Below are positions 1-64,000 of a stretch of DNA of 64,000 nucleotides, piece by piece (position 1 is the first letter of the stretch; every line of letters begins with the position of its first letter). The position numbers were made by a program, and so were the translations under genes. The stretch is taken from positions 7,021-71,020 of the forward strand of contig JAHCIT010000008.1 in the NCBI GenBank assembly GCA_026129095.1. Reading direction: 5' to 3'. The DNA is from Deltaproteobacteria bacterium. GTDB lineage: Bacteria; JAGRBM01; JAHCIT01. The notes under the pieces are model-generated. The model did no database searches. It was not told the origin of the DNA and saw nothing but the letters and a program-made list of their open reading frames with translations.

Positions 1-1107
1 GTGGTGGGGTTTGGCGCTGGCGAGCCCGATTTCGACACGCCCGACCACATCAAGCAGGCAGCCAAGACCGCGCTCGACAAGGGGCAGACCAAATACACCC
101 CGGTCGGCGGCACGAAGGAACTGAAGGAAACCGTCTGCGCCAAGTTCAGGCGGGACTACGGCCTCGACTACACGCCGGCCGAAATCCTGATCTCGGTGGG
201 CGGCAAGCACTCGCTGTTCAACATCTTCATGGCACTGGTGGAGGAAGGCGACGAGGTCATCATCCCCGCCCCGTACTGGGTGAGTTACCCGGAGATGGTC
301 GCCTTCTGCGGCGGAACGCCGGTCTGCGTGCCCACGAAGGAGTCGAACGGCTTCTGCATGACCCCGGCGGAACTGGAAGCGGCCATCACGCCAAGGACGA
401 AGATCTTCATCCTCAACTCGCCATCGAACCCGACTGGCGGCATGTACAGCGAGGAGCATATCCGCGCCCTGGCAGCGGTGCTCGAAAAGCACCCGGACAT
501 CTGGATCGTGTCGGACGACATCTACGAGAAGCTCACCTATGACGGGATGAGGTTCTTTTCCATCGCGACGATCTCGCCCGCATGGAAGGCCCGCACCATC
601 GTCTGCAACGGCATGAGCAAGGCCTATTCCATGACCGGGTGGCGGATCGGCTTCACCGCCGCGCCAAAAGACCTGACCTCCGCCATGGACACGATCCAGG
701 GTCAGTCCACCTCGAACCCCACGTCGATCGCACAGGCGGCCTCGGTCGCCGGCCTCAGCGGCGACCATTCGTTCCTCACCGCCTGGGTGGCGGAGTTCGA
801 CAGGCGCCGCCGCTATATCGTCGAGCGGCTGAACCGGATTCCCGGCATCTCGTGCTTCACGCCGAAGGGGGCCTTCTACGCCTTCCCGAACATCTCCGGG
901 CTGCTTGGCAAGAAGACCCCGTCGGGCAAGACGCTCACCGATTCGATGGGCGTGGCCGCCTGGCTGATCGAGGAGCACAACGTCGCCGTCGTGCCCGGCG
1001 CGCCATTCGGCGCCGAGGGGTTCATGCGGCTTTCCTACGCCACGTCAATGGAGCAGATCACCAAGGGGCTCGACCGGATCGAGACGGCCGCCAAATCCCT
1101 GAAGTAG
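1..1107 (+). CDS. class I PLP-dependent aminotransferase (aspartate/aromatic aminotransferase-like), 5' end outside window
   Basis: ORF track 1..1107; motifs NSPSNPTG and SKAYSMTGWRIGF typical of fold-type I aminotransferases; frame open to base 1; TAG stop at 1105-1107. Confidence 0.85.
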   Translation: MVGFGAGEPDFDTPDHIKQAAKTALDKGQTKYTPVGGTKELKETVCAKFRRDYGLDYTPAEILISVGGKHSLFNIFMALVEEGDEVIIPAPYWVSYPEMVAFCGGTPVCVPTKESNGFCMTPAELEAAITPRTKIFILNSPSNPTGGMYSEEHIRALAAVLEKHPDIWIVSDDIYEKLTYDGMRFFSIATISPAWKARTIVCNGMSKAYSMTGWRIGFTAAPKDLTSAMDTIQGQSTSNPTSIAQAASVAGLSGDHSFLTAWVAEFDRRRRYIVERLNRIPGISCFTPKGAFYAFPNISGLLGKKTPSGKTLTDSMGVAAWLIEEHNVAVVPGAPFGAEGFMRLSYATSMEQITKGLDRIETAAKSLK

Positions 1108-1145
1108 GCCGGAAGCCCGGCCTGCCCCGGCGGCCTCTCCTTTTC
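1107..1145. terminator. candidate bidirectional terminator between convergent aminotransferase and ftsZ
   Basis: GGCCGG-AAGC-CCGGCC dyad at 1107-1122 and further GC-rich dyads followed by TCTCCTTTTC (1136-1145); hairpin/T-tract geometry not ideal. Confidence 0.3.
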
Positions 1146-1177
1146 AGGAGTCTGCCGCCAGGGCTCCAGGATCTTTT

Positions 1178-2755
1178 CTAGTCCCTCAGGTTCCCGTTCT
1201 TCCGGAGGAAGGCGGGAACGTCGAGGTTCGCCATGTCGATCGACGGTCCCGTGAACCGCCGCCGGGCGGGCGGAGGCTGGGACGTGCCGGCGGCCGGAGC
1301 CACCCGCGTCTGGGTCGAATCGAGATCGCGGGCCGTATCGTCCTGCGCGGCCAGCGACTCCCTCGGGTTCGGCGTCACCCGGGTCATCTCGCCGTTGGGC
1401 ATGGTGAGCCGGATCGAGGGTGGCGGGGGCGGCGTGGTCATCACCGTCGCGCCGGGATTTACGCCGTTCCAGCTCTGCGAGGCGGCATAGACACGCTGGC
1501 TGCGGTCCACGGCCGGTATGGGCGCCGTGATGGCCTGCCGGCCGGTCACTTCCGGCTGCGGCTGCGCTGCCGTCACGAAACCCGTCGCCACCACCGTCAC
1601 GCGCACCCATTCGCCCATCGAGTCGTCGATCACCGTGCCAACGATGATGTTCGCCTCGTCGTGGGCGGCCTTCTGGATGAGCGAGGTCACTTCGTCCAGC
1701 TCCGACAGCGCGAAGTCGGACGAGCCGGTGACGTTGATCAGGACTCCCGTCGCGCCGTGGATCGAAACCTCGTCCAGCAGCGGCGAATTGACGGCCATGC
1801 GCGCCGCCTCAACCGCCCGGTCCTCGCCCTTGGCCATTCCGGTTCCCATGAGCGCCAGGCCCGCGCCCTGCATGATCGTCCGGACGTCGGCGAAGTCTAC
1901 GTTCACCAGACCGCTCTCGGTCACGATGTCCGCGATTCCCTTGACCGCCTGGCCGAGCACCTCGTCGGCCTTCTGGAAGGCGCTCTTCATGGTCATCTTC
2001 ATTCCGGCCAGCGCCAGGAGGCGCGAGTTCGGAATTGTGACGAGTGCGTCCACCGACTGTCTCAGTTCGGCGATGCCCGCCTCGGCGTGCCGCGCACGGG
2101 GCTTGCCCTCGAACGGGAACGGCCGGGTGACCACGCCCACGGTGAGCGCGCCGCACTCGCGGGCAATCTGGGCGATCACCGGCGCCGCGCCGGTGCCGGT
2201 CCCGCCCCCCATGCCGGCGGTGACGAACACCATGTCGGCGCCTTCGATGGAGGCCCGGAGCCGCTCGCGGTCCTCAAGGGCCGCCTGGCGTCCCACGTCC
2301 GGGCGCGCACCGGCCCCGAGGCCCCGCGTGCAGTCACGCCCGATCTGGACCCGCACCTTGGCCAGCGAGCGTTCGAGCGCCTGGAGGTCGGTATTGGCAG
2401 AAATGAAATCAACACAGTGGATGTTGCCGCCCGCCACCATCGAGTTGAGGGCGTTGCAGCCTGCGCCGCCCACGCCGATCACCTTGATCTTCACCATGTG
2501 TCCGGCCTGCGGCTCGGTGTCCTCGAACTGGAATGACCGTGCCGGAGCGGGCGGAGATTTCGGCTCCACTGGCGCCGCCCCAGATGCCGGGGAAGCGGCC
2601 ACCGCCATCGGTCCCGTGACATCCTCGATCACCTCGACCTCCTCGAACTCGTCCCCGGAATCCTCCAGGGTGCCGGCCTCCTCGGCCGGATGCGGGAAAT
2701 CGAGACTCAGGTTGCCCGCCGTCTCTTCGTCCTCGAAATTGAACTTTTCCTTCAT
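1178..2755 (-). CDS. ftsZ: cell division GTPase FtsZ with acidic N-terminal extension
   Basis: 525 aa; tubulin-like motifs VIGVGGAGCNA and GMGGGTGTGAAPV; C-terminal peptide DVPAFLRKN; ATG at 2753-2755 with GGAG 9 nt upstream; canonical N-terminal FQFED only at residues 75-79. Confidence 0.93.
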   Translation of the reverse strand: MKEKFNFEDEETAGNLSLDFPHPAEEAGTLEDSGDEFEEVEVIEDVTGPMAVAASPASGAAPVEPKSPPAPARSFQFEDTEPQAGHMVKIKVIGVGGAGCNALNSMVAGGNIHCVDFISANTDLQALERSLAKVRVQIGRDCTRGLGAGARPDVGRQAALEDRERLRASIEGADMVFVTAGMGGGTGTGAAPVIAQIARECGALTVGVVTRPFPFEGKPRARHAEAGIAELRQSVDALVTIPNSRLLALAGMKMTMKSAFQKADEVLGQAVKGIADIVTESGLVNVDFADVRTIMQGAGLALMGTGMAKGEDRAVEAARMAVNSPLLDEVSIHGATGVLINVTGSSDFALSELDEVTSLIQKAAHDEANIIVGTVIDDSMGEWVRVTVVATGFVTAAQPQPEVTGRQAITAPIPAVDRSQRVYAASQSWNGVNPGATVMTTPPPPPSIRLTMPNGEMTRVTPNPRESLAAQDDTARDLDSTQTRVAPAAGTSQPPPARRRFTGPSIDMANLDVPAFLRKNGNLRD

Positions 2756-2866
2756 CGCACTTTACTCCACGGTCCGGCTTGGTCTGCTGGGCGCCGTCCC
2801 CTGCCCGCCCTCGGTAATACCCGCCATCCGCGCCGGAACTCCCCAGCCCCGCACGGACAAATGAGA

Positions 2867-4096
2867 TCAGAAGAACTCGGCAAACGTCTCCTTCATTCCC
2901 CGCGAGATCCGCGAGAAGAATCCGTCGCCACTGGCACGGTTGCGCGCCCCGAAATTGCGGTACTTGCTGCCATAGAGCACAAGCCCGATCGGCGTGGCGA
3001 ACCGGGGATCGTGGACCATGTCCACCAGCCCCCCGACGCCCGCCGGCTCGCCCACCCGCGCCGGCAGGTCGAGTATCTGCTCGGCAAGATCGGCGATGCC
3101 GGGCAGCGAGGCCGTGCCCCCCGTGATGACGACACCCGCCGCCAGCAGGTTCTTGAAGCCCGAGCGGATCAGCTCGCTGTCGATCAGGGTGAAGAGCTCG
3201 TCCACACGCGGCTCGATGATCTGCGCCAGTGTGCGGCGTTCCACCCGCCGGGGCGGACGGCCGCCGACGCCCGACACCTCGATCATCTCGTCGTCCCCAA
3301 CCATGAGGGCGCGCGCGCAGCCGTGCTGGAGCTTCACCTTCTCGGCCTCCTGGAGCGGCGTCCGCATGCCCTGGGCGACGTCCTTGGTGATGTGCGTGCC
3401 GGCGATCGGCACCACCGCCGTGTGGCGGATCGCGCCGTTCACGTAGATGGCGATGTCGCAGGTGCCGCCGCCAATGTCGAACAGGGCCACGCCCAGTTCC
3501 TTTTCGTCCGGCGTCAGGACCGATTCGGCAGAGGCGATCTGCGTCAGCACGATGTCGGAGACATGGAGCCCGGACCGGTGGCAGCTTTTCATGATGTTCT
3601 GCACACTGGAGGCCAGCCCCGTGACCATGTGGACCTTCGCCTCCAGCCGCACGGCGCTCATCCCCAGCGGGTCGCGCACGTTGTCCTGGTCGTCCACGAT
3701 GAAGTCCTGCGGGAGAATGTGGACGATCTCCCGGTCCGCCGGGAGCGGCACGGCGCGGGCCGCTTCGACGACACGCTGGATGTCCACGTCCCGGACCTCG
3801 CCGTTCTTGACGGCAATGAGGCCCGTCGAATTGAACCCCTTGATGTGGGAGCCGGCGATGCCGGCGTAGACCGACTCCACCTTCACTCCCGACATGGTTT
3901 CCACCTCGTAGAGGGCGTGTTTGATCGCCTCGACGGTGTTCTCGATGTTGACGACCACGCCCCGCGAGAGGCCCCGCGAGGGCGCACTCCCGACGCCGAT
4001 CACTTCCAGCTCGTTGTCCCGGACCTCGGCCACCACGCAGCACACCTTCGTGGTGCCGATGTCGAGTCCCGCCAGGATCTCATCCCTTCTTGCCAT
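2867..4096 (-). CDS. ftsA: cell division protein FtsA (actin-like ATPase)
   Basis: 409 aa; N-terminal GLDIGTTKV and DIGGGTCDIAIY motifs; sits between ftsQ and ftsZ. Confidence 0.93.
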   Translation of the reverse strand: MARRDEILAGLDIGTTKVCCVVAEVRDNELEVIGVGSAPSRGLSRGVVVNIENTVEAIKHALYEVETMSGVKVESVYAGIAGSHIKGFNSTGLIAVKNGEVRDVDIQRVVEAARAVPLPADREIVHILPQDFIVDDQDNVRDPLGMSAVRLEAKVHMVTGLASSVQNIMKSCHRSGLHVSDIVLTQIASAESVLTPDEKELGVALFDIGGGTCDIAIYVNGAIRHTAVVPIAGTHITKDVAQGMRTPLQEAEKVKLQHGCARALMVGDDEMIEVSGVGGRPPRRVERRTLAQIIEPRVDELFTLIDSELIRSGFKNLLAAGVVITGGTASLPGIADLAEQILDLPARVGEPAGVGGLVDMVHDPRFATPIGLVLYGSKYRNFGARNRASGDGFFSRISRGMKETFAEFF

Positions 4097-4163
4097 GACT
4101 GTCTCCTCTGTTGCCCTGCTGTAGTTCCAGCGTCTCCGTGTCGCCCTTCACTTCGTTGTCTTT

Positions 4164-5111
4164 TCAGATTTCCAGACTCTTGCCTGCTCCGCCGCCATCG
4201 GGTGACGGGGCCGTGCCCGGCGTTACTCCCGGCGCCGCTCCCGGCCGCCCCGCACCAGCGTCCGGCTGCGCTCCGCGCCGCTGGGCGGATTTCGGCGGAT
4301 GGGGAACCGGCTGCATCCTCAGGACGGCCATCCGCTGCGAGCGGAAATCAACGGTCGATACGTCGAGCTGCCGTTCCTCGATGTCGAGGAGGATCGCCTG
4401 GAGCTGCTTCCAGCGGATGTCCCATCCGGCCGTTCCGAGCTGGACCACCGGTATCCGGGCGGCCGAATACACCGTGAGGCCTTTTTCGGCGTCCCAGTTC
4501 AGTTCGTCGAGATCGTCAACGGACGGCATGCCGCCGTGCGCGACCATCTGGAGGAACGCGACGAGATCGCGGAGCGCGCCCAGCGAGCGTCTGTCGCCGG
4601 CGCGGACGGCCGTGATGTCGATGCCGGTAATCACCGGATAGTCCACGCTTTCCTCTGGCCGGATCGCCTTGAACACGACGCCGTCGTCCGAGACGTAATA
4701 AAGCCCGCCGCTCTGGAGCACGGCGGCAGGCACGTGCTCCACCACGTCGGCGACCAGCGTGGACGGAAGGCGCCGGTAGACCCGGGCGCTCGCCACCCAG
4801 GGATGCAGTTCCACGTCACTCTTCAGGGATTCCAGGTCGAGCTTGAACAGGTTCTGTCCGGGCTCGATGCCAAGCAGCGCCGTCACCTCGTCGGCCGATG
4901 CCCGCCGGTTGTGGAGTACGATCACCTGCTGGACGTTGAAGTGGGGGCTTTCGCTGACACCGCGCCAGATCGCATAGCCGCCCGCAACAAACGCACCGGC
5001 GGCAAGCACGACCACGGCAAGTCCCACCCCTGCCCGGAGCAGGGGGGAGTGGCCGTCGGCGGCCGTTTTCCGGCGGTTCGCCGGGCGGCGGAGTATCATC
5101 GTCCGGCCCAT
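4164..5111 (-). CDS. ftsQ: cell division protein FtsQ/DivIB
   Basis: 315 aa; single N-terminal TM helix then POTRA-like region; position between ddl and ftsA; start overlaps ddl stop; Pro/Gly-rich C-terminal tail. Confidence 0.85.
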   Translation of the reverse strand: MGRTMILRRPANRRKTAADGHSPLLRAGVGLAVVVLAAGAFVAGGYAIWRGVSESPHFNVQQVIVLHNRRASADEVTALLGIEPGQNLFKLDLESLKSDVELHPWVASARVYRRLPSTLVADVVEHVPAAVLQSGGLYYVSDDGVVFKAIRPEESVDYPVITGIDITAVRAGDRRSLGALRDLVAFLQMVAHGGMPSVDDLDELNWDAEKGLTVYSAARIPVVQLGTAGWDIRWKQLQAILLDIEERQLDVSTVDFRSQRMAVLRMQPVPHPPKSAQRRGAQPDAGAGRPGAAPGVTPGTAPSPDGGGAGKSLEI

Positions 5112-6091
5112 CAGCGGCGTGTTCCTTCCTGCCCGGAATCGAGCTTGAGCGAGGCGAGGTCCAGTATCTGCTCGCAGAGAACAGGGAACGGAATACCCGC
5201 CTGCGCGGCGATCTTCGGCACCAGCGACAGCTCCGTGAGGCCCGGCAGCGTGTTCACTTCCAGCACGTAGTTCTCGAACGTGTCGGTGACGATGAAATCA
5301 ACCCGGGAAACCCCCTCGCAGGCGATCACCTTGCTGGCCACGATGGCGTCAGCCGACAGGCGGTGCTCCACGACCGGGTCCAGCGGTGCCGGGACAAGGT
5401 ATTTCGTCTCGCCCCTGGTGTACTTGGCCTTGTAGTCGTAGAACTCGCGGCGGGTGCGGATCTCGACAGTCCCGAGCGCCCGCTCGCCCAGCACGGCGAC
5501 GGCGATCTCGCGGCCTTTCACGTACTGCTCGACCAGCACCTTGCTGCTGTACCTGAACGCCGCGGCCAGTGCCGGGGCGAGTTTCGCCCGCGTCTTCACG
5601 ACCGAGACGCCCACCGACGAGCCCTCGTCATTGGGCTTGACGACCACGGGAAGCCCGAACGGGCTCTCAAAGCTCCTGAACGCCGCCGGCGCGGGGAACT
5701 GGCGGCGCTCCAGCTCGACGAACGGCGCCTCGGTGAGCCCCGCCGCCCGGAAGATCTTCTTGGCGGCCGACTTGTCCATGCTCATCGCCGAAGCCGCCAC
5801 ACCGGGGCCGGTATAGGGGACGCCGACGATCTCCAGAAGCCCCTGGACGCAGCCGTCCTCGCCGTATTTGCCGTGGAGGGCGTTGAACACCACATCAATC
5901 CGGTTCCTCACCAGCACCTGCGCGAGATCGCGCCCGGCATCGATCTCCGTCACCTGGTAGCCAAGCCCTTTCAGAGCCTTCGCCACGGCCTTCCCCGACC
6001 GGAAGGAAACGTCGCGTTCGCTGGACAGGCCGCCCATCAGTACGCCAACCCGCCTTTTCCGCCAGGGATGTTCCATTTTCTGTGCAGCCAT
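5111..6091 (-). CDS. ddl: D-alanine--D-alanine ligase
   Basis: 326 aa; ATP-grasp Ddl blocks (HGKYGEDG, LEVNTLPG); dcw position. Confidence 0.93.
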   Translation of the reverse strand: MAAQKMEHPWRKRRVGVLMGGLSSERDVSFRSGKAVAKALKGLGYQVTEIDAGRDLAQVLVRNRIDVVFNALHGKYGEDGCVQGLLEIVGVPYTGPGVAASAMSMDKSAAKKIFRAAGLTEAPFVELERRQFPAPAAFRSFESPFGLPVVVKPNDEGSSVGVSVVKTRAKLAPALAAAFRYSSKVLVEQYVKGREIAVAVLGERALGTVEIRTRREFYDYKAKYTRGETKYLVPAPLDPVVEHRLSADAIVASKVIACEGVSRVDFIVTDTFENYVLEVNTLPGLTELSLVPKIAAQAGIPFPVLCEQILDLASLKLDSGQEGTRR

Positions 6092-6102
6092 GATCTCTGC
6101 CC

Positions 6103-7068
6103 TTACCTTTCCGAGCCTTCCGCGGGCTCGCCGATAATCCTGATTTCCAGTTCCAGCCGGATGCCGGTCCGTTCAAACACCTTGTTGCGGACGTGCCGGA
6201 TGACCGCCTCCACGTCCGCCGCCGTCGCCTCGGTGGAACCGACGATGAAATTGGCATGCAGCTCGCTCACTCGGGCGCCGCCCACGCGATAGCCCTTCAG
6301 TCCGGCCTCCTCGATCAGCCGGCCCGCGAACTCCTTTTCCGGGTTCTTGAACACCGATCCGGCATTGGGCTCGCCGAGCGGCTGGGTCGCCGTCCGGTGC
6401 CGGGAAAACTCGCGCATCCGTTCGCGGGCGGCCCCCACATCCCCCGGCGGGACCAGCAGGTCCACCGATGCCACGGCGTCGCCCGGAGCAAGCGCGCTCC
6501 GCCGGTACGAAAGTCCCAGTTCATCGAGGCTGCGGGTTTCGATCCGGCCGTCCGCGGCCACGATGTCGGCGCTGTCCACAAACTCGCGGATCTCGCTCCC
6601 GTGCGCGCCGGCATTCATCCGGATCGCGCCGCCAACCGTCCCCGGAATGAGGGCCAGGAACTCCAGCCCCACCAGGCCGTTGTGGTGGCAGTATTTGACG
6701 AGCTGCGCGTTCAGCACGCCGCCGCCCGCCCGGAGGAGCATTTTTCCGCCCTGTTCGCCGATCCGGGCGATCTGCTCGAAATCACCGCCGAGCACGGCCA
6801 CCGCGCCCCGGAAGCCGCCGTCGCGGACGAGCAGGTTCGTTCCGCGGCCGAGCAGGAAGACCGGAAGACCCTCAGCGGCGCACAGCCGGTACAGCTCCGC
6901 CAGTTCGGCCGCCGTCCAGACCTCGGCGAAAAGGTCCGCCGGCCCGCCGAGGCGGAAGGCCGTATGCCGGACGAGGGGCTCCTGCAGCCGCAACCGCTTG
7001 CCCATCCGGCCTTCGAGCCCGGCGGCGACGCGCCCTGCGGCGCCGGCATCCAGTCTGGCGGCAGCCAT
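6103..7068 (-). CDS. murB: UDP-N-acetylenolpyruvoylglucosamine reductase
   Basis: Track ORF 6103..7434 trimmed to ATG at 7066-7068 (MAAARLDAGAAGRV...), 2 nt after the murC stop; FAD-binding domain blocks LGRGTNLL and LIPGTVGGAIRMNAGAHG. Confidence 0.88.
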   Translation of the reverse strand: MAAARLDAGAAGRVAAGLEGRMGKRLRLQEPLVRHTAFRLGGPADLFAEVWTAAELAELYRLCAAEGLPVFLLGRGTNLLVRDGGFRGAVAVLGGDFEQIARIGEQGGKMLLRAGGGVLNAQLVKYCHHNGLVGLEFLALIPGTVGGAIRMNAGAHGSEIREFVDSADIVAADGRIETRSLDELGLSYRRSALAPGDAVASVDLLVPPGDVGAARERMREFSRHRTATQPLGEPNAGSVFKNPEKEFAGRLIEEAGLKGYRVGGARVSELHANFIVGSTEATAADVEAVIRHVRNKVFERTGIRLELEIRIIGEPAEGSER

Positions 7069-7070
7069 GA

Positions 7071-8468
7071 TCACCCTGCGGTTCCTCCGGTCGCCTGAGC
7101 GCCCAGCGCGGCCAGCACCTCGTCGCCCACCTGATGCACGTTCCCCGCCCCCAGCGTCAGGAACAGGTCGCCTTCCAGCAGTTCCGAGGGAAGCGCCGCG
7201 GAGGCCTCCTTCACCGTGCCGCCCAGCTGCACGCGCTTGACGCCCCGGGCCTGGAGCCCCTTCACCAGCCATTCGGCATTGACGCCCGGCGTGGCCGTCT
7301 CGCCCGCCGGATAGATGTCCAGCACCCAAACGACGTCGGCGTCGTTGAACGCGTTCATGAACTGGTCGTAGAGCGCTTTGGTCCGGCTGTAGCGGTGCGG
7401 CTGGAAGCAGACCACGAGCCGCCGGTCCGGGCACAGGCGGCGGGCGGTTTCCAGCGTGGCCCGGATTTCCGCCGGGTGGTGGCCGTAGTCGTCCACGACC
7501 AGCACGCCGCGGGCCTCTCCCCGCACCTCGAAGCGGCGGTGGACACCGGTGAACCGCTCCAGCCCCCGGACGATCTTCGCCACCGGCACGCCCAGTTCCA
7601 GGCCCACGGCCACCGCGGCCAGCGAGTTCTGCACGTTGTGCCGGCCCGGCACCGACAGCTTCACCTCGGCCACCTCGCGGCCGTCCACGACGAGGCGGTA
7701 CCGGCTGCCGAACGCCTCGTCCCGCACATCCACGGCGCGGATGTCGGCGGGCGCCCCGAACCCGTAGGTCCGCACCCGGCGGGTCACGCGCGGCAGGATG
7801 GACTGGACCTCCGGGTGGTCAATGCAGGCGACGACAAGCCCGAAGAACGGAACCTTGTTGGCGAAGTCCACGAACGCCTCGCGGTAGCGGTCCATGTCGC
7901 CCCAGAAATCCAGATGCTCAGCGTCAATGTTCGTGATGACGCTGATGCAGCTCGTGAGCCGGAGGAACGTCCCGTCCGACTCGTCCGCCTCGGCGACGAA
8001 GAACTCCCCTGCCCCCGGACGCGCATGGGAACCGAACACCTTGAGCCGTCCACCCACGATGACCGTCGGGTCCAGCGCACCGGTCTCCAGCACCAGCCCC
8101 ACCATCGAGGTGGTCGTGGTCTTGCCGTGAGTGCCCGCGATGGAGATGCCGTATTTCATCCGCATCAGCTCGGCGAGCATCTCGGCCCTGGGGATCACAA
8201 TGAGCCCGCGCTCGCGGGCGGCCACCACTTCGGGGTTATCGGCCCGGATCGCCGTCGAGAGAACCACGATATCCGCACCCTCGACATTGGAGGCCCGGTG
8301 CCCCTCGAACACCTGCGCACCGAGCGCCTCCAGGCGGCGTGTCGTCTCGCCCGGCTTCTGGTCGGACCCGGAAACCGGGAACCCCCGGTTCAGCAGTATC
8401 TCCGCGATTCCGCTCATGCCGGAACCGCCGATTCCCACAAGGTGAATTTTTCTGACTCGTCCGTACAT
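7071..8468 (-). CDS. murC: UDP-N-acetylmuramate--L-alanine ligase
   Basis: 465 aa; N-terminal VGIGGSGMSGIAE and Mur-ligase P-loop GTHGKTTTT. Confidence 0.93.
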   Translation of the reverse strand: MYGRVRKIHLVGIGGSGMSGIAEILLNRGFPVSGSDQKPGETTRRLEALGAQVFEGHRASNVEGADIVVLSTAIRADNPEVVAARERGLIVIPRAEMLAELMRMKYGISIAGTHGKTTTTSMVGLVLETGALDPTVIVGGRLKVFGSHARPGAGEFFVAEADESDGTFLRLTSCISVITNIDAEHLDFWGDMDRYREAFVDFANKVPFFGLVVACIDHPEVQSILPRVTRRVRTYGFGAPADIRAVDVRDEAFGSRYRLVVDGREVAEVKLSVPGRHNVQNSLAAVAVGLELGVPVAKIVRGLERFTGVHRRFEVRGEARGVLVVDDYGHHPAEIRATLETARRLCPDRRLVVCFQPHRYSRTKALYDQFMNAFNDADVVWVLDIYPAGETATPGVNAEWLVKGLQARGVKRVQLGGTVKEASAALPSELLEGDLFLTLGAGNVHQVGDEVLAALGAQATGGTAG

Positions 8469-8570
8469 CGCTTCTCACTCCTCACCGGCGGTGCCGTCAG
8501 CGGCCCGCCAACCCTTGGTAAAACATCCGGAAGCTCCCGCGCCTCCGACTCCAGTCGCCCTCGCTACCCG

Positions 8571-9698
8571 TCAGGCGGCCCTGCCGCCCGCCGCCATTCC
8601 TTTCCCGCCAGCACCGGCGGACCTCCCCAGGTCCGCCAGGCAGATGTCCACGATCCGGGCGGCGGCATCCGGCTTTCCGAACGACCGCATCGCCAGGCCC
8701 ATCCTTTCCAGTTCCGTCCGGCTCCGGAGCAGCCGGTCCACCTCGGCGGCGAGCCGTTCGACGGCCGCCTCCGCCTGCGGTACCAGCACCGCCCCGCCCG
8801 CCGCCACGCAGTCGCGGGCGTTCAGCGTCTGGTGATCGTCGGTCGCCGCCGGGAACGGCACGAACAGGGCCGGACGCCCGAGCGCGGCAAGCTCGGCCAC
8901 GGTCGAGGCCCCGGCGCGCCCCACGACCAGCGTCGCGTCCTGGATCAGGGCGGCCATGTCGGAGACGAACTCCGCCACGGTGATGCCTTCTGCTCCCGTG
9001 CCGTAGGCGGCCTTCACGCCGTCCAGATTCCCGCGCCCGCACTGGTGCGTCCACTTCAGGCCCGGATGCTGCGGCGCCACCTTCTTCCAGACTTCCGGCA
9101 GGCGCTCGTTCAGGGCCCGCGCCCCCTGCGAACCGCCCAGAATCACCACATGCGGCTGTGCCGGAAGCGGCGATGGCTGCGCGGCCTTCGCCCGGATGTC
9201 CGAGCGGACGGGATTTCCCGTAACGGCCGTCTTCGCCGCCGGAAACTGGCTCCGGGCGCCCTCGAAACCGAGGAACACCCGGCGGACAAGCCGCCCCAGC
9301 ACGCGGTTGGTCAGGCCGGCCCGCGAGTTCTGTTCCTGGACCGCCGTGTAGGCGCGGGCGAGCCAAGCCCCCAGCAGCACCGGACCCGAGGCGTAGCCGC
9401 CCACACCCAGCACGATATCCGGACGGAACTCACGCACGATGCCGAGCGCCCGGAGCAGTGCCACCGGCAGCCGCATCAGGCCCCTGAGCCTTGCCCCCAG
9501 ACCGAGCCCCTTCAGCCCGGACACGTCCAGGAGCCGGTGCGGAAGCCCCCGCTCAGGAAGCACCCGCGCCTCGATTCCCTGCCGGGCGCCGACGAACAGC
9601 ACCTGGTTTTCCGGATCGCGGGCAAGGAACTCCTCCGCCACCGCAATGCCGGGGAACAGGTGTCCGCCCGTGCCGCCGCCCGCCACGATCAGTCTCAT
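8571..9698 (-). CDS. murG: UDP-GlcNAc:lipid I N-acetylglucosaminyltransferase (GT28)
   Basis: 375 aa; N-terminus MRLIVAGGGTGGHLFP; 102-nt gap to murC, 4-nt overlap with ftsW. Confidence 0.93.
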   Translation of the reverse strand: MRLIVAGGGTGGHLFPGIAVAEEFLARDPENQVLFVGARQGIEARVLPERGLPHRLLDVSGLKGLGLGARLRGLMRLPVALLRALGIVREFRPDIVLGVGGYASGPVLLGAWLARAYTAVQEQNSRAGLTNRVLGRLVRRVFLGFEGARSQFPAAKTAVTGNPVRSDIRAKAAQPSPLPAQPHVVILGGSQGARALNERLPEVWKKVAPQHPGLKWTHQCGRGNLDGVKAAYGTGAEGITVAEFVSDMAALIQDATLVVGRAGASTVAELAALGRPALFVPFPAATDDHQTLNARDCVAAGGAVLVPQAEAAVERLAAEVDRLLRSRTELERMGLAMRSFGKPDAAARIVDICLADLGRSAGAGGKGMAAGGRAA

Positions 9699-10831
9699 GC
9701 GGGTGTCCTCCGGGCGATGGAGATCAGGATGCCGACCAGCCAGAAGTGGATGACCAGGCTCGTGGCCCCGACCGAGAAGAACGGCAGGGGAAGCCCCTTG
9801 GTGGGAGCGAGTCCCATCACCACGGCGAGGTTGAAGAAGGCCTCGACCGCGATCAGCATCGAGATTCCCGCCGCGGCCAGCATTTCGAAACGGGTTTCCG
9901 CCTTCGAGGCGATCCTGAGACCGGAGATCACCAGCGCCAGGAACAGACTGATCACGAAGATGACGCCGAGGAACCCCATTTCCTCGGCCAGGACACTAAA
10001 GATGAAATCAGTGTGCGCCTCCGGGAGGAAGTGCAGCTTCTGGCGCGAGTCGCCGAGACCAACGCCCAGGATGCCGCCCTTGGCGAAGGCGATGAGCGAC
10101 TGGACGAGCTGGAATCCCGAGTCGCGGGAGTTTTCCCACGGGTCCAGGAAGGCGATCACCCGCTGAACCCGCCACGGGGTCACGGCGATGACGGCCGCCA
10201 CGGCTCCGGCACCAGCCAGAACCAGTCCGCCCAGGTGCAGCGGATGGGCTCCGGCAACGAACAGCATTCCGCAGGCGACGGTGCCGATCACAACCGCCGT
10301 TCCCAGGTCCGGCTGGGCCATGATGAGTGCCAGCGGCACCAGCGCCAGCAGAAGCGGCGGCAGGAACCCGCCGGTAAAGGAACGCACCCGGTCGTCAATG
10401 GAACTGAGGCCCCTTGCCAGGAGCAGGATCAGGGCGAGCTTGGCGAACTCCGACGGCTGGAACCCGAACCCCATGAAACGGAACCAGCGGCGGGCGCCGT
10501 TGGCGGCGACACCGATCGAGGGGTGCAGGACCAGAACCAGCATGATGAGGGCCGCCGCATACAGGACGGGCGCGAGCCTCGACCACCGGGCCGGCGGAAC
10601 GGCCACCGCGATTCCAGCCATCGCGCAGCCGATGGCCGCGCCGATCCCCTGCCGGGTCAGGTAGTAGAACTCGTCGCCGAACAGTTCCTTCGCCCGGATC
10701 GAGCTGGCGCTGAACACCATCACCATGCCGATGACAAAGAGGGACATGACAGGAACGAGGATGCCGGCCGTGGAGGGATGCGCCCTCGCGGACAGGGTTT
10801 TCCGTACGAGACTGCGGGCGGCGGAACTCAT
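9695..10831 (-). CDS. ftsW: SEDS-family peptidoglycan polymerase FtsW
   Basis: 378 aa polytopic membrane protein between murD and murG; overlaps both neighbours by 4 nt. Confidence 0.9.
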   Translation of the reverse strand: MSSAARSLVRKTLSARAHPSTAGILVPVMSLFVIGMVMVFSASSIRAKELFGDEFYYLTRQGIGAAIGCAMAGIAVAVPPARWSRLAPVLYAAALIMLVLVLHPSIGVAANGARRWFRFMGFGFQPSEFAKLALILLLARGLSSIDDRVRSFTGGFLPPLLLALVPLALIMAQPDLGTAVVIGTVACGMLFVAGAHPLHLGGLVLAGAGAVAAVIAVTPWRVQRVIAFLDPWENSRDSGFQLVQSLIAFAKGGILGVGLGDSRQKLHFLPEAHTDFIFSVLAEEMGFLGVIFVISLFLALVISGLRIASKAETRFEMLAAAGISMLIAVEAFFNLAVVMGLAPTKGLPLPFFSVGATSLVIHFWLVGILISIARRTPA

Positions 10832-12174
10832 AAACGTCCCACCTCCGCTTCAAAGACTTCGCCACGGTGGGCATAGTTCCTGAACTGGTCGAAGCTGGCG
10901 CAGGCCGGCGCCAGAAGAACCGTATCGCCCGGCACGGCGGCTCCGTGGGCAAGGCGCACCGCCTCGGGAAGGGTCTCTGCGGTTTCAACCGGGACGACAC
11001 CGCCCAGTTCGGCGGCCAGCCGGTCCCGCGAGGAACCAAAAGCGATCACCCGGCTGACGATGCTGCCCAGCTTGCGGCGGACCGGTTCGTAGCTGCCGCC
11101 CTTTTCCACGCCGCCCACAAGGAGGATCACGTTCCCGGCAAAGCCTTCCAGCGCACGGACCGTGGCCCCGACGTTCGTGGCCTTGGAGTCGTTGTAGTAG
11201 GCGGCGCCATTCAGTTCCCGTACCAGCACGCAGCGGTGGGGCAGCCCCCGGAACCCCTGCACGACGGAACGGATGGCGGTCCAGTCCGCGCCCATGAGGC
11301 GGGCCGCCAGGATCGCGGCGGCCAGGTTCTCGCGGTTGTGGAGTCCCTTCAGCGGCGAACGGGCGAGGTCGATATCCTCGGTCACGCCATCAACGCAGTA
11401 GCGGGCAAGCGTTCCGTGAAGCCTGATCCCGTCGCCCGGCAGCTCGCGGCCGTTGGCCGAGAACCACAGCCGCCGCGCACGAATGGACGACGCTCCCTTT
11501 ACCACGGCGCTGTCGTCGGCCGACAGCACTGCCCAGTCGCTCTCGCCCATCGCCCGGAACAGGCGCAGCTTGGCGGCGGCGTAGTCATCAAACGACGGAT
11601 AGCGGTCCAGATGATCCTCGGTAATGTTGAGAAGGACCGCCACCTTCGGACAGAACTTCTCGACGGTTTCGCACTGGTAGGAGGAAACCTCCAGCACGAT
11701 GGCATCCAGCTTCTGCCCGGCCGCCTCGAACACCGGCGTGCCGAGGTTTCCGCCCATGAAAATCCGCCTGCCGGACGCCTTCAGCATCTCGCCGACGAGC
11801 GTCGTCGTGGTGGACTTGCCGTTGGTCCCGGTGATGGCGACGACGGGGCCCTCCAGGGCGGGCCAGGCGAACTCGATGTCACCCACGAGGCGAAGTCCAC
11901 GGGCGGCGGCCTGCCGCAGCGGATCGCTCATGAGCGGGACGCCGGGACTCACCATGACCCCATCGAGCCCCTCGAAGAAGGCCGGCGGGTGGCCGCCAAG
12001 GAACAGGTCCACGCCGGACCGCCGGAGTTCAGCATCGGTATCCGCTTCCAGTGATGGCCGCGTGTCGGAGGCCCGCACGCGGGCGCCTCCGGCGCGCAGG
12101 TAACGGCAGGCCGAGAGGCCGGTCTTGCCGAGCCCCACGACTCCGATCACCTGTCCTTCGTACCGTCCGTGCAT
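10828..12174 (-). CDS. murD: UDP-N-acetylmuramoylalanine--D-glutamate ligase
   Basis: 448 aa; N-terminal GLGKTGLS and P-loop GTNGKSTTT. Confidence 0.93.
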   Translation of the reverse strand: MHGRYEGQVIGVVGLGKTGLSACRYLRAGGARVRASDTRPSLEADTDAELRRSGVDLFLGGHPPAFFEGLDGVMVSPGVPLMSDPLRQAAARGLRLVGDIEFAWPALEGPVVAITGTNGKSTTTTLVGEMLKASGRRIFMGGNLGTPVFEAAGQKLDAIVLEVSSYQCETVEKFCPKVAVLLNITEDHLDRYPSFDDYAAAKLRLFRAMGESDWAVLSADDSAVVKGASSIRARRLWFSANGRELPGDGIRLHGTLARYCVDGVTEDIDLARSPLKGLHNRENLAAAILAARLMGADWTAIRSVVQGFRGLPHRCVLVRELNGAAYYNDSKATNVGATVRALEGFAGNVILLVGGVEKGGSYEPVRRKLGSIVSRVIAFGSSRDRLAAELGGVVPVETAETLPEAVRLAHGAAVPGDTVLLAPACASFDQFRNYAHRGEVFEAEVGRL

Positions 12175-12187
12175 GAAAACCTGCCTG

Positions 12188-13264
12188 CTACCTCAGCTTC
12201 AGCGTCGAGAAACTCACGAGCGCCAGGATGATGGAGATGATCCAGAACCGCACGGTCACGCGGGTTTCGGGCCATCCCACCTGTTCAAAGTGGTGGTGAA
12301 GCGGGGCCATGCGGAAAATCCGCCTGCCCCCGCTCAGCTTGTACCAGGAGACCTGCATCATCACCGACACCGTTTCGATCACGAACACGCCGCCCACGAT
12401 GACGAGGAGGAACTCATGCTTGGCCAGCACGGCGATGCTGCCGATGAGCGCACCCAGGGCCAGTGCCCCCACGTCGCCCATGAACACCAGCGCCGGGTGG
12501 CAGTTGAACCACAGGAAGGCGAGGCCGGCACCGGCCGCCGCCGATCCGATCACGGCCAGTTCCCCGGCTCCCGGCACGAAGGGCAGCTGGAGGTAGTCGG
12601 CGATCTTCTGGTGGCCGGTGAGATACGCCAGCACGGCGTAAGCCGCCGAGCAGATGATGATGGGGCCGATGGCGAGCCCGTCGAGGCCGTCCGTCAGGTT
12701 CACGGCGTTGGCCGCGCCCACGATGACGAACATGGCGAGGAACACGTAAAAGGCCCCGATGTCCGGCGTGAATTCCTTGATGAACGGAACCGACAGCTCG
12801 GTGGAGATGCCCCGGGTCCAGACCCAGTAGCCAACCGTGCCCGCGATCAGGAACTCGCAGAGGAGCCGGAGTTTCCCCGACAGCCCCTTGGTGTTCTTCT
12901 TCGTGATCTTGAGCCAGTCGTCGTAGAAGCCGATCACGCCGAAGCCGGTCATCGTGAACATGACCACCCACATCTTCTCGGAGTTGAGGCGGCTCCAGAG
13001 CAGCACGGAGACGAGGATCGACCCCAGGATGAGCACGCCACCCATCGTCGGCGTGCCTTGCTTGGCCATGTGCGTCTGGGGACCGTCGGTGCGGATCTGC
13101 TGGCCGTACTTGAGCTCGCGCAGCTTGCCGATCACCCACGGACCCAGCAGGACGCCCAGCAGGAACGCCGTCACGGCAGCCCCGAGCGACCGGAACGTGA
13201 TGTACCGGAACACGTTGAAGGCGAAAAACTGGTCCGCCATCGGATAGAGCAGCCAGTAGAGCAT
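12188..13264 (-). CDS. mraY: phospho-N-acetylmuramoyl-pentapeptide transferase
   Basis: 358 aa; MraY signatures NLTDGLDGLA and APLHHHFE; polytopic membrane protein; ATG directly abuts murF stop. Confidence 0.95.
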   Translation of the reverse strand: MLYWLLYPMADQFFAFNVFRYITFRSLGAAVTAFLLGVLLGPWVIGKLRELKYGQQIRTDGPQTHMAKQGTPTMGGVLILGSILVSVLLWSRLNSEKMWVVMFTMTGFGVIGFYDDWLKITKKNTKGLSGKLRLLCEFLIAGTVGYWVWTRGISTELSVPFIKEFTPDIGAFYVFLAMFVIVGAANAVNLTDGLDGLAIGPIIICSAAYAVLAYLTGHQKIADYLQLPFVPGAGELAVIGSAAAGAGLAFLWFNCHPALVFMGDVGALALGALIGSIAVLAKHEFLLVIVGGVFVIETVSVMMQVSWYKLSGGRRIFRMAPLHHHFEQVGWPETRVTVRFWIISIILALVSFSTLKLR

Positions 13265-14695
13265 CTAGTGTGTCTCTCCTCCGGCGCGGCCGGTGAGCCG
13301 CGCCTCCAGCGGTCCCGCAACCGCTTCCATGCGGGAGCCCCGCGAACCCTTGACGAGAATCCGCTCACCGCCCGCGAGGGCGGGTTCCAGGGCCGCCAGC
13401 AGGGACGCATGGGAATCGAACGCTTCCGCCACCGCCGCACCGCCGTCGCGGGCGCCATCGGCGATCCGGCGTCCGCCCGCGCCATAGGCATACACCGCCT
13501 GGAATCCGTGCCGGGCCGCGGACCCGCCGGTCTCGTAGTGGAGCCGGCCGGAATCCACGCCCAGTTCCTTCATCTCGCCCAGCACGGCAACGAGCCGGCC
13601 CGTTCCCGGCAGAGCCGCGACCGAGGCCATCGCCGCTTCCATCGAGGCGGGGTTCGCGTTGTAGCAGTCGATGAACAGGCGCGTGCCGTCAGTGCCCCGG
13701 ACCAGCCTTCCGCGCAGGGCGGCCGGTTCGGCCGACTCCAGCCCGGCGGAAACCGCTTCGGCCGGAATACCGAGCGCCAGCGCCAGCGCCGAGGCGGCGA
13801 GCGCGTTCATCAGGTTGTGGCGGCCCACAAGAGGGAAGCGGAGTTCGATACTCTCGCCGCCGTAGCGGAGCGTGAACTGCTGCACGCCGTCGCCGCCATC
13901 CCTGATGCCGGTGGCTGTCACGTCAGCGGCGCCTTCCAGTCCGAAGCTGACCTTGCGGCCCCGGTAGCCTTCAGCCATGCGGACGCAGAAGGGATCGTCC
14001 ACGTTCACGACGAAAAATCCGTCTGGCGGCAGGTGGGCGATGATCTCTCCCTCGGCCTTCGCCACGCCTTCGATGGACCCAAGGCCTTCCAGATGCTCGG
14101 GGCCGATATTGGTCATCAGCGCGCCCGACGGCCGGACAAGCCCTGCCAGCCGGTCGATCTCGCCAAAATGGTTCATTCCGAGTTCCAGCACGGCGAACTG
14201 GTGGTACGGCTCCAGCCGGAGCAGCGTGAGCGGGACGCCGAGGTCGTTGTTGAACGAGCCGTGGGTATGGAGCGACGGCGCGACGGCCCGGCAGACAGCC
14301 CCGGCAAGATTCTTGGTCGTGGTCTTGCCGTTGGAACCGCACACGGCCACGACGGTTCCTCCGAACGAGGCACGCCGCGCCGCCGCGAGCTGCCACAGCG
14401 CGGCCCGGGGGTCGGGAACCACGATCGCACCCACATGGCCGAGCTTTTCCAGTGGGGCGAGATCCGGCAGGCCGCCAGCGGAGCCGTCCAGCACCACCGC
14501 CGGAGCGCCCAGCGCTGCCGCCTGCGTCACGAACCGGTGGCCGTGCGCCTTTTCTCCCGGCAGGGCCAGGAACAGCTCGCCCGGAACGATCGAGCGGGTA
14601 TCGATGGAGGCGCCCGAAATGGACCGGCCCGTCGGGATGATTACATCCCCGCCGGTGATCCTCACCATTTCCTCGAATCCGAGGAACGGCATCAT
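13265..14695 (-). CDS. murF: UDP-N-acetylmuramoyl-tripeptide--D-alanyl-D-alanine ligase
   Basis: 476 aa; P-loop GSNGKTTTK; Mur ligase family; overlaps murE by 4 nt. Confidence 0.92.
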   Translation of the reverse strand: MMPFLGFEEMVRITGGDVIIPTGRSISGASIDTRSIVPGELFLALPGEKAHGHRFVTQAAALGAPAVVLDGSAGGLPDLAPLEKLGHVGAIVVPDPRAALWQLAAARRASFGGTVVAVCGSNGKTTTKNLAGAVCRAVAPSLHTHGSFNNDLGVPLTLLRLEPYHQFAVLELGMNHFGEIDRLAGLVRPSGALMTNIGPEHLEGLGSIEGVAKAEGEIIAHLPPDGFFVVNVDDPFCVRMAEGYRGRKVSFGLEGAADVTATGIRDGGDGVQQFTLRYGGESIELRFPLVGRHNLMNALAASALALALGIPAEAVSAGLESAEPAALRGRLVRGTDGTRLFIDCYNANPASMEAAMASVAALPGTGRLVAVLGEMKELGVDSGRLHYETGGSAARHGFQAVYAYGAGGRRIADGARDGGAAVAEAFDSHASLLAALEPALAGGERILVKGSRGSRMEAVAGPLEARLTGRAGGETH

Positions 14696-16257
14696 GACCT
14701 TCCCTCCCGTTTCGAACGGAGGGCAAGCGCCGCTTCCAGCCGGTCATCGAAAGGCCGTTTTTCCGTGCCGATGATCTGGCAGGTTTCGTGCCCCTTGCCC
14801 GCAATCAGCACGATGTCTCCGGGCCGGGCGCGGCGGACGGCCTCCCCGATGGCTGCCTGCCGGTCGGCGATACGCACGTAACCCCTTGTCATGCCGCCGG
14901 ACGCGGCCGGGAAATTCTCCGCCGCAAAACCGGCCTCGCAGGCATCCAGTATCCGCTCCGGGTCTTCGGTCCTCGGATTGTCGGAGGTGAGCACCACCAG
15001 ATCGCTGTACCGGGCGGCGGCGGCGGCCATCTCCGGACGCTTGGTGGCGTCGCGGTCGCCGCCGCAGCCGAACACCGTGATGAGCCTTCCCCCGGCGAGC
15101 GGCCTGAGCGTGACGAGGACTTTCTCCAGCGCGTCGGGCGTGTGGGCGTAATCGACGAGAACCTCGAAACCGGCGCCGCCGTCCACCCGCTCCAGCCGTC
15201 CGGGTGGCGGCGGGGCCAGTTCCAGCCCCCGGATCACCGTCTCCGGCGGGATGTCCATGCCAATCCCCGCCGCCAGCGCGCCAAGGAGGTTCGACAGGTT
15301 GTAGGCACCCAGAAGCCGCGACCTCAGCTCCAGCTTTCCGGCGGGAGTTATGACGGACGCCCGGATGCCGGAAGCGGACAGCTCATAGCTTTCGGCCCAT
15401 ACCTGCGCGCCCGTACCGGCCTCGCACGAATAGAGCAGCACCCGCTCCACCTCCGCCGGGACCATTCCCGCCAGGCGGCGGCCATAGGGGTCGTCCAGAT
15501 TGATGACGGCGGTGCGCGGCCGTTTCACCGACTGGACGAGCAGCCGTGTGAACATCGCCGCCTTGGCGGCGAAATACCGATCCATGCCGCCGTGGTAGTC
15601 GAGATGGTCGCGGGTGAGGTTGGTGAAGACCGCGCAGTCCAGGTCGAGCCCGTCGGCCCGCCACTGGTCGATGGCATGGGAGGATATCTCGATCGAGAGC
15701 GACCGCGCACCGGCTTTCACCGCCGAGGCGAGCAGCCCCTGGAGGGCCGCCGCCCCCGGTGTCGTCTGCGCCGATTCGGCCGCATGGCCGGGCCAGCGGG
15801 TTCCAACCGTACCGACCAGGGCGGGCGCGAGATCCGCCACCTGGAATACCGACTCCAGAAGGAACGCCGTCGTCGTCTTGCCGTTGGTGCCGGTAACGCC
15901 CGCCGAGCGGAGACTCCGGCCCGGATACCCGCTGATGGCGGCGGCGGCGGGACCGGCAAGCTCGCGGGTATTCCGGGCCAGCAGTACGGCGCGATCCGGG
16001 AACGCCGCGGCAAGGGATCCGGCCACATCCGTCCGGTCAAGAAGCACGCCAGTGGCCCCCTGCCCGAGCGCGGCGGCGGCCCAGTCGTGGCCGTCCATCC
16101 GGGCACCCTTCAGCGCGACGAAAAGCGAACCGGCGCGGGCGGCCCGGTGATCGTCCACGCACGAGACGAGTTCGGCCGAACCGTCGCAGCGGCTGGCCAG
16201 TTCGATTCCATTGAGAGAGGTCAGGAGCACTTCAAGCCTCACTCTGTCTCTCCACAC
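14692..16257 (-). CDS. murE: UDP-N-acetylmuramoyl-L-alanyl-D-glutamate--2,6-diaminopimelate ligase
   Basis: 521 aa; P-loop GTNGKTTT; DNPR motif (meso-DAP-adding type). Confidence 0.93.
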   Translation of the reverse strand: MWRDRVRLEVLLTSLNGIELASRCDGSAELVSCVDDHRAARAGSLFVALKGARMDGHDWAAAALGQGATGVLLDRTDVAGSLAAAFPDRAVLLARNTRELAGPAAAAISGYPGRSLRSAGVTGTNGKTTTAFLLESVFQVADLAPALVGTVGTRWPGHAAESAQTTPGAAALQGLLASAVKAGARSLSIEISSHAIDQWRADGLDLDCAVFTNLTRDHLDYHGGMDRYFAAKAAMFTRLLVQSVKRPRTAVINLDDPYGRRLAGMVPAEVERVLLYSCEAGTGAQVWAESYELSASGIRASVITPAGKLELRSRLLGAYNLSNLLGALAAGIGMDIPPETVIRGLELAPPPPGRLERVDGGAGFEVLVDYAHTPDALEKVLVTLRPLAGGRLITVFGCGGDRDATKRPEMAAAAARYSDLVVLTSDNPRTEDPERILDACEAGFAAENFPAASGGMTRGYVRIADRQAAIGEAVRRARPGDIVLIAGKGHETCQIIGTEKRPFDDRLEAALALRSKREGRS

Positions 16258-16331
16258 GGCTCTTCAGGGTTTCTGGACCACTGGCTCCCCAGCCACCGGT
16301 CCCCCCCAAAGGCCCTGGGCCACCCCTGCCT

Positions 16332-18323
16332 TCAGGGTGGCGGTTTCATCTCCACCGTCACTTTTCCAGCATGCTCCAGCGGCGTTCCCCAGGGAGGCTG
16401 CTGGCGCATGACTATTCCGGAACCCCGGATTTCAAATTCGACACTGTTCTGGCGGCCCCAGGCGATGAGACGCCGCTGGGTCATCCCGGTAAAGTCCGGG
16501 AGCCGGGGGCCGTATTCCTCTCCGGCGTCCGGTTCGTGAACGACCGGTTCGCGGCGGCGCGGAACGGCGCCGGACTCGCCCTCCCAGGAGGCGGGCACGA
16601 CGCCGGCCTGCATTGCCAGCGCCCCCGCCACCGGAGCGGTCGGGGTCACGGCCATGAGCGAAAGGGTCTGCTCGGCGATGGCCCGGAAGACGGGCCCGGC
16701 GGTCTTGCCGCCGTACACGACACCCTTGGGCTCGTCGATCGAGACGAAGATGACCAGCTTCGGATCCCGGGAGGGAACGAAGCCGACGAACGATCCGATC
16801 CGGGCCTTGGCGGAATAACCGCGCCGGCTAATGTCGTGCTTCTGCGACGTGCCGGTCTTTCCGGCGATCGTGTAACCGGCGACGTTCGCCAGCGCACCGG
16901 TGCCGTCGGGCTCGACGACTGTTTCCAGCATCCGCGTCATCGTTTCGGCTGTCCTGGAACTGATCACCCGCTCCAGGTGCGGCGGCTGGCGGCCGACCAC
17001 AATGCCTCCTGCCGGGTTTCGCACCGAGGCCAGCAGCCGGGGCCGGGGCAGCCGTCCGCCGTTGGCGATGGCGGCCATGGCGCGCGTCACCTGGAGCGGC
17101 GTCACCGAAATACCCTGTCCGAAGGCGATCGTCGCCCACTGCACATCGCGTATCTGCGACGTGGGCCCGAGTATTCCACGCTCTTCGCCCGGCAGGTCGA
17201 TCTCCGACCGGACGCCGAAGCCGAACCGGCGCAGGTAGTCCAGATGCATTTCCTTGCCCAGTTTTTCCGCGATGCGGATCGAACCGATGTTGGAGCTGAA
17301 CTTGAGCACGTCCGCCGCCGGGATCACCTCCCGCGGATGATCGTCCCTGAACACCACCCGGCGGGCGTATTCGAGCCGGCCATTCTCGCAGTCGATCAGC
17401 GTTGAAGGAGCAACAGCGCCTTCTTCCAGGGCGGCGGCGATCAGGAACGTCTTGAGGGTCGAGCCCGGCTCCCAGACGCTTCCAATGGCATCGTTGCGCC
17501 ACCGCTCCTGCGGGTAGTCCCGGTACCGGTTGGGATCGAAACCGGGATAGCTGGCCATCGCCAGGATATCGCCGGTCCACGGGTCCATGACGACAGCGGT
17601 ACCGCCGATCGCCTCGTGCCGCCCGACCGCGGCCATCAGTTCGCGCTCGGCGATCTCCTGAATGCGGGCATCGATGGTAATGTAGATGTTGTCACCGTCC
17701 GGCGACCGGTCGGGTTCACGTCCGCCGATGCGGAAAAAACGTCCGCGGGCGTCCCGTTCGCCGACGACTTCCCGGTCCCGGCCGCGAAGGATCGCGTCGG
17801 CGGCATACTCAATTCCCGCAAGCCCGTTGGAGTCGATGCCCGTGAAACCGAGGACCGGCCCCGCCAGCATCCCGTGGGGGTACGACCGCTTCGACTCTTC
17901 CACGAAATCGATGCCGGAAATCTCCAGCGCACGCACCCGGTCGGCTGTTTGCCGGTCCAGTTGCCGGGCGAGCCAGACGAAACTGCGCGAACCCGACAGC
18001 TTGTGGTGCAGTTCCCGCTCGTCCTGGCGGAGAATCTTCGCAAGCTGCTTTGCCACGGCTTTCGGGTTCTCGATCAGCTTCGGGTGTGCCCACAGGCTCT
18101 CGGCGGGGATACTGACGGCCAGTTCCGTCCCGTTGCTGGCGATGATGTTTCCGCGGGTGGCGGGGATGGTGATCCGGATCCGGTTCTGGGTCTGGGCCCA
18201 GCGCGGAAGCTGGTCGAACTGCTTGAGCTGGACGGAGGCGGCGCGGACGGCGAGCACCAGCGAGCCGAGCACGACCAGCGTGCCGGTCCAGATGAGACGG
18301 GTGCGCATCGCCTCCGGCGTCAT
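16332..18323 (-). CDS. ftsI: peptidoglycan D,D-transpeptidase FtsI (class B PBP) with C-terminal PASTA-like domain
   Basis: 663 aa; N-terminal membrane anchor; transpeptidase motifs STLK, SSN, KTGT; C-terminal LPDFTGMTQRRLIAWGRQNSVEFEIRGSGIVMRQQPPWGTPLEHAGKVTVEM resembles a PASTA domain. Confidence 0.92.
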   Translation of the reverse strand: MTPEAMRTRLIWTGTLVVLGSLVLAVRAASVQLKQFDQLPRWAQTQNRIRITIPATRGNIIASNGTELAVSIPAESLWAHPKLIENPKAVAKQLAKILRQDERELHHKLSGSRSFVWLARQLDRQTADRVRALEISGIDFVEESKRSYPHGMLAGPVLGFTGIDSNGLAGIEYAADAILRGRDREVVGERDARGRFFRIGGREPDRSPDGDNIYITIDARIQEIAERELMAAVGRHEAIGGTAVVMDPWTGDILAMASYPGFDPNRYRDYPQERWRNDAIGSVWEPGSTLKTFLIAAALEEGAVAPSTLIDCENGRLEYARRVVFRDDHPREVIPAADVLKFSSNIGSIRIAEKLGKEMHLDYLRRFGFGVRSEIDLPGEERGILGPTSQIRDVQWATIAFGQGISVTPLQVTRAMAAIANGGRLPRPRLLASVRNPAGGIVVGRQPPHLERVISSRTAETMTRMLETVVEPDGTGALANVAGYTIAGKTGTSQKHDISRRGYSAKARIGSFVGFVPSRDPKLVIFVSIDEPKGVVYGGKTAGPVFRAIAEQTLSLMAVTPTAPVAGALAMQAGVVPASWEGESGAVPRRREPVVHEPDAGEEYGPRLPDFTGMTQRRLIAWGRQNSVEFEIRGSGIVMRQQPPWGTPLEHAGKVTVEMKPPP

Positions 18324-18685
18324 GGGCCGTTCCTCCCTGCAAACACCTTCCGCATGATCTCCGGGTTCACCTGAAGGAGCTGCGACGGGCTCCGGGTCAC
18401 AAGGCCGAGCTGTGTGCGGGCGAACTTCTCGATACGGGCCGGGTTCTTGAGCGCCGACACTTCCGTGAGAAGCTCCCGCTCCCGCATCTCCAGTTCACGT
18501 TCCAGGCGGCGAAGCTCGCCCGTCTCCATCGCCGTGTGGACCAGTTCGGTCCGGGCCCAGGCATAGCCGACACCCAGTACCAGCGTGAGCAGACACGGGC
18601 CGATGATGAGCAGGAGGCCAGGGCCATCGTGCGCGCGGCGCTGGAGCTGGACCGACCGGCTGGCGCTGATCGAAACGCTGGTCAT
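18320..18685 (-). CDS. ftsL: cell division protein FtsL
   Basis: 121 aa; one TM helix plus coiled-coil-like region (ELRRLERELEMRERELL); between rsmH and ftsI with 4-nt overlaps. Confidence 0.75.
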   Translation of the reverse strand: MTSVSISASRSVQLQRRAHDGPGLLLIIGPCLLTLVLGVGYAWARTELVHTAMETGELRRLERELEMRERELLTEVSALKNPARIEKFARTQLGLVTRSPSQLLQVNPEIMRKVFAGRNGP

Positions 18686-19617
18686 GCGGCCCTCCGTTCC
18701 AGCACACGGAGCCGGGCGCTCCGGGCGCGGGGGTTGGATCCGGTTTCGGCATCCGACGGCGCGATATCGCGGAGCGTTTTCCAGCCGGCTTCCTTCACGA
18801 TCTGGCCGGTCACGGGGTCTTTCTCCGGCGTGGACAGGGACCGGAAGGCGTTTTTCACCATGCGGTCTTCGGCCGAATGGAAGGTGATGACTGCCAGCCG
18901 TCCGCCGGGCGCGAGCCGGCCGGGAATATTCTCCAGCGCAGCGCGAAGGTTTCCCGCCTCGTCGTTCACGCGCATCCTGAGCGCCTGAAAGGTCTTCGTC
19001 GCCGGATGAATCCGCGCGCCCCGGCGGCCGCCCTTGCCTTCCTCGACAATGCGGGCGAGCTCGGCCGTGGTCGTGACCGGCCGGGCGGCAACAATGGCCC
19101 TGGCGACTCGGCGGCTCTCGGTTTCGCCGCCCAGATGAAACAGGGTGTCGGCGAGGGCCTTTTCGGGCAGGCCGTTCACAAGACCGGCCGCCGTGACGGC
19201 GAGGTCCGGGTCCAGGCGCATGTCGAGCGGTTCATCCCGCATGAACGACATCCCCTTTCCTTCCAGTTGCAGGCCGGACCAGCCGAGATCGAGCAGCACG
19301 CCATCCACGGCCCCGATTCCCATCCCGTCCAGAATCTCCGGGAGCCGGGCGAAGTTCCCGCGGCGGAGCGTGACGCGGGCGGCCAGCGGCCCCAGCCGCC
19401 CGCCGCCCGCCTCAATGGCTCCGGGGTCCACGTCGAGCGCGATCACGCGGCCCCCTTCCGGCAGGCGGCGCACCAGTTCCCGCGAGTGCCCGCCTGCTCC
19501 GAACGTGCCGTCCACATAGAGACCGCCACGCTCCGGCATGAGGGCCGAGACAGCCTCGTCGAGCAGGACACTCCGGTGCCCGCTGGCGTTCTCCATGTCA
19601 TCATGCCGTTCCACCAC
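18682..19617 (-). CDS. rsmH: 16S rRNA (cytosine1402-N4)-methyltransferase
   Basis: 311 aa; SAM-binding block YVDGTFGAGGHS; conserved dcw position after mraZ. Confidence 0.93.
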   Translation of the reverse strand: MVERHDDMENASGHRSVLLDEAVSALMPERGGLYVDGTFGAGGHSRELVRRLPEGGRVIALDVDPGAIEAGGGRLGPLAARVTLRRGNFARLPEILDGMGIGAVDGVLLDLGWSGLQLEGKGMSFMRDEPLDMRLDPDLAVTAAGLVNGLPEKALADTLFHLGGETESRRVARAIVAARPVTTTAELARIVEEGKGGRRGARIHPATKTFQALRMRVNDEAGNLRAALENIPGRLAPGGRLAVITFHSAEDRMVKNAFRSLSTPEKDPVTGQIVKEAGWKTLRDIAPSDAETGSNPRARSARLRVLERRAA

Positions 19618-19650
19618 TTGCCCGTAATCTTCATTTCCCGGCCGCCCCGC

Positions 19651-20076
19651 TCATGCCTTGCCGTTCAGCGCGGCGGCCGCCTCGTACCGGTTCCATACTT
19701 CCGGATCCCACAGCTCGATCCGGTTCACGCTGCCGATCGCCACCAGCGAGGACGGCAGCGCCACCTGCCGGCGCACATCCTGCGGAATGAGCAGCCGCCA
19801 CTGCTCGTCGAACTCGGCGTCCACGGCCCTGGCGGTGAGCAGCCGCAGTTTCATTCTTTCCTCGCCGCTCTCGATCACGTTCAGACGGTCGGCGAACTCC
19901 ATCAGCTTCGGCGCATAAGCCGCATACGGGATCAGGTCGAGGCAGGGCATGTTCTGGTCGCGGACGATAAACACCTTCCGCTGCGGATCGCGCTCCAGGA
20001 AGCTGCTCCGCCAGCGGGACGGAAGGGCAATGCGGCCCTTGCCGTCCATGGTGATTTCGTGCTGACCCGTGAACAC
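19651..20076 (-). CDS. mraZ: transcriptional regulator MraZ
   Basis: Track ORF begins at TTG 20107-20109; GTG at 20074-20076 gives N-terminus (M)FTGQHEITMDGKGRIALP, which matches the canonical MraZ N-terminus in length; an in-frame ATG at 20047-20049 is a shorter alternative. Confidence 0.85.
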   Translation of the reverse strand: MFTGQHEITMDGKGRIALPSRWRSSFLERDPQRKVFIVRDQNMPCLDLIPYAAYAPKLMEFADRLNVIESGEERMKLRLLTARAVDAEFDEQWRLLIPQDVRRQVALPSSLVAIGSVNRIELWDPEVWNRYEAAAALNGKA

Positions 20077-20150
20077 TGACTGTCGACACCCTTCCCCTGA
20101 ACTCCACAAGGGACTCCAGGCAGTTTCGAGCCAATGGGATACAGAGGGAT

Positions 20151-20180
20151 TTTATCCCACTTTATTCCACTTTTGTCCAT
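20151..20180 (-). promoter_or_regulatory. candidate MraZ operator: three head-to-tail 10-bp repeats
   Basis: Forward strand TTTATCCCAC / TTTATTCCAC / TTTTGTCCAT; on the coding strand GTGGGATAAA, GTGGAATAAA, ATGGACAAAA; exact 10-bp period; 75-104 nt upstream of the mraZ GTG; a fourth copy at 20353-20362. Confidence 0.5.
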
Positions 20181-20353
20181 TCTCTTCAACTTCGCCCCCG
20201 CTGTCAAGAATTCCCTTAAGTATTTCAGATAGTTATGCATAGAAACGACAACCTTACAGAAACCGAAAGCAACCATATACTGGGCTTATATATGCCGTAA
20301 ACCACAAATTATAGTGGCCAAATATGAAGCAGGAATGAGCGCGTTATGGAGAT

Positions 20354-21448
20354 TTATTCCACTTTGGTGGAAGGAGAGCCGGTCCGGGCGGCGGCGATGC
20401 GCTCATGGATGATGAACGGCCCCACCAGAACGAGCGTGGCGATCTGCTGAACCAGCACGAGCGTGGCGAGCGCGATCAGCTTGGGTTCGGCGATCTCCCA
20501 TGAGGGCGGAAGGAAGTAGATGAGCGCCGCCTCGCGGGAACCGGTGCCAAGGAAACCCGCCGGCACGATCGTGGCAATGCCCAGCACGGCCCAGATGACC
20601 AGCACCTGGTCGGGCGAGATGCCGATGTTCACCGCCCGGCAGAAAAGCCACAGGGCGGCGCCGATCGGCACGAAGGCGAGCAGCGTGAGGACGACGATCC
20701 GGACCCGGTCCATCCGGGTACGGCCGCGAAGCCAGACGCCGATCTGGAAAAGCATCTGCCGCAGCCCCTTGTGGTGGGAGGTTTCGGCCCCTTCCGGGGC
20801 CAGCAGGTAGCGCGGCACCAGCAGGAACCCGGCGAAGATCGCCGCCGGCGCCAGCAGGATGAGCGGCCCGAGCCGGTTCAGCTGCAGGTCAGGATAGCCC
20901 AGCTTCGAGAAGGGAAAGACGACCGACTCCGGCAGCGCGGCGCATCCCAGGCCCAGCACAATGAGCACGCCAGCGGAATCGAAAAACCGCTCGGCGACAC
21001 CGGCGGCGATGGAGGCGGTCCAGGAATGGCCCTCCTTGCGGAGATCCACGCACTTGAGGAAATCGCCGACCCGGCCCGGTGTCACGACGCCCCAGAAGGC
21101 GGCCTTGAGGAAACTGTAGATATGGCGCCCGAACCGGCCTGGTTCCGCCGGGGCTCCCTCGCCCGGATGGGCAAAGACCGTCCAGCGCACCGCCCGGAAC
21201 CCCTGGTAGAACGGTGTCATGGCCATGCCGAGAAGCACCAGCACGAGGTCCGCGCCGCGAAGCTCGGCCATCACCTTGCGGATATCGAACTTGAACAGGA
21301 ACCAGACGAAGATGCCGACGCCGGCCACCTGCACGAACCGCTGGAACACGGGATTATGAAGGAGCCCCTGCTTCTGCGGAAGACCGGCCTCGGCCGTGAC
21401 TTCCACGGAAGCCCCGCCCTCCCCGGCTTTTCCTGAATGTTCAGCCAC
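20354..21448 (-). CDS. polytopic membrane protein, lysylphosphatidylglycerol-synthase TM-region-like (function unknown)
   Basis: 364 aa with about eight hydrophobic segments; family assignment from memory, low certainty; its stop codon lies inside the fourth MraZ-box-like repeat. Confidence 0.6.
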   Translation of the reverse strand: MAEHSGKAGEGGASVEVTAEAGLPQKQGLLHNPVFQRFVQVAGVGIFVWFLFKFDIRKVMAELRGADLVLVLLGMAMTPFYQGFRAVRWTVFAHPGEGAPAEPGRFGRHIYSFLKAAFWGVVTPGRVGDFLKCVDLRKEGHSWTASIAAGVAERFFDSAGVLIVLGLGCAALPESVVFPFSKLGYPDLQLNRLGPLILLAPAAIFAGFLLVPRYLLAPEGAETSHHKGLRQMLFQIGVWLRGRTRMDRVRIVVLTLLAFVPIGAALWLFCRAVNIGISPDQVLVIWAVLGIATIVPAGFLGTGSREAALIYFLPPSWEIAEPKLIALATLVLVQQIATLVLVGPFIIHERIAAARTGSPSTKVE

Positions 21449-21536
21449 GCGCCCGCCGCCTGTCCCGGCCTCTCACCGGTCCGGCCAATAAGCGCACGGC
21501 GGCGGGGAATGCAAGGAGAAACACGCCGCCGTCCGC

Positions 21537-23057
21537 TTATCCCCTCGGCGCGATCATGTCGTACCAGACCTTCTTCGAGCGGGTGCCGATAAGGTCGATA
21601 TGGAGGTGCTTGGTTTCGAGATAGGCCTCGAGCCCTTCCTCGCCGAACTCGCGGCCGATACCCGACTGCTTGTAGCCGCCGAAGGGAGCCTTGACGTTCA
21701 GCATGTGCCACTCGTTGATCCAGACCGTCCCGGTGCGGAGCCGCTTGGCGACAGCGAGCGCCTTGTCGTTCGATTTTGACCAGACGCCGCCGCCAAGGCC
21801 ATAGATCGAGTCGTTGGCCAGCGCGACGGCCTCGTCCACGTCCTTGTACTTGAGCACCGACAGCACCGGCCCGAATATCTCCTCCTGGGCGATCTTCATG
21901 TCGTTCTTCACCGCCACGAACACGGTGGGCTCGATGAACCAGCCCTTCTGGAACGCCTCGCCCGCAGGCTTGCCACCACCGGTGACGGCCTCGGCCCCCT
22001 GCTCGCGTCCGCTCTGGATGTAGCCCAGTATCCGCTTCTGCTGCCGCTCGCTCACGACCGGCCCCATCTGCGTGGTCATCTGGGCCGGATCGCCCAGACG
22101 GATTTTCCGGGTCTTTTCCGCCAGCTTCTCAACGAACTGGTCGTGGAGTTTCTCGGGCAGGAACAGCCGGGTGCCCGATTCGCAGGCCTGGCCGGCATGG
22201 AAGAAGGTCGCCCACATGGAACCGTCGATGGCCTGGTCGAGGTCGGCATCCTCAAGGACGATGTTGGCGCTCTTGCCGCCGCACTCCAGCGTCACGCGCT
22301 TCAGCGTCCCCGAAGCCACCTCCATCACCCGGCGGCCGATGGCCGTCGAGCCAGTGAAGGCGACCTTGTCGATGCCAGGATGGGAGCTGATCCGCTCGCC
22401 CGCCTCGGCCCCGCCCGGCACGATGTTGATGGCCCCGGCCGGTACACCCGCTTCGCCGCAGAACCGGGCGAACTCCATCGCCGTAGACGGGGTTTCCAGT
22501 GCCGGCTTGATGACCACCGTGCAGCCGGCGGCGAGCGCCGGGCCGATCTTCCAGCAGAACATCACCAGAGGGAAGTTCCACGGGATGATCTGCCCCACGA
22601 CGCCGACCGGCTCCTTGTAGACGTAGTTGGCCGACATGATGGGTTTTTCGAACAGTTCCAGCGGACGCATGGCGTTCAGACGCCGGGCGCATTCGGCGTA
22701 GTATTTCAGCGTGGCGATACACTGGCTCATGTCGCTCATCGCCTTCAGCATGATCGAGCCCGAATCGGCCGCCTCCAGCTTGGCGAGGTCGCTCAGGTTC
22801 TTCTGGACCAGCCCGGCCAGCCGGTCGAGTATCGCGCCGCGGTCGGCACCAGTAAGCTTTTGCCACTCCTTCGACTCGAACGTCTTGCGGGCGGCCGCGA
22901 CGGCCCGGTCCACGTCGGCCGGTCCCGCCAGCGCGCAGGTCGCCACCAGTTCCTGGTTGAAGGGATTGCGGGACTCGAACACAGCCCCGTCGGCTGCATC
23001 CACAAACTCCCCGCCAATGAACAGCTTGTACTGCCTTGCGTCCGCCATGCGCGTCAC
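21537..23057 (-). CDS. NAD(P)-dependent aldehyde dehydrogenase
   Basis: 506 aa; ALDH blocks FTGSTAIGRRV and catalytic-Cys block LECGGKSANIV. Confidence 0.92.
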   Translation of the reverse strand: MTRMADARQYKLFIGGEFVDAADGAVFESRNPFNQELVATCALAGPADVDRAVAAARKTFESKEWQKLTGADRGAILDRLAGLVQKNLSDLAKLEAADSGSIMLKAMSDMSQCIATLKYYAECARRLNAMRPLELFEKPIMSANYVYKEPVGVVGQIIPWNFPLVMFCWKIGPALAAGCTVVIKPALETPSTAMEFARFCGEAGVPAGAINIVPGGAEAGERISSHPGIDKVAFTGSTAIGRRVMEVASGTLKRVTLECGGKSANIVLEDADLDQAIDGSMWATFFHAGQACESGTRLFLPEKLHDQFVEKLAEKTRKIRLGDPAQMTTQMGPVVSERQQKRILGYIQSGREQGAEAVTGGGKPAGEAFQKGWFIEPTVFVAVKNDMKIAQEEIFGPVLSVLKYKDVDEAVALANDSIYGLGGGVWSKSNDKALAVAKRLRTGTVWINEWHMLNVKAPFGGYKQSGIGREFGEEGLEAYLETKHLHIDLIGTRSKKVWYDMIAPRG

Positions 23058-23149
23058 TCCTTAACTTCCCGTCCGGAACCGCCCGCGGTTTCCGTCCGCA
23101 GGTGACGCTAAACCGGAGCGGGAAGTAACGGCAACAGGAAATCCGATAT

Positions 23150-23611
23150 TTACCCGGTCCGCTCCGCGGGAACCTCCGGTGGCGTCTCCGGCCTCGCATC
23201 CCGGCCGGACCCGGCGCGTTCCTTCCGGAGATCGTCCACGGCCAGCTGGAGGAGGGCCGCCTCCTGGGTGAGGTTCTTCACGCGGTTGGTGAGCTGGGAT
23301 ATCCGGATGGAAAAATGGATCGCCAGCACCACGAGGAAAATGACCGAGAAGATCATCAGCGTACTGGTGGAATCGACCGCCCCGATCCAGCCGGTCAGCG
23401 CAAGCAGCCAGTTGTAGCGGAACACCAGCACAAAGAGCGCAAAGCCGGTGATAATCCACAGCCACGCATACTCGATCCGCATCGTCCGCCTGCGGACCAG
23501 TTCGAACACCGTCACGAGGAGCCCCACGACCACGATGGTGGCGAACACGGTCTGCCGGGGCGTGAGGCCGTCGGCACCCAGCGCTGCGGTTACCATGAGC
23601 GGTCCCGTCAT
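23150..23611 (-). CDS. small integral membrane protein (DUF2304-like), translationally coupled to GT2
   Basis: Track ORF trimmed to ATG 23609-23611 (MTGPLMVTAAL...), which overlaps the GT2 stop TGA 23608-23610; three to four hydrophobic segments. Confidence 0.6.
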   Translation of the reverse strand: MTGPLMVTAALGADGLTPRQTVFATIVVVGLLVTVFELVRRRTMRIEYAWLWIITGFALFVLVFRYNWLLALTGWIGAVDSTSTLMIFSVIFLVVLAIHFSIRISQLTNRVKNLTQEAALLQLAVDDLRKERAGSGRDARPETPPEVPAERTG

Positions 23612-24342
23612 GGCTTGGCGTCCTCCGGCAGGCGGTCCCGCCTCAGCACCATCAGGATCATCGACAGCGTCATGTGGAACACATAGTAGAGCGGCTTCAG
23701 CCCGGCGTGCATGGAAATCTTCTCGGGCGGCGAGCCGTGCATGACCACCGGCGTCTCGACCACCTTCAGTCCCGCCCGGTGGCACATCACGATGGCGTCG
23801 CCGTCCGGGTAGTCGTCCGGGTAGCGGTCGCCGGTCACCAGTTGCATCGCCCGGCGGCCATAGGCCCGGAACCCGCTGGTGGGATCGCTCACATTCCGGC
23901 GGATCAGAAGACGCGTCAGCCAGGCAAAGACCTTCGCCCCGATGCGGCGGACGACCGACGTGTCATAGCGGGGCCGCTCCTTCGAGTACCGGGTGCCGAT
24001 GACCAGATCGGCGCCAGAGAGCTGCATCTGCGCAAGCAGCGTCCGGATTTCCTGCGGCTCGTGCTGGCCGTCGGCGTCGCAGGTAACCGCCACGGTGAAC
24101 CCCTCGCGCCAGGCCCACTTGAGTCCGGTCTGGACAGCAACGCCATAGCCCGCGTTGAGACCATGCCTGCAGATGCTGACACCGGCCATCCTCGCCCGCT
24201 CTCCGGTGCCGTCCCACGAGCCGTCGTCCACGACCAGTACCGCCGCCTCGGGCAGTTCATGGCGGACCGCCTCCAGCACCTTCCGTATCCGGGCAGCCTC
24301 GTTCCACGCGGGAACCACGACGACGATCCGCTCAGGCCGCAT
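23608..24342 (-). CDS. glycosyltransferase family 2, Dpm1/polyprenyl-phosphate-sugar-synthase-like
   Basis: Trimmed to ATG 24340-24342 (MRPERIVVVVPAWNE...), 6 nt after the GT4 stop; GT2 blocks VLVVDDGSWDGT and TCDADGQH. Confidence 0.85.
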   Translation of the reverse strand: MRPERIVVVVPAWNEAARIRKVLEAVRHELPEAAVLVVDDGSWDGTGERARMAGVSICRHGLNAGYGVAVQTGLKWAWREGFTVAVTCDADGQHEPQEIRTLLAQMQLSGADLVIGTRYSKERPRYDTSVVRRIGAKVFAWLTRLLIRRNVSDPTSGFRAYGRRAMQLVTGDRYPDDYPDGDAIVMCHRAGLKVVETPVVMHGSPPEKISMHAGLKPLYYVFHMTLSMILMVLRRDRLPEDAKP

Positions 24343-25597
24343 GGGAGCGCTCCCCGTAGAAACGAAGCAAACCGGCGGCATCGTCCGAAATCGACCGGAC
24401 CTTCCCGCGGGCGGCTCCCAGTCCGCCGAGTACCGGAGTCCCGGCGGCCCATTCGCCGAGCGCCCGCGCCCATGCACCCACATCACCCGGCGTCACCAGT
24501 ATCCCGTCCTCTCCGTCCGTCACCAGTTCTTTCAGGCCACCGATGCGGCTCGCCATCACCGGAGTGCCGGCCAGAAATGCCTCCTGCACGACGAGCGGCG
24601 AGTTTTCCGGCCAGATGCTCGGCACCGCCAATAGGTCGGCACGGGCAAGCACCGGAGGAACTTCCTCGTGCGGGACCGGTCCGCAGTCTGTCACCCGCGG
24701 TCCGGCGAGAAAACGCGCGCAGTCGTCACGGTAGCCGCCCCGCCCGTGGTAGTCGCTCCACCTTCCGTACAGTTCCAGGGAAAGCTCCGGCGCGCCGAGC
24801 CGCGAAAATGCTTCCAGCAGTATGTGGGCGCCCTTCGAGTACATCAGCGACCCGATGAACACGATCCGCCTGCGGCCCGGTGGCGCCGGGCGGGCGGACT
24901 GCCCCGGCAGCGGAAAACCGTACCGGGCGGCCACGGATTTCCCGACCGGGACCAGCCCCAGCTCCACGTGACGGGCGGCGAGGTCTTCGGAGGGCGAAAT
25001 GAAAAGGTCCACGCGCTTCAGTCCGGATTCCAGCCTGACCCAGCGGTTGTCCACGCGGGCCGTTCCTGAACTCCACCGGTGCTTGTAACGGTGGCGCCAG
25101 TAGGCGGCCCCCGTGAAGCCCAGGCACCGGGCGCAGCGAGAGGCCTCCGGGCCGTCGCACAGGTTCAGGTCCGAATCGAGAAGCTGTCCCCGTGCACAGT
25201 AGAGCCAGTGATCGGCGAGCGTCATGGCGACAAAGGGACCGGGGCGGGGAACACCGGCCAGCCACCCGGCGGAGAGACCCGACAGGTGGAGCAGATGGAT
25301 GGCGCCGGGCCGTTCCGATTCCAGAAGCCCCGATATCTGGCGGTCGGTCATGGGGTCATCGTGCCAGGTGTCGAATCCCATCCGTTCGGCGGGCGGGGTT
25401 GCAAGGAACCGCACATCCAGGCCGTCAACGGTTTCCCGGCTCCATGAATAGGCGGGCCGGTGCAGGGTCCGGTCCACCGTGACCACCAAAACCTCCGCCC
25501 CCTGCCGCTTCAGTTCATGGGCGAGTGTGCGGCAGTAGACCTCCGTCCCCCCGGCCGAGGGGTCGCGGAACTGGTGGATGAAGAGCATGACTTTCAT
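24332..25597 (-). CDS. glycosyltransferase family 4 (GT-B fold)
   Basis: 421 aa; N-terminus MKVMLFIHQFRDPSAGGTEVY and C-terminal EAFLAGTPVMAS...GGLKELV region typical of GT4. Confidence 0.85.
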   Translation of the reverse strand: MKVMLFIHQFRDPSAGGTEVYCRTLAHELKRQGAEVLVVTVDRTLHRPAYSWSRETVDGLDVRFLATPPAERMGFDTWHDDPMTDRQISGLLESERPGAIHLLHLSGLSAGWLAGVPRPGPFVAMTLADHWLYCARGQLLDSDLNLCDGPEASRCARCLGFTGAAYWRHRYKHRWSSGTARVDNRWVRLESGLKRVDLFISPSEDLAARHVELGLVPVGKSVAARYGFPLPGQSARPAPPGRRRIVFIGSLMYSKGAHILLEAFSRLGAPELSLELYGRWSDYHGRGGYRDDCARFLAGPRVTDCGPVPHEEVPPVLARADLLAVPSIWPENSPLVVQEAFLAGTPVMASRIGGLKELVTDGEDGILVTPGDVGAWARALGEWAAGTPVLGGLGAARGKVRSISDDAAGLLRFYGERSHAA

Positions 25598-26511
25598 GCA
25601 CCCGCCTCCGGCACTTCCTCTATATAGGTGGCGTAGTGGCGGCCGGCCGTCCGCTCCAGCCCGCCGATCAGGCCGCCGACGTACTGGCCGAACACCTCGC
25701 CCACTGCCTCAGGGAACCGGTGTTCCCGCTGTCGAACCAGCGTGGCAACCCCTTTCAGGGCGCCCGCCAGCGACGGCACGGTGCGAAGGCCGTACACGCG
25801 GGAGAGCAGCCGGTGGAGCCTGACGCCCCGCTCGAAATCGGCGCGGCCGTCGAGATCGTGTGCATGGAAAACGGCGGCCGAGGGTTCGTAGGCGAACTTC
25901 CACCCGCGCCCGGAGAGGATGCGGGCCCACTCGATGTCCTCGGCGATCTCCACCAGCGGAAACGGGCGGTCCAGCCAGGCCTTCAGGCGGATAATTCCGG
26001 CCACGCTGTCGAAACGGACAACACCGGCCGCCCGGAGCGGATCGGCCGCATCCGGGTTTGCCGGGTAATGGGCGTCCACACGGCGGCGGACCGGCTCCGG
26101 GGTCGAATCGAAAGGCATCTGTCTGGCAAATACACCCGCCAGCCGCTCATCCGCCATGATTCGCCGCACGAGGGCCGAAAGGCAGTCTTTTTCCGGCAGG
26201 GCATCCTGGGAAAAAAGGGCCACCAGTTCGGCCCCGCACAGGGCGATTCCGAGGTTGCGTGTCCAGCCGTGGTTGAACCTGCCCGGCTCCAGCCGGATCA
26301 CGGTGAAATCAGAACCGGCCTTCCGGGCTTCCGGAGCGATTACCGTCACCAGCAGGCGGTACAGGTCCGGCGCGGCCGACGAATCGACGCAGACGATCCT
26401 CGCCGGTACGAGACTCCCCGCAAGCAGGGCCCGGACCAGCCGGGCCGTGCCGCGAAGGTCGTCGCAGACGGGAATGACCACCCCCGGACGGGCTGGAACT
26501 GAAGACGGCAT
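25594..26511 (-). CDS. glycosyltransferase family 2-like
   Basis: 305 aa; VVIPVCDDL...IVCVDSSAAPD...RFNHGWTRNLGIALCGAELVALFSQDALP consistent with GT-A fold; 4-nt overlap with the GT4 gene. Confidence 0.75.
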   Translation of the reverse strand: MPSSVPARPGVVIPVCDDLRGTARLVRALLAGSLVPARIVCVDSSAAPDLYRLLVTVIAPEARKAGSDFTVIRLEPGRFNHGWTRNLGIALCGAELVALFSQDALPEKDCLSALVRRIMADERLAGVFARQMPFDSTPEPVRRRVDAHYPANPDAADPLRAAGVVRFDSVAGIIRLKAWLDRPFPLVEIAEDIEWARILSGRGWKFAYEPSAAVFHAHDLDGRADFERGVRLHRLLSRVYGLRTVPSLAGALKGVATLVRQREHRFPEAVGEVFGQYVGGLIGGLERTAGRHYATYIEEVPEAGA

Positions 26512-26619
26512 ACGTTGGTTACGTCCGCCGTCCAGTATAGCTGCATTTTAATGGGAACCAGATGCGGGAGAATTAATGATGGACTCCCCCGCCCGGCTTA
26601 AATCCGGTTCATCCGGCCG

Positions 26620-26835
26620 TCAGTCGATCTCGGCAACCGGGTCGCCTTCCTTCACGGAATCGTTTTCTTTCACGAGAATTTTCGATATGGTCCCGGCGCA
26701 CGGGGCCTCGACTGGCATCTCCATTTTCATGGATTCGAGGATCACGACTTCCTGGCCTTCGGAAACCTGATCGCCCGGCTTGACGACGATCTTCCAGACG
26801 ACCCCGGTAATATGCGCATTGACAGGTGTACTCAT
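26620..26835 (-). CDS. free-standing biotin/lipoyl-attachment (biotin carboxyl carrier-like) domain protein
   Basis: 71 aa; biotinylation-type motif in VVILESMKMEMPVEAP; ATG at 26833-26835. Confidence 0.8.
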   Translation of the reverse strand: MSTPVNAHITGVVWKIVVKPGDQVSEGQEVVILESMKMEMPVEAPCAGTISKILVKENDSVKEGDPVAEID

Positions 26836-28887
26836 TTGGAAACGAACTCCCCTCTCGACGACGGCGTGAATAGACCACAGGCACCGGAATCTGTCAACGA
26901 GACGGCGAACGAAAACGCCGGCCCCGCCGAATCAGGTTCAGGCGGATCGCAGCCCCAAAGCAGCAGGCTGCTCATCACGGGCGGACTCGTTGTGCTGCTG
27001 GGCCTTGTGTGGTTTGCCTGGTCAACGGTATTTCCCGGCGGATTCCATCTCGACGATCTGCCGAACATCACCAAGAACAAGAGGCTCGCCGCCGTCGTCC
27101 AGGGCAAGGGCTCCATCCAGTCGTATGCACTCCAGAGCCCGGCCAAATACCGTCCCCTCCCGTACGTGACCTTCGCACTCAACGCCAAGCAGCTCAGCAT
27201 GAAGGGCCGCAAGGTGGAGTGGAAGGCAGAACCCTTCCTGAAGACGAACATCGGTATCCACATGGCGGCAGCCGTGATGGTGTTCCTTCTCCTGAGGACG
27301 CTATTGCGGGTTCATGCGCCTGGCTGGACGCCCCTCGTGCGGGACGGCTCGGCCCTGCTCGGGGCCGCGATGTGGGCACTGAACCCGGTCCAGACGGCGG
27401 CGGTCAGCTACACCGTGCAGCGCATGGCGCTCATGGCGACGCTCTTCATCGTGATCTGCCTGTGGAGCTGGGTCCGGTGGAGGGAATCGGGCAAGATAGT
27501 ATTCGCCGTGACCGCCCTTGCCGCCTTCACCCTCGGCATGGCCTCCAAGGAAATCGCGGCGACGGCCGTGCTGGTGATCGTGCTCTACGAATGGCTCCTC
27601 AGGCCGGAACGGAAGCTGTGCGCGGCGGGCTATACCCTCATCACGGTCATGGCCGCGGCCCCGGCGGTGCTGTTCTACTTCTACATGCAGGCCTCCCCGG
27701 TCCACTGGGCCTCGGCCGGCGATCCGCTTGCCAACCGCGACTACAACTCGGTCGAGCGGGTGATGACCCAGGGCCGTGTGCTCTGGCACTACGTATCGCT
27801 GTGGCTGGCTCCCCTGCTGGGCCGTCTGCACCTTGAATATGCCGTCCCGGTGTCCCGCGGCCTGCTTGATCCGGCGACGACGGTACTCGCCTGGCTTGCC
27901 TGGGCCGGCGCCGTGGCGGGGGCCATCGCCCTGCGCAGGCGCAGCCCGCTCGCCGCATTCGGCGTCCTGTCGTTCCTCGCCTTCGCTTCCGTGGAAAGCT
28001 CGTTCCTGAACCTCGTGATGGCCTTCCAGTACCGCCTGTACTTGCCGTCGCTGGCACTGGCCGGCCTTGTGGCCGGAGCCGCCGGATGGTTCGTCTCGCG
28101 GCAGGGCCGCAGCCCGGCCCTCCTCGCCGTGGCGGCCGTCGCCATTCTGGCGTTCTATGTGCCGGTGGCACAGGCACGGAACCGCGAGTGGTCGTCATCC
28201 ATCGGCCTGCTGACGGCGGATATCGGCCGCGTCCCGCTCGGCGCACGGTCGTACTACAACCTCGCCCGGAAGATCGACAAGAAGGGCGACCAGGAGCAAA
28301 AGCTGTCGCTGCTGGAGAAGGCCCTGGAGCTGGACTACGGCGTCGATGCCTGTCTCGAAGCCGCCTCGGTGCGGTCCCGCAAGCCGGGCATGGTCGAGCG
28401 GGGCGAGAAGATGTTCCAGACCTGCGAGGAGCGGTACGGCCTTTCGACCGGGCTGCTGCTCAACTGGGGCGGCTTCTACAAGAACGCCGGGGACGAAGCG
28501 GCCGCACGGGCCCGCTACCAGCGCGGCCTCGACCTGGATCCCGAGGAAGCACGGCTGCACGCCAACTACGGCTCGTCGCTGTACCGGGAAGGCCGGATGG
28601 ACGAGGCCGAGGAACGGCTCCACCATGCCCTCTCCCTGAACCCCAGGCTCGCCTCGGCGCATGTGTCCCTCGGCATGCTGTATTTCCGCAAGGGCGAGGA
28701 CGAGAAGGCCAACGAGCACGTGAAACAGGCGAACCGTTACGGGTTCCGCATACCGGCGGGCCTCGTCCGCATGCTGGCCAAGCAGGGTGTGAAAAAACCG
28801 GGGGCAGGACCGGACAAGGCCGGGACGGCTGACCCTGATCCGGCCGATACCGGCCACGATGATGACGATGGTGATCTGACGCCCTGA
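26812..28887 (+). CDS. multi-pass membrane protein with C-terminal TPR repeats (TMTC/PMT-like putative GT-C glycosyltransferase)
   Basis: 691 aa; about 11 hydrophobic segments in the N-terminal 450 aa; acidic loop motif GGFHLDDLPNI; C-terminal TPR-like repeats; ATG 26812 overlaps the divergent biotin-domain gene by 24 nt, so the true start may be downstream. Confidence 0.75.
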   Translation: MRIDRCTHLETNSPLDDGVNRPQAPESVNETANENAGPAESGSGGSQPQSSRLLITGGLVVLLGLVWFAWSTVFPGGFHLDDLPNITKNKRLAAVVQGKGSIQSYALQSPAKYRPLPYVTFALNAKQLSMKGRKVEWKAEPFLKTNIGIHMAAAVMVFLLLRTLLRVHAPGWTPLVRDGSALLGAAMWALNPVQTAAVSYTVQRMALMATLFIVICLWSWVRWRESGKIVFAVTALAAFTLGMASKEIAATAVLVIVLYEWLLRPERKLCAAGYTLITVMAAAPAVLFYFYMQASPVHWASAGDPLANRDYNSVERVMTQGRVLWHYVSLWLAPLLGRLHLEYAVPVSRGLLDPATTVLAWLAWAGAVAGAIALRRRSPLAAFGVLSFLAFASVESSFLNLVMAFQYRLYLPSLALAGLVAGAAGWFVSRQGRSPALLAVAAVAILAFYVPVAQARNREWSSSIGLLTADIGRVPLGARSYYNLARKIDKKGDQEQKLSLLEKALELDYGVDACLEAASVRSRKPGMVERGEKMFQTCEERYGLSTGLLLNWGGFYKNAGDEAAARARYQRGLDLDPEEARLHANYGSSLYREGRMDEAEERLHHALSLNPRLASAHVSLGMLYFRKGEDEKANEHVKQANRYGFRIPAGLVRMLAKQGVKKPGAGPDKAGTADPDPADTGHDDDDGDLTP

Positions 28888-28895
28888 CGGTACGC

Positions 28896-29777
28896 CTAGA
28901 GTCCGAGCCGGTCCAGAACGCCGGTGGCGTTCGCCACGCGGCCGAGCGGCATGACATGAACGCCGCGGAACCGCTTCAAATGAGGCTTGGCGATCTCGCA
29001 GACCACTTCGAGTCCCACGCGGGACTCGGCCTCCGGTGAACCGGCCTTTTTCAGCCGTTCCAGCGTTTCGGCGGCGACGGAAATCTCCGGCACGTTTTCG
29101 CCCATGTAGGCGGCGAACTTCCAGGACTTGAGCGGCAGGATGCCGAGGATGACCGGCGCGTTTACCGGCTCCAGTGCCTTCAGGAACCGCTCCATCGCCT
29201 TCACCGAATAGACGGGCTGGGAGATGACGAACTGGCCGCCCGCTTCCAGCTTGCGGTGGAGCTGCTCCATCTCCGCCTCCAGCTTCGGCGCGGCCGGGTT
29301 CACCGTGACGCCGATCCGGAAGCTCGTCGCCCGGTTGATCTTCCCGCCTTCGAAATCCTCGCCCCGGTTGAGCCGCGAGATGGCGGCGGCGAGCTTCACC
29401 GAGTTGAACTCGAACACCGCCTTCGCCTTCGGGAAATCGCCGATCTTCGGCGGATCGCCGGTCACCAGGAGGAGGTTGCGGACTCCCAGCGCATCGTCCC
29501 CGAACAGGTCCGACTGGATGGCGATGAGGTTCCGGTCACGGCAGGAGAAGTTGATGATCGTCTCGCAGCCGAACTTCTGCTGGATGAGGTGTGCCGCCAT
29601 GCCCGGATTGATCTTGAGCCGGGCCATGGGCGAATCGGTGAGGTTCAGGGCATCAAAACGGGCAAGATACTGCTCGCACTCGGCGTACGTCTTCGTGAGG
29701 TCGGGGCCCCGCGGAATCGTCAGCTCTACCGAGGTGGTGAACCCGCCCCGGCCGAACTTCTCGCTGAACCTGCCCAT
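28896..29777 (-). CDS. metF: methylenetetrahydrofolate reductase
   Basis: 293 aa; overall MTHFR-family similarity; 21 nt downstream of the MIPS gene on the same strand. Confidence 0.82.
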   Translation of the reverse strand: MGRFSEKFGRGGFTTSVELTIPRGPDLTKTYAECEQYLARFDALNLTDSPMARLKINPGMAAHLIQQKFGCETIINFSCRDRNLIAIQSDLFGDDALGVRNLLLVTGDPPKIGDFPKAKAVFEFNSVKLAAAISRLNRGEDFEGGKINRATSFRIGVTVNPAAPKLEAEMEQLHRKLEAGGQFVISQPVYSVKAMERFLKALEPVNAPVILGILPLKSWKFAAYMGENVPEISVAAETLERLKKAGSPEAESRVGLEVVCEIAKPHLKRFRGVHVMPLGRVANATGVLDRLGL

Positions 29778-29798
29778 CCGGCGGCTGCCCTCTCCGGG

Positions 29799-31187
29799 TC
29801 AGCTCCCGCGCTGCCAGTATTCGTCGCCCAGGTGGGTGATGATCGGCGCGCCGACCAGTTCACGGATGGTGTTCTCGAACTTCTCGCGCTGCACGAAGAA
29901 GTCGTGCTGGACCGGCACACCCTCGGCCACCGGCTGCGGGCTCTTGGAGTAGAGGCCGAGCCATTCCTGGACACTCCCCATTCCCTTGCGGCGGGCCCAG
30001 TCGAGGAACCGGGCGAGGTCGATCACCATCGGCGCGGCGAGGATCGAGTCGCGGCAGAAGAACGAGAAGTCGATGATCATCGGGTATCCGAGGAACCCCT
30101 GGAAATCGACGCGGTCCAGCGCGTGCTTGTCGTCGCCGGCGATCTTGTAATAGCTGATGAGAACCGGCTGCTCGATCTCGTAGCCCAGGATGTTGGCCGC
30201 CTGGTTCGACTTGGACTTCTTCTTCGTCTGGAAGGAGCCGGGCTCGTCGAGCACCAGGCCGTCCTTGTTGCCGATCCAGTTGTTGCTGGCCCAGCCCATG
30301 ATCTTCAGTTCCTTGCCCTTGAAACCCGGCATGATGACCGACTTCATCCAGGTCTGGCCCGTCTTGCCGTCGTTGCCGCTGAACGGAACGTTGTTCTTGC
30401 GGGCGAGCTCGCGCAGGGCCGGAATCTCGGCGCCCTGTGACGGCGAGAAGTTGTGGTGCGGCACGCCCAGCCGGAACGCGGCGTAGATGTAAACCTGCGA
30501 GGGGGCGATGTCGGGCGAGTTCTTCACCAGTCCCTTCTCGAACGCGGCCAGCGTCTGGTGCACCGGCTTTACCTCGTGGTACCGCTCGGTCGATCCGACA
30601 TAGACCACGACGGCGCGGTCGCAGCGGTTCTTCTTCATGAAGGTCTGGATGTCCTTCATGATCTGCTCGGCCGCCTTCATCTTGTTCTTCGCCTTGATCT
30701 GGATGTCGGCCTTCAGGTTCTTCACATAGGCGTTCTCGAAGTAGCCCGGCATCGGCTTGCGGCCCTTGAGCGCACCCTTCACCTGGTCCACCAGCGCCGG
30801 ATCGAGCACCTTGGCGTAGCGGGCCGCCTCATAGGCGTCCATCCGGTTGATATCCCAGCCACCCACCACCATGTCGCCGAAATCGGCAACGCTCACGATG
30901 TCGTTGATCTTCGCGAAGTTGTCGCGTGCGCCGATACGGATGGTGCCGGTCTGCGACAGCATGCCGTGCTTGTCATCGGCGTCCGCCAGTCCGCGCTTGA
31001 ACAGCTCGATCCCCACCTGCACGGTCGTGGCGATGGCCCCGTTGCAGCCCACCAGCAGGATGGCCAGCTTGCCGAGCTTTTTCTTCTCGTCGCTGGCCGT
31101 GCGCGTCAGTTTGCCGAGGTTGACGGTGTTGGGGGTGCGGGGTGCTGCCGAACGGGCTGTCTTGCGCGCGGCGGTGGCCTTGGCCAT
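29799..31187 (-). CDS. myo-inositol-1-phosphate synthase (inositol-3-phosphate synthase)
   Basis: 462 aa; NAD-binding N-terminus LAILLVGCNGAIATT and conserved MIPS core blocks; ATG at 31185-31187. Confidence 0.88.
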   Translation of the reverse strand: MAKATAARKTARSAAPRTPNTVNLGKLTRTASDEKKKLGKLAILLVGCNGAIATTVQVGIELFKRGLADADDKHGMLSQTGTIRIGARDNFAKINDIVSVADFGDMVVGGWDINRMDAYEAARYAKVLDPALVDQVKGALKGRKPMPGYFENAYVKNLKADIQIKAKNKMKAAEQIMKDIQTFMKKNRCDRAVVVYVGSTERYHEVKPVHQTLAAFEKGLVKNSPDIAPSQVYIYAAFRLGVPHHNFSPSQGAEIPALRELARKNNVPFSGNDGKTGQTWMKSVIMPGFKGKELKIMGWASNNWIGNKDGLVLDEPGSFQTKKKSKSNQAANILGYEIEQPVLISYYKIAGDDKHALDRVDFQGFLGYPMIIDFSFFCRDSILAAPMVIDLARFLDWARRKGMGSVQEWLGLYSKSPQPVAEGVPVQHDFFVQREKFENTIRELVGAPIITHLGDEYWQRGS

Positions 31188-31301
31188 GTGGGTGAACTCC
31201 TTGTTTCTCCAGAGGTTTTCCGGCCGGGCGCCGGTATCCGCAAGCTGGCGGCCACCCCTGAAGGCCCACGCCTATACCCCTGTCCCGTTTTGAGAGTCAA
31301 G

Positions 31302-31335
31302 GAACACCCCCGGCGGATCGGCGCCGGGGGTGTTC
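31302..31335. repeat. perfect 14-bp inverted repeat with 6-nt spacer (stable hairpin or dimer-binding palindrome)
   Basis: GAACACCCCCGGCG gatcgg CGCCGGGGGTGTTC; between hypothetical gene stop (31404) and MIPS start (31187); no U-tract on either strand. Confidence 0.7.
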
Positions 31336-31403
31336 GGGAGAGGGAGAGTGGGCTCCCGCCCCAGGACAGTGGAGCAGAAGGAACCGGTTGAGGAAGCAGA
31401 AAA

Positions 31404-32081
31404 CTAGAATCCGAGGCCGAGCTGGGGGGTATCGAACCCGACGGCCAGCAGGTGCGTGATGCCGTCGGCGATCTGCTCGCAGGCGGGGGCGAGCGCCGTG
31501 CCTTCCGGACGGTGCGGCAGCTCTGTGCCGGGGCGGATCCGCTCCACCTGCTCGGCGCTGAAGCCGGTGGCCGCATGGCTCTCGGCCTGCCTGCACAGGT
31601 AGGCGACCCGCCAGGAGTTGGCGAACTCGGCGTCAAGCGCCTCGCCGGGGACGACCGTCACCGGCACGTGGTGGCGTCCCACCACCGGACCAAGCTGGAC
31701 GATCACGTTGGCGGCCGTCTCGTCGCGGCCAGTTTCAGCCACGATGCCGGTGGCCCCGAGCCGCCCGTAAAGCCATGCCCGCCGGGCCACGCCTTCCAGG
31801 TCCCGGATCCGGCGGCTCCGGGCGTTCTCCATCAGCAGGCGGCCCTCGCCGCCCGTCACCCGCTGGAACTCGGCCGCGAAGGCGCGGCGGAACTTCTCGC
31901 TCGTGAAGAAGGCGACGATCATCGGCCGACGGCCGGCCGACTCGCGCAGGAGGTGCGCGACCGCCATCCGTGCCCGGCCCTCCGCGTCCCCGTGACCGAT
32001 CACGGTGAGGCGTGCGGGTGCCGGGACGATGGCTTCATCCACTTTTCTGGCTGCCTTTGCGGCGGTAGTGCTGATGCTCAT
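31404..32081 (-). CDS. hypothetical protein
   Basis: 225 aa ORF with ATG 32079-32081; no recognisable motif; soluble. Confidence 0.55.
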   Translation of the reverse strand: MSISTTAAKAARKVDEAIVPAPARLTVIGHGDAEGRARMAVAHLLRESAGRRPMIVAFFTSEKFRRAFAAEFQRVTGGEGRLLMENARSRRIRDLEGVARRAWLYGRLGATGIVAETGRDETAANVIVQLGPVVGRHHVPVTVVPGEALDAEFANSWRVAYLCRQAESHAATGFSAEQVERIRPGTELPHRPEGTALAPACEQIADGITHLLAVGFDTPQLGLGF

Positions 32082-32141
32082 GGCGTGGTGCCTTTCCTGC
32101 TTAGGTTCTGGACAGCGCCCCCGTGCCGTCCATGCCTATAC

Positions 32142-32239
32142 CGTAAGTGATACATATGACAGGATATGACACTCATATTTTACATAGTTATATCATATAG
32201 TTAATATATGTTTTTAATATATTTATTATACACGTAAGT
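32142..32239. other. strongly AT-rich intergenic segment flanked by CGTAAGT direct repeats (divergent promoter region)
   Basis: About 85 bp that are AT-rich by eye, in an otherwise GC-rich window; CGTAAGT at 32142-32148 and 32233-32239; internal ATATGACA x2. Confidence 0.5.
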
Positions 32240-32299
32240 AGGTGCCGTGGCAGTTTTCCCACTTTCCCTGGAACCAGAAGACGGGTTAAGGAACCACCC

Positions 32300-33190
32300 A
32301 TGACCAGCGCAGGCAAGACGGTTCTCGTGACGGCTGGGAACGGCAACCAGGCGCGTTCGGTCATTCCGCGGCTGGCGAAGGCGGGCTTCCGGGTGAGAGC
32401 CATGCGCCGCGTCGACCGTCCGCCGCCGGGGCCCAAGGAGCTGGGAGCGGAGGAAGTCGTCGTCGGCGACGCCTGCAGTGCCGAGGATGCCTTCAGGGCC
32501 ATGCAGGGTGTCCATGCCGTCTATCATGTGGGCCCCTCGTTCCATCCAAAGGAGCGGGAGATGGGCTTCAACATGATCGGGCAGGCGGCGCGGGCCGGCG
32601 TCCGGCACTTCATCTTCAGCTCGGTGCTGCATCCGATTCTCACCGGGCTGCCGCAGCACGAGATCAAGCGCGACATCGAGGAAAAACTGGTCGAGTCGGG
32701 CATGAACTTCACGATCCTCCAGCCGGCCGACTACATGCAGATGGTCGCCTGGGGCGTCATCCCCCACCAGTCGATGTTTCTCCTGGGCTGGAATCTCGAC
32801 AGGCGCCAGGCCCTCGTCGATCTCGACGACGTGGCCGACGTGCTGGTGAAGGTCATCACCGAAGGCGAGACGCACTACGGGGCGACCTACGAGCTGTGCA
32901 GCGGCGAGAACCTTTCGGCCCACGACATCGCCCGGTCCCTGTCGGAGGCGTTCGCCCGCCCGTTCAAGGCGATGCAGTTCCAGCACAACTACAGCCAGCC
33001 CATGCCGTTCATCCTGGGGGACTACGACCGGGAGCACAGCCTTCACCAGATGTCGGTTTTCAAGGTCGTGAACGAGTGGTACGACCGCCACGACTTCATC
33101 GGAAACAGCCAGGTGCTGCGCCTCCTGCTCGGCCGCAGCCCTTCCACCTTCGCCGCTTTCGCCCGCCGCCGCTACAACCTGAGTGCCTGA
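32300..33190 (+). CDS. NmrA-family NAD(P)-binding protein
   Basis: 296 aa; Rossmann N-terminus KTVLVTAGNGNQARSV; NmrA-like length and layout; AAGGAAC 8 nt upstream of the ATG. Confidence 0.82.
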   Translation: MTSAGKTVLVTAGNGNQARSVIPRLAKAGFRVRAMRRVDRPPPGPKELGAEEVVVGDACSAEDAFRAMQGVHAVYHVGPSFHPKEREMGFNMIGQAARAGVRHFIFSSVLHPILTGLPQHEIKRDIEEKLVESGMNFTILQPADYMQMVAWGVIPHQSMFLLGWNLDRRQALVDLDDVADVLVKVITEGETHYGATYELCSGENLSAHDIARSLSEAFARPFKAMQFQHNYSQPMPFILGDYDREHSLHQMSVFKVVNEWYDRHDFIGNSQVLRLLLGRSPSTFAAFARRRYNLSA

Positions 33191-33210
33191 AGGTCCGGGT
33201 TCACGACGGC

Positions 33211-34146
33211 TCAAAGCCACGGGGAGCAGGCCCGGTTGCATTCGTCCCAGAACCGGCGGCGCTTTTCCTCCTGGAGCACCGGGTCGTTGGCTGGCAGCGC
33301 CATCTTCCCCCGGACGTTATGGATGTAGTCGCCGCCCCGGATCCCGCCGCCGGTCAGCGCATGAACGATGCTCTGGGCGCTTTTCGCGGGCGTGATGAGA
33401 AAGAGCCGCTTCAGGATTTCTCCTCCGTTCACAAGTCCGCTGGCGACGACGCCGGGGTGGACTGCCACGCAACTGACCGCAAGGCGCCGCGCCGCGACGT
33501 GTTCCTGCATCGAGAGGGCATTCCACGACACTCCCAGCTTGGAGCGCGCATAGGCAAGGGTGGCAAGCCGGTCCTTGTACCGGAAATCCAGCGTGCAGTC
33601 CCCGGCGAGCACGTAGATGTCGCCGGTCACATGAACGATCCGGCCCGCGCCGGACTTCGCAAGATCGTCAAGCAGAAGATTCGCCAGCAGGTGATGGCCG
33701 AGCACATTGGTGGCGACGTGCAGCTCATGCCCCTGAGGGCTTGTGCCCCAGCGCCGCCCGGCGATCCCGGCATTGAGGACAAGGCCGTCCAGCGCCCCGC
33801 CGCCAAGGGCGTCCTTCACCCGGCCCGCGAGCCGGACCATCCCCTCAAGGTCGGCCGTATCGGATCCGTCGAGTACCGTGATCCGGGCGCCGGGATGCTC
33901 CGCGAGTATCTCCGCACGGAGTTTTTCACCCTGCGCCCCGTCCCGGCAGGCAAGGATTACCTGCGCGTTCCACAGGGCGAGTGTCCGCACCACCTCGGCG
34001 CCGATCCCCCGTGCGCCGCCGGTCACGAGGATCGTGCGCCCCGAAAGGTCGCGCCGCTCCGCGCCGATGCTGCGCCACTGGAGAAAGGCCCCCGCAAGCC
34101 GCAGGAGCTTCTGGAAAAGTGTGAACGGCTTGGGACCGGGCGGCAT
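33211..34146 (-). CDS. short-chain dehydrogenase/reductase (SDR) family oxidoreductase
   Basis: 311 aa; TGGARGIG cofactor motif and YARSK catalytic Tyr/Lys block. Confidence 0.85.
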   Translation of the reverse strand: MPPGPKPFTLFQKLLRLAGAFLQWRSIGAERRDLSGRTILVTGGARGIGAEVVRTLALWNAQVILACRDGAQGEKLRAEILAEHPGARITVLDGSDTADLEGMVRLAGRVKDALGGGALDGLVLNAGIAGRRWGTSPQGHELHVATNVLGHHLLANLLLDDLAKSGAGRIVHVTGDIYVLAGDCTLDFRYKDRLATLAYARSKLGVSWNALSMQEHVAARRLAVSCVAVHPGVVASGLVNGGEILKRLFLITPAKSAQSIVHALTGGGIRGGDYIHNVRGKMALPANDPVLQEEKRRRFWDECNRACSPWL

Positions 34147-34196
34147 GGCCTATCCATGCGCGATGTCACGGCGAAGGGTCAATGGGGGGGGGAAAC

Positions 34197-34272
34197 TGGT
34201 CGGGCTGGAGGGACTCGAACCCTCGACCTCTTGCTCCCGAAACAAGCGCGCTACCAACTGCGCTACAGCCCG
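34197..34272 (-). tRNA. tRNA-Pro (anticodon CGG)
   Basis: Minus-strand sequence CGGGCTG-TA-GCGC-AGTTGGTA-GCGC-G-CTTGT-TTCGGGA-GCAAG-AGGTC-GAGGG-TTCGAGT-CCCTC-CAGCCCG-A-CCA folds as a cloverleaf with a 7-bp acceptor stem, C1:G72 and encoded CCA. Confidence 0.93.
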
Positions 34273-34324
34273 AAAGAAACTTTCCGGATGGACCCTGCCG
34301 CGCTGCGGCCGGGCCGGGCGGCCG

Positions 34325-34987
34325 TCAGCCGGCCCCTTTGAGGCGGCGGATCGTAGACGAATAATCCGGACTTTCAAATACCGCCGAACCGGCCACGACG
34401 ATGTCCACCGCGTCGCCGCAAACCTGCTCCACATTGTCCGCCTTGATGCCGCCGTCCACCTCCAGTTCGACGGCCGGGTTGTGCCGGTCAATGAGTTCCC
34501 GGCACCTGCGTATCTTCTCCGCCACGGAGGGGATGAAGCTCTGGCCGCCAAAGCCGGGATTGACTGACATGAGGAGCACCATGCCGATCTCGCTCCACAG
34601 GTGCTCCAGGGCGGCGAGCGGCGTCGCCGGGTTCAGCACCACCGCCGGCATGGCGCCGTGGCTGCGGATGAGCTGGAGCGTGCGGTGGAGGTGCGGCGTG
34701 TTCTCCACGTGGACGCTGATCCGGTTGGCTCCGGCCTTTGCGAACTCGGGGATGTAGACGTCGGGATTCTCGATCATGAGGTGCGCGTCGAGCGGCAGCT
34801 TCGTTACCTTGCGGACGGCGGCGAGAACGAGCGGGCCTACGGTGATGTTCGGGACGAAGTGGCCATCCATGACATCGAAGTGGATAAGGTCGGCTCCGCC
34901 CGCCTCGACGGCGCGCACCTCCTCGCCGAGCCGCGTGAAGTCGGCCGACAGGAGGCTGGGAGCTATTTTCCGCTGGCGGCGGGCCAT
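34325..34987 (-). CDS. rpe: ribulose-phosphate 3-epimerase
   Basis: 220 aa; Rpe blocks [29 protein letters not shown]. Confidence 0.92.
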
Positions 34988-35072
34988 CCTTGGAAGGAAC
35001 CTCTTTCCCTGCCCCGGCTTTAATTGGCGGCAGACTTCCGTTCAAGCGGGGCTGTGCTAACTATCCACGCGG

Positions 35073-35939
35073 ATGAAGGATTTTCTCGCCCGGAACTGGT
35101 TTTTCCTGCTGATGGCGGCGCTGGCGGGCCTTGCCGTCACAAACAACGTCTGGCCGCCGCCAGAGCCGGAACGCATTCAGCCTGTCTGGCCGCCCGCCGC
35201 CCCGAGGGCGGCCTCCGGCCCCTGCACCCAGTGGCGGTCGGTACTGGAAACCGAACCCGCCGCCGCGGATGCGCCCGAAGTCCTGGCGCTCATGGCGCAG
35301 TTCCGCGAGGCTGCAATCATCGGCGAATCGGACCCCGCTCCCGCGGGGACCGGCGGCCAGTTCCGCGAGATCTCCCGGGAGGCCCGCGGCATCGGCGTCC
35401 GGATCGGCCGGCTCGCTGGCAGCGACGCCATGAAGCCGGTCATGGAGGTCACGCTGGTTGACCTTTGCCGGCTGGTTCTTCTGGACCATGGATCGGTACG
35501 GATAGAACCGGATGTTTCGCCCAAGGCGGCGGCCGCGTCCATCCGCGCCTCGCTGGACCGCCTCTCGCCGCCGGGGATGCGCTCCCCGATCGCCGGGATC
35601 AGCGGTTTCCTCCCGCTGGACGGAGCCCCGCCGGAACTGGCCCTGAAACTCCGCGAAACAGTCCGCGACTTCGCCTCCAGTGACGACGAACTGCTGCTGC
35701 GCGAGACGGATTACGAAAGCCTCCGGCTCCCCGAGGCCCGGCTGGAGGAGAACGCCGCCGAGCCGCCCGTGGCGGACCTTCTGGTGACAATCAGGGCCGG
35801 ACGGAACGGCCCGCTCCATGTGGCGCACCTCGAACGGGAGTATCCCTCGCCCGGACGGGAGACGATCGAGGGGGGTTCGGTCGCCGAACTTGCCGAAAAT
35901 ATCCTGAACCGCATGAAGCGGATCGCCTACGCCCGCTAG
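35073..35939 (+). CDS. hypothetical protein with N-terminal signal/TM segment
   Basis: 288 aa; N-terminus MKDFLARNWFFLLMAALAGLAVT; no recognised domain; 3' end overlaps the convergent rhodanese-like gene by 4 nt. Confidence 0.55.
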   Translation: MKDFLARNWFFLLMAALAGLAVTNNVWPPPEPERIQPVWPPAAPRAASGPCTQWRSVLETEPAAADAPEVLALMAQFREAAIIGESDPAPAGTGGQFREISREARGIGVRIGRLAGSDAMKPVMEVTLVDLCRLVLLDHGSVRIEPDVSPKAAAASIRASLDRLSPPGMRSPIAGISGFLPLDGAPPELALKLRETVRDFASSDDELLLRETDYESLRLPEARLEENAAEPPVADLLVTIRAGRNGPLHVAHLEREYPSPGRETIEGGSVAELAENILNRMKRIAYAR

Positions 35940-36997
35940 CGCGGCGACGCCGGGCCGGTTTCAATCCGGTAGCCCGGATAGGCCGTCCACTCGGCGAAAC
36001 CGCCGGGGAAGTGCTGGACGTTCCGGTAACCTGCTGACCTCAACGCAAGCCAGACGGCAGCCGAGCGAAGCCCCCAGGAGTCATAGACGACCACCGGCGT
36101 GTCCGGGAAAATCCCCCGTTCCACTGCGATCGACTGGATCTTCTCCCTTGAAAGCCACTGGCCGGAAGGCCACCGCATGCGGGGATAGACCAGCGTCCAT
36201 TCGAGATGTTTAGCGCCACCGATCCGGCCCCTCACAGGGAGTGGAGACGAAGTCTGTCTCCCTTCAAACTCGCCCAAGGTCCGGGTGTCCAGAACCAGCC
36301 GTACCGTTCCGGTGGCAATGATCTGGTCCACATCCGGGGCCGTCAGGGTCTGGCGGGTATAAAAGTCCGGCGGATACTCCAGCACGTCCGCAGGCGGCGG
36401 CGTTCTCCATGACCGCGTGAACGGGCGCCCGTCGAATTTCCAGGCGGGAACCCCGCCGTCCATCAGGGCTACGTTCGGATAACCCCATTGCCGGAGCGCA
36501 TAAACGACATAGGCCGCCTCACCCCAATCCCGCTCGGGGCTTCCGACGACGATGACCCTGACTGACGGGACCGTGAGCCGTGCACGTGAAACCGCCAGTT
36601 CTTTCCGTTTGTGGTCGTGCGCGACGCGCCCGTCCGGATTCAGGAAGGGTTCGGCGTCCTCGCCCCACCCCGCAAAATCGGTCCACCGCATCCTCACCGA
36701 TCCGTCGATATGGCCATCCAGGTAGTAGTCATAGGACTGGCGGACATCGATGATCCGCACGTTTCCATCCCCCATCCAGGTATGCACCTCATGCGTGGAA
36801 GCAACGTAGGGGAAATCCGTGTCCGGTGCATCGCCGGCGTACACCCCGCCGGGCGGCGAACTGTCTATCCGTGGGGGAGCTTCTTCCGGTGCCAGTCCCG
36901 GGCCGATCATCTGGGCGCCGGCCGGCAGCGCCACGAGCCAGACGGCAAGCACGGTCCAGCAATACCGGATAAGGGACTGACGAAAGCTTCGGAACAT
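35936..36997 (-). CDS. secreted tandem rhodanese-homology-domain protein (no obvious catalytic Cys)
   Basis: Track ORF trimmed to M21 (MFRSFRQSLIRYCWTVLAVWLVALPAGAQ signal peptide); two rhodanese-like halves; the active-site-loop position reads YDSWGLRS rather than CxxGxR. Confidence 0.75.
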   Translation of the reverse strand: MFRSFRQSLIRYCWTVLAVWLVALPAGAQMIGPGLAPEEAPPRIDSSPPGGVYAGDAPDTDFPYVASTHEVHTWMGDGNVRIIDVRQSYDYYLDGHIDGSVRMRWTDFAGWGEDAEPFLNPDGRVAHDHKRKELAVSRARLTVPSVRVIVVGSPERDWGEAAYVVYALRQWGYPNVALMDGGVPAWKFDGRPFTRSWRTPPPADVLEYPPDFYTRQTLTAPDVDQIIATGTVRLVLDTRTLGEFEGRQTSSPLPVRGRIGGAKHLEWTLVYPRMRWPSGQWLSREKIQSIAVERGIFPDTPVVVYDSWGLRSAAVWLALRSAGYRNVQHFPGGFAEWTAYPGYRIETGPASPR

Positions 36998-37010
36998 TCC
37001 GGCCGGGATT

Positions 37011-37787
37011 CTAGCCCGCCCTCGACGGCTCGGGCCACCCCAGCTCACGCCGGACAAAGGCGAGTATCTCCTGGGCGAGTTTCTCCTTGTGGTCGGTCAG
37101 GCGGTGGTCGCCGCCGGGAATCTCGACCAGCTTCACCCGCCCGCCAGAGGCGGCAGCCACCCGGCGGGAATCGTCCACCGGCACCTGCTCGTCCCTCGTT
37201 CCGTGCAGGATGAGGGCGGGCACCCTCAGCCGGGAAGCCAGGGAGTCGTGCCCGTAGCCCTGCCAGTCGGCGGCGAGATCCCACGTAAAATCGAGCTTGA
37301 GCCACGGGCTCTCGATCCGCAGGCTGTTGGTGTCGCGCCACTCGCGCACGCGGCGCTCACCGACACCCGCCATGATGTTGTCAACGAACCGGAAGGCCGG
37401 GGCGATCAGTGCCAGACCAGCGATTCCCTCTGGCTCCTCGACGGACGTCCAGGCCGACGTGAGCCCGCCGAGCGAGGAGCCGATCAGCACCACCCGGCCG
37501 GTCCACTCTTCTTTCCGGCGGATGTAGCCGAGAAAGCCCGCCAGATCGTCAATCTGCCGGGTCAGTGTCAGCGTGCGTATTTCCCCTTCGGAACCCCCGT
37601 GACCGGTCGTGTCGAGCGCCGCATAGCCAAAGCCCCGCTGGCCGAAAAATTCGGCGAAGTAGCGGGCCTTGTCGCCGCGGCGGTCCGAACCCAGCCCGTG
37701 CACAAAGACAAAGCCGAAATCATGCGCCGGCCCGCTGATGTCGTATTCGAGCAGCCGGCCGCTTACCTGCAGGGAACCGGACTTCAT
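37011..37787 (-). CDS. alpha/beta-fold hydrolase
   Basis: 258 aa; nucleophile elbow GSSLGG; HGLGSD oxyanion region; start overlaps the upstream SGNH gene stop. Confidence 0.8.
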   Translation of the reverse strand: MKSGSLQVSGRLLEYDISGPAHDFGFVFVHGLGSDRRGDKARYFAEFFGQRGFGYAALDTTGHGGSEGEIRTLTLTRQIDDLAGFLGYIRRKEEWTGRVVLIGSSLGGLTSAWTSVEEPEGIAGLALIAPAFRFVDNIMAGVGERRVREWRDTNSLRIESPWLKLDFTWDLAADWQGYGHDSLASRLRVPALILHGTRDEQVPVDDSRRVAAASGGRVKLVEIPGGDHRLTDHKEKLAQEILAFVRRELGWPEPSRAG

Positions 37788-39025
37788 TGGCCTTCCTCCA
37801 CTGGCTGCGGCCGGAGTCCGGGCCAGAACTCGCTGACGAATGTCTCGGCCACGATCCGGTTTCCGGCGGCCGTCCAGTGCCCATCCCTTGGGAAATATAC
37901 CCAGGTGTCTCCGGCCTCGCGGCGGATCAGGTGTTCCAGAAGGCCAAGCACCGGCACGTTTTCCACGGCTCCCCAGGATTTCAGCCCGCGGTCCAGCGCC
38001 CAGAGGTCGAACTCGTCCGGGTTCAGCCTCATGAGTTCGACCGTCCGCCCCCAGTCATCCTTCACGTAACGGCCACTGGTCTGCATCTCCCACTTGTGGG
38101 GAACGACCACGACCGCGAACTGCGCCCCCGTGGCGCGGACTTCGGCAGCATAAAGGGACAGGATGGCCTTGAGAAGCCGGAGCGCGGAGTCCAGCACCTC
38201 GGGGCGTTCCTTCCGGTACAGCATCAGCACGTCATCGTAACGGCCCCGCGCTTCACCGGAAGCGCGGAGACTCCGCAACCGGCCCTTGAAGAACGCGTAC
38301 AGGTGAGAGCGGTTTCTGAGGAAACGGTCAACCGGAAGCAGTCTGGGCACCGTACGACTGCTCTCCCGTGCCGGAACAAGGTCCAGGCCACCATCCCCGT
38401 TCAGCACAAACCGGGGCTTGGGGAAATACCGGAACTCCTGGAGGATATCGATCAGGTCATTGGGATAGACCACTTCGACCACGAGCCGGGCCTTCAGTGC
38501 CTCTCCATGCCGCCGCCAGTGAAGCAGATGCTGATCGGTACCGGTCCCCGGCACGCCCAGGTTCAGCCAGATGTGGTCACCAAGGCTATTCGCCACCAGA
38601 TCGAAGGCCCGCCCGGACTCTTCCACGCCGTGCCCCCACACAAACGAATCCCCGGTGACAACCACCACCGGCTTGCCGGTATCCAGAAGCGGCCCGAACT
38701 CCGGGGCCCGGTAACCATCCGAATTGGTTTGGACTGTGACCGAGAACTCCGGCGCAGAGTTGATGAACCTGACATTGGGCCGTAGGACCAGTCCCCGGTC
38801 CGGATCACCGGCGTATGGACTCTCCAGGCCGGCTGGCTCGATCATGCGGATGCTGGTGTCCACGGACAGTGCCGCGTCCTGGGGAGCGGCGATCCGGAAA
38901 AATCCCTCCAGCACGAGCAGCAGGAGAAGCGTGCTTCCCAGCATGGCGGCCAGACCAAAAAGGACCCGCCGCCGCACGGGATGCTTCGCCGCATTGGCGT
39001 CCGCCAGCGCAGTTCCGCGGGCCAT
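37784..39025 (-). CDS. SGNH/GDSL-type hydrolase or acyltransferase (AlgX/AlgJ-like), membrane-anchored
   Basis: 413 aa; N-terminal TM helix; block I VVVTGDSFVWGHG. Confidence 0.72.
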   Translation of the reverse strand: MARGTALADANAAKHPVRRRVLFGLAAMLGSTLLLLLVLEGFFRIAAPQDAALSVDTSIRMIEPAGLESPYAGDPDRGLVLRPNVRFINSAPEFSVTVQTNSDGYRAPEFGPLLDTGKPVVVVTGDSFVWGHGVEESGRAFDLVANSLGDHIWLNLGVPGTGTDQHLLHWRRHGEALKARLVVEVVYPNDLIDILQEFRYFPKPRFVLNGDGGLDLVPARESSRTVPRLLPVDRFLRNRSHLYAFFKGRLRSLRASGEARGRYDDVLMLYRKERPEVLDSALRLLKAILSLYAAEVRATGAQFAVVVVPHKWEMQTSGRYVKDDWGRTVELMRLNPDEFDLWALDRGLKSWGAVENVPVLGLLEHLIRREAGDTWVYFPRDGHWTAAGNRIVAETFVSEFWPGLRPQPVEEGQ

Positions 39026-39026
39026 T

Positions 39027-39329
39027 TCAGAAGATGGTGTAGATAAACGGTGCGACGGCAGTGCCCTGCGTCATCACCAGCAGGAACCCGATGGCCAGCA
39101 GCACGATCACGATGGGCGCCATCCAGTAGAGCTTGCGCTCCATCAGGAAGTCCTTGAACTCCGCCAGGGTACCGGCCCTCTCCTTCGCATCCCGCACGAA
39201 GCCGCCGCCCTCGCCCGCCTTCGCGAACGGGCTCTCTTCCTTGCCGGTTTCCGGTGTCTGGTTGCTGGAATCAGTCATGACGTCTGGATTACTCCGGTCC
39301 CGCCGGGGTGGCAAGGCTTCCTGCCGCAC
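39027..39329 (-). CDS. tiny membrane protein, DUF5989-like (SxtK-like)
   Basis: C-terminal EFKDFLMERKLYWMAPIVIVLLAIGFLLVMTQGTAVAPFIYTIF matches my recollection of the DUF5989 consensus; true start probably the internal ATG (MTDSSNQ...); 2 nt after the carbamoyltransferase stop. Confidence 0.6.
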   Translation of the reverse strand: MRQEALPPRRDRSNPDVMTDSSNQTPETGKEESPFAKAGEGGGFVRDAKERAGTLAEFKDFLMERKLYWMAPIVIVLLAIGFLLVMTQGTAVAPFIYTIF

Positions 39330-39331
39330 CG

Positions 39332-41083
39332 TTAATCGAGCTCAAAGGTTTCGAGCCAGTCCTTGCCCACCCGGTTCTTCTCCGGCTGCTCCCGCTTGTC
39401 GAGCAGATACGGCCCCACCACGAGATAGTCGATATTGGTGGCCATGAAGCACCGGTAGGCGTCCTCCGGCGAGTTGACGATCGGCTCGGATCGCACGTTG
39501 TAGCTGGTATTGATCAACAGAGGGCAGCCGGTACGGCGGTCGAACTCGGCCAGCACGTCATAAACAAGCGGATTCATCTCCCGCGAGACTGTCTGGATCC
39601 GGGCGGAACCGTCCACATGGGTCACCGCCGGTATCGTCCGCTTCTGGGGGTGGACCTGGCAGACGTGCAGCATGTACGGCGATTTGTGCCCCCGGAGATC
39701 GAACCACTCCTCGGCTTTCTCTTCCAGAACGATCGGTGCGAACGGCCGGAAACTCTCGCGGAACTTCACCTTGAGGTTCACCCGGTCCCGGTTATCGGGC
39801 CGGCGCGGGTCGGCGAGAATCGACCGGTTGCCGAGCGCCCTCGGACCGAACTCCATCTTCCCCTGCATCCAGCCGATGACGGCCTGTTCCTCGTCCAGCA
39901 GCCGGGCCGTTTCACGGACAAGTTCATCACGGCTCAGCTTGCGGTACGGGGCCTGCTTTTCATCGAAATGCTTCTGGATCTCCTCATCGGAGTATTCCGG
40001 TCCCGTATAAGGGTAGAAGGTCTCCGGTGTGCGGGGTTTGTTGAGCAGCGTGTACCAGCCAAACAGGGCCGCGCCGAGCGCCCCGCCCGCATCGCCAGCC
40101 GCAGGCTGGACATATATGCGGCGGAAGGGGCCTTCCCTGAGCAGCCGGCCGTTCGCCACGCAGTTGAGCGCGACGCCGCCGGCCATGCACAGGTCTTCCT
40201 TGCCGGTTTCACGATGCAGGTGCCGGGCCATCCGGAGAATGGCCTCCTCGGTTACCTTCTGGACGCTCATGGCCATGTCCTTGTGGAACTGCTCCAGGGG
40301 GTCTTCCTCACGCTGGCGGGGCGGGCGGCCGAACAGCCGGTCGAACTTCCCGTTCGTCATCCGCAGACCCTTGTGGTACGAAAAATAGTCCATGTTCATC
40401 TGGAAAGACCCGTCATCGCGGAGGTCGAGGAGGTTGTCCATGATGAGATCGACGTATTTGGGCTCACCGTATGGCGCGAGTCCCATCACCTTGTATTCGG
40501 CCGAATTCACCTTGAACCCCAGATAGTAGGTAAAGGCCGAATACAGGAGCCCCAGCGAGTGCGGGAAACGCACCTCCCGGATGATCCTGAACCGGTTTCC
40601 CTCGCCTTCACCGAAGGTGGTCGTGGCCCATTCGCCAACGCCGTCAGCGCACAGGATGGCTGCCTTCTCAAACGGGGAGGTCAAAAAGGCGCTCGCCGCG
40701 TGCGACTGGTGATGTTCCATGAACAGCAGTTCGCCGTTGTAGTCCAGTTCCTTGCGGATGAGACTCTTGATCCAGAGCTTCTTGGCTATCCAGACCGGCA
40801 TCGCCTTTGCGAATGACGGTAGCGACCAGGGGAACGACCCGAGATAAGTCGTGAGGAGCCGCTCGAACTTCACGAACGGCTTGTCGTAGAAGATCACCGC
40901 GTCGAGGTCTTTGACGGAAACTCCGCCGGTACGGAGCACGTACTCGACGGCATTCTGCGGGAACTCCTCGTCGTGCTTCTTGCGGGTGAAGCGCTCCTCG
41001 CTCGCGGCCCCCACAACCCGGCCATCCTGCACCAGCGCGGCAGCCGAATCGTGATACCAGCAGGAGATTCCCAGAATATTCAT
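39332..41083 (-). CDS. carbamoyltransferase, NodU/CmcH family
   Basis: 583 aa; N-terminus MNILGISCWYHDSAAALVQDGRVVGAASEERFTRKKHD and overall layout typical of NodU/CmcH/SxtI-type O-carbamoyltransferases. Confidence 0.9.
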   Translation of the reverse strand: MNILGISCWYHDSAAALVQDGRVVGAASEERFTRKKHDEEFPQNAVEYVLRTGGVSVKDLDAVIFYDKPFVKFERLLTTYLGSFPWSLPSFAKAMPVWIAKKLWIKSLIRKELDYNGELLFMEHHQSHAASAFLTSPFEKAAILCADGVGEWATTTFGEGEGNRFRIIREVRFPHSLGLLYSAFTYYLGFKVNSAEYKVMGLAPYGEPKYVDLIMDNLLDLRDDGSFQMNMDYFSYHKGLRMTNGKFDRLFGRPPRQREEDPLEQFHKDMAMSVQKVTEEAILRMARHLHRETGKEDLCMAGGVALNCVANGRLLREGPFRRIYVQPAAGDAGGALGAALFGWYTLLNKPRTPETFYPYTGPEYSDEEIQKHFDEKQAPYRKLSRDELVRETARLLDEEQAVIGWMQGKMEFGPRALGNRSILADPRRPDNRDRVNLKVKFRESFRPFAPIVLEEKAEEWFDLRGHKSPYMLHVCQVHPQKRTIPAVTHVDGSARIQTVSREMNPLVYDVLAEFDRRTGCPLLINTSYNVRSEPIVNSPEDAYRCFMATNIDYLVVGPYLLDKREQPEKNRVGKDWLETFELD

Positions 41084-41205
41084 GAAATGCCGTCTACTCC
41101 CTTAAATACCGTCCGGCTGCCCAGGCCGCATATCGCCGGCAACTGTGTAGCCTGAAAATCCAGGCAACGGGAACAGGTAACCCAGACTACGCAAACATAC
41201 CGGTT

Positions 41206-42312
41206 TTATTGGCTTTTATCCGGCTCAATCCGCAACTTCACGTCTTTCGGAGCGTCCATTACCGGCGACAGCCGTTCTGCAACCAGTTCCGCAACCCTTC
41301 GGTTGCCATGAGGGCTCCAGTGGGCGTCCACGTCGAAATGCCAGCTTTCCCAGCCGGACGGATCGGACAGCGCCTCGTCGTGCAGGTCAAGATACCTTAC
41401 TTCGAGTGAACCCAGCGTCTCCGCAAGGCTGCGCCGCTGCCAGTCCCTGAGCGTATTCGTAAAGACAACGTACGGGACCGCTCCATCGGAACGGACACGG
41501 CGAACCCATTCGGCCGTGATCGCGTTGAATCTCCTGATTCGCCGGACTGTTTCCGGATCTTCCGGAGACCGGTTTTCCGACAGTGCATCAATAAACACAC
41601 GCATCCGTTCGGCAGGCGTTCCGGCCGATGTGCGCGGCATCCGGCCCCTGCCGCCAAAGTTGAATGCCAGTATCCGGGGGAGGGAACGGACCAGCTTGTA
41701 GAGCCGGACCTGTTTTTCCGCCGCCGAGTTGAACCTTTGCCACCATCCCGGCCGGGGAACCGGAAGCAGTTCCACGTTTTCGCCATCCCCGGGAGCAAGA
41801 ACACGTGCCGTATCGGCATCTTCCCAGTCGTTCCCGCACACCGTATAAACGGCAATACGTGGCTGGAGTTCCCGCGCCCTGTAGACGTAACTCGTCAGCA
41901 CATTGGCGATGGAATAGCTTACGACGCCGAAGTTGAGACTTTCGACCGGCCGCCCCAGTTCTCCGGCGAGCAGACCAGCGGTGATCACCGGCCAGCTCGC
42001 TTCATAGGGAACCTCGGCTGCCAGCGTGTAGCTGTCGCCCAGAAACGCGATCCGCACCGAATCATCCGAAAGAGCGGGTTCCGGCCCCCGGAAATGGCGG
42101 CTGTTGAAACTGATCCGGTTCCGGTAGCCAGGCCCCACGTAGTCGTAGGAGGCACCGGCTTCGGGCACTTTCCCCTCACGGGGATCGAACTGAAGGTAGT
42201 GGAACCGGATCGGCATCTGCCGGGCTGCGTATTCAGCCAGCCCGAACGTCGCCAGCATAAACAGGCCCAGCAGGCCGGCGGCGTATATCCTGAACCGTTG
42301 GCGCCGCTCCAT
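41206..42312 (-). CDS. SGNH/GDSL-type hydrolase-like protein, membrane-anchored
   Basis: 368 aa; N-terminal TM helix; block I VRIAFLGDSYTLAAEV. Confidence 0.7.
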   Translation of the reverse strand: MERRQRFRIYAAGLLGLFMLATFGLAEYAARQMPIRFHYLQFDPREGKVPEAGASYDYVGPGYRNRISFNSRHFRGPEPALSDDSVRIAFLGDSYTLAAEVPYEASWPVITAGLLAGELGRPVESLNFGVVSYSIANVLTSYVYRARELQPRIAVYTVCGNDWEDADTARVLAPGDGENVELLPVPRPGWWQRFNSAAEKQVRLYKLVRSLPRILAFNFGGRGRMPRTSAGTPAERMRVFIDALSENRSPEDPETVRRIRRFNAITAEWVRRVRSDGAVPYVVFTNTLRDWQRRSLAETLGSLEVRYLDLHDEALSDPSGWESWHFDVDAHWSPHGNRRVAELVAERLSPVMDAPKDVKLRIEPDKSQ

Positions 42313-42324
42313 CTGGTCTTGGTT

Positions 42325-42633
42325 TCAGAATTGCCGGCGGCAGGCGCCAACAGAATCGTTGGTGGACTGATGGACTTCGTAATAGGTGCCGGTTCCGCCA
42401 TCGGACCGGAACTTCAGCCTGAGCGGGTCGCCGCCCGACAGCCGCGACAACAGGCTGACCGGTCCCAGGACGAGCAGGTACACCACCGCCATCACAACCG
42501 GATTGACGACCGACCCGATCAGGTGTCCCAGCTTGATGAGCGCCCTGTTAATGGCGCCAAGCAGGCGGCGGACGGGTCCTTTGGGGGTATTCTTCTCTTT
42601 CACCGCTCTATCCAGCCGTTTACGGCATCTCAA
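42325..42633 (-). CDS. small membrane protein (possibly SxtJ-like), first gene of the carbamoyltransferase operon
   Basis: 102 aa; basic N-terminus then hydrophobic VVNPVVMAVVYLLVLGPVSLL; family call is tentative. Confidence 0.5.
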   Translation of the reverse strand: MRCRKRLDRAVKEKNTPKGPVRRLLGAINRALIKLGHLIGSVVNPVVMAVVYLLVLGPVSLLSRLSGGDPLRLKFRSDGGTGTYYEVHQSTNDSVGACRRQF

Positions 42634-42756
42634 CTGCCGCCATATCGGCCCAATGGCCGGTACATGTCAAGCGTGACTCCCCTCTTGTCACCCGGTCCCC
42701 GACCGGATAGGGAAGCGCCGCCCGGCGCGTGCCGTGTTCATTCCGAAGGGAACCCC

Positions 42757-44031
42757 ATGCAGGTAGATATCTCCAGTCCCTCCAGTGTCGAGCGAAAAGT
42801 CGTGATCCGCGTGCCCGCCGAACGGCTTGCCGAGGAGCGGCAGAAGGTCATTACGGACCTGAGCAAGTATGCCCAGATCAAGGGGTTCCGGAAAGGAAAG
42901 GCCCCGGTCGCCGTCATCGAGCGGTTGTACGGCTCCGCCATACTGGATGAGGTCCGCCAGCGGATCCTGCGCGACACGGTCGAAAAGGCCTTCGACGAGA
43001 ACAAGCTCCAGCCGATCTCCCAGCCGGTCGTGGATGCCAAGGAGCCGGAACTGGGCCGCGACTACGAGTTCAGCATCCAGTTCGAGGTCAAGCCGGAGTT
43101 CGAGGTCAAGAACTACACCGGAATCGAAATCACCCAGAAGGCAGAGGCCGTCACCGACGATGACGTGGCCAAGACGCTGGAGAACCTGCGCCAGCAGCAC
43201 GCGATACTGGTCCCCAACGAGGCCGACCAGACGCTGGGCACCGGCCTGTTTTTCGTCGGTTCGTACACCGGCACCATCGGCGAGAAAGAGGTTTCCTCGG
43301 GCGGCAAGGATGTGGAGATCGAAATCGGCGCCTCCGGGCAGCTTCCGGGCCTGTCGGACAAGCTCGAAGGGATGAAGACCGGTGAAACCCGGCTGGTCGA
43401 GCTCACCGTCCCCGCGGACTGGGGCTCTCCCGACATCCAGGGCAAGACCTACAAGGTTACTTTCACCTGTAACGCCATCAAGCGGCGGGTGCTGCCCACG
43501 CTGGATGACGAGTTCGCCAAGGATCTCGAGATGGAATCGATGGACGCGCTCCGGAAAAAGGTCCGTGAGGACATGGAGGCGGCGGCGGCCAGCCGGGCGC
43601 GCAACGAAGCGGTCAGCAAGCTGCTCGACCGGATCGTCGAGCAGAACCCGGTCGATGTGCCGCCCTCGCTCGTCGAGTCGCAGTCCATGGAATACATTCA
43701 GCGGACCTATGCCCAGTTCCAGATGCAGGGTCTGAAAATGCAGCCGCGCCCGGAAGAACTCGAGAAGATGAAGGAAAGCGTGCGTGAGGACTCCACCAAG
43801 GCCGTCCGGCGCTCGCTGGTGCTGCTGGCCATCGCCGAGAAGGAAAAGCTCGAGGCCACCGACACCGATGTCGAGGCCGAGGTGGCCCGCCGGGCCGAAT
43901 CGGCAGGAGTGCCCGCAGACAAGCTCCGCGCCTATCTGGACAAGGAAGGCGCTCTCAGCCAGATCAGGGGACAACTGATCGAGAAGAAGGTGATCGACTT
44001 TCTGATGGAAAAATCGAAGGTGACGGTCTAG
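42757..44031 (+). CDS. tig: trigger factor (ribosome-associated chaperone/PPIase)
   Basis: Real start ATG 42757-42759 (MQVDISSPSSVERKVVIRVP) with GAAGGG 8 nt upstream; the track ORF 41737..44031 is an upstream read-through of the same frame. Confidence 0.93.
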   Translation: MQVDISSPSSVERKVVIRVPAERLAEERQKVITDLSKYAQIKGFRKGKAPVAVIERLYGSAILDEVRQRILRDTVEKAFDENKLQPISQPVVDAKEPELGRDYEFSIQFEVKPEFEVKNYTGIEITQKAEAVTDDDVAKTLENLRQQHAILVPNEADQTLGTGLFFVGSYTGTIGEKEVSSGGKDVEIEIGASGQLPGLSDKLEGMKTGETRLVELTVPADWGSPDIQGKTYKVTFTCNAIKRRVLPTLDDEFAKDLEMESMDALRKKVREDMEAAAASRARNEAVSKLLDRIVEQNPVDVPPSLVESQSMEYIQRTYAQFQMQGLKMQPRPEELEKMKESVREDSTKAVRRSLVLLAIAEKEKLEATDTDVEAEVARRAESAGVPADKLRAYLDKEGALSQIRGQLIEKKVIDFLMEKSKVTV

Positions 44032-44032
44032 T

Positions 44033-44773
44033 TCAGCCGCCCCTGGCTTCCTTCAGCCGTTTTTCGATCATCTGGCGCGCAACCGGCTCCGACACGCCGG
44101 GAAGCAGCTTCTCCAGAACCGCATCGGCTTCCTTCGTTTTCAGCTGCGTCAGGCCCGACACCGCCGACAGCTGGATTCCCCGCTCACCGGAAGAAGCGAT
44201 TTCTTTCAGGGCCGGAACGGCACGGGCGGGATAGCCGTACACAAGGCATCCCATCGCCGCATCCCGGAAGAACTTTGTCTCTGTTTCGCTGCGGGCAATC
44301 GCGTCGCAGGTGTTGTAGGCCGATGGCGTCTCCGGGAAATGGGCCAGTGAATGTATGGCCAGGACCCGGTGCTGCTGTCCCGACTGGGCATCGGAGGCGA
44401 TCTCCACCATGACCCTGCCCGTTACCGGCGGATAATCCTTCCAGGTTTCCTTGGGCGGAAACTCGTTGTTGCGGCCGAACATGTTGAGGATCTGGTATTT
44501 CACCCGGAGCCACTCCTCGTGCTCCGGAGTTCCGGGAGCCGGACGGTCGCCGGTTGCCTTGGCGGCATCCTTCGAGGCGCCCTTGCCATTTTTGGCATCC
44601 TTGCCTGCCGCTGCCTTCGGCTTGCTGTCTTTTGCGGCCTTCTTCTGTTGTGCCGGAGCAGACTGCCCGGCGGCCGGGGATGCCATCAGTAAGGCTACGG
44701 CGACGGCCGCTCCAGCCATTCGTGCGAGCCTCACCGGAAATGTTATTACAAGATTTTGCCTGTCGGAATGCAT
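44033..44773 (-). CDS. secreted hypothetical protein, HEAT/ARM-like repeats
   Basis: 246 aa; signal-like MAGAAVAVALLMASPAAG; Lys/Ala-rich linker then helical repeats; convergent with tig with a 1-nt gap. Confidence 0.5.
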   Translation of the reverse strand: MHSDRQNLVITFPVRLARMAGAAVAVALLMASPAAGQSAPAQQKKAAKDSKPKAAAGKDAKNGKGASKDAAKATGDRPAPGTPEHEEWLRVKYQILNMFGRNNEFPPKETWKDYPPVTGRVMVEIASDAQSGQQHRVLAIHSLAHFPETPSAYNTCDAIARSETETKFFRDAAMGCLVYGYPARAVPALKEIASSGERGIQLSAVSGLTQLKTKEADAVLEKLLPGVSEPVARQMIEKRLKEARGG

Positions 44774-44999
44774 CTATCTGGACAGCCTTTCAGAGCCGGT
44801 AGTTCCCCTAAAATCGCAGATTCTCACGCGATTTTCCTTGCACCCGGCAATTGACGGAACCCGGTCCGGTTATTTATAAAGGCCCGACTTCCGGCCGTCA
44901 AACACGCGCAAGCGGACTGGACCTGCGACCAGGCCCATTCGGCTGGAGAATTCCCCGGCGAACGCCGCGGACCCTATACCACTGAGGAGTCACACAACG

Positions 45000-45653
45000 A
45001 TGTCTATCAAGGAACTTCTGGCGCTTCTGGGCGAGCACTATCATGAGGGCGGCTGGATGATGCATGGCATCGCCGCCACCGGAATTATCGCCTTCGCCAT
45101 CTTCTGCGAGCGGTTCTACATCATCTGGATCAAGGCCAAGTTCAGCAAGGAAGAATACCTCGTCACCATCAAGAAGTTCCTCTCGGAACGGAACGTGGAT
45201 GGCGCCATTGCGTGGCTCCAGGAGCGCGAGCACCCGCTGGCCAACATCCTCCGCGCCGGTCTCGTGCAGTTCAAGTCGGGAGACCCCAAGTTCAAGGAAG
45301 CGATGGATCTTGCATCCATCTCCAACATGCCGCAGCTCGAAAAGCGCACTGGATACCTGGCCATGCTCGGCAACATTGCAACGCTGGCCGGACTGCTGGG
45401 AACGGTTGTCGGTCTCATTGGCGCCTTCGGCGCGGTGGGTGGCGCCGAGGCATCAAAGAAAGCAGAAATCCTCGCCGCCTCGATTTCGGAAGCCATGAAC
45501 TGCACGGCCTTCGGCATTGGCACGGCGATCCCGTGCCTCCTGTCATTCGCCATCGTGAGTTCAAAGACCACGGCCGTTATCAGCGATATCGAAACCGTAT
45601 CCGCGACGGTCTCGGACTTCCTGGAACGGATTGCCGAGAAGGAAGCGGCCTGA
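45000..45653 (+). CDS. exbB: MotA/TolQ/ExbB-family proton channel
   Basis: 217 aa; three TM helices; conserved C-terminal block AEALxxTAFGL-like (ISEAMNCTAFGIGTAIP). Confidence 0.85.
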   Translation: MSIKELLALLGEHYHEGGWMMHGIAATGIIAFAIFCERFYIIWIKAKFSKEEYLVTIKKFLSERNVDGAIAWLQEREHPLANILRAGLVQFKSGDPKFKEAMDLASISNMPQLEKRTGYLAMLGNIATLAGLLGTVVGLIGAFGAVGGAEASKKAEILAASISEAMNCTAFGIGTAIPCLLSFAIVSSKTTAVISDIETVSATVSDFLERIAEKEAA

Positions 45654-45716
45654 CCCGGTTCGGATGACCTGCGGCTCCATAGCGGAGCCGTGGGACATCA
45701 ATGGAGCACCCTATAG

Positions 45717-46196
45717 ATGGGCAAGCACACCAAAGGCATCAAGTCACTGGACGCGCCGGTCAACCTGATGCCGTTCATTGACCTGCTGTGCGTCTTGATC
45801 TGTTTTCTGATCATGTCGGCCGTATGGGTTTCCATCACGCAGATCGAGATCAACCTGCCATCATCGGGCGGCGGCGGAGCCGGGGCGGCCGAGGATGCAC
45901 CCCCGCCATTTTCACTGACGGTCGTGGTGAAAAAGGCCGGGTATGGCATCGCCGCTTCAGGCGGCGCCCTGCCTGAAATACCCAAGACGGATGACGGCAA
46001 GTACGACACTGCAAAACTCGGCGAGAAGCTCGCCGAGATTCGCGGGCACTTCCCCAACGAACGGGAAGTGGTGATTGCCAGCGATCCGGGCATTCCCTAC
46101 GAAAACCTGGTCAGCACAATGGATATCGCCGTGAAAAACGGCTTTGACGCGATATCACTGGCCCCCTGGAATGAAACGACTGCTGAAGGGCAGTAG
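45717..46196 (+). CDS. exbD: ExbD/TolR-family biopolymer transport protein
   Basis: 159 aa; basic N-terminus, INLMPFIDLLCVLICFLIM TM helix, periplasmic domain. Confidence 0.85.
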   Translation: MGKHTKGIKSLDAPVNLMPFIDLLCVLICFLIMSAVWVSITQIEINLPSSGGGGAGAAEDAPPPFSLTVVVKKAGYGIAASGGALPEIPKTDDGKYDTAKLGEKLAEIRGHFPNEREVVIASDPGIPYENLVSTMDIAVKNGFDAISLAPWNETTAEGQ

Positions 46197-46208
46197 GAGA
46201 GAAAGGCA

Positions 46209-46748
46209 ATGGGCGCTGGCGCAGCAATGCCGGAACCATCCGGCGGAGGCGGTCAAAAAGGATTCCTGAAGCGCGGTAAGGCCGGCGGGCGTCGCATGAG
46301 CGCTCCCGATCTCATGCTGACTCCGCTGATCGACTTTCTCATCGTGCTCGTGATCTTCCTCATCCAGAGCTTTTCCGCCGACCCGACGATCAGCCTCCCC
46401 GGTGACGTGCGTCTCCCCCACTCCATATCCGAGAAGGGCCTCAAGGCCGCGGTAGCGGTGGCAGTATCCGAATCGGTAATCACCGTGGAAGGGCATGCTG
46501 TCGCCGCCGTTTCAGACGTGGCAGCCATGAAGGATTTCATCATTCCTGGCCTCGTCGCCGCCCTTCAGAAGACCCGCGAGCGGGCTGATGCCTGGGCGGC
46601 CGCCGGCATCGAAGGCACTGAATTCAAGGGGGACGTCATCATCACGTCCGACAAGGAAATCCCCTTCGATATCCTCATGAAGATCATGGCCTCCTGCGGC
46701 GAAGTGGGATACGGCAACCTGTCGCTCGCCGTGCTCCAGACCATCTGA
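46209..46748 (+). CDS. exbD: ExbD/TolR-family biopolymer transport protein (second copy)
   Basis: 179 aa; LMLTPLIDFLIVLVIFLI TM helix; start may be the internal ATG (MSAPDLML...). Confidence 0.8.
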   Translation: MGAGAAMPEPSGGGGQKGFLKRGKAGGRRMSAPDLMLTPLIDFLIVLVIFLIQSFSADPTISLPGDVRLPHSISEKGLKAAVAVAVSESVITVEGHAVAAVSDVAAMKDFIIPGLVAALQKTRERADAWAAAGIEGTEFKGDVIITSDKEIPFDILMKIMASCGEVGYGNLSLAVLQTI

Positions 46749-46930
46749 TTCCTCTCTCTGACGGCCATCGTATCCGGCCAGCGAACGCTATTGCCCCGCT
46801 CCGTGCAGTCAGTTATTTCCCGGCCGTGGGCGACTAACTGAGCAGTCAGTGAGCCCCTCTGGCCCGCCAGAACACACAGGAGATTCCGGACGTTACGCTT
46901 CGGTGAGGAGCGGCCCTTCCGGCACCGGCA

Positions 46931-47908
46931 TTGGCACTCGATCCGCATCAGTATCCGCTTGAATGGACCGCTCCCGTCCCCCCGGTGGAAGACGCCCGGC
47001 GGTGGTGCCAGCGCATGGCGGCAAGCCACTACGAGAACTTCCCCGTGGCGAGCTGGATACTGGGCGGCCGCAGGCGGCACCATGTGGCTGCCGTATACGC
47101 CTTTGCACGGACCGCCGACGACCTGGCCGACGAGCCGGACTATCCGGAACCCGGTGTGACCCCCGAAAAGCGTCTGGCCAACCTGGACCAGTGGCAATCC
47201 CACCTGACGCTGGCGTTTGAGGGCCGGGCATCCCATCCGGCATTTGTCGCGCTCTCGGCCACGGCCCGGGAACTCGGCCTACCGAAAAACCTGTTTGAAG
47301 ACCTGCTGTCGGCATTCCGCCAGGACGTGATGAAGTCCCGGTATGAAAACCTGGATGAGGTGCGTGACTACGCCCGCCGGTCCGCGAATCCGGTCGGGAG
47401 GCTCGTGCTCCGCATCTGGGGGATCACGGATCCCAGGGCCGACGCCTGTTCGGATGCCATCTGCTCGGCCCTCCAGCTCGTGAACTTCTGGCAGGACGTG
47501 TCGAAGGATTATGTCGAGCGCGACCGCATCTATCTCCCCCGCGACCGGATGGTGCACCATGGGGTATCCGAGACTGAACTCCGTGCGGGACCGGTGACTG
47601 CCGGCTACCGGAACCTGCTGGAGGAAATGAACCAGACCGCCGCACAGCTTTTCGAGGCGGGCCGTCCCCTGCCCTCGATGCTTCCGTTCCCCCTGTCACT
47701 GTGGCTCCGGTGGGTCTGGCTTGGCGGCACGGCCATCGGAAGGCGGCTCCGGCTGGCCGGGTACGATGTCTTTTCCCGGCGCCCTGTCCTCACGGGGCCC
47801 GACATGGTGAAGCTGCTGCTGCGGGGCCTGTTCCCCCTGGGCGGACGCCCTGCCCTGCCGTCCGGCCGGATGCTGGCAGCGGCCACGGTATCCAAGGAGG
47901 CTGCCTGA
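46931..47908 (+). CDS. hpnC: squalene/phytoene-synthase-family enzyme, HpnC-like (hydroxysqualene synthase)
   Basis: 325 aa; HYENFPVAS block; Asp-rich motifs ADDLADE and QDVSKD; TTG start per track, with internal GTG/ATG alternatives; stop overlaps the hpnD ATG (TGATG). Confidence 0.72.
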   Translation: MALDPHQYPLEWTAPVPPVEDARRWCQRMAASHYENFPVASWILGGRRRHHVAAVYAFARTADDLADEPDYPEPGVTPEKRLANLDQWQSHLTLAFEGRASHPAFVALSATARELGLPKNLFEDLLSAFRQDVMKSRYENLDEVRDYARRSANPVGRLVLRIWGITDPRADACSDAICSALQLVNFWQDVSKDYVERDRIYLPRDRMVHHGVSETELRAGPVTAGYRNLLEEMNQTAAQLFEAGRPLPSMLPFPLSLWLRWVWLGGTAIGRRLRLAGYDVFSRRPVLTGPDMVKLLLRGLFPLGGRPALPSGRMLAAATVSKEAA

Positions 47909-48753
47909 TGGCCGATACAGCCGCTACCGACCAGTTCCGGAACTCCAACTTCGCGCTAGCCTTCTTCTTCCTGCCGAAGGCCGAACGTGAGGCGATGCAG
48001 ATTGTCTATGCCTACTGCCGGATACTGGATGATATTGTCGATGAACCCGGTGATCCCGCGGTCAAGCGCAAGGAACTCCGCAAGTGGGAGGAGGAACTGG
48101 ACCAGATATACAACGGCCGTCCCCTCGACCCACTGGGCCGCCGCCTCCAGGAAATCGTCCGCCAGTTCCACCTGAGCCGCGAACCGTTCCAGCGGATCAT
48201 CGACGGATGTGCAATGGACCTCGACCACGCCCGTTATGAAACCTTCGACGATCTCTATGTCTACTGCACCAAGGTGGCGAGCGCGGTCGGCCAGTGCTGC
48301 ATCGAGATATTCGGCTACGAAAACATGAAAACGCAGGACTATGCCGAGCATCTGGGAGTCGCGCTCCAGCTTACCAACATCCTCCGGGACGTGGGCGAGG
48401 ATGCCCGGCGGGGGCGGATCTACCTTCCGCGGCAGGAAATGGACCGGTTCGGAGTCACCGAGACGGACATTCTCGCCGGCCGGCAAACGGACAATACGCG
48501 AAAGCTTCTCGAACAGTTCGGCAAGAGGGCGAAAGGCTACTACGAACTCGCCGAGAGCGAAAAGCATGAGCTGGAACCGAAACGGCTCATGGCCGCCGAA
48601 ATCATGGGTGCCATTTACCGGAAGGTGCTCGACCGGGTGGAAGCCTCCGGGTACGACGTATTCGGCGCTCCCCTGAAACTGACCACACTGGAGAAGGCTT
48701 CGGCGCTCGCAGGAGTCATGGCGCGCCATTACCTGCGCCGCGAGGCAGCCTGA
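47908..48753 (+). CDS. hpnD: squalene/phytoene-synthase-family enzyme, HpnD-like (presqualene diphosphate synthase)
   Basis: Trimmed to ATG 47908-47910 (MADTAATDQFRNSNFALAFFFLP...); Asp-rich motifs LDDIVDE and RDVGEDARRGRIYLP. Confidence 0.75.
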   Translation: MADTAATDQFRNSNFALAFFFLPKAEREAMQIVYAYCRILDDIVDEPGDPAVKRKELRKWEEELDQIYNGRPLDPLGRRLQEIVRQFHLSREPFQRIIDGCAMDLDHARYETFDDLYVYCTKVASAVGQCCIEIFGYENMKTQDYAEHLGVALQLTNILRDVGEDARRGRIYLPRQEMDRFGVTETDILAGRQTDNTRKLLEQFGKRAKGYYELAESEKHELEPKRLMAAEIMGAIYRKVLDRVEASGYDVFGAPLKLTTLEKASALAGVMARHYLRREAA

Positions 48754-48755
48754 TC

Positions 48756-50105
48756 GTGCCGCCGCCGGACGTCCTCATCGTGGGCGGCGGCATCGCTGGC
48801 CTTGCGGCCGCCACGGAACTGGCCGACAGCGGCCTTCGGCCCCTCATTCTGGAAATGCGCGCCGACGGCGGCGGACGGGCGTCGTCCTTCAATGATCCGG
48901 CCAGCGGAATCCGGGTAGACAACGGGCAGCACCTTCTCATGGGCTGCTATGCCGAAACGCTCCGGTTTCTGGAACGTATCGGAGCACGCGGCGACCTGAT
49001 CTTCCAGGAACAGCTCGAAGTGAACTATCTCGGCGACAGCAAGGGGCCCGGACGGATGCGGGCGCTCAACCTGCCCGCCCCGTTGCATCTGCTGGGGGGG
49101 CTGCTCACTTTCAACCTGCTGTCATGGCGCGAGCGGTTCCAGACCCTGCGCGTGGGACTGGCCATCCAGTTCGGCGGCTCCGGCGGAGCCGACGAAAGCG
49201 TACGCGACTGGCTGACACGGCTCGGTCAGAGCAGACGGGTGCAAACGGTCCTGTGGGATCCGATCACCATTGCCACCCTGAACGAGGAACCCGAACGCGC
49301 CTCCGCGGAACTGCTCCGCGAAGTGCTTCGCATCGCCTTCTTCAGCTCCAGGGAGGGCTCCCGTCTGGTCATACCCGCCACGCACCTCAGCGATCTGTAC
49401 GTGGGCCGGGCGAAGTCATGGCTCGCGGCTCGCGGGTCCGAATTCCGCCCGCAGGCCCACGTGTCCGAAATCCTGTTCGATAGCGGCAAAGTGGCAGGGG
49501 TCCGGCTCCGGAGCGGGGAAACCATCCTGTGCGGCCGGGTGATATCGGCCGTGCCGGCACATCCCCTGCTCAGTCTGCTGCCCCAGGGAATACGGAGCGA
49601 GGCGCCCTTCAACAGGCTGGAGGAGCTTTCCGGCTCGCCGATCGTCAGCGTCAACCTGTTTTACGACCGCCCGGTGACGGACGACCCGTTCGTCGCGCTC
49701 CTCGACAGCCCGATCCACTGGGTATTCAACCGCCCCAGGATACTGGGAGAGAAAAGCCCGCAGCTTCACCACTACGCACTGATTGTGAGCGGCGCCCGGA
49801 CCCTGCTCGACGTGCCGAACGACAGGATTTGCGCCGATGCGGCCCGCGAGATGGTCCGGGTCTTCCCTCTGGCCCGCGAGGCGAAACTGGTCCGGTCCGT
49901 TGCGGTCAAGGACCGGGAGGCGACATTCGCCCAGTTCCCCGGCGTCAACGGCATACGGCCGGGGCCGGTGACACGGCATGAGGGTTTTTATCTGGCCGGA
50001 GACTGGACCGGGACACGGCTTCCGGCGACCATCGAGAGCGCCGCCCTGAGCGGGCATCAGGCCGCCCGGGCCCTACTGGATAAAGGCCAACCTGTCAGGG
50101 GCTGA
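48756..50105 (+). CDS. hpnE: FAD-dependent amine-oxidase-family protein, HpnE-like (hydroxysqualene dehydroxylase)
   Basis: 449 aa; GTG start 48756-48758; dinucleotide-binding VLIVGGGIAGLAAA; follows the two synthase-family genes. Confidence 0.78.
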   Translation: MPPPDVLIVGGGIAGLAAATELADSGLRPLILEMRADGGGRASSFNDPASGIRVDNGQHLLMGCYAETLRFLERIGARGDLIFQEQLEVNYLGDSKGPGRMRALNLPAPLHLLGGLLTFNLLSWRERFQTLRVGLAIQFGGSGGADESVRDWLTRLGQSRRVQTVLWDPITIATLNEEPERASAELLREVLRIAFFSSREGSRLVIPATHLSDLYVGRAKSWLAARGSEFRPQAHVSEILFDSGKVAGVRLRSGETILCGRVISAVPAHPLLSLLPQGIRSEAPFNRLEELSGSPIVSVNLFYDRPVTDDPFVALLDSPIHWVFNRPRILGEKSPQLHHYALIVSGARTLLDVPNDRICADAAREMVRVFPLAREAKLVRSVAVKDREATFAQFPGVNGIRPGPVTRHEGFYLAGDWTGTRLPATIESAALSGHQAARALLDKGQPVRG

Positions 50106-50958
50106 CGACCTCGATATCCAGCCGGACGGCCGCCCCCTCCACCTTTTGCGATTTCACAATGACCTTGTAGGGAAAGTCCGCCATCCGGGCACGCAGGTTT
50201 TCGAGGTCAGCGGCGAGCCGCTCCGGCGTCGTCCGGAATTCGCCGCCAATGGCATAAGGTACCGACCCTTCGAAGCTCTTGCGTACCGATCTCTGAACGT
50301 CCTCGGTGGAGCTGAATGACAGGTTCCGGACCACGTTCAGTTCCAGCTTCCACGAGGTATTGACGTGAAACCCGCGGCCCGCGAGCGTCTGGCGGACTGC
50401 CGCCATGTTCGCGCTGAATGCCATCTTGATCCCTTCGGGCGCTTCCTCGACCGTGCTTTCACTAATTGCCCTGTCTATGGCGGACTTTATCGCCGAGATG
50501 CCGGCGGCCGGGACATTCTTCATTCCGCCAGGCACCGGAAGCCCTGAAAACACGGCCGGGACCAGTTCATCAACGGCGGCCGAGCGCATCCGTTTCGTCT
50601 CGCTGCCCTGGACAGTGATGGTGGAGGCGGCAGCCGGATTGAGTTTCCGGCCAATCACCTTCTGGGGCCATTTCTGGACCGGAGCGGCTGCAACTGGCGG
50701 CGGTTCCGGATCTGGCGCCGCCGGGACTGGTTCAGGGACCGGAACCGGTGCTTCGACCGGAACAACGGGCTGTGCAGGGACGGCGGCGGCTGGCGGCGCG
50801 GCTTCAGCCGGGGAGCCCGGCGATCCAAGCCGCCAGGGAGACTGGGATGACGTAAACATCCACCACGCCGCACCGCCGGTTCCAAGGCCCGCGATGGCCA
50901 CCAGCACCGACACGACGATCGGCGCTCCATAGGAGGGACTGTTGGCTGGACCGGCCAT
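50095..50958 (-). CDS. membrane-anchored proline-rich protein (TonB-like layout, unassigned)
   Basis: 287 aa; N-terminal TM helix, Pro/Ala/Val-rich spacer (PVPVPEPVPAAPDPEPPP), about 190-aa C-terminal domain without recognisable motif; 3' end overlaps convergent hpnE by 11 nt. Confidence 0.5.
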   Translation of the reverse strand: MAGPANSPSYGAPIVVSVLVAIAGLGTGGAAWWMFTSSQSPWRLGSPGSPAEAAPPAAAVPAQPVVPVEAPVPVPEPVPAAPDPEPPPVAAAPVQKWPQKVIGRKLNPAAASTITVQGSETKRMRSAAVDELVPAVFSGLPVPGGMKNVPAAGISAIKSAIDRAISESTVEEAPEGIKMAFSANMAAVRQTLAGRGFHVNTSWKLELNVVRNLSFSSTEDVQRSVRKSFEGSVPYAIGGEFRTTPERLAADLENLRARMADFPYKVIVKSQKVEGAAVRLDIEVVSP

Positions 50959-51106
50959 GTGCGGTCATTGGTACCCCGTCCGGCACTAGCCATGCAAGCA
51001 CCCTCATCCGGCCTCGCCAAAAGAAACGGGCGCTCCGGGCCGGGAACCCGGAGCGCCCATGGAACATAAGGGACATGCACCCTTTGCGGGTGCAGGGGTG
51101 GCTGTT

Positions 51107-52645
51107 TTACCAGTCCGCCTGGAAGCGGGTCTGGAAGGTGTGCAGGGCACCCTTCGGCACGTAGAGCGTCAGCGAGTCGGTGTTCCTCACAACCGAGTAG
51201 ATGTAATTGGACTTCAGCATGAAGTTCGGCGTGAGGTGCCAGTTAACGGCAAACGCGTAGTTGTCCAGCTTGCCGCCATCGCCGTTGACCGACGGGTACG
51301 GATTGGATGCCGTGGGTGGCGGGAGTATCTGGTTCTCGCCCGCCGGCGAGTCAGCATGCGCCGTGTTCACCAGCGCAGCGGTCGAGCGGCCCGGCACATC
51401 GCCATCAATCAGGTTCAGGTGCGACCAGCGGAAGGCGAACTCCCAGGCGCCAATCCCGCCGTCCTTGAAGGCGATCTGCTTGAGGACTGGCCGGCCGAAT
51501 GTTCCATTACTGTAGGTCCGGTTGCCATTCAGCATGTAGGAACCCTGGAGATAGGTTCCCCACAGGAACGGGTTTCCCATTCCGCGCCGGGATACATGCG
51601 ATATCATGTATTCACCCTGCAGCGAGAACGACTCAATCTGGGCAGCGTACTCAAATGAGTACTGGGCAAGCTTCCTGACCGAACCCAAACCGCCCTGTCC
51701 GAACAGGCCGGGGTTGGTAGCACTGGCGCCTGGGCCGATGCTCCGCATGGAGCCGGTCTGGACCAGGGCCGGGCCCTGGTTGATCTCGGGCCGGGCGCTG
51801 AATGCCACTGTATCCTGCTGCGGCGCGGAAAGACGGTAAGAGAAACCGAGGTGGAGCAGCTCAGCACCCTTGTCCTCCAGCAGCGGTGCCCAGGTGAGCC
51901 GGGCCGTCAGGTCGTAATCCTTGTCGTCGATCTGCCGGATCCGGGACGGTGTGTTGGGCGGCGCAGGTACCGCGGGCGAGGCCGTTACCGGCACCCGGTG
52001 GTTGGCTCCGGTTACCCGGAATACGCCCACCGTTGCGGTGGCAGTCTTGTTCAGAAGGCTGGTGTTGCTGATTGCAAGGCCCATGTCGCGGCTCGGAGCA
52101 AACGCCAGGGTCGGCGAGCTGCGTTCCATGAACGTGATGAACCGGCTGGTGGTGAGCTCTTCCAGACTCCACGGCTGCTTGAAGTGGCCGAAGGTCACGT
52201 TGAAATCACCGGGCAGCTTTCTCAGCCGGATGTAGGCATCTTCAAACGTCGCCGCGTTACCGGCAAAGTTCGGCTGGAACTTGAATTCAAAGTGGTTGTA
52301 CACCGTGCAGCCGATATCGAGACGGCCGGTCCGGATATTGGTACCGTCCTTGAATGGATACCCGCCCACGGCGCCCAGCGCCGGGACAGCCGGGAACGGC
52401 GGGGTAGCCGGAGTCGCCGTTGTGGCTGGAGCGAACGGGCCGTTCGCGCCTTCCAGCGCGCTGTTGCCGTTCATCCAGTAGGCATCGAAATAGATACGGC
52501 CGCCGAGGGCGCAGCTTGCCTCGTCGCTCTTCAGCTTGATTCCGTCCTTCCATTCGACCTTGAAATCGCCTGCGCTGGCTGCCCGTGAAAACGCGAGAAC
52601 CATTCCCGCAACGAGCCAAATCCTGACCTTGTTTCTGGTGTCCAT
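51107..52645 (-). CDS. outer-membrane porin, phosphate-selective porin O/P-like
   Basis: Track ORF trimmed to M42 (MDTRNKVRIWLVAGMVLAFSRAASA signal peptide); beta-barrel-like alternating pattern; C-terminal aromatic residue (...FQADW). Confidence 0.72.
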   Translation of the reverse strand: MDTRNKVRIWLVAGMVLAFSRAASAGDFKVEWKDGIKLKSDEASCALGGRIYFDAYWMNGNSALEGANGPFAPATTATPATPPFPAVPALGAVGGYPFKDGTNIRTGRLDIGCTVYNHFEFKFQPNFAGNAATFEDAYIRLRKLPGDFNVTFGHFKQPWSLEELTTSRFITFMERSSPTLAFAPSRDMGLAISNTSLLNKTATATVGVFRVTGANHRVPVTASPAVPAPPNTPSRIRQIDDKDYDLTARLTWAPLLEDKGAELLHLGFSYRLSAPQQDTVAFSARPEINQGPALVQTGSMRSIGPGASATNPGLFGQGGLGSVRKLAQYSFEYAAQIESFSLQGEYMISHVSRRGMGNPFLWGTYLQGSYMLNGNRTYSNGTFGRPVLKQIAFKDGGIGAWEFAFRWSHLNLIDGDVPGRSTAALVNTAHADSPAGENQILPPPTASNPYPSVNGDGGKLDNYAFAVNWHLTPNFMLKSNYIYSVVRNTDSLTLYVPKGALHTFQTRFQADW

Positions 52646-52878
52646 CCGTAACTCCCTTTCAGTGTTGACGCGCATCCGGCTACAGGGGGCCGCAGACCGG
52701 ATGACGGCGGGCAGCCTATGCCTGCCGCGTGGCGGAATGATGGAAACCGTGTGACGGGGACGTGACAAGCACCGGAACGGTCACCATAAGGGCCTTAGCG
52801 GCCTCTGGAGGCACCGTGTTACGGATCATGGACGCCGGAGGGGGTTTCCCCCTAGAATCGTTCCAAGATGGCCGACAG

Positions 52879-54435
52879 ATGAAGATTCTTCTCGTCAACC
52901 CGCCGACGACCAACGTCCATGTGCCGGAAAACACGCCGCTGGGGCTTCTGTACCTGGCACAGGCGGTCCGTGATATCGCTGATCCGTGGGTGATCGACTT
53001 CGACGCCATGAAGCTTCCCGCTGGCGGGATGCTGCGCCGCCTGACGGAAGAACGGCCCGATCTTCTCGGCATCACCTGCACGACATACAGCTTCAAGGCC
53101 CTTGTCGAGATCACCCGGTTTGTCCGCGAGCAGTTGCCTGAAACCCGGATCGTGATCGGCGGCCCGCACGTGACTGCCTATCCGGAGCAGGCGATGAAAG
53201 AGGCCGCTCCCGACTGGATCATTACCCGGGAAGGCGAACTGGCATTCCGTGATCTGGTACTGGGTCTGAAAGGCGAACAGTCCTGTCCAGCGCCCGGCAG
53301 CATCATCGAGGGCACTCCGCTGGAGCCGATCGAGCGTTTCGGCTTTCCTGCCCGCGATCTCCTGGAACCCGGACTGTATGGCTACCTGGGGAACCATCCC
53401 CGGCACGTGGCCCCCGAGGCGGTCATGCTCTGGGGACGGGGCTGCCCGCACAAGTGTACCTTCTGCTCGGATGTCGTGTTCATGGACCGGAAGACCCGGT
53501 TCCGGCCCGCGGACGCCGTGCTGGACGAAATCGGCGAGCTCAAGCGTCTCGGGTTCAAGGAGATATTCGTCTACGACGACGAACTGGCGGGAATGAACCC
53601 GGTGGAAAACGCCTGGATCGCCGAGATATGCAGGGGGATCATCGCCCGCGGCTATAACGACCTTGTATTCAAGTGCCAGGGCCGGTGCTCGAAGTTTGCC
53701 ACCCAGGAGATGCTCGACCTGATGGCCGAGGCCGGATTCCGGACCATCATGTGGGGCGTCGAGAGCGGATCGCCCGCTGTTCTCCGCGCAATCCGCAAGG
53801 GCACGACGCGAGAAGCGATCGAGGAAACGATGGAACGATGCCGCAAGGCCGGTATCGAGCGGTGGATGTTCCTCATCATCGGATTCCCGCAGGAAACCGC
53901 CAGCGATCTCCAGATGACCTGCGACCTGGTAGAGAAGGTGAAGCCGGAATACGTGCAGGTGACCTTCGCCACGCCCTATCCGTCGGCGCTCAGCGAGCAG
54001 GCCCTCAGGGAAAACCGCGTCCAGAACTGGGATATCGACACCTGGAATACGCATCGCCCGGTGATCCGCTGCGACCACCTGACCGACGACGAGCTGATCG
54101 CCTGGCGGGAAAAGATACTGGCCGCCTGCGACCGCCACCACCGCGTCGAGCCGCAACCGGGCATGCATGTCGCCGAGGAAGCCATCGGAAACTCCTGCTA
54201 TTCGGGCATGGTCGTGGGGCTGGATGCCGCAAAGGGCCTGCCTTCAGGAGACCGGATTCCGCCCCGTGTGCCCCAGCACCGGATCCCGACGTGGGATGAC
54301 CACTGGGAGGCGACCAAACTGGCCTGGAAACGGCAGGGCCTCGGTGGCATCTACCAGAAGGCGGTCCGGGCCTTCCAGCGCCGGTTCACGGACCGTTCCG
54401 TCCCGCCCGAAAGCCTGTTCATGGGACAGGGCTAG
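52879..54435 (+). CDS. B12-binding-domain radical SAM protein
   Basis: Trimmed to ATG 52879-52881 (MKILLVNPP...); N-terminal cobalamin-binding-like Rossmann segment; radical-SAM cysteine triad CPHKCTFC. Confidence 0.85.
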   Translation: MKILLVNPPTTNVHVPENTPLGLLYLAQAVRDIADPWVIDFDAMKLPAGGMLRRLTEERPDLLGITCTTYSFKALVEITRFVREQLPETRIVIGGPHVTAYPEQAMKEAAPDWIITREGELAFRDLVLGLKGEQSCPAPGSIIEGTPLEPIERFGFPARDLLEPGLYGYLGNHPRHVAPEAVMLWGRGCPHKCTFCSDVVFMDRKTRFRPADAVLDEIGELKRLGFKEIFVYDDELAGMNPVENAWIAEICRGIIARGYNDLVFKCQGRCSKFATQEMLDLMAEAGFRTIMWGVESGSPAVLRAIRKGTTREAIEETMERCRKAGIERWMFLIIGFPQETASDLQMTCDLVEKVKPEYVQVTFATPYPSALSEQALRENRVQNWDIDTWNTHRPVIRCDHLTDDELIAWREKILAACDRHHRVEPQPGMHVAEEAIGNSCYSGMVVGLDAAKGLPSGDRIPPRVPQHRIPTWDDHWEATKLAWKRQGLGGIYQKAVRAFQRRFTDRSVPPESLFMGQG

Positions 54436-55133
54436 TTCGGCGAGCTGCGTACATCGCGGGTCCGATCGGAAAGCTGCTCACGGGAACCGCCGACCAGCGG
54501 GTCATCACTGCCCTCGATGCGCCCGCCGGCTTCGGCCAGCTTGACGACAAAATCCACCACCTCGCTGGAAGCCCAGTCCACCGGACCAAAAATCTTCTTT
54601 GCCACGTTGCCTTCCAGATCAATCACGTAGGTTTCGGGATAACGGAACGTCCCGTACCGCCGGGCGATCCGGCTGTCCTTGTCCCAGATGACCGGCATGG
54701 AGATGTTCAGGCGTCCGGTGAAGTCCCGGGCAATGCTCTCGCGGACATCCTCGTTGATGGCGATCAGTTCCACACCCTTGTCGCGGGTCAGCCGGTACAG
54801 CTGCTCCAGGTCGGGCATCTCCTTGATACACGGGTCGCACCAGGAGGCCCAGAAGTTCAGGATGATCACGCGCCTGCCCCGTTCGGCGGCCAGATCGAAG
54901 GTTTCGCCTGTCAGGAAGGTTCCGGTAAAGACCGGCGCCTCTTGGCCGGGCAGCGGGAACCGGTTGTCCATGTCCTTCGGAAACCGGAGGAACATGCCGG
55001 CTACCACGGCCACGGCAATGCCCAGAACCACCAGAAAGCCGGTAATGGACGGCTTTTCGGCCTCACGCGGCAGGGCGCCAGGAGCGTTGGGTTCGGTTTT
55101 GCCTGCGTCTGTCATCAGCTTCACCACGGTCAC
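54432..55133 (-). CDS. TlpA-family thiol:disulfide oxidoreductase (thioredoxin fold, membrane-anchored)
   Basis: 233 aa; TM anchor then WASWCDPC active-site motif. Confidence 0.85.
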   Translation of the reverse strand: MTVVKLMTDAGKTEPNAPGALPREAEKPSITGFLVVLGIAVAVVAGMFLRFPKDMDNRFPLPGQEAPVFTGTFLTGETFDLAAERGRRVIILNFWASWCDPCIKEMPDLEQLYRLTRDKGVELIAINEDVRESIARDFTGRLNISMPVIWDKDSRIARRYGTFRYPETYVIDLEGNVAKKIFGPVDWASSEVVDFVVKLAEAGGRIEGSDDPLVGGSREQLSDRTRDVRSSPN

Positions 55134-55372
55134 GGCTCAATGGCCAGCGCCTTCTGCAACGCATCCCGGTCCAGCCGGTAACGGCAGACTTCCCTGCCGT
55201 CCACTTTGACCACCGGGATGTGGATTTCAAGCTCGGACAGGAGGCGGGCGTCGGCTTCGATATTGATCTTGTGAACCCGGAAACCAAGACCAGCCGCCAG
55301 CCCTTTCAGTTCCTTTTCTGCCTCATCACAAAGGCAGCAGCCGGGGCGGCCATAAAGCTCAACCGTTTTCAC
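55130..55372 (-). CDS. glutaredoxin-like small thioredoxin-fold protein
   Basis: 80 aa; N-terminal VELYGRPGCCLCDEA (CxxC); overlaps the TlpA-like gene by 4 nt. Confidence 0.7.
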   Translation of the reverse strand: MKTVELYGRPGCCLCDEAEKELKGLAAGLGFRVHKINIEADARLLSELEIHIPVVKVDGREVCRYRLDRDALQKALAIEP

Positions 55373-55397
55373 AAGACCATCCGGCGCCAGCCACCGG

Positions 55398-57566
55398 TCA
55401 GTTCGTCCCCTGCCAGTCGATCTGCTTGACCGGCTTCATTCCCTTGAACTGCTCGTAAACCCGGTTGTTCACGAACAGCTCGAACAGGTCGCGGTCCAGA
55501 TGGTTGGCATCCACTTCCGCCTTGATGATCTCCAGCGCCTTCGGGATAGGCATGGGCGGCTTGTAGGGACGGTCACGGGCCGTCAGGGCCTCAAATATGT
55601 CGAGAAGCGCCAGAATCTTGGCCTGAGTGAGAAGCTGCTCGCTCTTCAGGCCATGCGGATAGCCCGTTCCGTCGATCTTCTCGTGATGGGAACCAGCGAT
55701 GTGCGGGACGTTCTTGAGGGACTTCGGCCAGGGAATCTTCCGCAGGATTTCCCAGGTGTAGGCAATGTGGCTCTCGATGATCTCGCGTTCCTTTCCGGTC
55801 AGGTTCCCCCGCCGGACGACCAGGTTCTCGACCTCGAATTCGCCGAGCAGCGGCTTTACCGTGCCATCGGTGTCGGTCATCGTCCGCTTCGAGATTTCCT
55901 GGACCTTGGCCACTTCCTCGTCCGAAACGAACCCCCGCTTGTTGATGTCCATCAGCAGCAGGATTTCCGACTGGATGCGGTCGATGTCTTCCTTCACCTT
56001 TCCCGCCGGCTCGTCGCCGGGCCTGAGATCCCCCGCCCGGTAAGCGGCTTCCATCCGCTGGAACTTGAGCATTTCGAACCGGCGGCGGACGGCTTCCATC
56101 TGCTCGGGCGCAAGCTTGTGGGCCTTGGTGAGCACCGCCTCACGGACTGCGATCTTGCCCACGTCATGCAGATAGCTGGCGTATTTGAGTTCCCGGAGTT
56201 CCTCGTCGCTGAACTTCACCCCCGCAAACGGCCCCGATGTCTGCTCGTTGATGATCCGGGCCATCGTCTGGGCGTACTGGACCAGACGGTAGCTGTGACC
56301 GCCAGTGGCCGTATCCCGGTATTCCAGTGTGGCGGCGAACGACTGGGCCAGCGCCTCGAACAGTTTTTCCACGTCGTCGATCAGTTTCACCTTCTCGATC
56401 GAAACGGCCGCCTGCGAGGCCAGCGACAGGAGCAGCTGGCTGTCGGCATCGTCGAATATCGTGACGTGCCGGGGGGTATCCTCCGGCTTGTCGAGAATGG
56501 TTGCGAAGTTCTTCTTCTTGTTGATGAGCTGGATGACGCCCGTGATCTCGCCCCGGTGATTCCGCATCGGTACCACCAGCATTGACACGGAACGGTAACC
56601 CGACTTCTTGTCGAAACCGGAGTTGAACGAGAACGGCGAACCTTCCGGCAGGCTATAGACGTCGGCGATGTTCAGTATCTCGCCCTTGGCAGCCACATAG
56701 CCCGAAATGGACGCCGTGCTCACCGGCATGGCGAACGAGACAAACGGGATGCTGAGCGAATCGTTCTGCGAGCAGGTGAACCGGAGCTGCTTCGGGAACT
56801 CCTTTTCACGTCGGTACGGCAAGGGCGGGTTCTTCTGGTTTTCCTCGGGCTCACCCTCCTCGATGAGATAGAGCGAGCCCGCGTCGGCACTTGTCGCCCG
56901 CCGGCACTCAAACAGGATCATGTCCAGAAGCCGCTGCAGGTTGCTTTCGGTCGAAAGGGCCGTCCCGATCCGGTAGAGCTTGTCGATCTGGTCGGAGGCG
57001 CGGCCAAGCCGGGCCTCCATGTCGCCCAGACGCAGGCTTGAGCCCACCAGTTCCAGCGAGTTCAGCACCGACAGCGCCAGCGCATCGGGATCAATCGGCT
57101 TGGAAACGAGTTCCGTCACCCCGAATGCCTTGACCAGTTTCTGGTTATGGGCACGCCGTCTGGGGGAATACATTGCCACCACCCGGTGCGGAGAACTGCG
57201 GCTGGCGAGAACCTTGGCAAGCCCCCTGGTGTTGGCAGGCAGATGATCGAGATCCATGACCACGGCCGCCGGGAAATCGTGCTGAAGCGTTTCCTCCAGA
57301 CTCTCGACGTCTTCGACCCACAGTTTCGGCGTGCCGGCCGGTATCTCCTTGCTCGCCCTGGAGACGGGGACGGAGCGTTCAACCGCCAGGAAGATGACGG
57401 ACGGGCGCTGGTCTTTCGCCATTGACGCGGTGCTCATCGGTTTGCCGATCCCCTTATATAGGCGCTTCAGAATGCCGCCGGTTCGCCCTGCTGCTGTGCT
57501 ATCCGGTGACAACGCTATCACACCGTTCCGAAACGGCAAAAGCAGGGGAATACCCCGTTGCCCCAC
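55398..57566 (-). CDS. REC-like/GAF/HD-GYP domain protein (putative c-di-GMP phosphodiesterase)
   Basis: 722 aa; C-terminal HD-GYP blocks YLHDVGK and HHEKIDGTGYPHGL; central GAF-like region; N-terminal receiver-like fold with atypical acidic pocket; start probably the internal ATG near 57437. Confidence 0.88.
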   Translation of the reverse strand: MGQRGIPLLLPFRNGVIALSPDSTAAGRTGGILKRLYKGIGKPMSTASMAKDQRPSVIFLAVERSVPVSRASKEIPAGTPKLWVEDVESLEETLQHDFPAAVVMDLDHLPANTRGLAKVLASRSSPHRVVAMYSPRRRAHNQKLVKAFGVTELVSKPIDPDALALSVLNSLELVGSSLRLGDMEARLGRASDQIDKLYRIGTALSTESNLQRLLDMILFECRRATSADAGSLYLIEEGEPEENQKNPPLPYRREKEFPKQLRFTCSQNDSLSIPFVSFAMPVSTASISGYVAAKGEILNIADVYSLPEGSPFSFNSGFDKKSGYRSVSMLVVPMRNHRGEITGVIQLINKKKNFATILDKPEDTPRHVTIFDDADSQLLLSLASQAAVSIEKVKLIDDVEKLFEALAQSFAATLEYRDTATGGHSYRLVQYAQTMARIINEQTSGPFAGVKFSDEELRELKYASYLHDVGKIAVREAVLTKAHKLAPEQMEAVRRRFEMLKFQRMEAAYRAGDLRPGDEPAGKVKEDIDRIQSEILLLMDINKRGFVSDEEVAKVQEISKRTMTDTDGTVKPLLGEFEVENLVVRRGNLTGKEREIIESHIAYTWEILRKIPWPKSLKNVPHIAGSHHEKIDGTGYPHGLKSEQLLTQAKILALLDIFEALTARDRPYKPPMPIPKALEIIKAEVDANHLDRDLFELFVNNRVYEQFKGMKPVKQIDWQGTN

Positions 57567-57593
57567 GGACTCCGGGGGAGTACCTTAAGAAGC

Positions 57594-59399
57594 GTGACCA
57601 CTCCGAACCGGATCACTGTGCCCGCCCTGACCCAGATGCTGCTGAAGGGAGGGCTGATCGAGGCCGAGGCCGCGCGTGAAATCACATCCAGCGAGCGGAC
57701 GCTCGCGGATGCCATTTCCAAGGAACGCAGCGCCATGTATTCGCGTCTGGGCCTCACGGGCGAGGCAGCCCGGCCCTCTCCGGTGGATATCGTCGCGCAC
57801 CTGAACCTCCAGATTCCCGCCCAACCCGGCAAATACCTGAACGAGGACCGGATAGCCCAGTTTCTCGCCGAAACGTACAAAATCCCTTACAAGAAAATCA
57901 TTCCGCTGGAACTGGACCCCAACTTCGTCACGACCCAGTTACCCAAGGCCTATGCCCAGCGGCATATGGTCATACCCCTGTCGAATGACAACGGCGTGAC
58001 CGTCGTGGCCATTCCTGACCCGGCGGCATTGCCGGTACTGCAGGAACTGGAGCAGCGGCTTTCCCGCAAATTCAGGCCCGTGATCTCCTCGCGCTCGGAC
58101 ATCCTCAAGGTCATCAGCGAGTTCTGGGGCCTCCGGCAATCACTGGAGAAGGCAAAGCACGAGTTCCAGGGCGAGACGGTGGACCTGGGAAACCTGGAAT
58201 CCCTGTTCGATCTCAAGGCCGGCTCAGAAATCGAGGCCAACGACCGGCAGATCATCCGGATCGTTGACTACCTGTTCGCCTATGCCATCGACCAGCGGGC
58301 AAGCGACATCCACTATGAGCCCAAGCGGGACCGCGCATCCATCCGGCTGCGGATCGACGGCCATCTGCACGAGGTCGTCCAGCTTCCCCGCCCGGTTCTC
58401 AATGCCATCGTCAGCCACATCAAGACCCGCGCCCGGCTGGATATCGCCGAAAAGCGCCGTCCGCAGGACGGACGCACGAAGGTCTCCCATTACGGCCGGG
58501 AGGTGGAGATGCGCGTCTCCATCGTCCCGGTGGCATTTGGCGAAAAACTGGTCATCCGACTTCTGAACGCCAGCGCCTACCTGCAGCCACTGGACAGCCT
58601 CGGATTCTTCCCGCGTGACCTGGTGCAGTTCCGGTCCATGCTCGCTTCGGCGAACGGGCTCGTCCTCGTCACCGGTCCTACCGGCAGTGGAAAGACGACA
58701 ACGCTCTATTCGGGTCTGAAAGAGGTGTCCCGACCTGACCTCTCCATCACGACAATCGAGGACCCTATCGAGATGGTGATCGAGGAGTTCAACCAGATCG
58801 CCGTCAATCCCAAGATCGAGCTCAGCTTCGCCGATGCCCTGCGGGTGGTGCTCCGGCAGGATCCCGACATCATCATGGTGGGCGAGATACGCGACCCCGA
58901 AACCGCACAGGCCGCCATCCAGGCGGCACTCACCGGCCATCTGGTGCTGGCAACGTTGCACACGAACGACGCTCCCACGGCCGTGACGCGGCTTCTGGAC
59001 CTTGGCGTGGAGGACTACCTCATCGCCTCCACGGTGATCGGCGTGGTCGCCCAGCGTCTGCTCCGCTCGGTCTGCAACGATTGTGCCGAGGCGGCCTCGC
59101 TCACACCCGAGCAGATGGAGGAGCTGAAACTGCCCGCCAAGGGCATGCCGCCGCTGCCGGTCAAGAAGGCCATCGGCTGCCCGGCCTGCCGCTATTCCGG
59201 CTATCAGGGGCGGGCCGGCATCTATGAAGTGATGCCGATGACGGACAAGATCCGCAAGCTGGTGAGGACCAATCCCGACGTGGTGGAAATCCGCAAATCC
59301 TCCATTGATGACGGCATGATCACGCTCCGCGAAGCAGCCGTCAAGAAACTCGCCATGGGCGTCACCACGTTCGAGGAAGTGCTGCGTGCCACCGTCTGA
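57594..59399 (+). CDS. GspE/PilB-family secretion/pilus assembly ATPase
   Basis: Walker A GPTGSGKTTT, Asp/His boxes, C-terminal tetracysteine CNDC...CPAC; start placed at GTG 57594 (track start 57558; ATG 57636 is an alternative). Confidence 0.9.
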   Translation: MTTPNRITVPALTQMLLKGGLIEAEAAREITSSERTLADAISKERSAMYSRLGLTGEAARPSPVDIVAHLNLQIPAQPGKYLNEDRIAQFLAETYKIPYKKIIPLELDPNFVTTQLPKAYAQRHMVIPLSNDNGVTVVAIPDPAALPVLQELEQRLSRKFRPVISSRSDILKVISEFWGLRQSLEKAKHEFQGETVDLGNLESLFDLKAGSEIEANDRQIIRIVDYLFAYAIDQRASDIHYEPKRDRASIRLRIDGHLHEVVQLPRPVLNAIVSHIKTRARLDIAEKRRPQDGRTKVSHYGREVEMRVSIVPVAFGEKLVIRLLNASAYLQPLDSLGFFPRDLVQFRSMLASANGLVLVTGPTGSGKTTTLYSGLKEVSRPDLSITTIEDPIEMVIEEFNQIAVNPKIELSFADALRVVLRQDPDIIMVGEIRDPETAQAAIQAALTGHLVLATLHTNDAPTAVTRLLDLGVEDYLIASTVIGVVAQRLLRSVCNDCAEAASLTPEQMEELKLPAKGMPPLPVKKAIGCPACRYSGYQGRAGIYEVMPMTDKIRKLVRTNPDVVEIRKSSIDDGMITLREAAVKKLAMGVTTFEEVLRATV

Positions 59400-60426
59400 G
59401 GTCCATCCCCCAAAATCGGTAGCAGTGGTGGGGGCCGGTTCATGGGGGACCGCGCTCGCCCACCTGCTGGCGTCCAAGGGCTACGAAGTCCGTATCTGGG
59501 GCAGGGACGCCGACGTGGTGGAAAGCCTCAACCGCCGCCACACGACCAAATACCTCCCCGGCGTCAACATACACCCCAGCCTCCGGGCCACGGGGGAGCT
59601 CACTGAAGCGGTCCGGGGCGCGTCGATGGTCGTGGGGGCCGTTCCGAGCCAGTTCACTCGGAATGTCTTCGAGCAGGTCCGCGATCACCTGTCACATGAC
59701 GCCATCGTCGTCATCGCTTCCAAGGGCATTGAAACCACGACACTCATGACCATGAGCGAGGTGATGCAGGATGTCCTGCCGTTCGAGCGGCATGGCCGCC
59801 TGTGCTTCATCTCCGGGCCGAGCTTCGCCCTCGAAGTAGCCAGGGGTTTTCCCACCGTCGTCACGGTGGCCGGCGAGAACCCGCGTATCGCCCGGACGGT
59901 CCAGCACTGGTTCCATGCGCCCTCTTTCCGGGTGTACACGAGCTATGACGTGGTCGGGGTGGAACTGGGCGGCGCACTCAAGAACGTCATCGCCATCGCA
60001 GCCGGGGCGCTGGAAGGCATTGGGGCGGGAAACAACATCCAGGCGGCCCTCATCACCCGCGGCATCGCGGAAATGACCCGGCTCGGCATCAAGCGGGGGG
60101 CCAATCCCCTCACCTTCGCGGGACTCACGGGCATGGGCGACCTCATCCTCACCTGCACGGGACAGCTCTCGCGCAACCGGAGCGTCGGCCTTCGGCTCGG
60201 CAGGGGCGACAAGATCGACGGCATTCTCAAGGGAATGGACCAGGTGGCCGAAGGCGTCGAAACCTCGCGCTCGGCCTATATGCTCGCCCAGAAGGAAAGC
60301 GTCGAGCTGCCCATCATGGAGCAGGTCTACCGGGTGCTGCATGAGGGCAAGGAGATCCGGCAGGCCATCCAGGACATCATGGCCCGTGAGCTGAAGGCGG
60401 AACTGGACTACCTGACGAGCGGATAA
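59386..60426 (+). CDS. gpsA: NAD(P)H-dependent glycerol-3-phosphate dehydrogenase
   Basis: 346 aa; VAVVGAGSWGTALA Rossmann motif; GTG start overlapping the 3' end of the upstream ATPase gene by 14 nt. Confidence 0.92.
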   Translation: MPPSEVHPPKSVAVVGAGSWGTALAHLLASKGYEVRIWGRDADVVESLNRRHTTKYLPGVNIHPSLRATGELTEAVRGASMVVGAVPSQFTRNVFEQVRDHLSHDAIVVIASKGIETTTLMTMSEVMQDVLPFERHGRLCFISGPSFALEVARGFPTVVTVAGENPRIARTVQHWFHAPSFRVYTSYDVVGVELGGALKNVIAIAAGALEGIGAGNNIQAALITRGIAEMTRLGIKRGANPLTFAGLTGMGDLILTCTGQLSRNRSVGLRLGRGDKIDGILKGMDQVAEGVETSRSAYMLAQKESVELPIMEQVYRVLHEGKEIRQAIQDIMARELKAELDYLTSG

Positions 60427-60429
60427 AAG

Positions 60430-61170
60430 CTAGTTGGCGTCCCGTCCCTGATTCCACCGGGTCCATTCATCGTTAAGCGTCTTCTCGCTGATGGGTGCGA
60501 TTGCGGGCGGCGGCCCGCCCGCGAGCCCCACTGTCACCGACTGGCGCGTCTGGATGAGCAGCTTGGTCCACTCCTCGCGGGAAATGTCACGCGGTCCCGG
60601 CACGTCACGCGGGGCGACGATAATCTGCCCCGGTTTGGGCACGTCAATCGGCCTGAACGGGTTGTAGACCTCGACCGCTCCCTTGAATACGTCGATCTTC
60701 AGGTTGTCGCCCGTGACGGCGTAGTTGAACACCGTTCCGCGCACGGCGGCTCCGGCAAAGGGCGAGTTGATCTTGAAGTCGTCGTTCGCGCCAAGCGCCG
60801 AAATGGACGCCCAGACCTGGCCCTGCTCCACGTCCAGCTGGATATCGCGCTTCTGCTGTTCCTGCTCCAGCAGCTTGACGAGATCGACGATGGTGTTCTC
60901 GTCCAGTCGGACCGTCTTGCCCGATTCGATGGAAACTTCCGCCCGGGACTTGCGCTTGGTCTGCATGGTGTCGCCCGATTCGACGGTGGACTTCTCCGGC
61001 ACGGGAACCCAATCGGTTCCGGCCTTTTTCTTTTCCGTCTCGCCGCGAACATATGTCACCAGCCCCCGCTCGTCGGCGGCATCCGTGCCCGCGGCCAGCT
61101 GGAAGCTGAAAACCACGAAACCGGACAGGACCACGGCGAACGAAACGGCGGCGGATTTGAGCGGACTCAT
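60430..61170 (-). CDS. secreted FecR-domain protein
   Basis: 246 aa; signal peptide MSPLKSAAVSFAVVLSGFVVFSFQLAAG; beta-rich C-terminal region consistent with FecR-type sensor domains. Confidence 0.68.
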   Translation of the reverse strand: MSPLKSAAVSFAVVLSGFVVFSFQLAAGTDAADERGLVTYVRGETEKKKAGTDWVPVPEKSTVESGDTMQTKRKSRAEVSIESGKTVRLDENTIVDLVKLLEQEQQKRDIQLDVEQGQVWASISALGANDDFKINSPFAGAAVRGTVFNYAVTGDNLKIDVFKGAVEVYNPFRPIDVPKPGQIIVAPRDVPGPRDISREEWTKLLIQTRQSVTVGLAGGPPPAIAPISEKTLNDEWTRWNQGRDAN

Positions 61171-61280
61171 CAGAACTGTCTCCTGCTTGCCCGTGCTTCC
61201 CCTTCAGGAAGAAGCCGGCACTTCGGGCCGGACGCTATTAGAACCTGCCGGAACGGGCAATTTCGGTGATTCACGTTACA

Positions 61281-64000
61281 TTATTCCCCGGTGGAGGCAA
61301 TTGGTCCGTAAAGCGCCGTACCGGCCCAGGCGAACGGGTGGCCATACGTCCCGTCCAGATCACGGGCCGCGCCGAGGAAGGCAGCAGCCGGCAACTGCCC
61401 CTTCTGCAGTGCCCCATACCCCTGCCGGTAGATCCGGGCGCCCACTGCGCCCCGCCGCCAGCCAGGCAGCACCCACGGATTCCGTGCGCCCCGCATGAGT
61501 GATGGCGCCCGGAGCGCCAGAACCGTAACCGAATCCGGCGGTACGCCACCGTCCATCACGCTTGCCGAGAGGGATGTGCTCTCGATCACGGAAATCCGGT
61601 CCGGCCCGCAGGTAACACCGGCCGGGGAAACCGGCGAAATCCTGAGCCGGTCGGCGCAGTGGAGCCAGCCCCGCGCAGGCCCCCGCGTTTCGATCACGGT
61701 CCGTTCCTGTCCGAAGAAATCGGCGCCGCCCCGGCTGTCGAGATCCAGCCCGAAGCCAGCCCGGACCCGTGACGGGTTCGCCCCGGCCATGCGACTCCGG
61801 TCCGGACGGAACTCCTGACGGACGGCTACCGGTTCCAGTTCCCACAGTGCCCCCAGCGACGACACGGCGAGCCGGGGAGACCAGACACCTCCATCCTGCC
61901 GGCGGGCCCCCAGCAGTGGGGCCGGAAGCTGCTCCAGCAGCCCGTCAGGCACCAGCATCACGGCAGCGCCCGGTGGAAGGGTATCCAGCAGCGTCCGGAT
62001 TTTCCCGGGCAGGAACTTCTCCCGGAAGGAATCCCATACCGGTTCGTAGCGGCCCTGTGAGCGAACTGTCTCGGCAAGGGTTGGAACGGTTCTGGCCAGC
62101 GATCCGGGTTCGAACGTCAGCTCCGAGGCATCCACCCCGCGGCTGTCCAGCGTCCACCAGAGAATGGCTCCCTCTCCATCGAGATCGACCGGAACCAGCA
62201 CCACCGAACCCGGAGCGACTCCGGGCAGCGAAAAGTCCGGACTGTCGCGGAGAAGCGCCAGCGCCGGGTGCGCCCCCGGCGGCATGGCAACCGGGTATCT
62301 GCGCCGGGCACTCACCGCCTCTGCCACCCGGTCATGCCAGGCAGCACCCGGGACACCATCGGGCAGAAGGACCGGCTCCAGCGCGCGACGGGAAAGCCCC
62401 GTTTCCCACATCCGGTCCCGAAGGAGTTTCCGGCGGCCGCGCTCCCAGAACCGGAGGGCCGCGGGAGGATCGCCGGCCGACAGTTCGCGGGCCGCCCGGC
62501 GGAATATGGCGGCCTTGGCCACGGCGAGCCCCGACCGCGCTTCCGTGGCGGGCGAGGACGGAGGTTCCAGAAGCCATGCCTCGGCGGCTGAAACAGCCGG
62601 GAACGGTGCAGCCGTCCGCGCAATGAGGCCGGGATCGCCCAGTTCCCGGGCGGCGGTGTGCAGGGATTCCATGTCTTCTCCGCCAGCATTTTCCAAGCGG
62701 GATGCGCGAAGCCAGCGAAGTTCAAGTTCGGTCCTGCGGTGGCCGCTGGCGGCAGCGGAGGCGACGGCTTCATCCAGAAATTTCCGACCTTCCGCCATGC
62801 GGCCTGAATCCAGCGCAATCAGCGCCAATTGCCTGAGAGCGCCGGAAAGTCCCGCCGGATTTTCCCGTTGCCGGTCGATCCCCGCCGCTTCAGCGAGGTA
62901 AAGCCGTGCCTCATCGTGCTGGCCGAGCACACGAAGCGATGTCCCGAGTGTGACCAGAATGGCAGCCACCCGGCCGGGATCGGCCTCACGGCGCGCATGA
63001 ACGAGCGCCCCTTGCGAAAAACCGACCGAAATCTCCTCGCGGCCCAGTGACCAGTAGAGAAGTGCCGCGAGGTTAAGCAGGTCGGCGGCGGGGCCATCGC
63101 CCGCAGGGGCCGCCAGCGACGCCGGCCTTTCCTTAAGGAGCGGCGCGATAACTTCTATCGCCGAATCCGGCCGCGCCAGCTGCCTCAGGGCCGTCGCCCG
63201 GTAGAGCCGCGCCTGAAACTCCAGCTCCCCCAGCCCGCGCCGCGCCGCCTCGGTGGCGAGTTCTCCCAGCGCGGTTTCGGCAACCTGATACCGCCCGCGG
63301 GCACTTTCCACGAGCGCCAGTGTGAGCCGGTTGCGGAAAACCGCCTGCTCCAGCGCGGCGGTTTCGTCTCCAGGCTGGGGAGAGCCCTGTGCCTGACGCA
63401 GCAGAGACGATGCAATCCGGATGGCCGCCTCCAGGTCGGCCGCCGCACCGTCGTGGTTTTCCGTCTGTTCGTATTGCACGCGGCCGCGGTTGAACAGAAG
63501 TTCGGCACGGCTCGCTGCATCGCCAGCGGCCTCCGCATGAGCGATGGCCGATGTATACCGCTCCACCGCCGCTTTCCCCTGCCCCGCGAGCGCGAGCCCC
63601 CGCCCCCATTCGGATTCGATCACCAGCAACATCTGCCGGTTCGCCCCCGCCGCCCGAATGGCATCCTCGAACCGCTCGAAGGCATCTTCAAACCGGTTGG
63701 CGCGCAGGTAGTCCTGACCCGCGAAGTACAGGGCCTGAGCCGCCTGCACCGTAGCGCCCGCTTCGGCGTAGATCCGCGCGAGCCGGTCCTCGTATGCCGC
63801 CGCCCGCTCCCACTCGCGCATCTGCTTGAGGGCATACACCGCCGCATTCAGCATCTGGACCAGCGTGCGCGGATCGACACCGATCACGTCCATCGTCGTC
63901 ACGGCCCGCTCGGCGGCCAGCGCCGCCTCCGGCCAGCGTTTTCCGGCTGCCCCGGAAGCCGCCCGGTTGGCAAGATCGTTGATGAGCGTCCGGGCAAAGG
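61281..64000 (-). CDS. TPR-repeat protein with C-terminal CHAT-like (caspase-family) domain, 5' end outside window
   Basis: Track ORF 61281..63902, but the frame stays open to base 64000; TPR-like helical repeats N-terminally; C-terminal block GTYGHPFAWAGTALYGP resembles the CHAT C-terminal signature. Confidence 0.75.
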   Translation of the reverse strand, partial: FARTLINDLANRAASGAAGKRWPEAALAAERAVTTMDVIGVDPRTLVQMLNAAVYALKQMREWERAAAYEDRLARIYAEAGATVQAAQALYFAGQDYLRANRFEDAFERFEDAIRAAGANRQMLLVIESEWGRGLALAGQGKAAVERYTSAIAHAEAAGDAASRAELLFNRGRVQYEQTENHDGAAADLEAAIRIASSLLRQAQGSPQPGDETAALEQAVFRNRLTLALVESARGRYQVAETALGELATEAARRGLGELEFQARLYRATALRQLARPDSAIEVIAPLLKERPASLAAPAGDGPAADLLNLAALLYWSLGREEISVGFSQGALVHARREADPGRVAAILVTLGTSLRVLGQHDEARLYLAEAAGIDRQRENPAGLSGALRQLALIALDSGRMAEGRKFLDEAVASAAASGHRRTELELRWLRASRLENAGGEDMESLHTAARELGDPGLIARTAAPFPAVSAAEAWLLEPPSSPATEARSGLAVAKAAIFRRAARELSAGDPPAALRFWERGRRKLLRDRMWETGLSRRALEPVLLPDGVPGAAWHDRVAEAVSARRRYPVAMPPGAHPALALLRDSPDFSLPGVAPGSVVLVPVDLDGEGAILWWTLDSRGVDASELTFEPGSLARTVPTLAETVRSQGRYEPVWDSFREKFLPGKIRTLLDTLPPGAAVMLVPDGLLEQLPAPLLGARRQDGGVWSPRLAVSSLGALWELEPVAVRQEFRPDRSRMAGANPSRVRAGFGLDLDSRGGADFFGQERTVIETRGPARGWLHCADRLRISPVSPAGVTCGPDRISVIESTSLSASVMDGGVPPDSVTVLALRAPSLMRGARNPWVLPGWRRGAVGARIYRQGYGALQKGQLPAAAFLGAARDLDGTYGHPFAWAGTALYGPIASTGE

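Follow-up and report, generated by a model that had tools for sequence, protein, structure and literature searches.

A conserved O-carbamoyltransferase block with SxtJ- and DUF5989-family membrane proteins and two SGNH hydrolases: a candidate system for cell-envelope saccharide carbamoylation

Seven tightly packed minus-strand genes (35936-42603) in a 64,000-nt window, which is the whole stretch of Deltaproteobacteria contig JAHCIT010000008.1 analysed here, form a real seven-gene operon centred on a CmcH/NodU-type O-carbamoyltransferase (CT). At about even odds (probability near 0.5), the block would encode a membrane-associated system that O-carbamoylates a cell-envelope saccharide, either lipid-linked or nascent, with SxtJ and SxtK tethering the CT and outward-facing SGNH enzymes editing the exported product. 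The cassette, in which a CT is combined with an SGNH hydrolase and a pair of tiny membrane proteins, is very widespread and had no prior characterisation. The new evidence consists of CT::SxtJ fusions in Verrucomicrobiota and of an SxtJ core fused to a GT-C glycosyltransferase, beside CT, DUF5989 and an ArnC-like polyprenyl-phosphate sugar synthase, in the Wzx/Wzy or exosortase exopolysaccharide loci of the closest outgroup.

Layout and products of the block

All seven minus-strand ORFs described in the initial annotation were found at their coordinates, and Pfam profile searches of each product bore out every family assignment. In transcription order, the features are:

42604-42756, no strand: divergent intergenic region between the block and tig (153 nt; from the sequence and the transposed L001 gene map)
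42325-42603, minus: short SxtJ-family membrane protein (92 aa, GTG 42603; longest ORF from TTG 42633; PF19588 and gene call)
41206-42312, minus: SGNH/GDSL hydrolase 1, SGNH1 (368 aa; Lipase_GDSL 24.1 against 23.6 bits, weak ALGX)
41084-41205, minus: SGNH1/CT intergenic gap (122 nt; sequence read, terminator and Rfam scans)
39332-41083, minus: CmcH/NodU-type O-carbamoyltransferase, CT (583 aa; Pfam Carbam_trans_N 333 bits, Carbam_trans_C 243 bits)
39027-39278, minus: DUF5989 (SxtK-type) peptide (83 aa, ATG 39278; PF19451)
37784-39025, minus: SGNH hydrolase 2, SGNH2 (413 aa; ALGX 27.6 against 26.5 bits, GDSL block)
37011-37787, minus: cytoplasmic alpha/beta-fold serine hydrolase (258 aa; Hydrolase_4 82.6 bits)
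35936-36997, minus: secreted tandem rhodanese-homology protein (353 aa, ATG 36997; Rhodanese, two domains, 92.8 bits)

Taking the longest ORFs, successive junctions are gaps of 12, 122 (41084-41205), 2 and 1 nt, a 4-nt overlap and, between the alpha/beta hydrolase and rhodanese genes, a 47-nt overlap. An independent gene call, available on a contig identical to that of the window (L001) and transposed to window coordinates, sets later starts for SxtJ, DUF5989 and the rhodanese, so that the CT-DUF5989 gap becomes 53 nt (ATG 39278) and the last junction a 13-nt gap (ATG 36997). The 122-nt gap, in which scans gave no terminator-like site and no Rfam match, has AAGGGAG 12 nt upstream of the CT ATG and could hold an internal promoter. 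The presumed promoter region of the block, 42604-42756, contains a TTGACA hexamer without a consensus -10, and a scan returned no sigma-70 consensus match; beyond it, on the plus strand from 42757, comes the trigger-factor gene tig, one of the housekeeping genes (tig, exbBD, rpe) that flank the block.

Enzymes of the CmcH/NodU family turn carbamoyl phosphate and ATP into carbamoyl-AMP and then pass the carbamoyl group to a hydroxyl. The window CT, with a Kae1-like N-terminal and a YrdC-like C-terminal domain, matches the solved 7xb6, NovN, GdmN and TobZ over their full length (E 1e-83 to 1e-103). Alignment with 75 orthologues leaves 139 of 583 positions at least 98% conserved, including H11, D12, H124, H125, H128, D147, E151, D331, GPR413-415, K440, R442, R446, H489, D491 and N525-T-S527. 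The catalytic residues, which the initial annotation had flagged for checking by alignment, are present. The two-domain CmcH/NodU architecture is complete, similarity to TobZ, GdmN and NovN extends over the full length, and every metal- and nucleotide-motif residue that is invariant in the family is in place, so that by homology the CT is catalytically intact. Hydropathy analysis found no TM segment, and the protein is predicted to be soluble and cytoplasmic.

What the initial annotation had called merely a small membrane protein (42325-42633) is itself SxtJ, in truncated form. PF19588 scores 27.5 bits there (gathering score 24.4) over model positions 50-99 of 99 only, and, aligned to 24 canonical members of 132-146 aa, the protein lacks the two N-terminal TM helices and keeps the conserved C-terminal core, which consists of an amphipathic stretch, a single hydrophobic helix and a tail with RRQF at its end. 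SxtJ orthologues upstream of CT are 86-93 aa long in L082 and L090 and 84-85 aa in L085 and L088, and nearly all of the 601 representative proteins matching in an SxtJ search (E ≤ 1e-3) do so within their C-terminal half. The DUF5989 peptide (73.4 bits against 27 for PF19451 on ORF 39027-39329) is longer than canonical members, 83 aa versus 49-54 aa, through an N-terminal extension common to L082, L090 and L092 (80-81 aa). By hydropathy and alignment with 30 homologues from many phyla, it has one C-terminal TM helix and then the near-invariant tail QGTAVAPFIYTIF.

Hydropathy gives both SGNH proteins N-in signal anchors. The helix at residues 7-27 places the SGNH1 catalytic domain, by prediction, outside the cytoplasmic membrane; in SGNH2 the anchor (19-47) is followed by a small beta domain and then by the SGNH core, into which a helical segment is inserted. 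The two proteins have the invariant GDS, Asn and D-x-H-W columns in common. SGNH2 is a paralogue at the SxtL position, and an SGNH1 orthologue (36% identical) lies upstream of SxtJ in L090. The acyl transfer added to carbamoylation in the initial annotation found no support: the modelled SGNH2 fold is nearest to CgnD and ordinary GDSL/carbohydrate esterases, with PatB and OatA at lower Z, and its residue order is the classical Ser...Asp-x-His, whereas AlgX has a permuted arrangement. Judging from the model, hydrolysis would be at least as likely as transfer.

The alpha/beta hydrolase lacks TM segments by hydropathy and carries GSSLGG, an acidic residue in HGTRDE and a His in GGDHR; among solved structures it comes closest to monoacylglycerol lipases and cinnamoyl esterases (E about 1e-13). 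That the rhodanese is secreted and without its catalytic Cys, as first annotated, agrees with its signal peptide (...ALPAGA/QM, by hydropathy) and with an Asp at the C-domain active-site Cys (vvvyDswglRS versus ivvyCriaeRS of 1UAR), a substitution kept in 3/3 orthologues at 37-38% identity.

Recurrence and known counterparts

The neighbourhood recurs. At least three more genomes of the same kinship (L082, L090/L091, L092/L093) carry all seven families together as one block, with SGNH1 shuffled in position and with different flanks (dsbD and thioredoxin genes), so the arrangement is not due to chance. The alpha/beta hydrolase keeps its position there (73-76% identity in L082, L090 and L092). 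No glycosyltransferase, flippase or polymerase gene lies inside the window block or its three sisters. CT goes with SxtJ and DUF5989 as an obligate trio: genes for both small proteins adjoin it in 58/65 assessable loci, drawn from dozens of phyla, and 55 of these 58 have the order CT-SxtJ-DUF5989. An orthologous CT is also encoded on pSymB of Sinorhizobium meliloti 1021. Both small ORFs are therefore real genes. Neither alpha/beta hydrolase nor rhodanese families occur near CT in any of 80 more distant loci; these two are lineage-specific block members. Among 42 long loci, 22 have an SGNH gene; glycan-assembly genes within 8 kb number at least one in 21 and at least two in 13, as raw counts, and half of the loci have no glycan gene nearby.

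The core is not a unique assembly. In the saxitoxin cluster the GDSL lipase gene sxtL directly follows sxtI-J-K (PMC2679770, PMC2684587), which makes the window core the same four families as sxtI-J-K-L, an already noticed set present in hundreds of species. The SxtI/SxtJ/SxtK parallel drawn in the initial annotation was correct, and sxtL, which it missed, extends it to SGNH. It was also right in knowing of no characterised system composed in this way: our literature search returned no paper mentioning DUF5989, none joining an O-carbamoyltransferase with SGNH, and no published function for SxtJ or DUF5989/SxtK small proteins.

Fusions and exopolysaccharide contexts

Proteins of 728-762 aa in which CT and SxtJ are fused in frame (CT::SxtJ) are conserved in Verrucomicrobiota (about 100 clusters at 90% identity; among the matches listed, 87/120 have all three Pfam domains), which argues for physical coupling of CT to the membrane. 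The AF2 model of one such fusion predicts a CT domain joined through a disordered linker to three helices.

Outside the sister genomes, the nearest CT relatives (66-68% identity) belong to exopolysaccharide loci of the Wzz/GT/Wzy/flippase or exosortase type. In L083, L084, L086 and L087, whose CTs fall in this range, the gene directly upstream of CT encodes a PMT_2 (GT-C) protein whose C-terminus is the same SxtJ core that the window protein retains, and DUF5989 comes after CT. In L083 the next gene encodes a polyprenyl-phosphate glycosyltransferase of ArnC-like type (full-length match at 198 bits with NCBIfam, applied to L083); a larger GT2+GT4 fusion gene (746-747 aa) takes its place in L084 and L086. 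The gene at this position is cut off in L087, a 4.8-kb contig where the PMT_2-CT-DUF5989 core alone is visible. The other three units sit inside Wzz/GT/Wzy/flippase loci. These PMT_2::SxtJ-CT-DUF5989 loci and the ArnC-like neighbour tie the CT to the chemistry of lipid-linked glycans. Short SxtJ-CT-DUF5989 is found beside exosortase EpsH/EpsI, Poly_export and a sigma-54 regulator in L085 and L088, and L059 has a nucleotide-sugar epimerase/dehydratase::CT fusion. SGNH::TPR fusions were also found and resemble periplasmic polysaccharide-modification scaffolds.

Proposed role and alternatives

In the mechanism that we propose, the bitopic SxtJ and DUF5989/SxtK would keep the soluble CT on the inner side of the cytoplasmic membrane, a tethering role we infer from the fusions and the topology. 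There the CT could reach, ahead of export, a sugar or repeat unit linked to polyprenyl phosphate. The two anchored, outward SGNH hydrolases, with intact Ser/Asp/His triads, would work on the product once exported, most likely as esterases trimming or editing its acyl or carbamoyl O-substituents, and the cytoplasmic alpha/beta hydrolase and periplasmic Asp-for-Cys rhodanese would be conserved lineage-specific accessories. The acceptor glycan would be made by genes outside the block. We count in favour the intact CT, the obligate trio, the CT::SxtJ fusions, the PMT_2::SxtJ loci, the EpsH/EpsI loci, the L059 epimerase fusion, the glycan-gene counts, the topology and the conserved seven-gene block. 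There is also precedent for enzymes of this family carbamoylating glycans: NodU modifies Nod factors (PMC6022934), and WapO the LPS core of Pseudomonas (PMC13552734). Against the proposal stand the four blocks devoid of glycosyltransferase, flippase and polymerase, the housekeeping flanks, the half of long loci lacking a nearby glycan gene, the alkaloid substrate of sxtIJKL and CgnD as closest fold match of SGNH2. The envelope-glycan acceptor of the initial annotation is supported indirectly, by the exopolysaccharide context of the nearest CT relatives, though not by a glycosyltransferase in the window block itself.

A membrane acceptor need not be a glycan. The CT might carbamoylate a lipid head group (e.g., hopanoid polyol, glycolipid) or a peptidoglycan precursor, with the SGNH proteins as lipases/esterases on the same lipid; the tethering implied by the CT::SxtJ fusions fits any membrane-embedded acceptor, half of the loci have no nearby glycan genes, and squalene/hopanoid-type genes (two SQS_PSY plus amine oxidase) and the dcw cluster lie 4-7 kb and 6-19 kb, respectively, from the window block. 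We nevertheless regard this as unlikely, since the hopanoid genes do not adjoin the block in sister genomes, the partners found in fusions, a nucleotide-sugar epimerase and a GT-C glycosyltransferase, are not lipid enzymes and many of the trio host phyla are not known as hopanoid makers. Distinctly improbable is a soluble target, whereby the block would carbamoylate and hydrolytically process a secreted secondary metabolite or signal in the manner of SxtI/J/K/L or crocagin CgnI and CgnD. The best-known cassette members, and the only ones with an assigned pathway, are sxtI-J-K-L, which act on a soluble alkaloid (PMC2679770, PMC2684587), sxtJ/K/L-like genes recur in the suomilide cluster (PMC10157211), and CgnD, the best structural match of SGNH2, comes from the crocagin peptide natural-product pathway, whose cluster also has the carbamoyltransferase CgnI (PMC10070186). 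However, about 10 kb on each side of the window block and of the sister loci contain no scaffold-forming genes (NRPS, PKS, RiPP precursor, sxtA or sxtG types), the trio reaches reduced-genome CPR bacteria and Omnitrophota, and the nearest relatives are in exopolysaccharide loci.

Just as improbable, in our estimate, is a trans-envelope relay or flippase in which SxtJ and SxtK make up a small conduit that delivers a carbamoylated lipid-linked sugar or the carbamoyl group to the periplasm and the SGNH proteins transfer it onto a polymer. Such a device would resemble the flippases ArnEF/GtrA or the relays for O-acetylation, AlgI-AlgJ/AlgX and PatA-PatB. The extreme conservation across phyla of the 50-aa DUF5989 and the SxtJ C-terminal tail, seemingly beyond the needs of a passive anchor, would suit it, as would the outward SGNH and inward CT, the four-gene [GT-C::SxtJ]-CT-DUF5989-[ArnC-like GT2] unit with no other flippase candidate, and the scaffold-like SGNH::TPR fusions. 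Yet one or three helices plus one helix make a scant transport path, SGNH2 comes closest to hydrolases in its fold (PatB and OatA at lower Z), only about half of the trios have an SGNH gene near, and a carbamoyl-serine enzyme intermediate is chemically sluggish. Finally, the alpha/beta hydrolase and rhodanese may be unrelated neighbours of a four-family cassette, given their absence near CT in the 80 distant loci and the lack of a mechanistic tie of either to carbamoylation. We hold this to be very unlikely: in all three sister blocks both genes directly follow SGNH2 in kept order and orientation while the flanks differ, the 4-nt overlap between SGNH2 and the alpha/beta hydrolase is retained, and the rhodanese Asp substitution is conserved.

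A seven-gene block conserved in sister genomes

The seven co-directional minus-strand ORFs described in the initial annotation were all recovered, with exactly the same coordinates, in a window of ~65% G+C. Pfam searches of their products, proposed there as a check, confirm SxtJ, GDSL/SGNH, Carbam_trans_N/C, DUF5989, alpha/beta hydrolase (ABH) and tandem rhodanese families; NCBIfam returned nothing specific, NodU reaching a partial 182 bits against an equivalog cutoff of 1000. Gene starts are taken from independent calls on the identical contig of the public assembly, which shorten three genes (SxtJ to 92 aa, DUF5989 to 83 aa and the rhodanese to 353 aa) and give inter-gene distances of 12, 122, 53, 1, -4 and 13 nt in transcription order. 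CT denotes the CmcH/NodU-type carbamoyltransferase.

Genes of the block in transcription order (window coordinates; scores from Pfam)
42325-42603, minus: short SxtJ; 27.5 bits (gathering score 24.4), matching just the C-terminal half of the model
41206-42312, minus: SGNH1, GDSL/SGNH hydrolase (second gene)
39332-41083, minus: CT; Carbam_trans_N 333.4 bits (residues 3-340), Carbam_trans_C 243.2 bits (residues 399-563)
39027-39278, minus: DUF5989 (PF19451); 73.4 bits against 27, model positions 2-49 of 49
37784-39025, minus: SGNH2, SGNH protein with a marginal ALGX match (fifth gene)
37011-37787, minus: ABH, alpha/beta hydrolase (sixth gene)
35936-36997, minus: tandem rhodanese; 92.8 bits

The same seven families form one block in three further genomes, in which identity to the window proteins ranges from 84-85% for CT down to 36% for SGNH1.

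Sister blocks: gene order, and identity to the window proteins
L082: short SxtJ-CT-DUF5989-SGNH-SGNH-ABH-rhodanese
L090/L091: SGNH-short SxtJ-CT-DUF5989-SGNH-ABH-rhodanese
L092/L093: ...CT-DUF5989-SGNH-ABH-rhodanese
CT: 84-85%
ABH: 73-76%
DUF5989: 71-85%
SGNH2: 57-60%
SxtJ: 52%
Rhodanese: 37-38%
SGNH1: 36% (L090 only)

In the window, tig, exbBD and hopanoid-type genes border one side of the block and rpe borders the other; upstream of the sister blocks are dsbD and thioredoxin genes, and downstream of them MarR/MacAB or metallo-beta-lactamase-fold genes. Since the flanks differ while only one SGNH gene changes position, the seven genes behave as a single conserved unit in this lineage. On the plus strand, 2.4-7.5 kb from the block, 44984-50105 carries exbB-exbD-exbD, two squalene/phytoene-synthase-family genes and an amine-oxidase gene (an hpnC/hpnD/hpnE-like set), a proximity that is probably coincidental because the sister genomes do not have this stretch next to the block.

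A promoter and terminator scan of 35400-43200 returned no sigma-70-like sites; it counted 9 terminator-like hairpins where 5.7 ± 2.9 were expected, and none of the 9 was at a gene end. Rfam found no riboswitch in the 122-nt gap or the leader, and PADLOC matched none of the seven proteins to a defence system. Facing the rhodanese gene is a 288-aa plus-strand ORF without a Pfam match (35073-35939), which the public assembly annotates as a gene; the stop codons of this convergent pair overlap at 35936-35939.

The carbamoyltransferase and two tiny membrane proteins

CT has the two-domain architecture of its family (Kae1-like N domain, YrdC-like C domain) and aligns over its full length with 7xb6, NovN, GdmN and TobZ (E 1e-83 to 1e-103). 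The initial annotation had named an enzyme lacking conserved catalytic residues as the outcome that would speak against it; these residues are intact, because CT keeps every position that is at least 98% conserved among 75 orthologues. They include H11, D12, H124, H125, H128, D147, E151 and D331 in the N domain and GPR413-415, R420, K440, R442, R446, H489, D491, R495 and N525-T-S527 in the C domain, all aligning with identical residues of 7xb6, which rather than TobZ numbering was the basis of the comparison. The predicted metal-binding His/Asp cluster and the putative nucleotide/carbamoyl-phosphate motifs (GPR, K-x-R, N-T-S) are thus both represented, and homology predicts ATP- and carbamoyl-phosphate-dependent O-carbamoylation. 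In this family carbamoyl phosphate is converted to carbamoyl-AMP and then to the O-carbamoyl product in a three-step mechanism (PMC6022934). The CT C-terminus is also conserved (...ELD).

More than 8000 database relatives of CT fall at E<1e-20, and one NCBI entry, from a 'Deltaproteobacteria bacterium' MAG, is 100% identical to it. Its own clade is 53-68% identical across phyla and is nearly always accompanied by two tiny membrane proteins. TobZ, GdmN, NovN and 7xb6 share the full-length homology, two-domain design and carbamoyl-AMP mechanism with the window enzyme but are stand-alone soluble antibiotic tailoring enzymes. To the same enzyme family belong NodU/NolO (Nod factors) and WapO/PA5005 (Pseudomonas aeruginosa LPS core), which use carbamoyl phosphate as donor and envelope or secreted saccharides as substrates (PMC6022934, PMC13552734); neither paper mentions an SxtJ/SxtK-type partner for NodU or WapO.

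The first of the tiny proteins passes the PF19588 threshold, and a custom HMM built from 25 SxtJ sequences matches its sister orthologues at E 1e-14. Canonical SxtJ proteins (132-146 aa, typically ~135 aa) have two N-terminal TM helices followed by a core; the window protein is a short form covering only model positions 50-99, in which alignment shows both helices missing. It keeps the conserved core and a tail ending Gln-Phe. This short form is common to the window, L082, L085, L088 and L090. SxtJ and CT are operon mates in the window, one gene apart, and in relatives SxtJ lies directly beside CT or is fused to it. The short form has 601 representative matches; one of 4596 aa (P0259) is an SprB/T9SS adhesin and was discarded as a compositional false positive.

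DUF5989 combines its profile match with a single TM helix near the C-terminus and an APFIYT[LI]F tail. Its consensus (...RKKWWL-PI---LLLLG-LI---QGSA-APFIYTLF) is remarkably conserved for a 50-residue peptide, and no paper mentioning DUF5989 was found in the literature searched. The C-terminal Phe is almost invariant in alignments of both SxtJ (...[EK][KR]QF; 42325-42340) and DUF5989 (39027-39070). To our knowledge, no role has ever been assigned to SxtJ/SxtK-type proteins.

Topology, which the initial annotation had also marked for prediction, was assigned by hydropathy. CT and ABH have no TM segment, SxtJ has one long hydrophobic stretch, SGNH1 and SGNH2 carry N-terminal signal anchors after basic residues, and the rhodanese has a signal peptide.

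Cassette distribution, fusions and glycan context

At least 598 CT loci emerged when one genome per species was scanned; 80 of them (52-59% identical) were kept. They span Gemmatimonadota, Omnitrophota, several CPR groups, Bacteroidota, Planctomycetota, Chloroflexota, Cyanobacteria, Verrucomicrobiota, Nitrospirota, Proteobacteria and Firmicutes. Among the 65 loci with enough flanking DNA, an SxtJ gene is present in 64, in the order CT-SxtJ-DUF5989 in 55; with SxtJ and DUF5989 found together in 58/65, the recurrence in unrelated genomes that the initial annotation had proposed to test is borne out. Together, CT, SxtJ and DUF5989 make up a self-contained module, a trio whose range runs from CPR bacteria to cyanobacteria, rhizobia and Firmicutes. 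Half of the long loci (21/42) add an SGNH gene within ~2.5 kb of CT, and all-vs-all clustering of flanking ORFs from the 80 loci found no conserved neighbours beyond these four families. Large flanking-ORF clusters proved to be antisense or shadow ORFs of CT, and a DUF5989 "fusion" (L067) and an extended CT (L074) contain no other Pfam domain and are probably start-codon over-extensions. ABH and the rhodanese are absent from all 80 loci. The window thus holds a lineage-specific seven-gene variant: a truncated SxtJ upstream of CT, two SGNH paralogues, a highly conserved cytoplasmic esterase-type ABH, and a secreted rhodanese with Asp for Cys.

The cassette of trio plus SGNH also occurs on a Rhodobacteraceae plasmid and on pSymB of Sinorhizobium meliloti 1021 (475580-495409, PLSDB copy; L094), a genetically tractable carrier, where a divergent GDSL gene is followed by SxtJ-DUF5989-CT at about 483.9-486.4 kb. 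The S. meliloti cassette adjoins a HisKA_3 histidine kinase and LuxR-type response regulator pair. A literature search found no relevant paper on characterised carbamoylated exopolysaccharide systems or on the S. meliloti gene.

The association of CT with SxtJ and SxtK was first seen in saxitoxin clusters, in which the carbamoyltransferase gene sxtI is accompanied by sxtJ (405 bp), sxtK (165 bp) and the GDSL lipase gene sxtL (PMC2679770, PMC2684587). The core cassette is an already known gene association with Pfam families and no experimental function. It resembles sxtIJKL in its O-carbamoyltransferase, its SxtJ (PF19588 is named after SxtJ), a ~54-aa peptide in the SxtK position and a ~426-aa GDSL/SGNH protein, a comparison made by family, size and synteny and not by sequence identity to the Sxt proteins. 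DUF5989 is alike in size and synteny, and it would be SxtK-type on the basis of length (165 bp) and gene order in PMC2679770 rather than sequence comparison. Unlike sxtIJKL, the window has SxtJ reduced to its C-terminal core and placed upstream of CT, two SGNH genes, ABH and a Cys-less rhodanese, and its relatives occur in polysaccharide loci, not toxin clusters.

In-frame CT::SxtJ fusions of 728-762 aa with three Pfam domains form ~100 clusters at 90% identity in Verrucomicrobiota, 87 of the 120 matches listed having all three domains. Such fusions, like the topologies and neighbourhoods, are read directly from sequence; they indicate that CT and SxtJ therefore cooperate physically and that the SxtJ N-terminus is cytoplasmic. 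Through them the trio appears to be physically coupled to the membrane. An AF2 model of one fusion, taken for secondary structure and confidence values only, has CT followed by a disordered linker, two helices, a 44-residue helix and a disordered tail. The fusion is the standard architecture in Verrucomicrobiota/Chthoniobacterales (L043 8001-10217; P0136-P0251); NCBI labels some of these proteins 'SxtJ family membrane protein' and one 'Nodulation protein nolO'. A planctomycete MAG (L059 2248-5016) has a 922-aa ORF joining an NAD-dependent epimerase/GDP-mannose-4,6-dehydratase-type domain to a full CT, a putative fusion for which sequencing error is possible.

A stand-alone SxtJ gene is missing beside the nearest CT relatives beyond the sisters (66-68% identity). 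There, a PMT_2 (GT-C) protein encoded directly upstream of CT carries the SxtJ core as a C-terminal fusion, and DUF5989 comes after CT. In L083, the only locus for which the gene after DUF5989 was searched against NCBIfam, that gene encodes an ArnC-like polyprenyl-phosphate glycosyltransferase (198 bits, full model). The whole set lies inside a Wzz/GT2/epimerase/GT4/Wzy/SGNH/flippase locus in L083, L084 and L086; the L087 contig is too short to show this. A 'PMT2' match in 75 loci was traced to the SxtJ core at the PMT_2 protein C-terminus, and the GT-C part alone as query found nothing in the 80 loci. Myxococcota-type loci place short SxtJ-CT-DUF5989 beside exosortase EpsH, EpsI, Poly_export and a sigma-54 activator. 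For the lineage closest to the window, the GT-C::SxtJ fusion, the ArnC-like neighbour and the Wzy/exosortase loci suggest a trio tied into lipid-linked exopolysaccharide assembly. More widely, DPM1/GtrB-like GT2 genes occur in 11/80 loci (directly upstream of CT in L006 and L007), and glycan-assembly genes within 8 kb number at least one in 21/42 long loci and at least two in 13/42, counts that are a lower bound without a matched background.

The unit [PMT_2 GT-C::SxtJ core]-CT-DUF5989-[ArnC-like GT2] is of Polarisedimenticolia type (L083 6542-11046, with equivalents in L084, L086 and L087), and its four genes resemble the Arn/Gtr three-component systems with a carbamoyltransferase added. F390-synthetase/PaaK-like AMP-ligase (CapK_C) genes recur downstream of CT (L085 11543-14400, L083 14890-16308), in both exosortase-type and Wzy-type exopolysaccharide loci, which suggests that the polymer concerned is decorated further with acyl groups or amino acids.

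Outward-facing partners and the probable acceptor

Both SGNH proteins have the superfamily features: a block I GDS nucleophile, an oxyanion Asn and a C-terminal Asp/His pair. AlgX/AlgJ-type polysaccharide O-acetyltransferases are not the closest relatives in structure or sequence, and no MBOAT (AlgI-type) partner was found. The catalytic residues stand in classical order, not in the permuted arrangement of AlgX. Compared with periplasmic O-acetylation systems that use SGNH-like enzymes (AlgI/J/F/X, PatA/PatB and OatA), the block has no MBOAT or AT3 acyl-translocating protein. Esterases and CgnD outscore any transferase as matches to SGNH2. CgnD, an SGNH-type hydrolase from the crocagin pathway (PDB 8a2n), was crystallised as a soluble recombinant protein and slowly cleaves a leader peptide in vitro (PMC10070186). 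SGNH2 differs from it in having a membrane anchor and an extra N-terminal beta domain, and no RiPP genes accompany it. SGNH2 was compared by way of a predicted structure because a sequence search of the PDB gave no usable match. Some SGNH partners in other loci bear TPR domains. The rhodanese belongs to its fold family but has Asp at the catalytic Cys position of the C-terminal domain, kept in three orthologues, and persulfide carriage is not expected.

In the best-supported reading, SxtJ and SxtK would tether the soluble CT to the cytoplasmic side of the membrane, allowing it to carbamoylate a lipid-linked saccharide, and outward-facing SGNH enzymes would edit the product after its export. 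We infer the role of SxtJ and SxtK as tethers, the class of acceptor and the SGNH reaction. Against this reading stand the absence of any glycan-assembly gene from the window block and its sisters, the 'orphan' appearance of half of all loci, and the fact that, wherever the pathway of a cassette is known, the substrate is a soluble alkaloid. The last point would favour small-molecule tailoring, which we consider improbable; no saxitoxin scaffold gene (sxtA-type PKS-like enzyme, amidinotransferase etc.) lies within ~10 kb either side of the block, where the genes are tig, exbB/D, squalene-synthase-like, rpe, SDR, NmrA and inositol-phosphate synthase, with dcw further left. A non-glycan membrane acceptor is doubtful: the window has hopanoid-type genes at a distance of 4-7 kb from the block, but in the sisters they are not nearby.

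It is also rather unlikely that SxtJ and SxtK form a true trans-envelope relay or flippase. They would then move a carbamoylated polyprenyl-phosphate sugar across the membrane, or pass the carbamoyl group on to SGNH proteins acting as carbamoyl or acyl transferases on an envelope polymer, as a carbamoyl counterpart of the Arn/Gtr and AlgI-AlgX/PatA-PatB systems, with the Asp-rhodanese and ABH as lineage-specific add-ons. That SxtJ and DUF5989 are in this way the membrane core of a hitherto unrecognised, phylum-spanning pathway coupling cytoplasmic carbamoyl activation to the outside has, in our view, little likelihood. The outgroup CT and DUF5989 are flanked by GT-C, in L083 also by an ArnC-like synthase, as in Arn (ArnC/ArnD/ArnEF/ArnT) and Gtr (GtrB/GtrA/GtrC). 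The logic is alike, a lipid-linked sugar being made, modified on the cytoplasmic face, flipped and transferred outside, with carbamoylation in place of the Arn-pathway deformylation. Profile searches, however, found no homology of SxtJ or SxtK to ArnE/F or GtrA, and the window block has none of the three components that such systems combine in one locus, namely a polyprenyl-phosphate sugar synthase (GT2), a small flippase and a GT-C transferase. The resemblance is limited to relatives because GT2 and GT-C flank CT in L083, L084 and L086, not in the window.

If membrane-held carbamoylation of lipid-linked saccharides is correct, bacterial surface glycans would commonly carry an O-carbamoyl decoration that has been overlooked, with a bearing on phage and immune recognition and, as suggested by the WapO/colistin link in Pseudomonas, on cationic antimicrobial resistance. 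This reading would also account for the presence of sxtJ, sxtK and sxtL in saxitoxin clusters, and it turns the question of SxtJ/SxtK function into a concrete, testable hypothesis.

Elsewhere in the window, the minus strand of 6000-20000 carries a complete dcw cluster: mraZ, rsmH, a DivIC-like gene in the ftsL position, a PBP_dimer/Transpeptidase gene (ftsI-type), two adjacent Mur ligases (murE/murF position), and MraY-type, MurD-like and FtsW/RodA/SpoVE-family genes. Beside it, at ~20.3-25.6 kb, lie LPG_synthase_TM, aldehyde dehydrogenase, DUF2304, GT2 and GT4 genes. The only RNA gene found in the 64 kb by ARAGORN and Rfam is a tRNA-Pro (CGG) at 34197-34272 (minus). A myo-inositol-1-phosphate synthase gene (29799-31187, minus) with NmrA-like and SDR genes nearby hints at inositol-containing lipids or solutes in this organism.

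Follow-up and report, generated by a model that had tools for sequence, protein, structure and literature searches.

TfpB is a stand-alone second extension motor of the type IVa pilus in Acinetobacter baylyi (Ellison et al. 2021, PMC8213720; review PMC11656802). Its function was demonstrated in one species only. In MshE, an ATPase with a c-di-GMP-binding N-terminal domain, substitution of G11 and of G40 abolishes c-di-GMP binding (PMC5013675). These systems were compared with a locus in a 64-kb window, which is the whole stretch of deltaproteobacterial DNA that was analysed. Two intact, divergently oriented genes were found, an HD-GYP gene on the minus strand and a stand-alone PilB/GspE-family ATPase gene on the plus strand. 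Both were present at the coordinates and with the features that the initial annotation had described.

The minus-strand ORF spanned 55398-57566, and its likely start was the ATG at 57437, which gave 679 aa. Another possible start at 57422 would give 674 aa. A 679-aa homologue, 82% identical, matched the protein over its full length, and the homologues were 668-679 aa long with 50-99% identity. The plus-strand ORF spanned 57558-59399, with GTG at 57594 as the likely start. The resulting 601-aa ATPase was identical to the database protein P0001 from a 'Deltaproteobacteria bacterium' MAG. In the intergenic region, a possible ribosome-binding site, GGGGGAG, was located at 57573-57579, and alignment showed that the short motif GCTATCACACCG (57514-57525) was kept in five related loci. 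No sigma-70-like promoter and no terminator were found in this region. The stop of the ATPase gene overlapped gpsA by 14 nt, and the two genes are probably co-transcribed. For the giant TPR gene, a single-frame tblastn match covered 61284-63998 against residues 1570-2489 of the partial translation of the homologue at locus L003. The features are listed in the table.

Table. Features of the HD-GYP/ATPase locus, in window positions.
Feature	Position	Strand	Evidence
REC-like / GAF / HD-GYP phosphodiesterase gene, 679 aa	55398..57437	-	ORF, Pfam GAF + HD_5/HD, homologues
HD-GYP catalytic domain, ~aa 355-660	55458..56375	-	phmmer alignments to PmGH 4MCW, V-cGAP3 5Z7C, PA4781 4R8Z
Family-specific insertion in HD-GYP domain, aa 447-539	55821..56099	-	PmGH alignment, homologue consensus
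GAF domain, aa 166-347	56397..56942	-	Pfam PF01590, E=1.4e-11
Receiver-like domain, aa 1-135	57033..57437	-	AF2, Foldseek, family alignments
Divergent intergenic region, 156 bp	57438..57593	.	sequence, alignment
Stand-alone PilB/GspE-superfamily ATPase gene, TfpB-like clade, 601 aa	57594..59399	+	identity to P0001, NCBIfam, tree
MshEN/GSPII-fold N-terminal domain, aa 1-180	57594..58133	+	AF2, Foldseek, Pfam PF05157
Degenerate MshEN motif I PALTQMLLKGGLIEAEAAREITSS	57621..57692	+	9/11 relaxed positions; Leu at MshE Gly11
Degenerate MshEN motif II NLQIPAQPGKYLNEDRIAQFLAET	57804..57875	+	8/11 relaxed positions; Gln at MshE Gly40
N2E + C-terminal ATPase core	58236..59387	+	Pfam T2SSE 416 bits, motif positions
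Walker A	58674-58700	+	
Asp box	58752-58772	+	
Walker B	58860-58895	+	
His box	58932-58967	+	
Tetracysteine	59073-59189	+	
gpsA, NAD(P)H-dependent glycerol-3-phosphate dehydrogenase	59386..60426	+	Pfam NAD_Gly3P_dh_N/C
FecR-domain gene	60430-61170	-	Pfam
Giant TPR protein gene	61281 to past window end (64000)	-	Pfam

The HD-GYP protein carried YLHDVGK (aa 422-428) and HHEKIDGTGYPHGL (aa 584-597). H381, H424, D425, H557, H584, H585 and D613 were the putative ligands, with GYP at 592-594. Of the eight residues that bind metal in the active enzyme PmGH, seven were retained, together with the GYP motif, and the equivalent of PmGH E185 was A377. The HD-GYP assignment and the absence of degeneracy were thus upheld by alignment to active enzymes. 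By these residues, the domain is of the binuclear type and is predicted to be catalytically competent. The best PDB match was the cGAMP-specific V-cGAP3. The predicted substrate is c-di-GMP or 3'3'-cGAMP, between which the sequence does not discriminate. The insertion was flanked by two copies of 'LLKxGKLxxEE' (aa 435-446 and 540-551), 105 residues apart, and both matched one and the same PmGH segment in phmmer. It was also found in the consensus of 99 homologues.

The receiver-like domain was predicted by AF2 (pLDDT 91) as a (beta-alpha)5 fold, and its best Foldseek matches were the HupR, DctD and 3HV2 receivers. Pfam Response_reg gave 13.1 bits (E=0.11), which was below the cut-off of 30.2. 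An atypical acidic pocket had been suspected here, and this was borne out: D62 (the acceptor Asp), S91 and K113 were retained, but there was no acidic pair after strand 1 (A18, V19, then E20). Because the acceptor Asp was kept but the Mg-binding acidic pair was missing, the domain is probably a pseudo-receiver or dimerisation module.

The ATPase carried Walker A GPTGSGKTT (aa 361-369), CNDC (494-497) and CPAC (529-532), and the Walker A, Asp box, Walker B, His box and tetracysteine motifs were all intact. Its assignment to the PilB/GspE superfamily was upheld by the Pfam T2SSE match and these motifs. Among the NCBIfam models, the best score was that of TfpB (620 bits, below the curated cut-off of 850), compared with 531 for GspE and 528 for PilB. 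True TfpB proteins scored 496-531 on the PilB and GspE models, about equal to the ATPase, and canonical A. baumannii PilB reached only 449 on the TfpB model. In tblastn, the TfpB orthologue of A. baumannii matched the ATPase with 440 bits, whereas A. baumannii PilB reached 343. The phmmer scores were 545-600 bits for the nearest nine of 80 genome-scan loci and 458-525 bits for the other 71, mostly proteobacterial, with 431 for one truncated ORF. Against PilB of Geobacter and Myxococcus they were 381-403, and against GspE structures 355-361.

A neighbour-joining tree was built from 381 columns of the core ATPase region; its few outgroups included neither MshE nor any PilB from outside the Proteobacteria. 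The clade of the window ATPase and its relatives (Nitrospirota, Geomonas, Acidobacteriota and other phyla) had bootstrap support of 99/100, and the TfpB clade 100/100. Both together were split from PilB, HofB and GspE in 100/100. On this tree, the ATPase belongs to a clade that is sister to true TfpB, not to TfpB itself. The two shared an N-terminal architecture, in which a helix 'LxxLLxxGxI' was followed by a '(S/H)PxxxIA(H)xNL' helix and 'LxxxxLxxxLA'.

Two canonical assignments were rejected. For PilB (TIGR02538), the score of 528 was below the cut-off of 675.65, the gene was not beside pilC/pilD, and the protein lay outside PilB on the tree. For GspE (TIGR02533), the score of 531 was below the cut-off of 630.25, there were no adjoining gsp genes, and the protein lay outside GspE on the tree.

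The gene stands alone, as the initial annotation had stated, with gpsA next to it. Neither pilus nor type II secretion genes turned up in the 64-kb window when about 40 further ORFs were scanned with Pfam, and tblastn queries with PilC, HofC and GspF gave no match there. These platform queries find one another at E<=1e-35, and loci L001-L090 likewise gave no match to them. At the 80 loci, the ATPase homologues were most often flanked by housekeeping genes. An orphan gene is what this family leads one to expect, since the entire TfpB / TfpB-like family is stand-alone.

It is possible, though unlikely, that the ATPase serves another type IV filament, a type II secretion machine or an undescribed pilus-independent task instead of the type IVa pilus. 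The ATPase reached no equivalog cut-off and was stand-alone in every lineage examined, and linkage of its gene to gpsA was seen in the window and, with the gene order reversed, in a Nitrospirota genome (L008); so tight a connection with gpsA is a hint towards the membrane. However, among the other loci examined, just one showed that linkage. In addition, all assembly-ATPase motifs were kept, including the Zn-binding tetracysteine, and the closest characterised relative works on the type IVa pilus (PMC8213720).

The N-terminal domain was predicted by AF2 (pLDDT 94) as a complete MshEN/GSPII fold, with about 30 extra residues in the N-subdomain between helix 2 and its final helix. Its best Foldseek matches were MshE-N with c-di-GMP (5HTL), PilF GSPII, X. 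citri PilB-N with PilZ, and XpsE-N. One reading is that this domain is a functional MshEN receptor and that the adjoining HD-GYP enzyme lowers local c-di-GMP, which switches the motor. The fold, with its best structural match to MshE-N bound to c-di-GMP, and the remnants of both motifs are consistent with it, as is the divergent pairing. The stretch ALTQMLLKGGLIEAEAA resembled the middle of an MshEN motif and, in the best register, agreed with the published relaxed motif at 9 of its 11 constrained positions. The partial fit reported earlier was real as a resemblance, and the fold was complete, but the essential Gly was replaced in both motifs. Position 3 (G11) was Leu, or Thr in the register of the initial annotation, and G40 was Gln. 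At position 1, where MshE has Arg, motif I has Pro or Ala and motif II has Asn; at position 24, Q32 was replaced by Ser or Glu and Q61 by Thr. The spacer between the 24-residue motifs was 37 residues versus 5. The relaxed motif was matched by 0/120 homologues and 0/80 related loci.

[quoted passage not shown] The Pfam 'MshEN' match (PF05157) covered the alpha/beta subdomain only (aa 95-177), and this model also gave no match to the part of V. cholerae MshE that binds c-di-GMP. The binding region lies outside the match in the ATPase. Since the motif residues were largely missing on alignment, the proposed sensing through MshEN was not sustained, and the receptor reading is distinctly improbable. 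[quoted passage not shown] With degenerate motifs, both essential Gly residues replaced and a 37-residue spacer, direct binding is not expected. A non-canonical ligand site in the enlarged N-subdomain would be compatible with this loss.

The divergent pair was found on at least eight contigs, in a single lineage only, with ATPases 56-100% identical to that of the window. More distant relatives of the HD-GYP gene and of the ATPase gene lacked the pairing, including every other TfpB/TfpB-like locus examined. On the ATPase side, all related loci had the FecR gene and the giant TPR gene in synteny with the pair. In this lineage gpsA was syntenic too, with the same order in L003, L004, L006 and L088, whereas the flank on the other side, beyond the HD-GYP gene, was variable. 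The HD-GYP/ATPase junction was kept down to 56% ATPase identity, also at L003, where that outer flank was rearranged. A view of the two genes as unrelated neighbours leaves this persistence across ATPase divergence unexplained.

Coupling could also occur without nucleotide binding by the ATPase, if the HD-GYP protein or an adaptor contacted the variant MshEN domain and the nucleotide, GAF or receiver state gated motor docking. X. citri PilB-PilZ-FimX and RpfG-GGDEF-PilZ are precedents for such contacts. The PilZ-binding X. citri PilB-N was among the closest structural matches (E ~2e-5), the junction was kept where the outer flank differed, and the conserved intergenic motif suggests common regulation. 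However, the pairing is restricted to one lineage and absent from the more distant loci of both genes, and the genes beyond the ATPase are equally syntenic, so that inherited gene order suffices to account for the pairing; this coupling has a low probability. No PilZ gene was close to the ATPase gene. Because gpsA, FecR and the giant TPR gene are equally syntenic and the pairing is lineage-limited, adjacency alone argues weakly for a circuit. The local c-di-GMP circuit over an orphan ATPase, as first proposed, was unsupported, and the ATPase has lost the sensing residues. Shared regulation of surface behaviour may underlie the adjacency.

We consider it reasonably likely that the locus encodes a competent HD-GYP enzyme and a TfpB-sister accessory type IVa pilus motor whose N-domain is not a c-di-GMP sensor and whose link to the HD-GYP enzyme is putative. 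The HD-GYP product would be a cytoplasmic cyclic-dinucleotide phosphodiesterase, regulated through its GAF sensor domain and receiver-like domain. The ATPase would be a hexameric assembly-type enzyme of the PilB/GspE superfamily. By homology to TfpB, it most likely docks on a type IVa pilus machine, or that of a closely related type IV filament, assumed to be encoded elsewhere in the genome, where it would help to start or drive fibre extension. Its N-domain would act as a docking or partner-binding module rather than a nucleotide sensor.

Compared with PmGH (4MCW), PA4781 (4R8Z) and V-cGAP3 (5Z7C), the H...HD...H...HHE...D ligands and GYP of the HD-GYP protein matched residue for residue. The third-metal Glu of PmGH is missing here, likewise in PA4781 and V-cGAP3. 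The differences were the helical insertion interrupting the catalytic domain and the GAF domain between this and the receiver-like domain. The c-di-GMP-binding domains of V. cholerae MshE (5HTL) and T. thermophilus PilF GSPII-B/C (8PDK) have the same two-subdomain fold (Foldseek E ~1e-6, TM 0.65-0.71 normalised to target for MshE/PilF GSPII) and, like the domain here, are fused to the same ATPase core. XpsE-N (2D27/2D28), PilF GSPII-A (9G1W) and X. citri PilB-N (7LKM/7LKO) are non-binding domains with this fold and deviant motif residues, the last binding PilZ instead of c-di-GMP. They are precedents for an N-domain that serves as a protein-docking module, but none has the ~30-residue enlargement or the 'SPxxxIAxxNL' helix that are characteristic of TfpB-like proteins. 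Canonical PilB and GspE have the superfamily, catalytic motifs and tetracysteine in common with the ATPase. TfpB (NCBIfam NF053534) is similar in length (~585-600 aa) and Walker A position (~residue 345-360), and both lack c-di-GMP motifs and lie away from pilC and pilD. In contrast to true TfpB, the ATPase was ~40-46% identical to it in a separate non-proteobacterial clade, had a longer insert after helix 2, and was paired with an HD-GYP gene and gpsA, with its putative function assigned by homology.

The 601-aa ATPase was most likely an accessory pilus motor of TfpB lineage that is blind to c-di-GMP, and its neighbour, the 679-aa HD-GYP protein, a competent phosphodiesterase. As a TfpB-lineage motor, the ATPase would serve a machine encoded elsewhere. 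The divergent genes, the motifs that the initial annotation had quoted for them, and gpsA as the next gene were all present in the sequence. The assignment of the ATPase to the PilB/GspE family was confirmed by Pfam, where T2SSE (PF00437) reached 416 bits (cut-off 24.9), and by the Walker A, Asp box, Walker B, His box, and tetracysteine motifs, all of which were located. Among the NCBIfam models, TfpB (NF053534) was the best with 620 bits against an equivalog cut-off of 850. The GspE model (TIGR02533) gave 531 bits (cut-off 630.25) and the PilB model (TIGR02538) gave 528 bits (cut-off 675.65), and the ATPase passed no NCBIfam equivalog cut-off. TfpB is a stand-alone, phylogenetically distinct ATPase that serves the type IVa pilus of A. 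baylyi as its second extension motor; its gene is not transcribed together with pilC (PMC8213720; review PMC11656802).

Comparison was performed with the best 80 TfpB and TfpB-like loci listed, taken from species-representative genomes as longest-ORF translations, in which Walker A was typically found near residue 345-390. Six of these loci (Pseudomonas, Phytopseudomonas, Rhodanobacter, Variovorax, a Burkholderiales MAG, and Haliangium) scored 869-974 bits on the TfpB model, and a stand-alone A. baumannii protein scored 1065 bits. Relatives in Nitrospirota, Geomonas, Thermoanaerobaculia, Thermodesulfobacteriota, and Myxococcota gave 614-685 bits, and the window protein behaved in the same way. 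On the PilB and GspE models true TfpB gave 496-531 bits, the same as the window protein, and canonical A. baumannii PilB reached 449 bits on the TfpB model. Phmmer searches with the ATPase gave 458-525 bits to 71 of the 80 listed loci, mostly proteobacterial, 381-403 bits to Geobacter and Myxococcus PilB, and 355-361 bits to GspE. Annotated records of E. coli and of a plasmid collection supplied the reference PilB, TfpB, GspE, and platform proteins. A neighbor-joining tree with 100 bootstraps was built on 381 columns of the ATPase core, without the N-domain. With the few outgroups used, the window protein and its non-proteobacterial relatives formed a clade in 99/100 replicates and TfpB in 100/100, the two were jointly split from PilB, HofB, and GspE in 100/100, and the window clade was sister to the TfpB clade and not nested within it. 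The N-terminal architecture, including a '(S/H)PxxxIA(H)xNL' helix, was common to the ATPase and TfpB. Judged by the sub-cut-off TfpB score, the tree, and the common architecture, the protein was classed as a TfpB-like ATPase of a sister clade and not as a TfpB equivalog. What looked like an orphan secretion ATPase would thus be placed among the accessory pilus motors of TfpB lineage, and stand-alone TfpB-like ATPases would extend beyond Gammaproteobacteria. The well-supported sister clade included Nitrospirota, Geobacterales, Acidobacteriota, Myxococcota, and this 'Deltaproteobacteria' MAG lineage, and two-motor pilus extension may therefore be widespread. Pseudomonas aeruginosa also carries a stand-alone ATPase, PA5210. 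Our literature search found no functional study of PA5210 and nothing specific on orphan GspE.

Features of the window and their positions
Feature	Position	Strand	Remark
dcw cluster	1178-18323	-	complete-looking; ftsZ, ftsA, ftsQ, ddl, murD, mraY, murF, murE, ftsI
Trigger factor, longest ORF	41737-44031		start 340 codons upstream of the Trigger_N domain
Squalene/phytoene synthase gene, then flavin amine-oxidase gene	47701-50105		
B12-binding radical-SAM enzyme	52762-54435		flanked by phosphate-selective porin and TlpA-like thioredoxin
HD-GYP gene	ORF 55398-57566	-	likely start ATG 57437 (679 aa), from homologue lengths
Insertion in HD-GYP catalytic domain	55821-56099		aa 447-539
Intergenic motif	57514-57525		GCTATCACACCG
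ATPase gene	ORF 57558-59399	+	likely start GTG 57594 (601 aa), from identity to database protein
gpsA	59386-60426	+	overlaps ATPase stop by 14 nt
FecR-domain gene and giant TPR/Tricorn_N-like gene	60430-64000		after gpsA; also in the related loci L003, L004, L006, and L088

For the HD-GYP protein, an 82%-identical homologue of 679 aa matched end to end, and a 99%-identical homologue began five codons later. The ATPase was identical to database entry P0001 from a 'Deltaproteobacteria bacterium' MAG (208-kb contig), and GGGGGAG was found 14 nt before its GTG start. The distance between the two starts was 156 bp. About 40 further ORFs of the window were scanned with Pfam, and no pilus or secretion genes were found in it. 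When A. baumannii PilC and the E. coli proteins HofC and GspF served as tblastn queries, no match was obtained in the 64-kb window; as a control, these queries found one another at E<=1e-35. This was consistent with the initial annotation, in which no pilus or type II secretion genes were noticed nearby. The ATPase was encoded apart from pilC and pilD in the window and, with no pil or gsp neighbours there, was not in a pil or gsp operon. Homologues of PilC, HofC, or GspF were likewise absent by tblastn from the comparison loci L001-L090, that is, within 8-10 kb of any of them. The commonest neighbours across the 80 loci listed were housekeeping genes, each lineage-specific, and the Geomonas and Nitrospirota orthologues had unrelated genes as neighbours. 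Stand-alone status is a trait of the family. In L008, a locus of Candidatus Magnetomicrobium (Nitrospirota), gpsA (8200-9177) adjoined the TfpB-like ATPase (9956-11776) in reverse order, with gpsA upstream. This was the one recurrence of the adjacency among about 85 other loci (L001, L002, L007-L087, and the HD-GYP loci L089-L090), and it may be due to chance.

The other ORFs of the window included the dcw cell-division and cell-wall cluster, tRNA-Pro, trigger factor, ExbB, squalene-synthesis genes, a phosphate porin, and a B12 radical-SAM enzyme. The 5' stretch of the trigger factor ORF probably reflected an ORF called too long in GC-rich DNA, and no real extension. The pairing of squalene/phytoene synthase and flavin amine-oxidase genes presumably resembles the HpnCDE squalene route. 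The pair was flanked by thioredoxin- and glutaredoxin-like proteins on the HD-GYP side and by gpsA, a FecR-domain protein, and a giant TPR protein on the ATPase side. The giant TPR protein had 2,592-2,704 aa in relatives and extended past the window end here. An interruption of its gene at 63902 was considered and rejected, as the frame was open up to the window end.

Next to the family assignment, the N-domain of the ATPase bears on c-di-GMP binding. The Pfam 'MshEN' match spanned aa 95-177 only, and the first 111 residues gave no MshEN match even at E<=10. This match lay outside the c-di-GMP-binding region. The c-di-GMP-binding stretch of V. cholerae MshE (residues 4-69) itself did not match PF05157, and the Pfam label is therefore uninformative on nucleotide binding. 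A PilB-type ATPase that carries a 'MshEN' label is not thereby a c-di-GMP receptor, as the model spans the non-binding subdomain only. Since the catalytic core of a full-length model would mask the N-domain, aa 1-180 were modelled alone. The AlphaFold2 model (pLDDT 94) showed a helical-bundle N-subdomain and an alpha/beta C-subdomain. The best Foldseek matches were MshE-N with c-di-GMP (5HTL) and the PilF GSPII domains, with alignments over the whole domain (~170 columns), and the next were X. citri PilB-N/PilZ complexes and XpsE-N. The modelled N-domain thus has the MshEN/GSPII fold.

The c-di-GMP-binding MshEN consists of two tandem 24-residue motifs, RLGxx(L/V/I)(L/V/I)xxG(L/V/I)(L/V/I)xxxxLxxxLxxQ, with a 5-residue spacer (Wang et al. 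2016, PMC5013675). Substitution of G11 or G40 in MshE abolishes c-di-GMP binding, and binding by XpsE is lost through changes of the same sort (PMC5013675). In the ATPase, motif I read PALTQMLLKGGLIEAEAAREITSS, and its Gly was replaced by Leu (by Thr in the register of the initial annotation). In motif II, NLQIPAQPGKYLNEDRIAQFLAET, Gln took the place of the Gly, and Asn that of the MshE Arg. A spacer of 37 residues separated the motifs, compared to 5 in MshEN. The best motif windows of the ATPase scored 9/11 and 8/11 relaxed positions, and both MshE motifs scored 11/11 as a positive control. Neither the strict nor the published relaxed MshEN pattern matched the ATPase or any of its 120 best homologues (0/120), and the relaxed pattern matched 0/80 of the related genomic loci listed. 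Even PilF GSPII-A, a non-binder of c-di-GMP (PMC12002112), had fewer motif deviations than the ATPase N-domain. The MshEN motif residues were in substance missing on alignment, with both motif glycines replaced and a spacer of 37, and c-di-GMP sensing by the ATPase through MshEN, as initially suggested, was not supported. These motifs indicated that the ATPase is most likely c-di-GMP-blind. Separately, near-perfect tandem MshEN motifs, LLGEMLVQAGKLSPRDLERALQAQ + QEMGS + LIGQVLVQLGLVSEMDLMQTLARQ, were observed in a protein annotated as GspE on a Comamonas odontotermitis plasmid record (L096:235-1974). With its 5-residue spacer this protein looks MshE-like. It failed the published relaxed pattern at position 1 only, which shows the strictness of that position.

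The order HD-GYP gene, ATPase gene, gpsA, FecR gene, and giant TPR gene recurred in the related loci L003, L004/L005, L006, and L088, where the ATPase was 80% (L003), 59% (L004/L005), and 56% (L006) identical to the window protein. Three database ATPase/HD-GYP pairs (P0002/P0123, P0003/P0124, and P0006/P0129) were likewise placed on shared contigs, as the lengths of their contigs agreed. In L003, the junction between the two genes was retained despite a different flank beyond the HD-GYP gene. Homologues of the two genes at greater distance were unpaired, and no HD-GYP homologue was found at any other TfpB or TfpB-like locus examined. In the divergent intergenic region, a motif with the consensus of about CTATC(T)A(Y)CAC was the only well-conserved stretch in the five related loci (window, L003, L004, L006, and L088). 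This motif may act as an operator or as part of a promoter. A promoter/terminator scan of this intergenic region found nothing. The conserved pairing and the intergenic motif were compatible with shared regulation. The local c-di-GMP circuit put forward in the initial annotation was not demonstrated: the pairing was confined to one lineage, and the whole ATPase-side block (gpsA, FecR, and giant TPR genes) was equally syntenic. We considered it improbable that the TfpB-like motor gave up direct c-di-GMP sensing for a dedicated partner, with its enlarged MshEN-fold domain contacted by the neighbouring REC-like/GAF/HD-GYP enzyme or binding another ligand (pGpG or 3'3'-cGAMP). The phosphodiesterase would then act as a local 'trigger enzyme' gating the accessory pilus motor. 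If true, second-messenger control over type IV filament assembly would gain a new mode, and the TfpB-type motors, which are poorly understood, a first regulatory handle. The lineage-specific HD-GYP pairing is a testable lead on how TfpB-like motors may be regulated. The pairing and the TfpB-type motors beyond Proteobacteria are the parts worth follow-up.

Pfam identified GAF and HD_5/HD domains in the HD-GYP protein. At its N-terminus, Response_reg gave 13.1 bits (E=0.11), below the gathering score of 30.2, and a precomputed PF00072 match was present in just 1 of 120 homologues. A spurious receiver call was considered, as Pfam misses the domain, and was ruled out by the structure model and the fold search. 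The AlphaFold2 model, built on 23 homologues, had a pLDDT of 91 and (beta-alpha)5 order, and the best Foldseek matches were the receivers of HupR, DctD, and a P. fluorescens HD-domain protein (TM up to 0.73). The REC-GAF-HD-GYP label was thus correct as architecture. In the model, D62 ended strand 3, S91 followed strand 4, and K113-P114 followed strand 5. The phospho-acceptor Asp was retained as D62; Asp was the majority residue at this position in the family and was not invariant. The atypical acidic pocket noticed initially was also seen here: the Mg2+-binding acidic pair after strand 1 was absent, with A18-V19 and then E20 at this site, where the family consensus was W-G. Canonical phosphorylation of this receiver-like domain is doubtful.

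The catalytic domain was compared with active enzymes using phmmer alignments to PmGH (4MCW), V-cGAP3 (5Z7C), and PA4781 (4R8Z). H381, H424, D425, H557, H584, H585, and D613 corresponded to H189, H221, D222, H250, H276, H277, and D305 of PmGH, and HHExxDGxGYP was intact as HHEKIDGTGYP (aa 584-594). A degenerate HD-GYP domain was ruled out by this ligand alignment, and the initial HD-GYP call was right. The conserved ligands suggested that the protein is most likely a competent phosphodiesterase. The best PDB match was the cGAMP-specific V-cGAP3, and the substrate, c-di-GMP or cGAMP, was not assignable from sequence. The catalytic domain was split by a helical insertion, around which an 'LLKxGKLxxEE' segment was duplicated; the copies were 105 residues apart, and both aligned to one PmGH stretch. 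The consensus of 99 homologues (640-690 aa) also contained the insertion. This insertion set the protein apart from PmGH, PA4781, and V-cGAP3, which lack an insertion of this type. The third-metal ligand E185 of PmGH corresponded to Ala377, which would therefore make the site of the binuclear type, and PA4781 and V-cGAP3 are likewise without the third-metal Glu of PmGH.

Follow-up and report, generated by a model that had tools for sequence, protein, structure and literature searches.

The described architecture closest to the one reported here is that of the TPR-CHAT proteins (PF12770 plus TPR), among them Csx29 of the type III-E CRISPR 'Craspase' and the cyanobacterial HetF-type proteins, in which a CHAT-type domain comes after a TPR array. 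Separase, which is related to CHAT through its caspase fold, consists of helical repeats, a pseudo-protease domain and then an active protease domain. In gene content, the locus resembles the E. coli YdbH-YnbE-YdbL phospholipid bridge, whose operon encodes an AsmA-like protein, a DUF1318/YdbL-family periplasmic protein and a lipoprotein, and in which YdbL acts on the lipoprotein partner of the AsmA-like bridge (PMC13464000, PMC11126948). At the end of the 64,000-nt stretch of Deltaproteobacteria DNA that we analyzed (the window), we observe the last third of a giant protein, comprising a TPR array and a CHAT-like module. With a probability of roughly 0.6, we take this protein to be an exported lipoprotein with two dead CHAT modules that acts, without catalysis, as a periplasmic scaffold within an envelope system. 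We regard it as a rare new form of a known architecture rather than as a functional protease or defence system.

With the TPR-CHAT proteins, the giant protein shares the domain order, a beta-hairpin/helix segment ahead of the CHAT domain, and the 'vPDG.L..LP' start and 'hP.yWA.F.l.G' end motifs, with profile-profile probabilities of 97-99%. Unlike them, it falls under every Pfam threshold, has lost the catalytic His and Cys, carries two TPR-CHAT-like units per chain, is 2.5-4 times longer, and is PD40-fused and predicted to be exported and lipid-anchored, with no CRISPR or defence context. By general description, it is also like separase in having a long helical-repeat scaffold with tandem caspase-fold domains, at least one of them dead, for binding or regulation, whereas here both domains appear dead, TPR arrays lie between them, and the protein is bacterial and predicted to be extracytoplasmic.

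The preliminary description, made from the window alone, had reported an 873-aa ORF that runs off the edge and begins with TPR-like repeats, and both points hold. The ORF (61281..63902, minus strand) has no stop up to base 63998/64000, and the gene is thus 5'-truncated by the window edge (Table 1). Pfam matches in the visible part include TPR_12 (E = 1.5e-14, 4 stretches, 54.4 bits against a cut-off of 30.1), TPR_8 (E = 3.7e-7, 30.2 bits against 25.7) and TPR_MalT, and the helical part spans about residues 1-560 of the 905 visible. Extension past base 64000, which that description had proposed, is provided by the Logan contig L001, which is identical to the window DNA (0 mismatches over 5 kb) and supplies the missing 5' end: the complete gene (L001 2169..9890) has AsmA-like and DUF1318 genes as upstream partners. 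An exact-sequence look-up retrieves MCW5830050.1, a 2,573-aa "PD40 domain-containing protein" from a Deltaproteobacteria MAG, of which window residue 1 is residue 1669.

Table 1. Features of the locus, in window coordinates
Feature	Position	Strand	Description	Basis
Giant gene (predicted lipoprotein), 3' end	61281..64000	-	905 codons plus TAA stop (61281-61283); full gene 2,573 codons	
TPR array 2	62613..63998	-	full residues about 1670-2130	Pfam TPR_12, TPR_8, TPR_MalT
Helical linker, TPR array 2 to module 2	62256..62612	-	full residues 2131-2249	AF2 helices, pLDDT 55-84
CHAT-like module 2	61284..62255	-	full residues 2250-2573; 582-905 of visible protein	hhalign
VMLVPDGLLEQLP	61923..61961	-	counterpart of CHAT N-terminal strand motif 'l-i-v-P-D-G-x-L-x-x-L-P-f'	
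HCADRLRISPVSPAGVTC	61608..61661	-	H780, R784 (61647-61649), Cys pair C781/C797	hhalign alignments
LSASVMDGGVPPDSVTVLALRAPS	61500..61571	-	expected CHAT 'LvvLSACeT' nucleophile strand and 'GLaRaF..AGA' helix; no Cys	
YGHPFAWAGTALYG	61305..61346	-	counterpart of CHAT C-terminal block 'hP-y-y-W-A-a-F-v-l-i-G'	
Conserved non-coding 18-mer TGTAACGTGAATCACCGA	61263..61280	-	immediately 3' of giant stop codon	
FecR-domain gene	60430..61170	-	246 aa; NCBI MCW5830049.1; 110 nt 3' of giant stop codon	

From its N-terminus, the full protein contains a lipobox Cys, a PD40 (TolB-type) beta-propeller (Pfam E = 4e-19, with a weak Tricorn_N match), TPR array 1, CHAT-like module 1, TPR array 2 and CHAT-like module 2, with additional TPR matches across the full protein and its homologues. 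An exported protein with N-terminal PD40 repeats recalls TolB and other periplasmic PD40 propellers, although TolB is about 430 aa, soluble and without TPR or CHAT parts. The most conserved 100-residue segment (1701-1800; 68-72% identity between lineages) lies within TPR array 2, and the linker that follows carries the conserved motif W.L.E.PSS..E.R.GL..KAA. In the aligned N-termini, which lie outside the window, the lipobox Cys follows a hydrophobic stretch and is followed by Ala in all six full-length homologues (...PHSG-C in the window lineage and LAG-C, LAS-C, LAA-C, LAS-C and LGA-C in the others), and we therefore predict that the giant protein is an exported lipoprotein. The His at -3 of the window lineage is atypical. 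At the other end of the gene, the 18-mer TGTAACGTGAATCACCGA recurs letter for letter, and in the same place, in L001-L006 and L015 within an otherwise unconserved spacer; it occurs once in the window at up to 3 mismatches (0.05 expected), is not found in the distant lineages L016 and L017, and has no match in Rfam.

Relatives of the giant protein were found in seven lineages, all within a single, rather narrow group of uncultured bacteria, and 5/7 share wider synteny; 1.84 billion protein representatives, searched exhaustively, yielded only three clusters. The giant gene is the third of a cassette with the order AsmA-like (~1,250 aa), DUF1318 (the family to which E. coli YdbL is annotated), giant lipoprotein and FecR-domain protein, and in L001 the gene ends overlap or abut (1585/1582 and 2172/2169). 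The same order is found in L003, L004, L015, L016 and L017, in L004 by ORF size only, while matches to AsmA, DUF748 and YhdP, matches to PF07027 and overlapping gene ends are seen in L001, L003, L015, L016 and L017. L017 has other genes past FecR (SulP/STAS, GSDH, SLT-LysM), yet its four-gene cassette is intact. The conserved unit is therefore at least four genes, kept where the flanking synteny breaks, and not the two-gene module first proposed, which also lacked the lipoprotein signal, propeller and second CHAT-like module of the full gene. In the two lineages whose farther upstream region is seen, a LipL46-like protein and a second FecR-domain protein precede the cassette. L003 has an SLH-domain gene upstream. 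Compared with the YdbH-YnbE-YdbL operon, the AsmA-like protein matches the AsmA, DUF748 and YhdP models but not YdbH, the lipoprotein has 2,573 residues against 61 and is encoded after rather than before the DUF1318 gene, and FecR-domain genes are added. The overlapping AsmA-like, DUF1318 and giant gene ends leave no room for a YnbE-like small lipoprotein gene, and the giant protein has no Pfam match to the YnbE family.

The FecR-domain gene had been placed on the same strand 111 nt downstream, with a signal peptide; strand and order were confirmed, and the distance is one nucleotide shorter. It lies between the giant gene and gpsA, matches PF04773 at E = 6.8e-16 (58.9 bits, cut-off 24), and has homologues (40-81% identity) in seven lineages, so it is a real gene rather than a chance ORF. 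It is the downstream partner of the giant gene in 7/7 lineages; in every neighbourhood inspected, a homologue (73-81% or 44-45% identity) lies downstream of the giant homologue, much better conserved than the giant protein itself. The FecR protein consists of an apparent signal peptide (by eye, from its N-terminus MSPLKSAAVSFAVVLSGFVVFSFQLAA), the FecR domain and a conserved tail; it lacks a Cys following the signal sequence and is therefore no lipoprotein. It has neither an N-terminal cytoplasmic anti-sigma part nor a transmembrane helix, and no ECF sigma-factor or TonB-dependent receptor gene is present in any locus examined. Its best NCBIfam matches are Leptospira LipL45 (NF033165; E = 1e-14) and Lsa33 (NF047849; E = 2e-13), at scores of 50-54 bits that are far under the family cut-offs of 350-420. 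Like these proteins, it is secreted, with a single FecR domain and no anti-sigma or transmembrane part; unlike them, it has no lipobox and belongs to a four-gene cassette.

These neighbours also allow a different role for the giant protein, namely a Tol-Pal-like or SLH-linked tether between outer membrane and cell wall, or a surface/adhesion complex with LipL45/LipL46/Lsa33-like proteins, independent of an AsmA-like bridge that is merely adjacent. The TolB-like propeller, the SLH-domain gene of L003 and the resemblance of cassette neighbours to the Leptospira envelope lipoproteins and adhesins LipL46, LipL45 and Lsa33 are consistent with such a role, which we consider possible if unlikely: these Leptospira matches are far under their cut-offs, and the start of the giant gene overlaps the AsmA-like and DUF1318 genes, which stay attached in the 6/6 lineages whose upstream side is seen, L017 included.

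The C-terminal sequence quoted in the preliminary description as CHAT-like, ...GYGALQKGQLPAAAFLGAARDLDGTYGHPFAWAGTALYGP, and its GWLHCADRL are present exactly. That description took the lack of a CHAT hit there as grounds for rejecting the assignment, and Pfam CHAT (PF12770; gathering score 24 bits) indeed matches neither the 905 visible residues nor the full 2,573 aa at E ≤ 1, and five homologues scanned at E ≤ 10 or E ≤ 1 are equally without a match. PDB searches by sequence and by profile with the giant protein found nothing, and no CHAT protein is among the matches of an exhaustive phmmer search. The homology becomes visible by profile-profile comparison only. Against ten proteins with Pfam-verified CHAT domains (E 1e-41 to 1e-74), module 2 scored 96.7% (E 4e-10) in a first hhalign run, 97.65% (E = 2.6e-12, 282 columns) over the C-terminal ~320 residues, and 97.8-98.9% (E 1e-13 to 1e-16; 98.9% in global mode) with the seven-lineage alignment, the alignments spanning 243-297 columns across runs. 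Twenty column shuffles and the reversed alignment gave at most 0.3%, and all controls, including 12 other segments of the giant protein of similar composition, at most 0.5%. That the probability climbs as lineages are added is what true homology produces. Module 1 (about residues 1380-1665) likewise rose from 52% with 3 lineages to 94-95% (E 1e-7 to 1e-8) with 6, and a sliding scan of the giant protein found CHAT signal only at residues 1351-1830 and 2101-2573, with none in TPR array 2.

Two motifs anchor the module 2 alignment. The strand motif VMLVPDGLLEQLP is aligned with high confidence, with D685 and L691 invariant in 7/7 lineages, and the block YGHPFAWAGTALYG is the top-confidence part of every run, reaching 94.6-96.9% on its own over ~48 columns. 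H887, P888, W891 and G898 of this block are invariant in the seven lineages, in keeping with the conserved C-terminal motif expected from the outset. The AF2 model of module 2 has a pLDDT of 20-40 in its caspase-like core, too low to be usable as structural confirmation of the fold; built without any CHAT sequences, it nonetheless retrieves Csx29/TPR-CHAT chains in Foldseek at ranks 4-20 (E about 2e-3, TM about 0.26), a retrieval of Craspase chains that may count as independent, weak support. As judged by sequence comparison, both modules are true but very divergent CHAT caspase-fold homologues.

Degeneration of the protease, suspected earlier from a Cys that could not be placed, extends to every lineage. 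In the CHAT HxxxHG motif, H780, the candidate His, falls opposite the first His, which is not the catalytic one; in L016, H780 is Trp. The catalytic column holds R784 in the window and R/R/V/E/V/R/A across the seven lineages. The only two Cys in the visible 905 aa, C781 and C797, are both upstream of the nucleophile strand, away from the CHAT nucleophile site; this pair, spaced by 15-16 residues in 7/7 lineages and the sole conserved Cys, probably forms a disulfide. No Cys occurs in the nucleophile strand of either module in the seven lineages. The central hhalign alignment has low confidence, so that residue equivalences near the nucleophile are uncertain: in hhalign, what faces the CHAT Cys varies from run to run (M, D or a gap), and an LSAS/LSAC register set by eye puts S813 at that position, with F or L there in the distant lineages. 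Compared with CHAT and with L016 and L017, the window lineage lacks about 20 residues ahead of the His strand. In module 1, the catalytic-His column is S or P and the nucleophile position F/N/V/A. Because the His/Cys dyad is missing in 7/7 lineages, both modules are predicted to be non-catalytic pseudoproteases.

Could catalysis instead have moved within the CHAT-like fold, for example to Ser813 ('LSAS') with His780, or to Cys781? The migration of catalytic residues in apparent pseudoenzymes has precedent (PMC10211241), and the five closer lineages have an invariant SAS at the possible LSAC register along with an invariant H-C-A motif. Neither Ser813 nor His780 is family-wide, however, since the SAS position is F or L in L016 and L017 and H780 becomes Trp in L016; Cys781 is always paired with the Cys 15-16 residues on, for which a disulfide fits an exported protein better; and module 1 has no candidate residues. 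We therefore regard such a non-canonical hydrolase as very unlikely.

Highly improbable, too, is the original suggestion that an active sensor-protease of the TPR-CHAT type and the FecR protein make up a two-gene module for signalling or conflict (defence). The TPR plus CHAT-like architecture, the FecR gene that is always downstream, and the regulated protease activity of known TPR-CHAT proteins such as Csx29 all speak for it, but it is largely refuted by the missing dyad in either module, and the lipoprotein signal would put the giant protein to work outside the cytoplasm. PADLOC reports no defence family, only a generic TPR match for the giant protein (E = 8e-5, 20 bits) and nothing for FecR; the neighbours are envelope genes, the wider surroundings are housekeeping genes (gpsA), and no mobile-element or defence-island features are present. 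Finally, that the region is not CHAT at all, its PDG..LP and HP..W..G likeness being chance or convergence in an Ala/Gly/Arg-rich protein, is hardly credible: the silent Pfam model, empty PDB sequence search, phmmer result and low-confidence AF2 core would fit, but not the growing 97-99% profile matches with their flat controls, the independently detected second module or the Craspase chains retrieved by the CHAT-free model.

For the envelope scaffold that we favour, Sec export and lipidation would anchor the giant protein to a membrane, with the Ala at +2 suggesting sorting to the outer membrane if the E. coli rule holds. From there, it would reach into the periplasm, where its propeller, TPR grooves and pair of dead CHAT clefts could offer binding sites for partner proteins or extended peptides. 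Gene order suggests the FecR protein and the AsmA-like/YdbL-like pair, all products of the cassette, as first candidate partners. By analogy with YdbH-YnbE-YdbL, the giant lipoprotein could dock or organise an AsmA-like intermembrane lipid bridge at the outer membrane. A more specific version, in which it is the platform at the outer membrane for both docking and assembly of an AsmA-like intermembrane lipid-transfer bridge, replacing E. coli YnbE or TamA, with the YdbL-like protein as chaperone and the FecR protein as the ligand in a dead CHAT cleft or TPR groove, is distinctly doubtful; if true, envelope lipid homeostasis would have co-opted caspase-fold pseudoproteases to act as peptide clamps in the periplasm.

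The gene at the edge of the window, which the preliminary description had read as 5′-truncated, shows no stop in the frame of its 873-aa ORF as far as the edge (905 codons visible) and is thus cut at its 5′ end. The ORF listing gives a closed ORF starting at GTG 63902, in a frame without an upstream stop inside the window; the actual gene therefore begins upstream of this listed start. By exact-sequence look-up of the protein encoded by the neighboring FecR gene, we recovered public contigs, one of which (L001) is identical to the window across a 5-kb overlap and extends beyond base 64000. This extension, which had been proposed earlier, yields a complete gene of 2,573 codons, of which residues 1669–2573 fall inside the window. 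Its product, here called the giant, is NCBI MCW5830050.1, annotated as "PD40 domain-containing protein" on a 208-kb MAG contig. At its N-terminus, the protein has a hydrophobic signal with a Cys as its last residue, followed by PD40 β-propeller repeats (E = 4e-19) and then by long TPR-containing helical regions; the TPR-like repeats described from sequence are recognized by Pfam in the visible 905 aa (TPR_12, E = 1.5e-14; TPR_8, 3.7e-7). The G+C content is 0.67–0.69 across the giant gene (61000–64000) versus 0.61–0.64 across the adjoining genes (55000–61000), which is probably due to the Ala/Arg/Gly/Leu-rich composition of the protein (A 17.7% and R 10.7% in the visible part) rather than to foreign origin.

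The giant family has few members. When the C-terminal 439 aa were compared exhaustively with 1.84 billion protein representatives by phmmer, three proteins were matched, namely a twin at 97% identity, a 779-aa fragment at 42%, and a 2,557-aa homologue at 34%, with no CHAT proteins among the matches. Pattern scans contributed the MAG homologue L004 and the fragments L005 and L006; of these, L004 and L005 came from an alignment-based scan of genome contigs, in which the single giant protein as query had given no match. The FecR protein, which is much more strongly conserved, served as a further query, and the neighborhoods of its homologues contained three more giants (L015, L016, and L017, with 2,592, 2,660, and 2,668 aa), of which the latter two have just 24–26% identity to the window protein. 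Seven lineages of uncultured bacteria were found in all, three of them represented as clusters in the 1.84-billion-representative search. In each of the six full-length giants, the lipobox Cys aligns and has Ala as the next residue, and none of the giants has a match to Pfam CHAT.

The CHAT identity assigned to the C-terminal region in the preliminary description is upheld by profile–profile comparison but not by the Pfam CHAT HMM, which has no match in the visible 905 aa even at E ≤ 1. As a comparison set, we used ten CHAT proteins from plasmid records, each confirmed by Pfam (CHAT E 1e-41 to 1e-74). Against these, the C-terminal region of the giant (module 2, residues 2250–2573) reaches a probability of 96.7% when represented by five sequences from four lineages (E = 4e-10, 281 columns) and 97.8–98.9% with seven lineages (E 1e-13 to 1e-16), while a separate profile comparison gives 97.65% (E = 2.6e-12, 282 columns). 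The controls remain low: 20 column-shuffled family alignments give at most 0.3%, the reversed alignment 0.2%, and the TPR segment 0.1%. In a sliding scan of the full 2,573 aa, signal is observed only in windows overlapping 1351–1830 and 2101–2573, with the rest at or below 0.5%. The first of these contains module 1 (residues ~1380–1665, outside the window), for which the match to CHAT is 52% with three lineages and 94–95% with six (E 1e-7 to 1e-8). The best-aligned blocks are "vPDG.L..LP" at the start and "W.v.D..a..lm..fY ... hP.yWA.F.l.G" at the end, the latter being the block recognized in the preliminary description; both strings quoted there, GWLHCADRL and ...YGHPFAWAGTALYGP, are found in the visible fragment. 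Judged by sequence profiles, module 2 is a true, highly divergent CHAT homologue that is invisible to the curated HMM, and the same comparisons establish CHAT homology for module 1. Neither BLASTP nor hhalign detects direct similarity between modules 1 and 2, and a tandem duplication is thus suggested solely by their common homology to CHAT.

Sequence and profile searches of the PDB returned designed helical repeats only, at E > 1. An AF2 model of module 2, built from four family sequences alone, has a mean pLDDT of 51 (20–40 in the caspase-like core). When this low-confidence model is compared with the PDB by Foldseek, many Craspase TPR-CHAT/Csx29 chains appear at ranks 4–20 (E from 1.6e-3, TM ~0.26), which lends weak independent support to the CHAT homology. 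Ranked above them, as the top matches to the same model, are two chains from the C1 central-pair apparatus of Chlamydomonas cilia (7sqc_R1/R0, ~2,080 residues each), with E-values of 5e-5 and 9e-4 and a TM of ~0.2.

The suspicion that the protease might be degenerate is borne out across all seven lineages. In the verified CHAT set, the catalytic residues lie in the motifs "..iiHlAtHG", where the catalytic His precedes Gly, and "LvvLSACeT". In module 2 (numbered on the visible 905 aa), H780 lines up with the first His of the former motif and is Trp in L016, and in the column of the catalytic His the window has Arg784, with R/V/E/V/R/A across the remaining lineages. No Cys is found in or after the nucleophile strand of module 2; the residue aligned with the CHAT Cys varies by alignment run between M, D, and a gap, and a by-eye register of "LSAS" against "LSAC" would place Ser813 at this position, which is F or L in L016 and L017. 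The only two cysteines in the visible 905 aa, C781 and C797, are also the only pair found family-wide, 15–16 residues apart, and in an exported protein their simplest reading would be a disulfide. Module 1 has S or P in the His column and F/N/V/A in the Cys column. With both columns substituted in both modules, modules 1 and 2 are thus pseudoproteases as judged by sequence, and the loss of the dyad is older than the divergence of all seven lineages. In a Pfam-verified CHAT protein from a Tolypothrix plasmid (E = 3.8e-67), we observe Thr for the catalytic His ("HLATTG") with the Cys kept, so partial dyad loss is found within the canonical CHAT family too.

Downstream on the same strand lies the FecR-domain gene noted earlier (MCW5830049.1), whose product has a signal-peptide-like N-terminus, a FecR domain (E = 6.8e-16), and a conserved Pro-rich segment beyond this domain. 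Conservation is also seen at residues 170–200 of the FecR protein, which read NPF.P...P.DV.GP...S.EEW. Among NCBIfam families, the FecR protein comes closest to Leptospira Lsa33 and LipL45, with scores far under their cut-offs, and its AF2 model has a pLDDT of 40. The FecR protein is conserved much better than module 2, with 73–81% identity in close lineages and 40–46% in distant ones, versus 17–41% per 100-residue block of module 2 in two close lineages. In L001, the giant is preceded by a DUF1318 gene and this in turn by an AsmA/DUF748 gene of ~1,250 aa, all with overlapping gene ends. The neighborhood comparison suggested at the outset finds the order AsmA-like, DUF1318, giant, FecR in every lineage with DNA available, with neighboring genes overlapping or directly touching. 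The genes farther downstream, gpsA, T2SSE/MshE ATPase, and GAF-HD-GYP protein, are common to five lineages as well, and the synteny of those five alone therefore says little. In L017, labelled Bdellovibrionota, different genes follow FecR (SulP/STAS, GSDH, SLT-LysM) and the four-gene block is intact, which argues for a functional unit. On the opposite strand, L017 has a second AsmA/DUF748/YhdP-type gene (>1,040 aa), ~9 kb downstream of its cassette. The reading as a possibly degenerate TPR-CHAT protein with a FecR partner stands in substance. Neither a sensor/protease module of two genes nor a conflict system is supported, and PADLOC found no defence family.

In L003 and L004, a LipL46-like protein (407–413 aa) precedes the cassette, as does a second FecR-domain protein (277–280 aa); in L003, a gene with an SLH domain is found upstream as well. 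The LipL46-like and second FecR genes, seen in L003 and L004 only, were assigned by Pfam/NCBIfam in L003 and matched by ORF size and order in L004. The 407-aa L003 protein matches the Leptospira LipL46 lipoprotein family over its full length, under the cut-off (NCBIfam E = 2.5e-11). With the LipL46-like and second FecR genes, the unit may comprise six genes of envelope proteins.

Immediately after the giant stop codon, we observe an 18-nt non-coding motif of the form TGTAACGTG(A/G)ATCACCGA (TGTAACGTGAATCACCGA in the window), in a position common to L001–L006 and L015. It is exact in five lineages, in which the adjoining protein-coding sequence is only ~35–45% identical; the remainder of the spacer shows no conservation, and the motif is absent from the distant lineages L016 and L017. 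The 64-kb window has a single copy of the motif, against an expectation of 0.05, and Rfam gives no match to it; a small palindrome, GTGA-A-TCAC, lies within the motif. Read together with the stop codon, the sequence is T(A/G)ATGTAA, an ATG-TAA "start-stop" overlapping the stop. A σ54 or σ70 promoter reading was dropped because the consensus match is poor (by eye), and a promoter search found none there; a 35-codon ORF from a GTG inside the 18-mer to the FecR start is conserved in neither frame nor peptide in L003 (by eye). A weak terminator-like hairpin in the spacer is not conserved in other lineages.

Coordinates of features in the window and in related contigs
Feature	Record	Position	Strand	Description
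Giant gene, 3′ end	window	61281..64000	minus	
ORF in giant frame	window	61281..63902	minus	873 aa
18-nt motif	window	61263-61280	minus	
Hairpin	window	61215-61231	minus	CCGGCCCGAAGTGCCGG then CTTCTTCC
FecR gene	window	60430..61170	minus	246 aa; 110-nt spacer to giant gene
Genes upstream of cassette	L003	2-2585		outside window
Genes upstream of cassette	L004	3414-5494		outside window
Second AsmA/DUF748/YhdP-type gene	L017	19149-20957	minus	
CHAT with Thr for His	L007	548-1948		Tolypothrix plasmid

The analysis shows the gene structure and domain map, the homology of both modules to CHAT, the absence of their dyads, the lipobox in every full-length member, and cassette conservation, and the sequence evidence is robust. 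CHAT domains are active caspase-like proteases that act mostly in cytoplasmic signalling and defence, as in Craspase. Unlike Craspase-type CHAT, the TPR-CHAT unit of the giant is duplicated and, in every lineage found, catalytically dead, and it is part of an exported lipoprotein that also carries a TolB-type propeller. We propose that the giant would act as a lipid-anchored periplasmic scaffold that holds partners by means of its propeller, the grooves of its TPR arrays, and its two inactive CHAT clefts. The partners would most likely be encoded in the cassette itself, and the system would concern the cell envelope. The second cassette gene belongs to the DUF1318 family, the prototype of which is E. 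coli YdbL; the target of YdbL is YnbE, a lipoprotein that partners the AsmA-like bridge YdbH (PMC11126948; PMC13464000). On gene order and the YdbH–YnbE–YdbL analogy only, the giant possibly docks the AsmA-like lipid bridge. TPR-CHAT, PD40, FecR, AsmA-like, and DUF1318 are already known parts; what appears new is that two such modules stand in tandem in an exported, lipid-anchored protein, that catalysis is lost throughout the family, and that the tie to the AsmA-like/YdbL-like pair is fixed. Literature searches for CHAT with FecR, periplasmic or lipoprotein CHAT, and inactive CHAT found nothing relevant. The significance is limited by the rarity of a family found in seven lineages of uncultured bacteria. 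In practical terms, it serves as a warning, as both CHAT-like modules are missed by Pfam and the NCBI annotation. The fixed position of the giant behind AsmA-like and YdbL-family genes makes it a testable candidate for the outer-membrane anchoring or regulation of long AsmA-like bridges in bacteria without YnbE.
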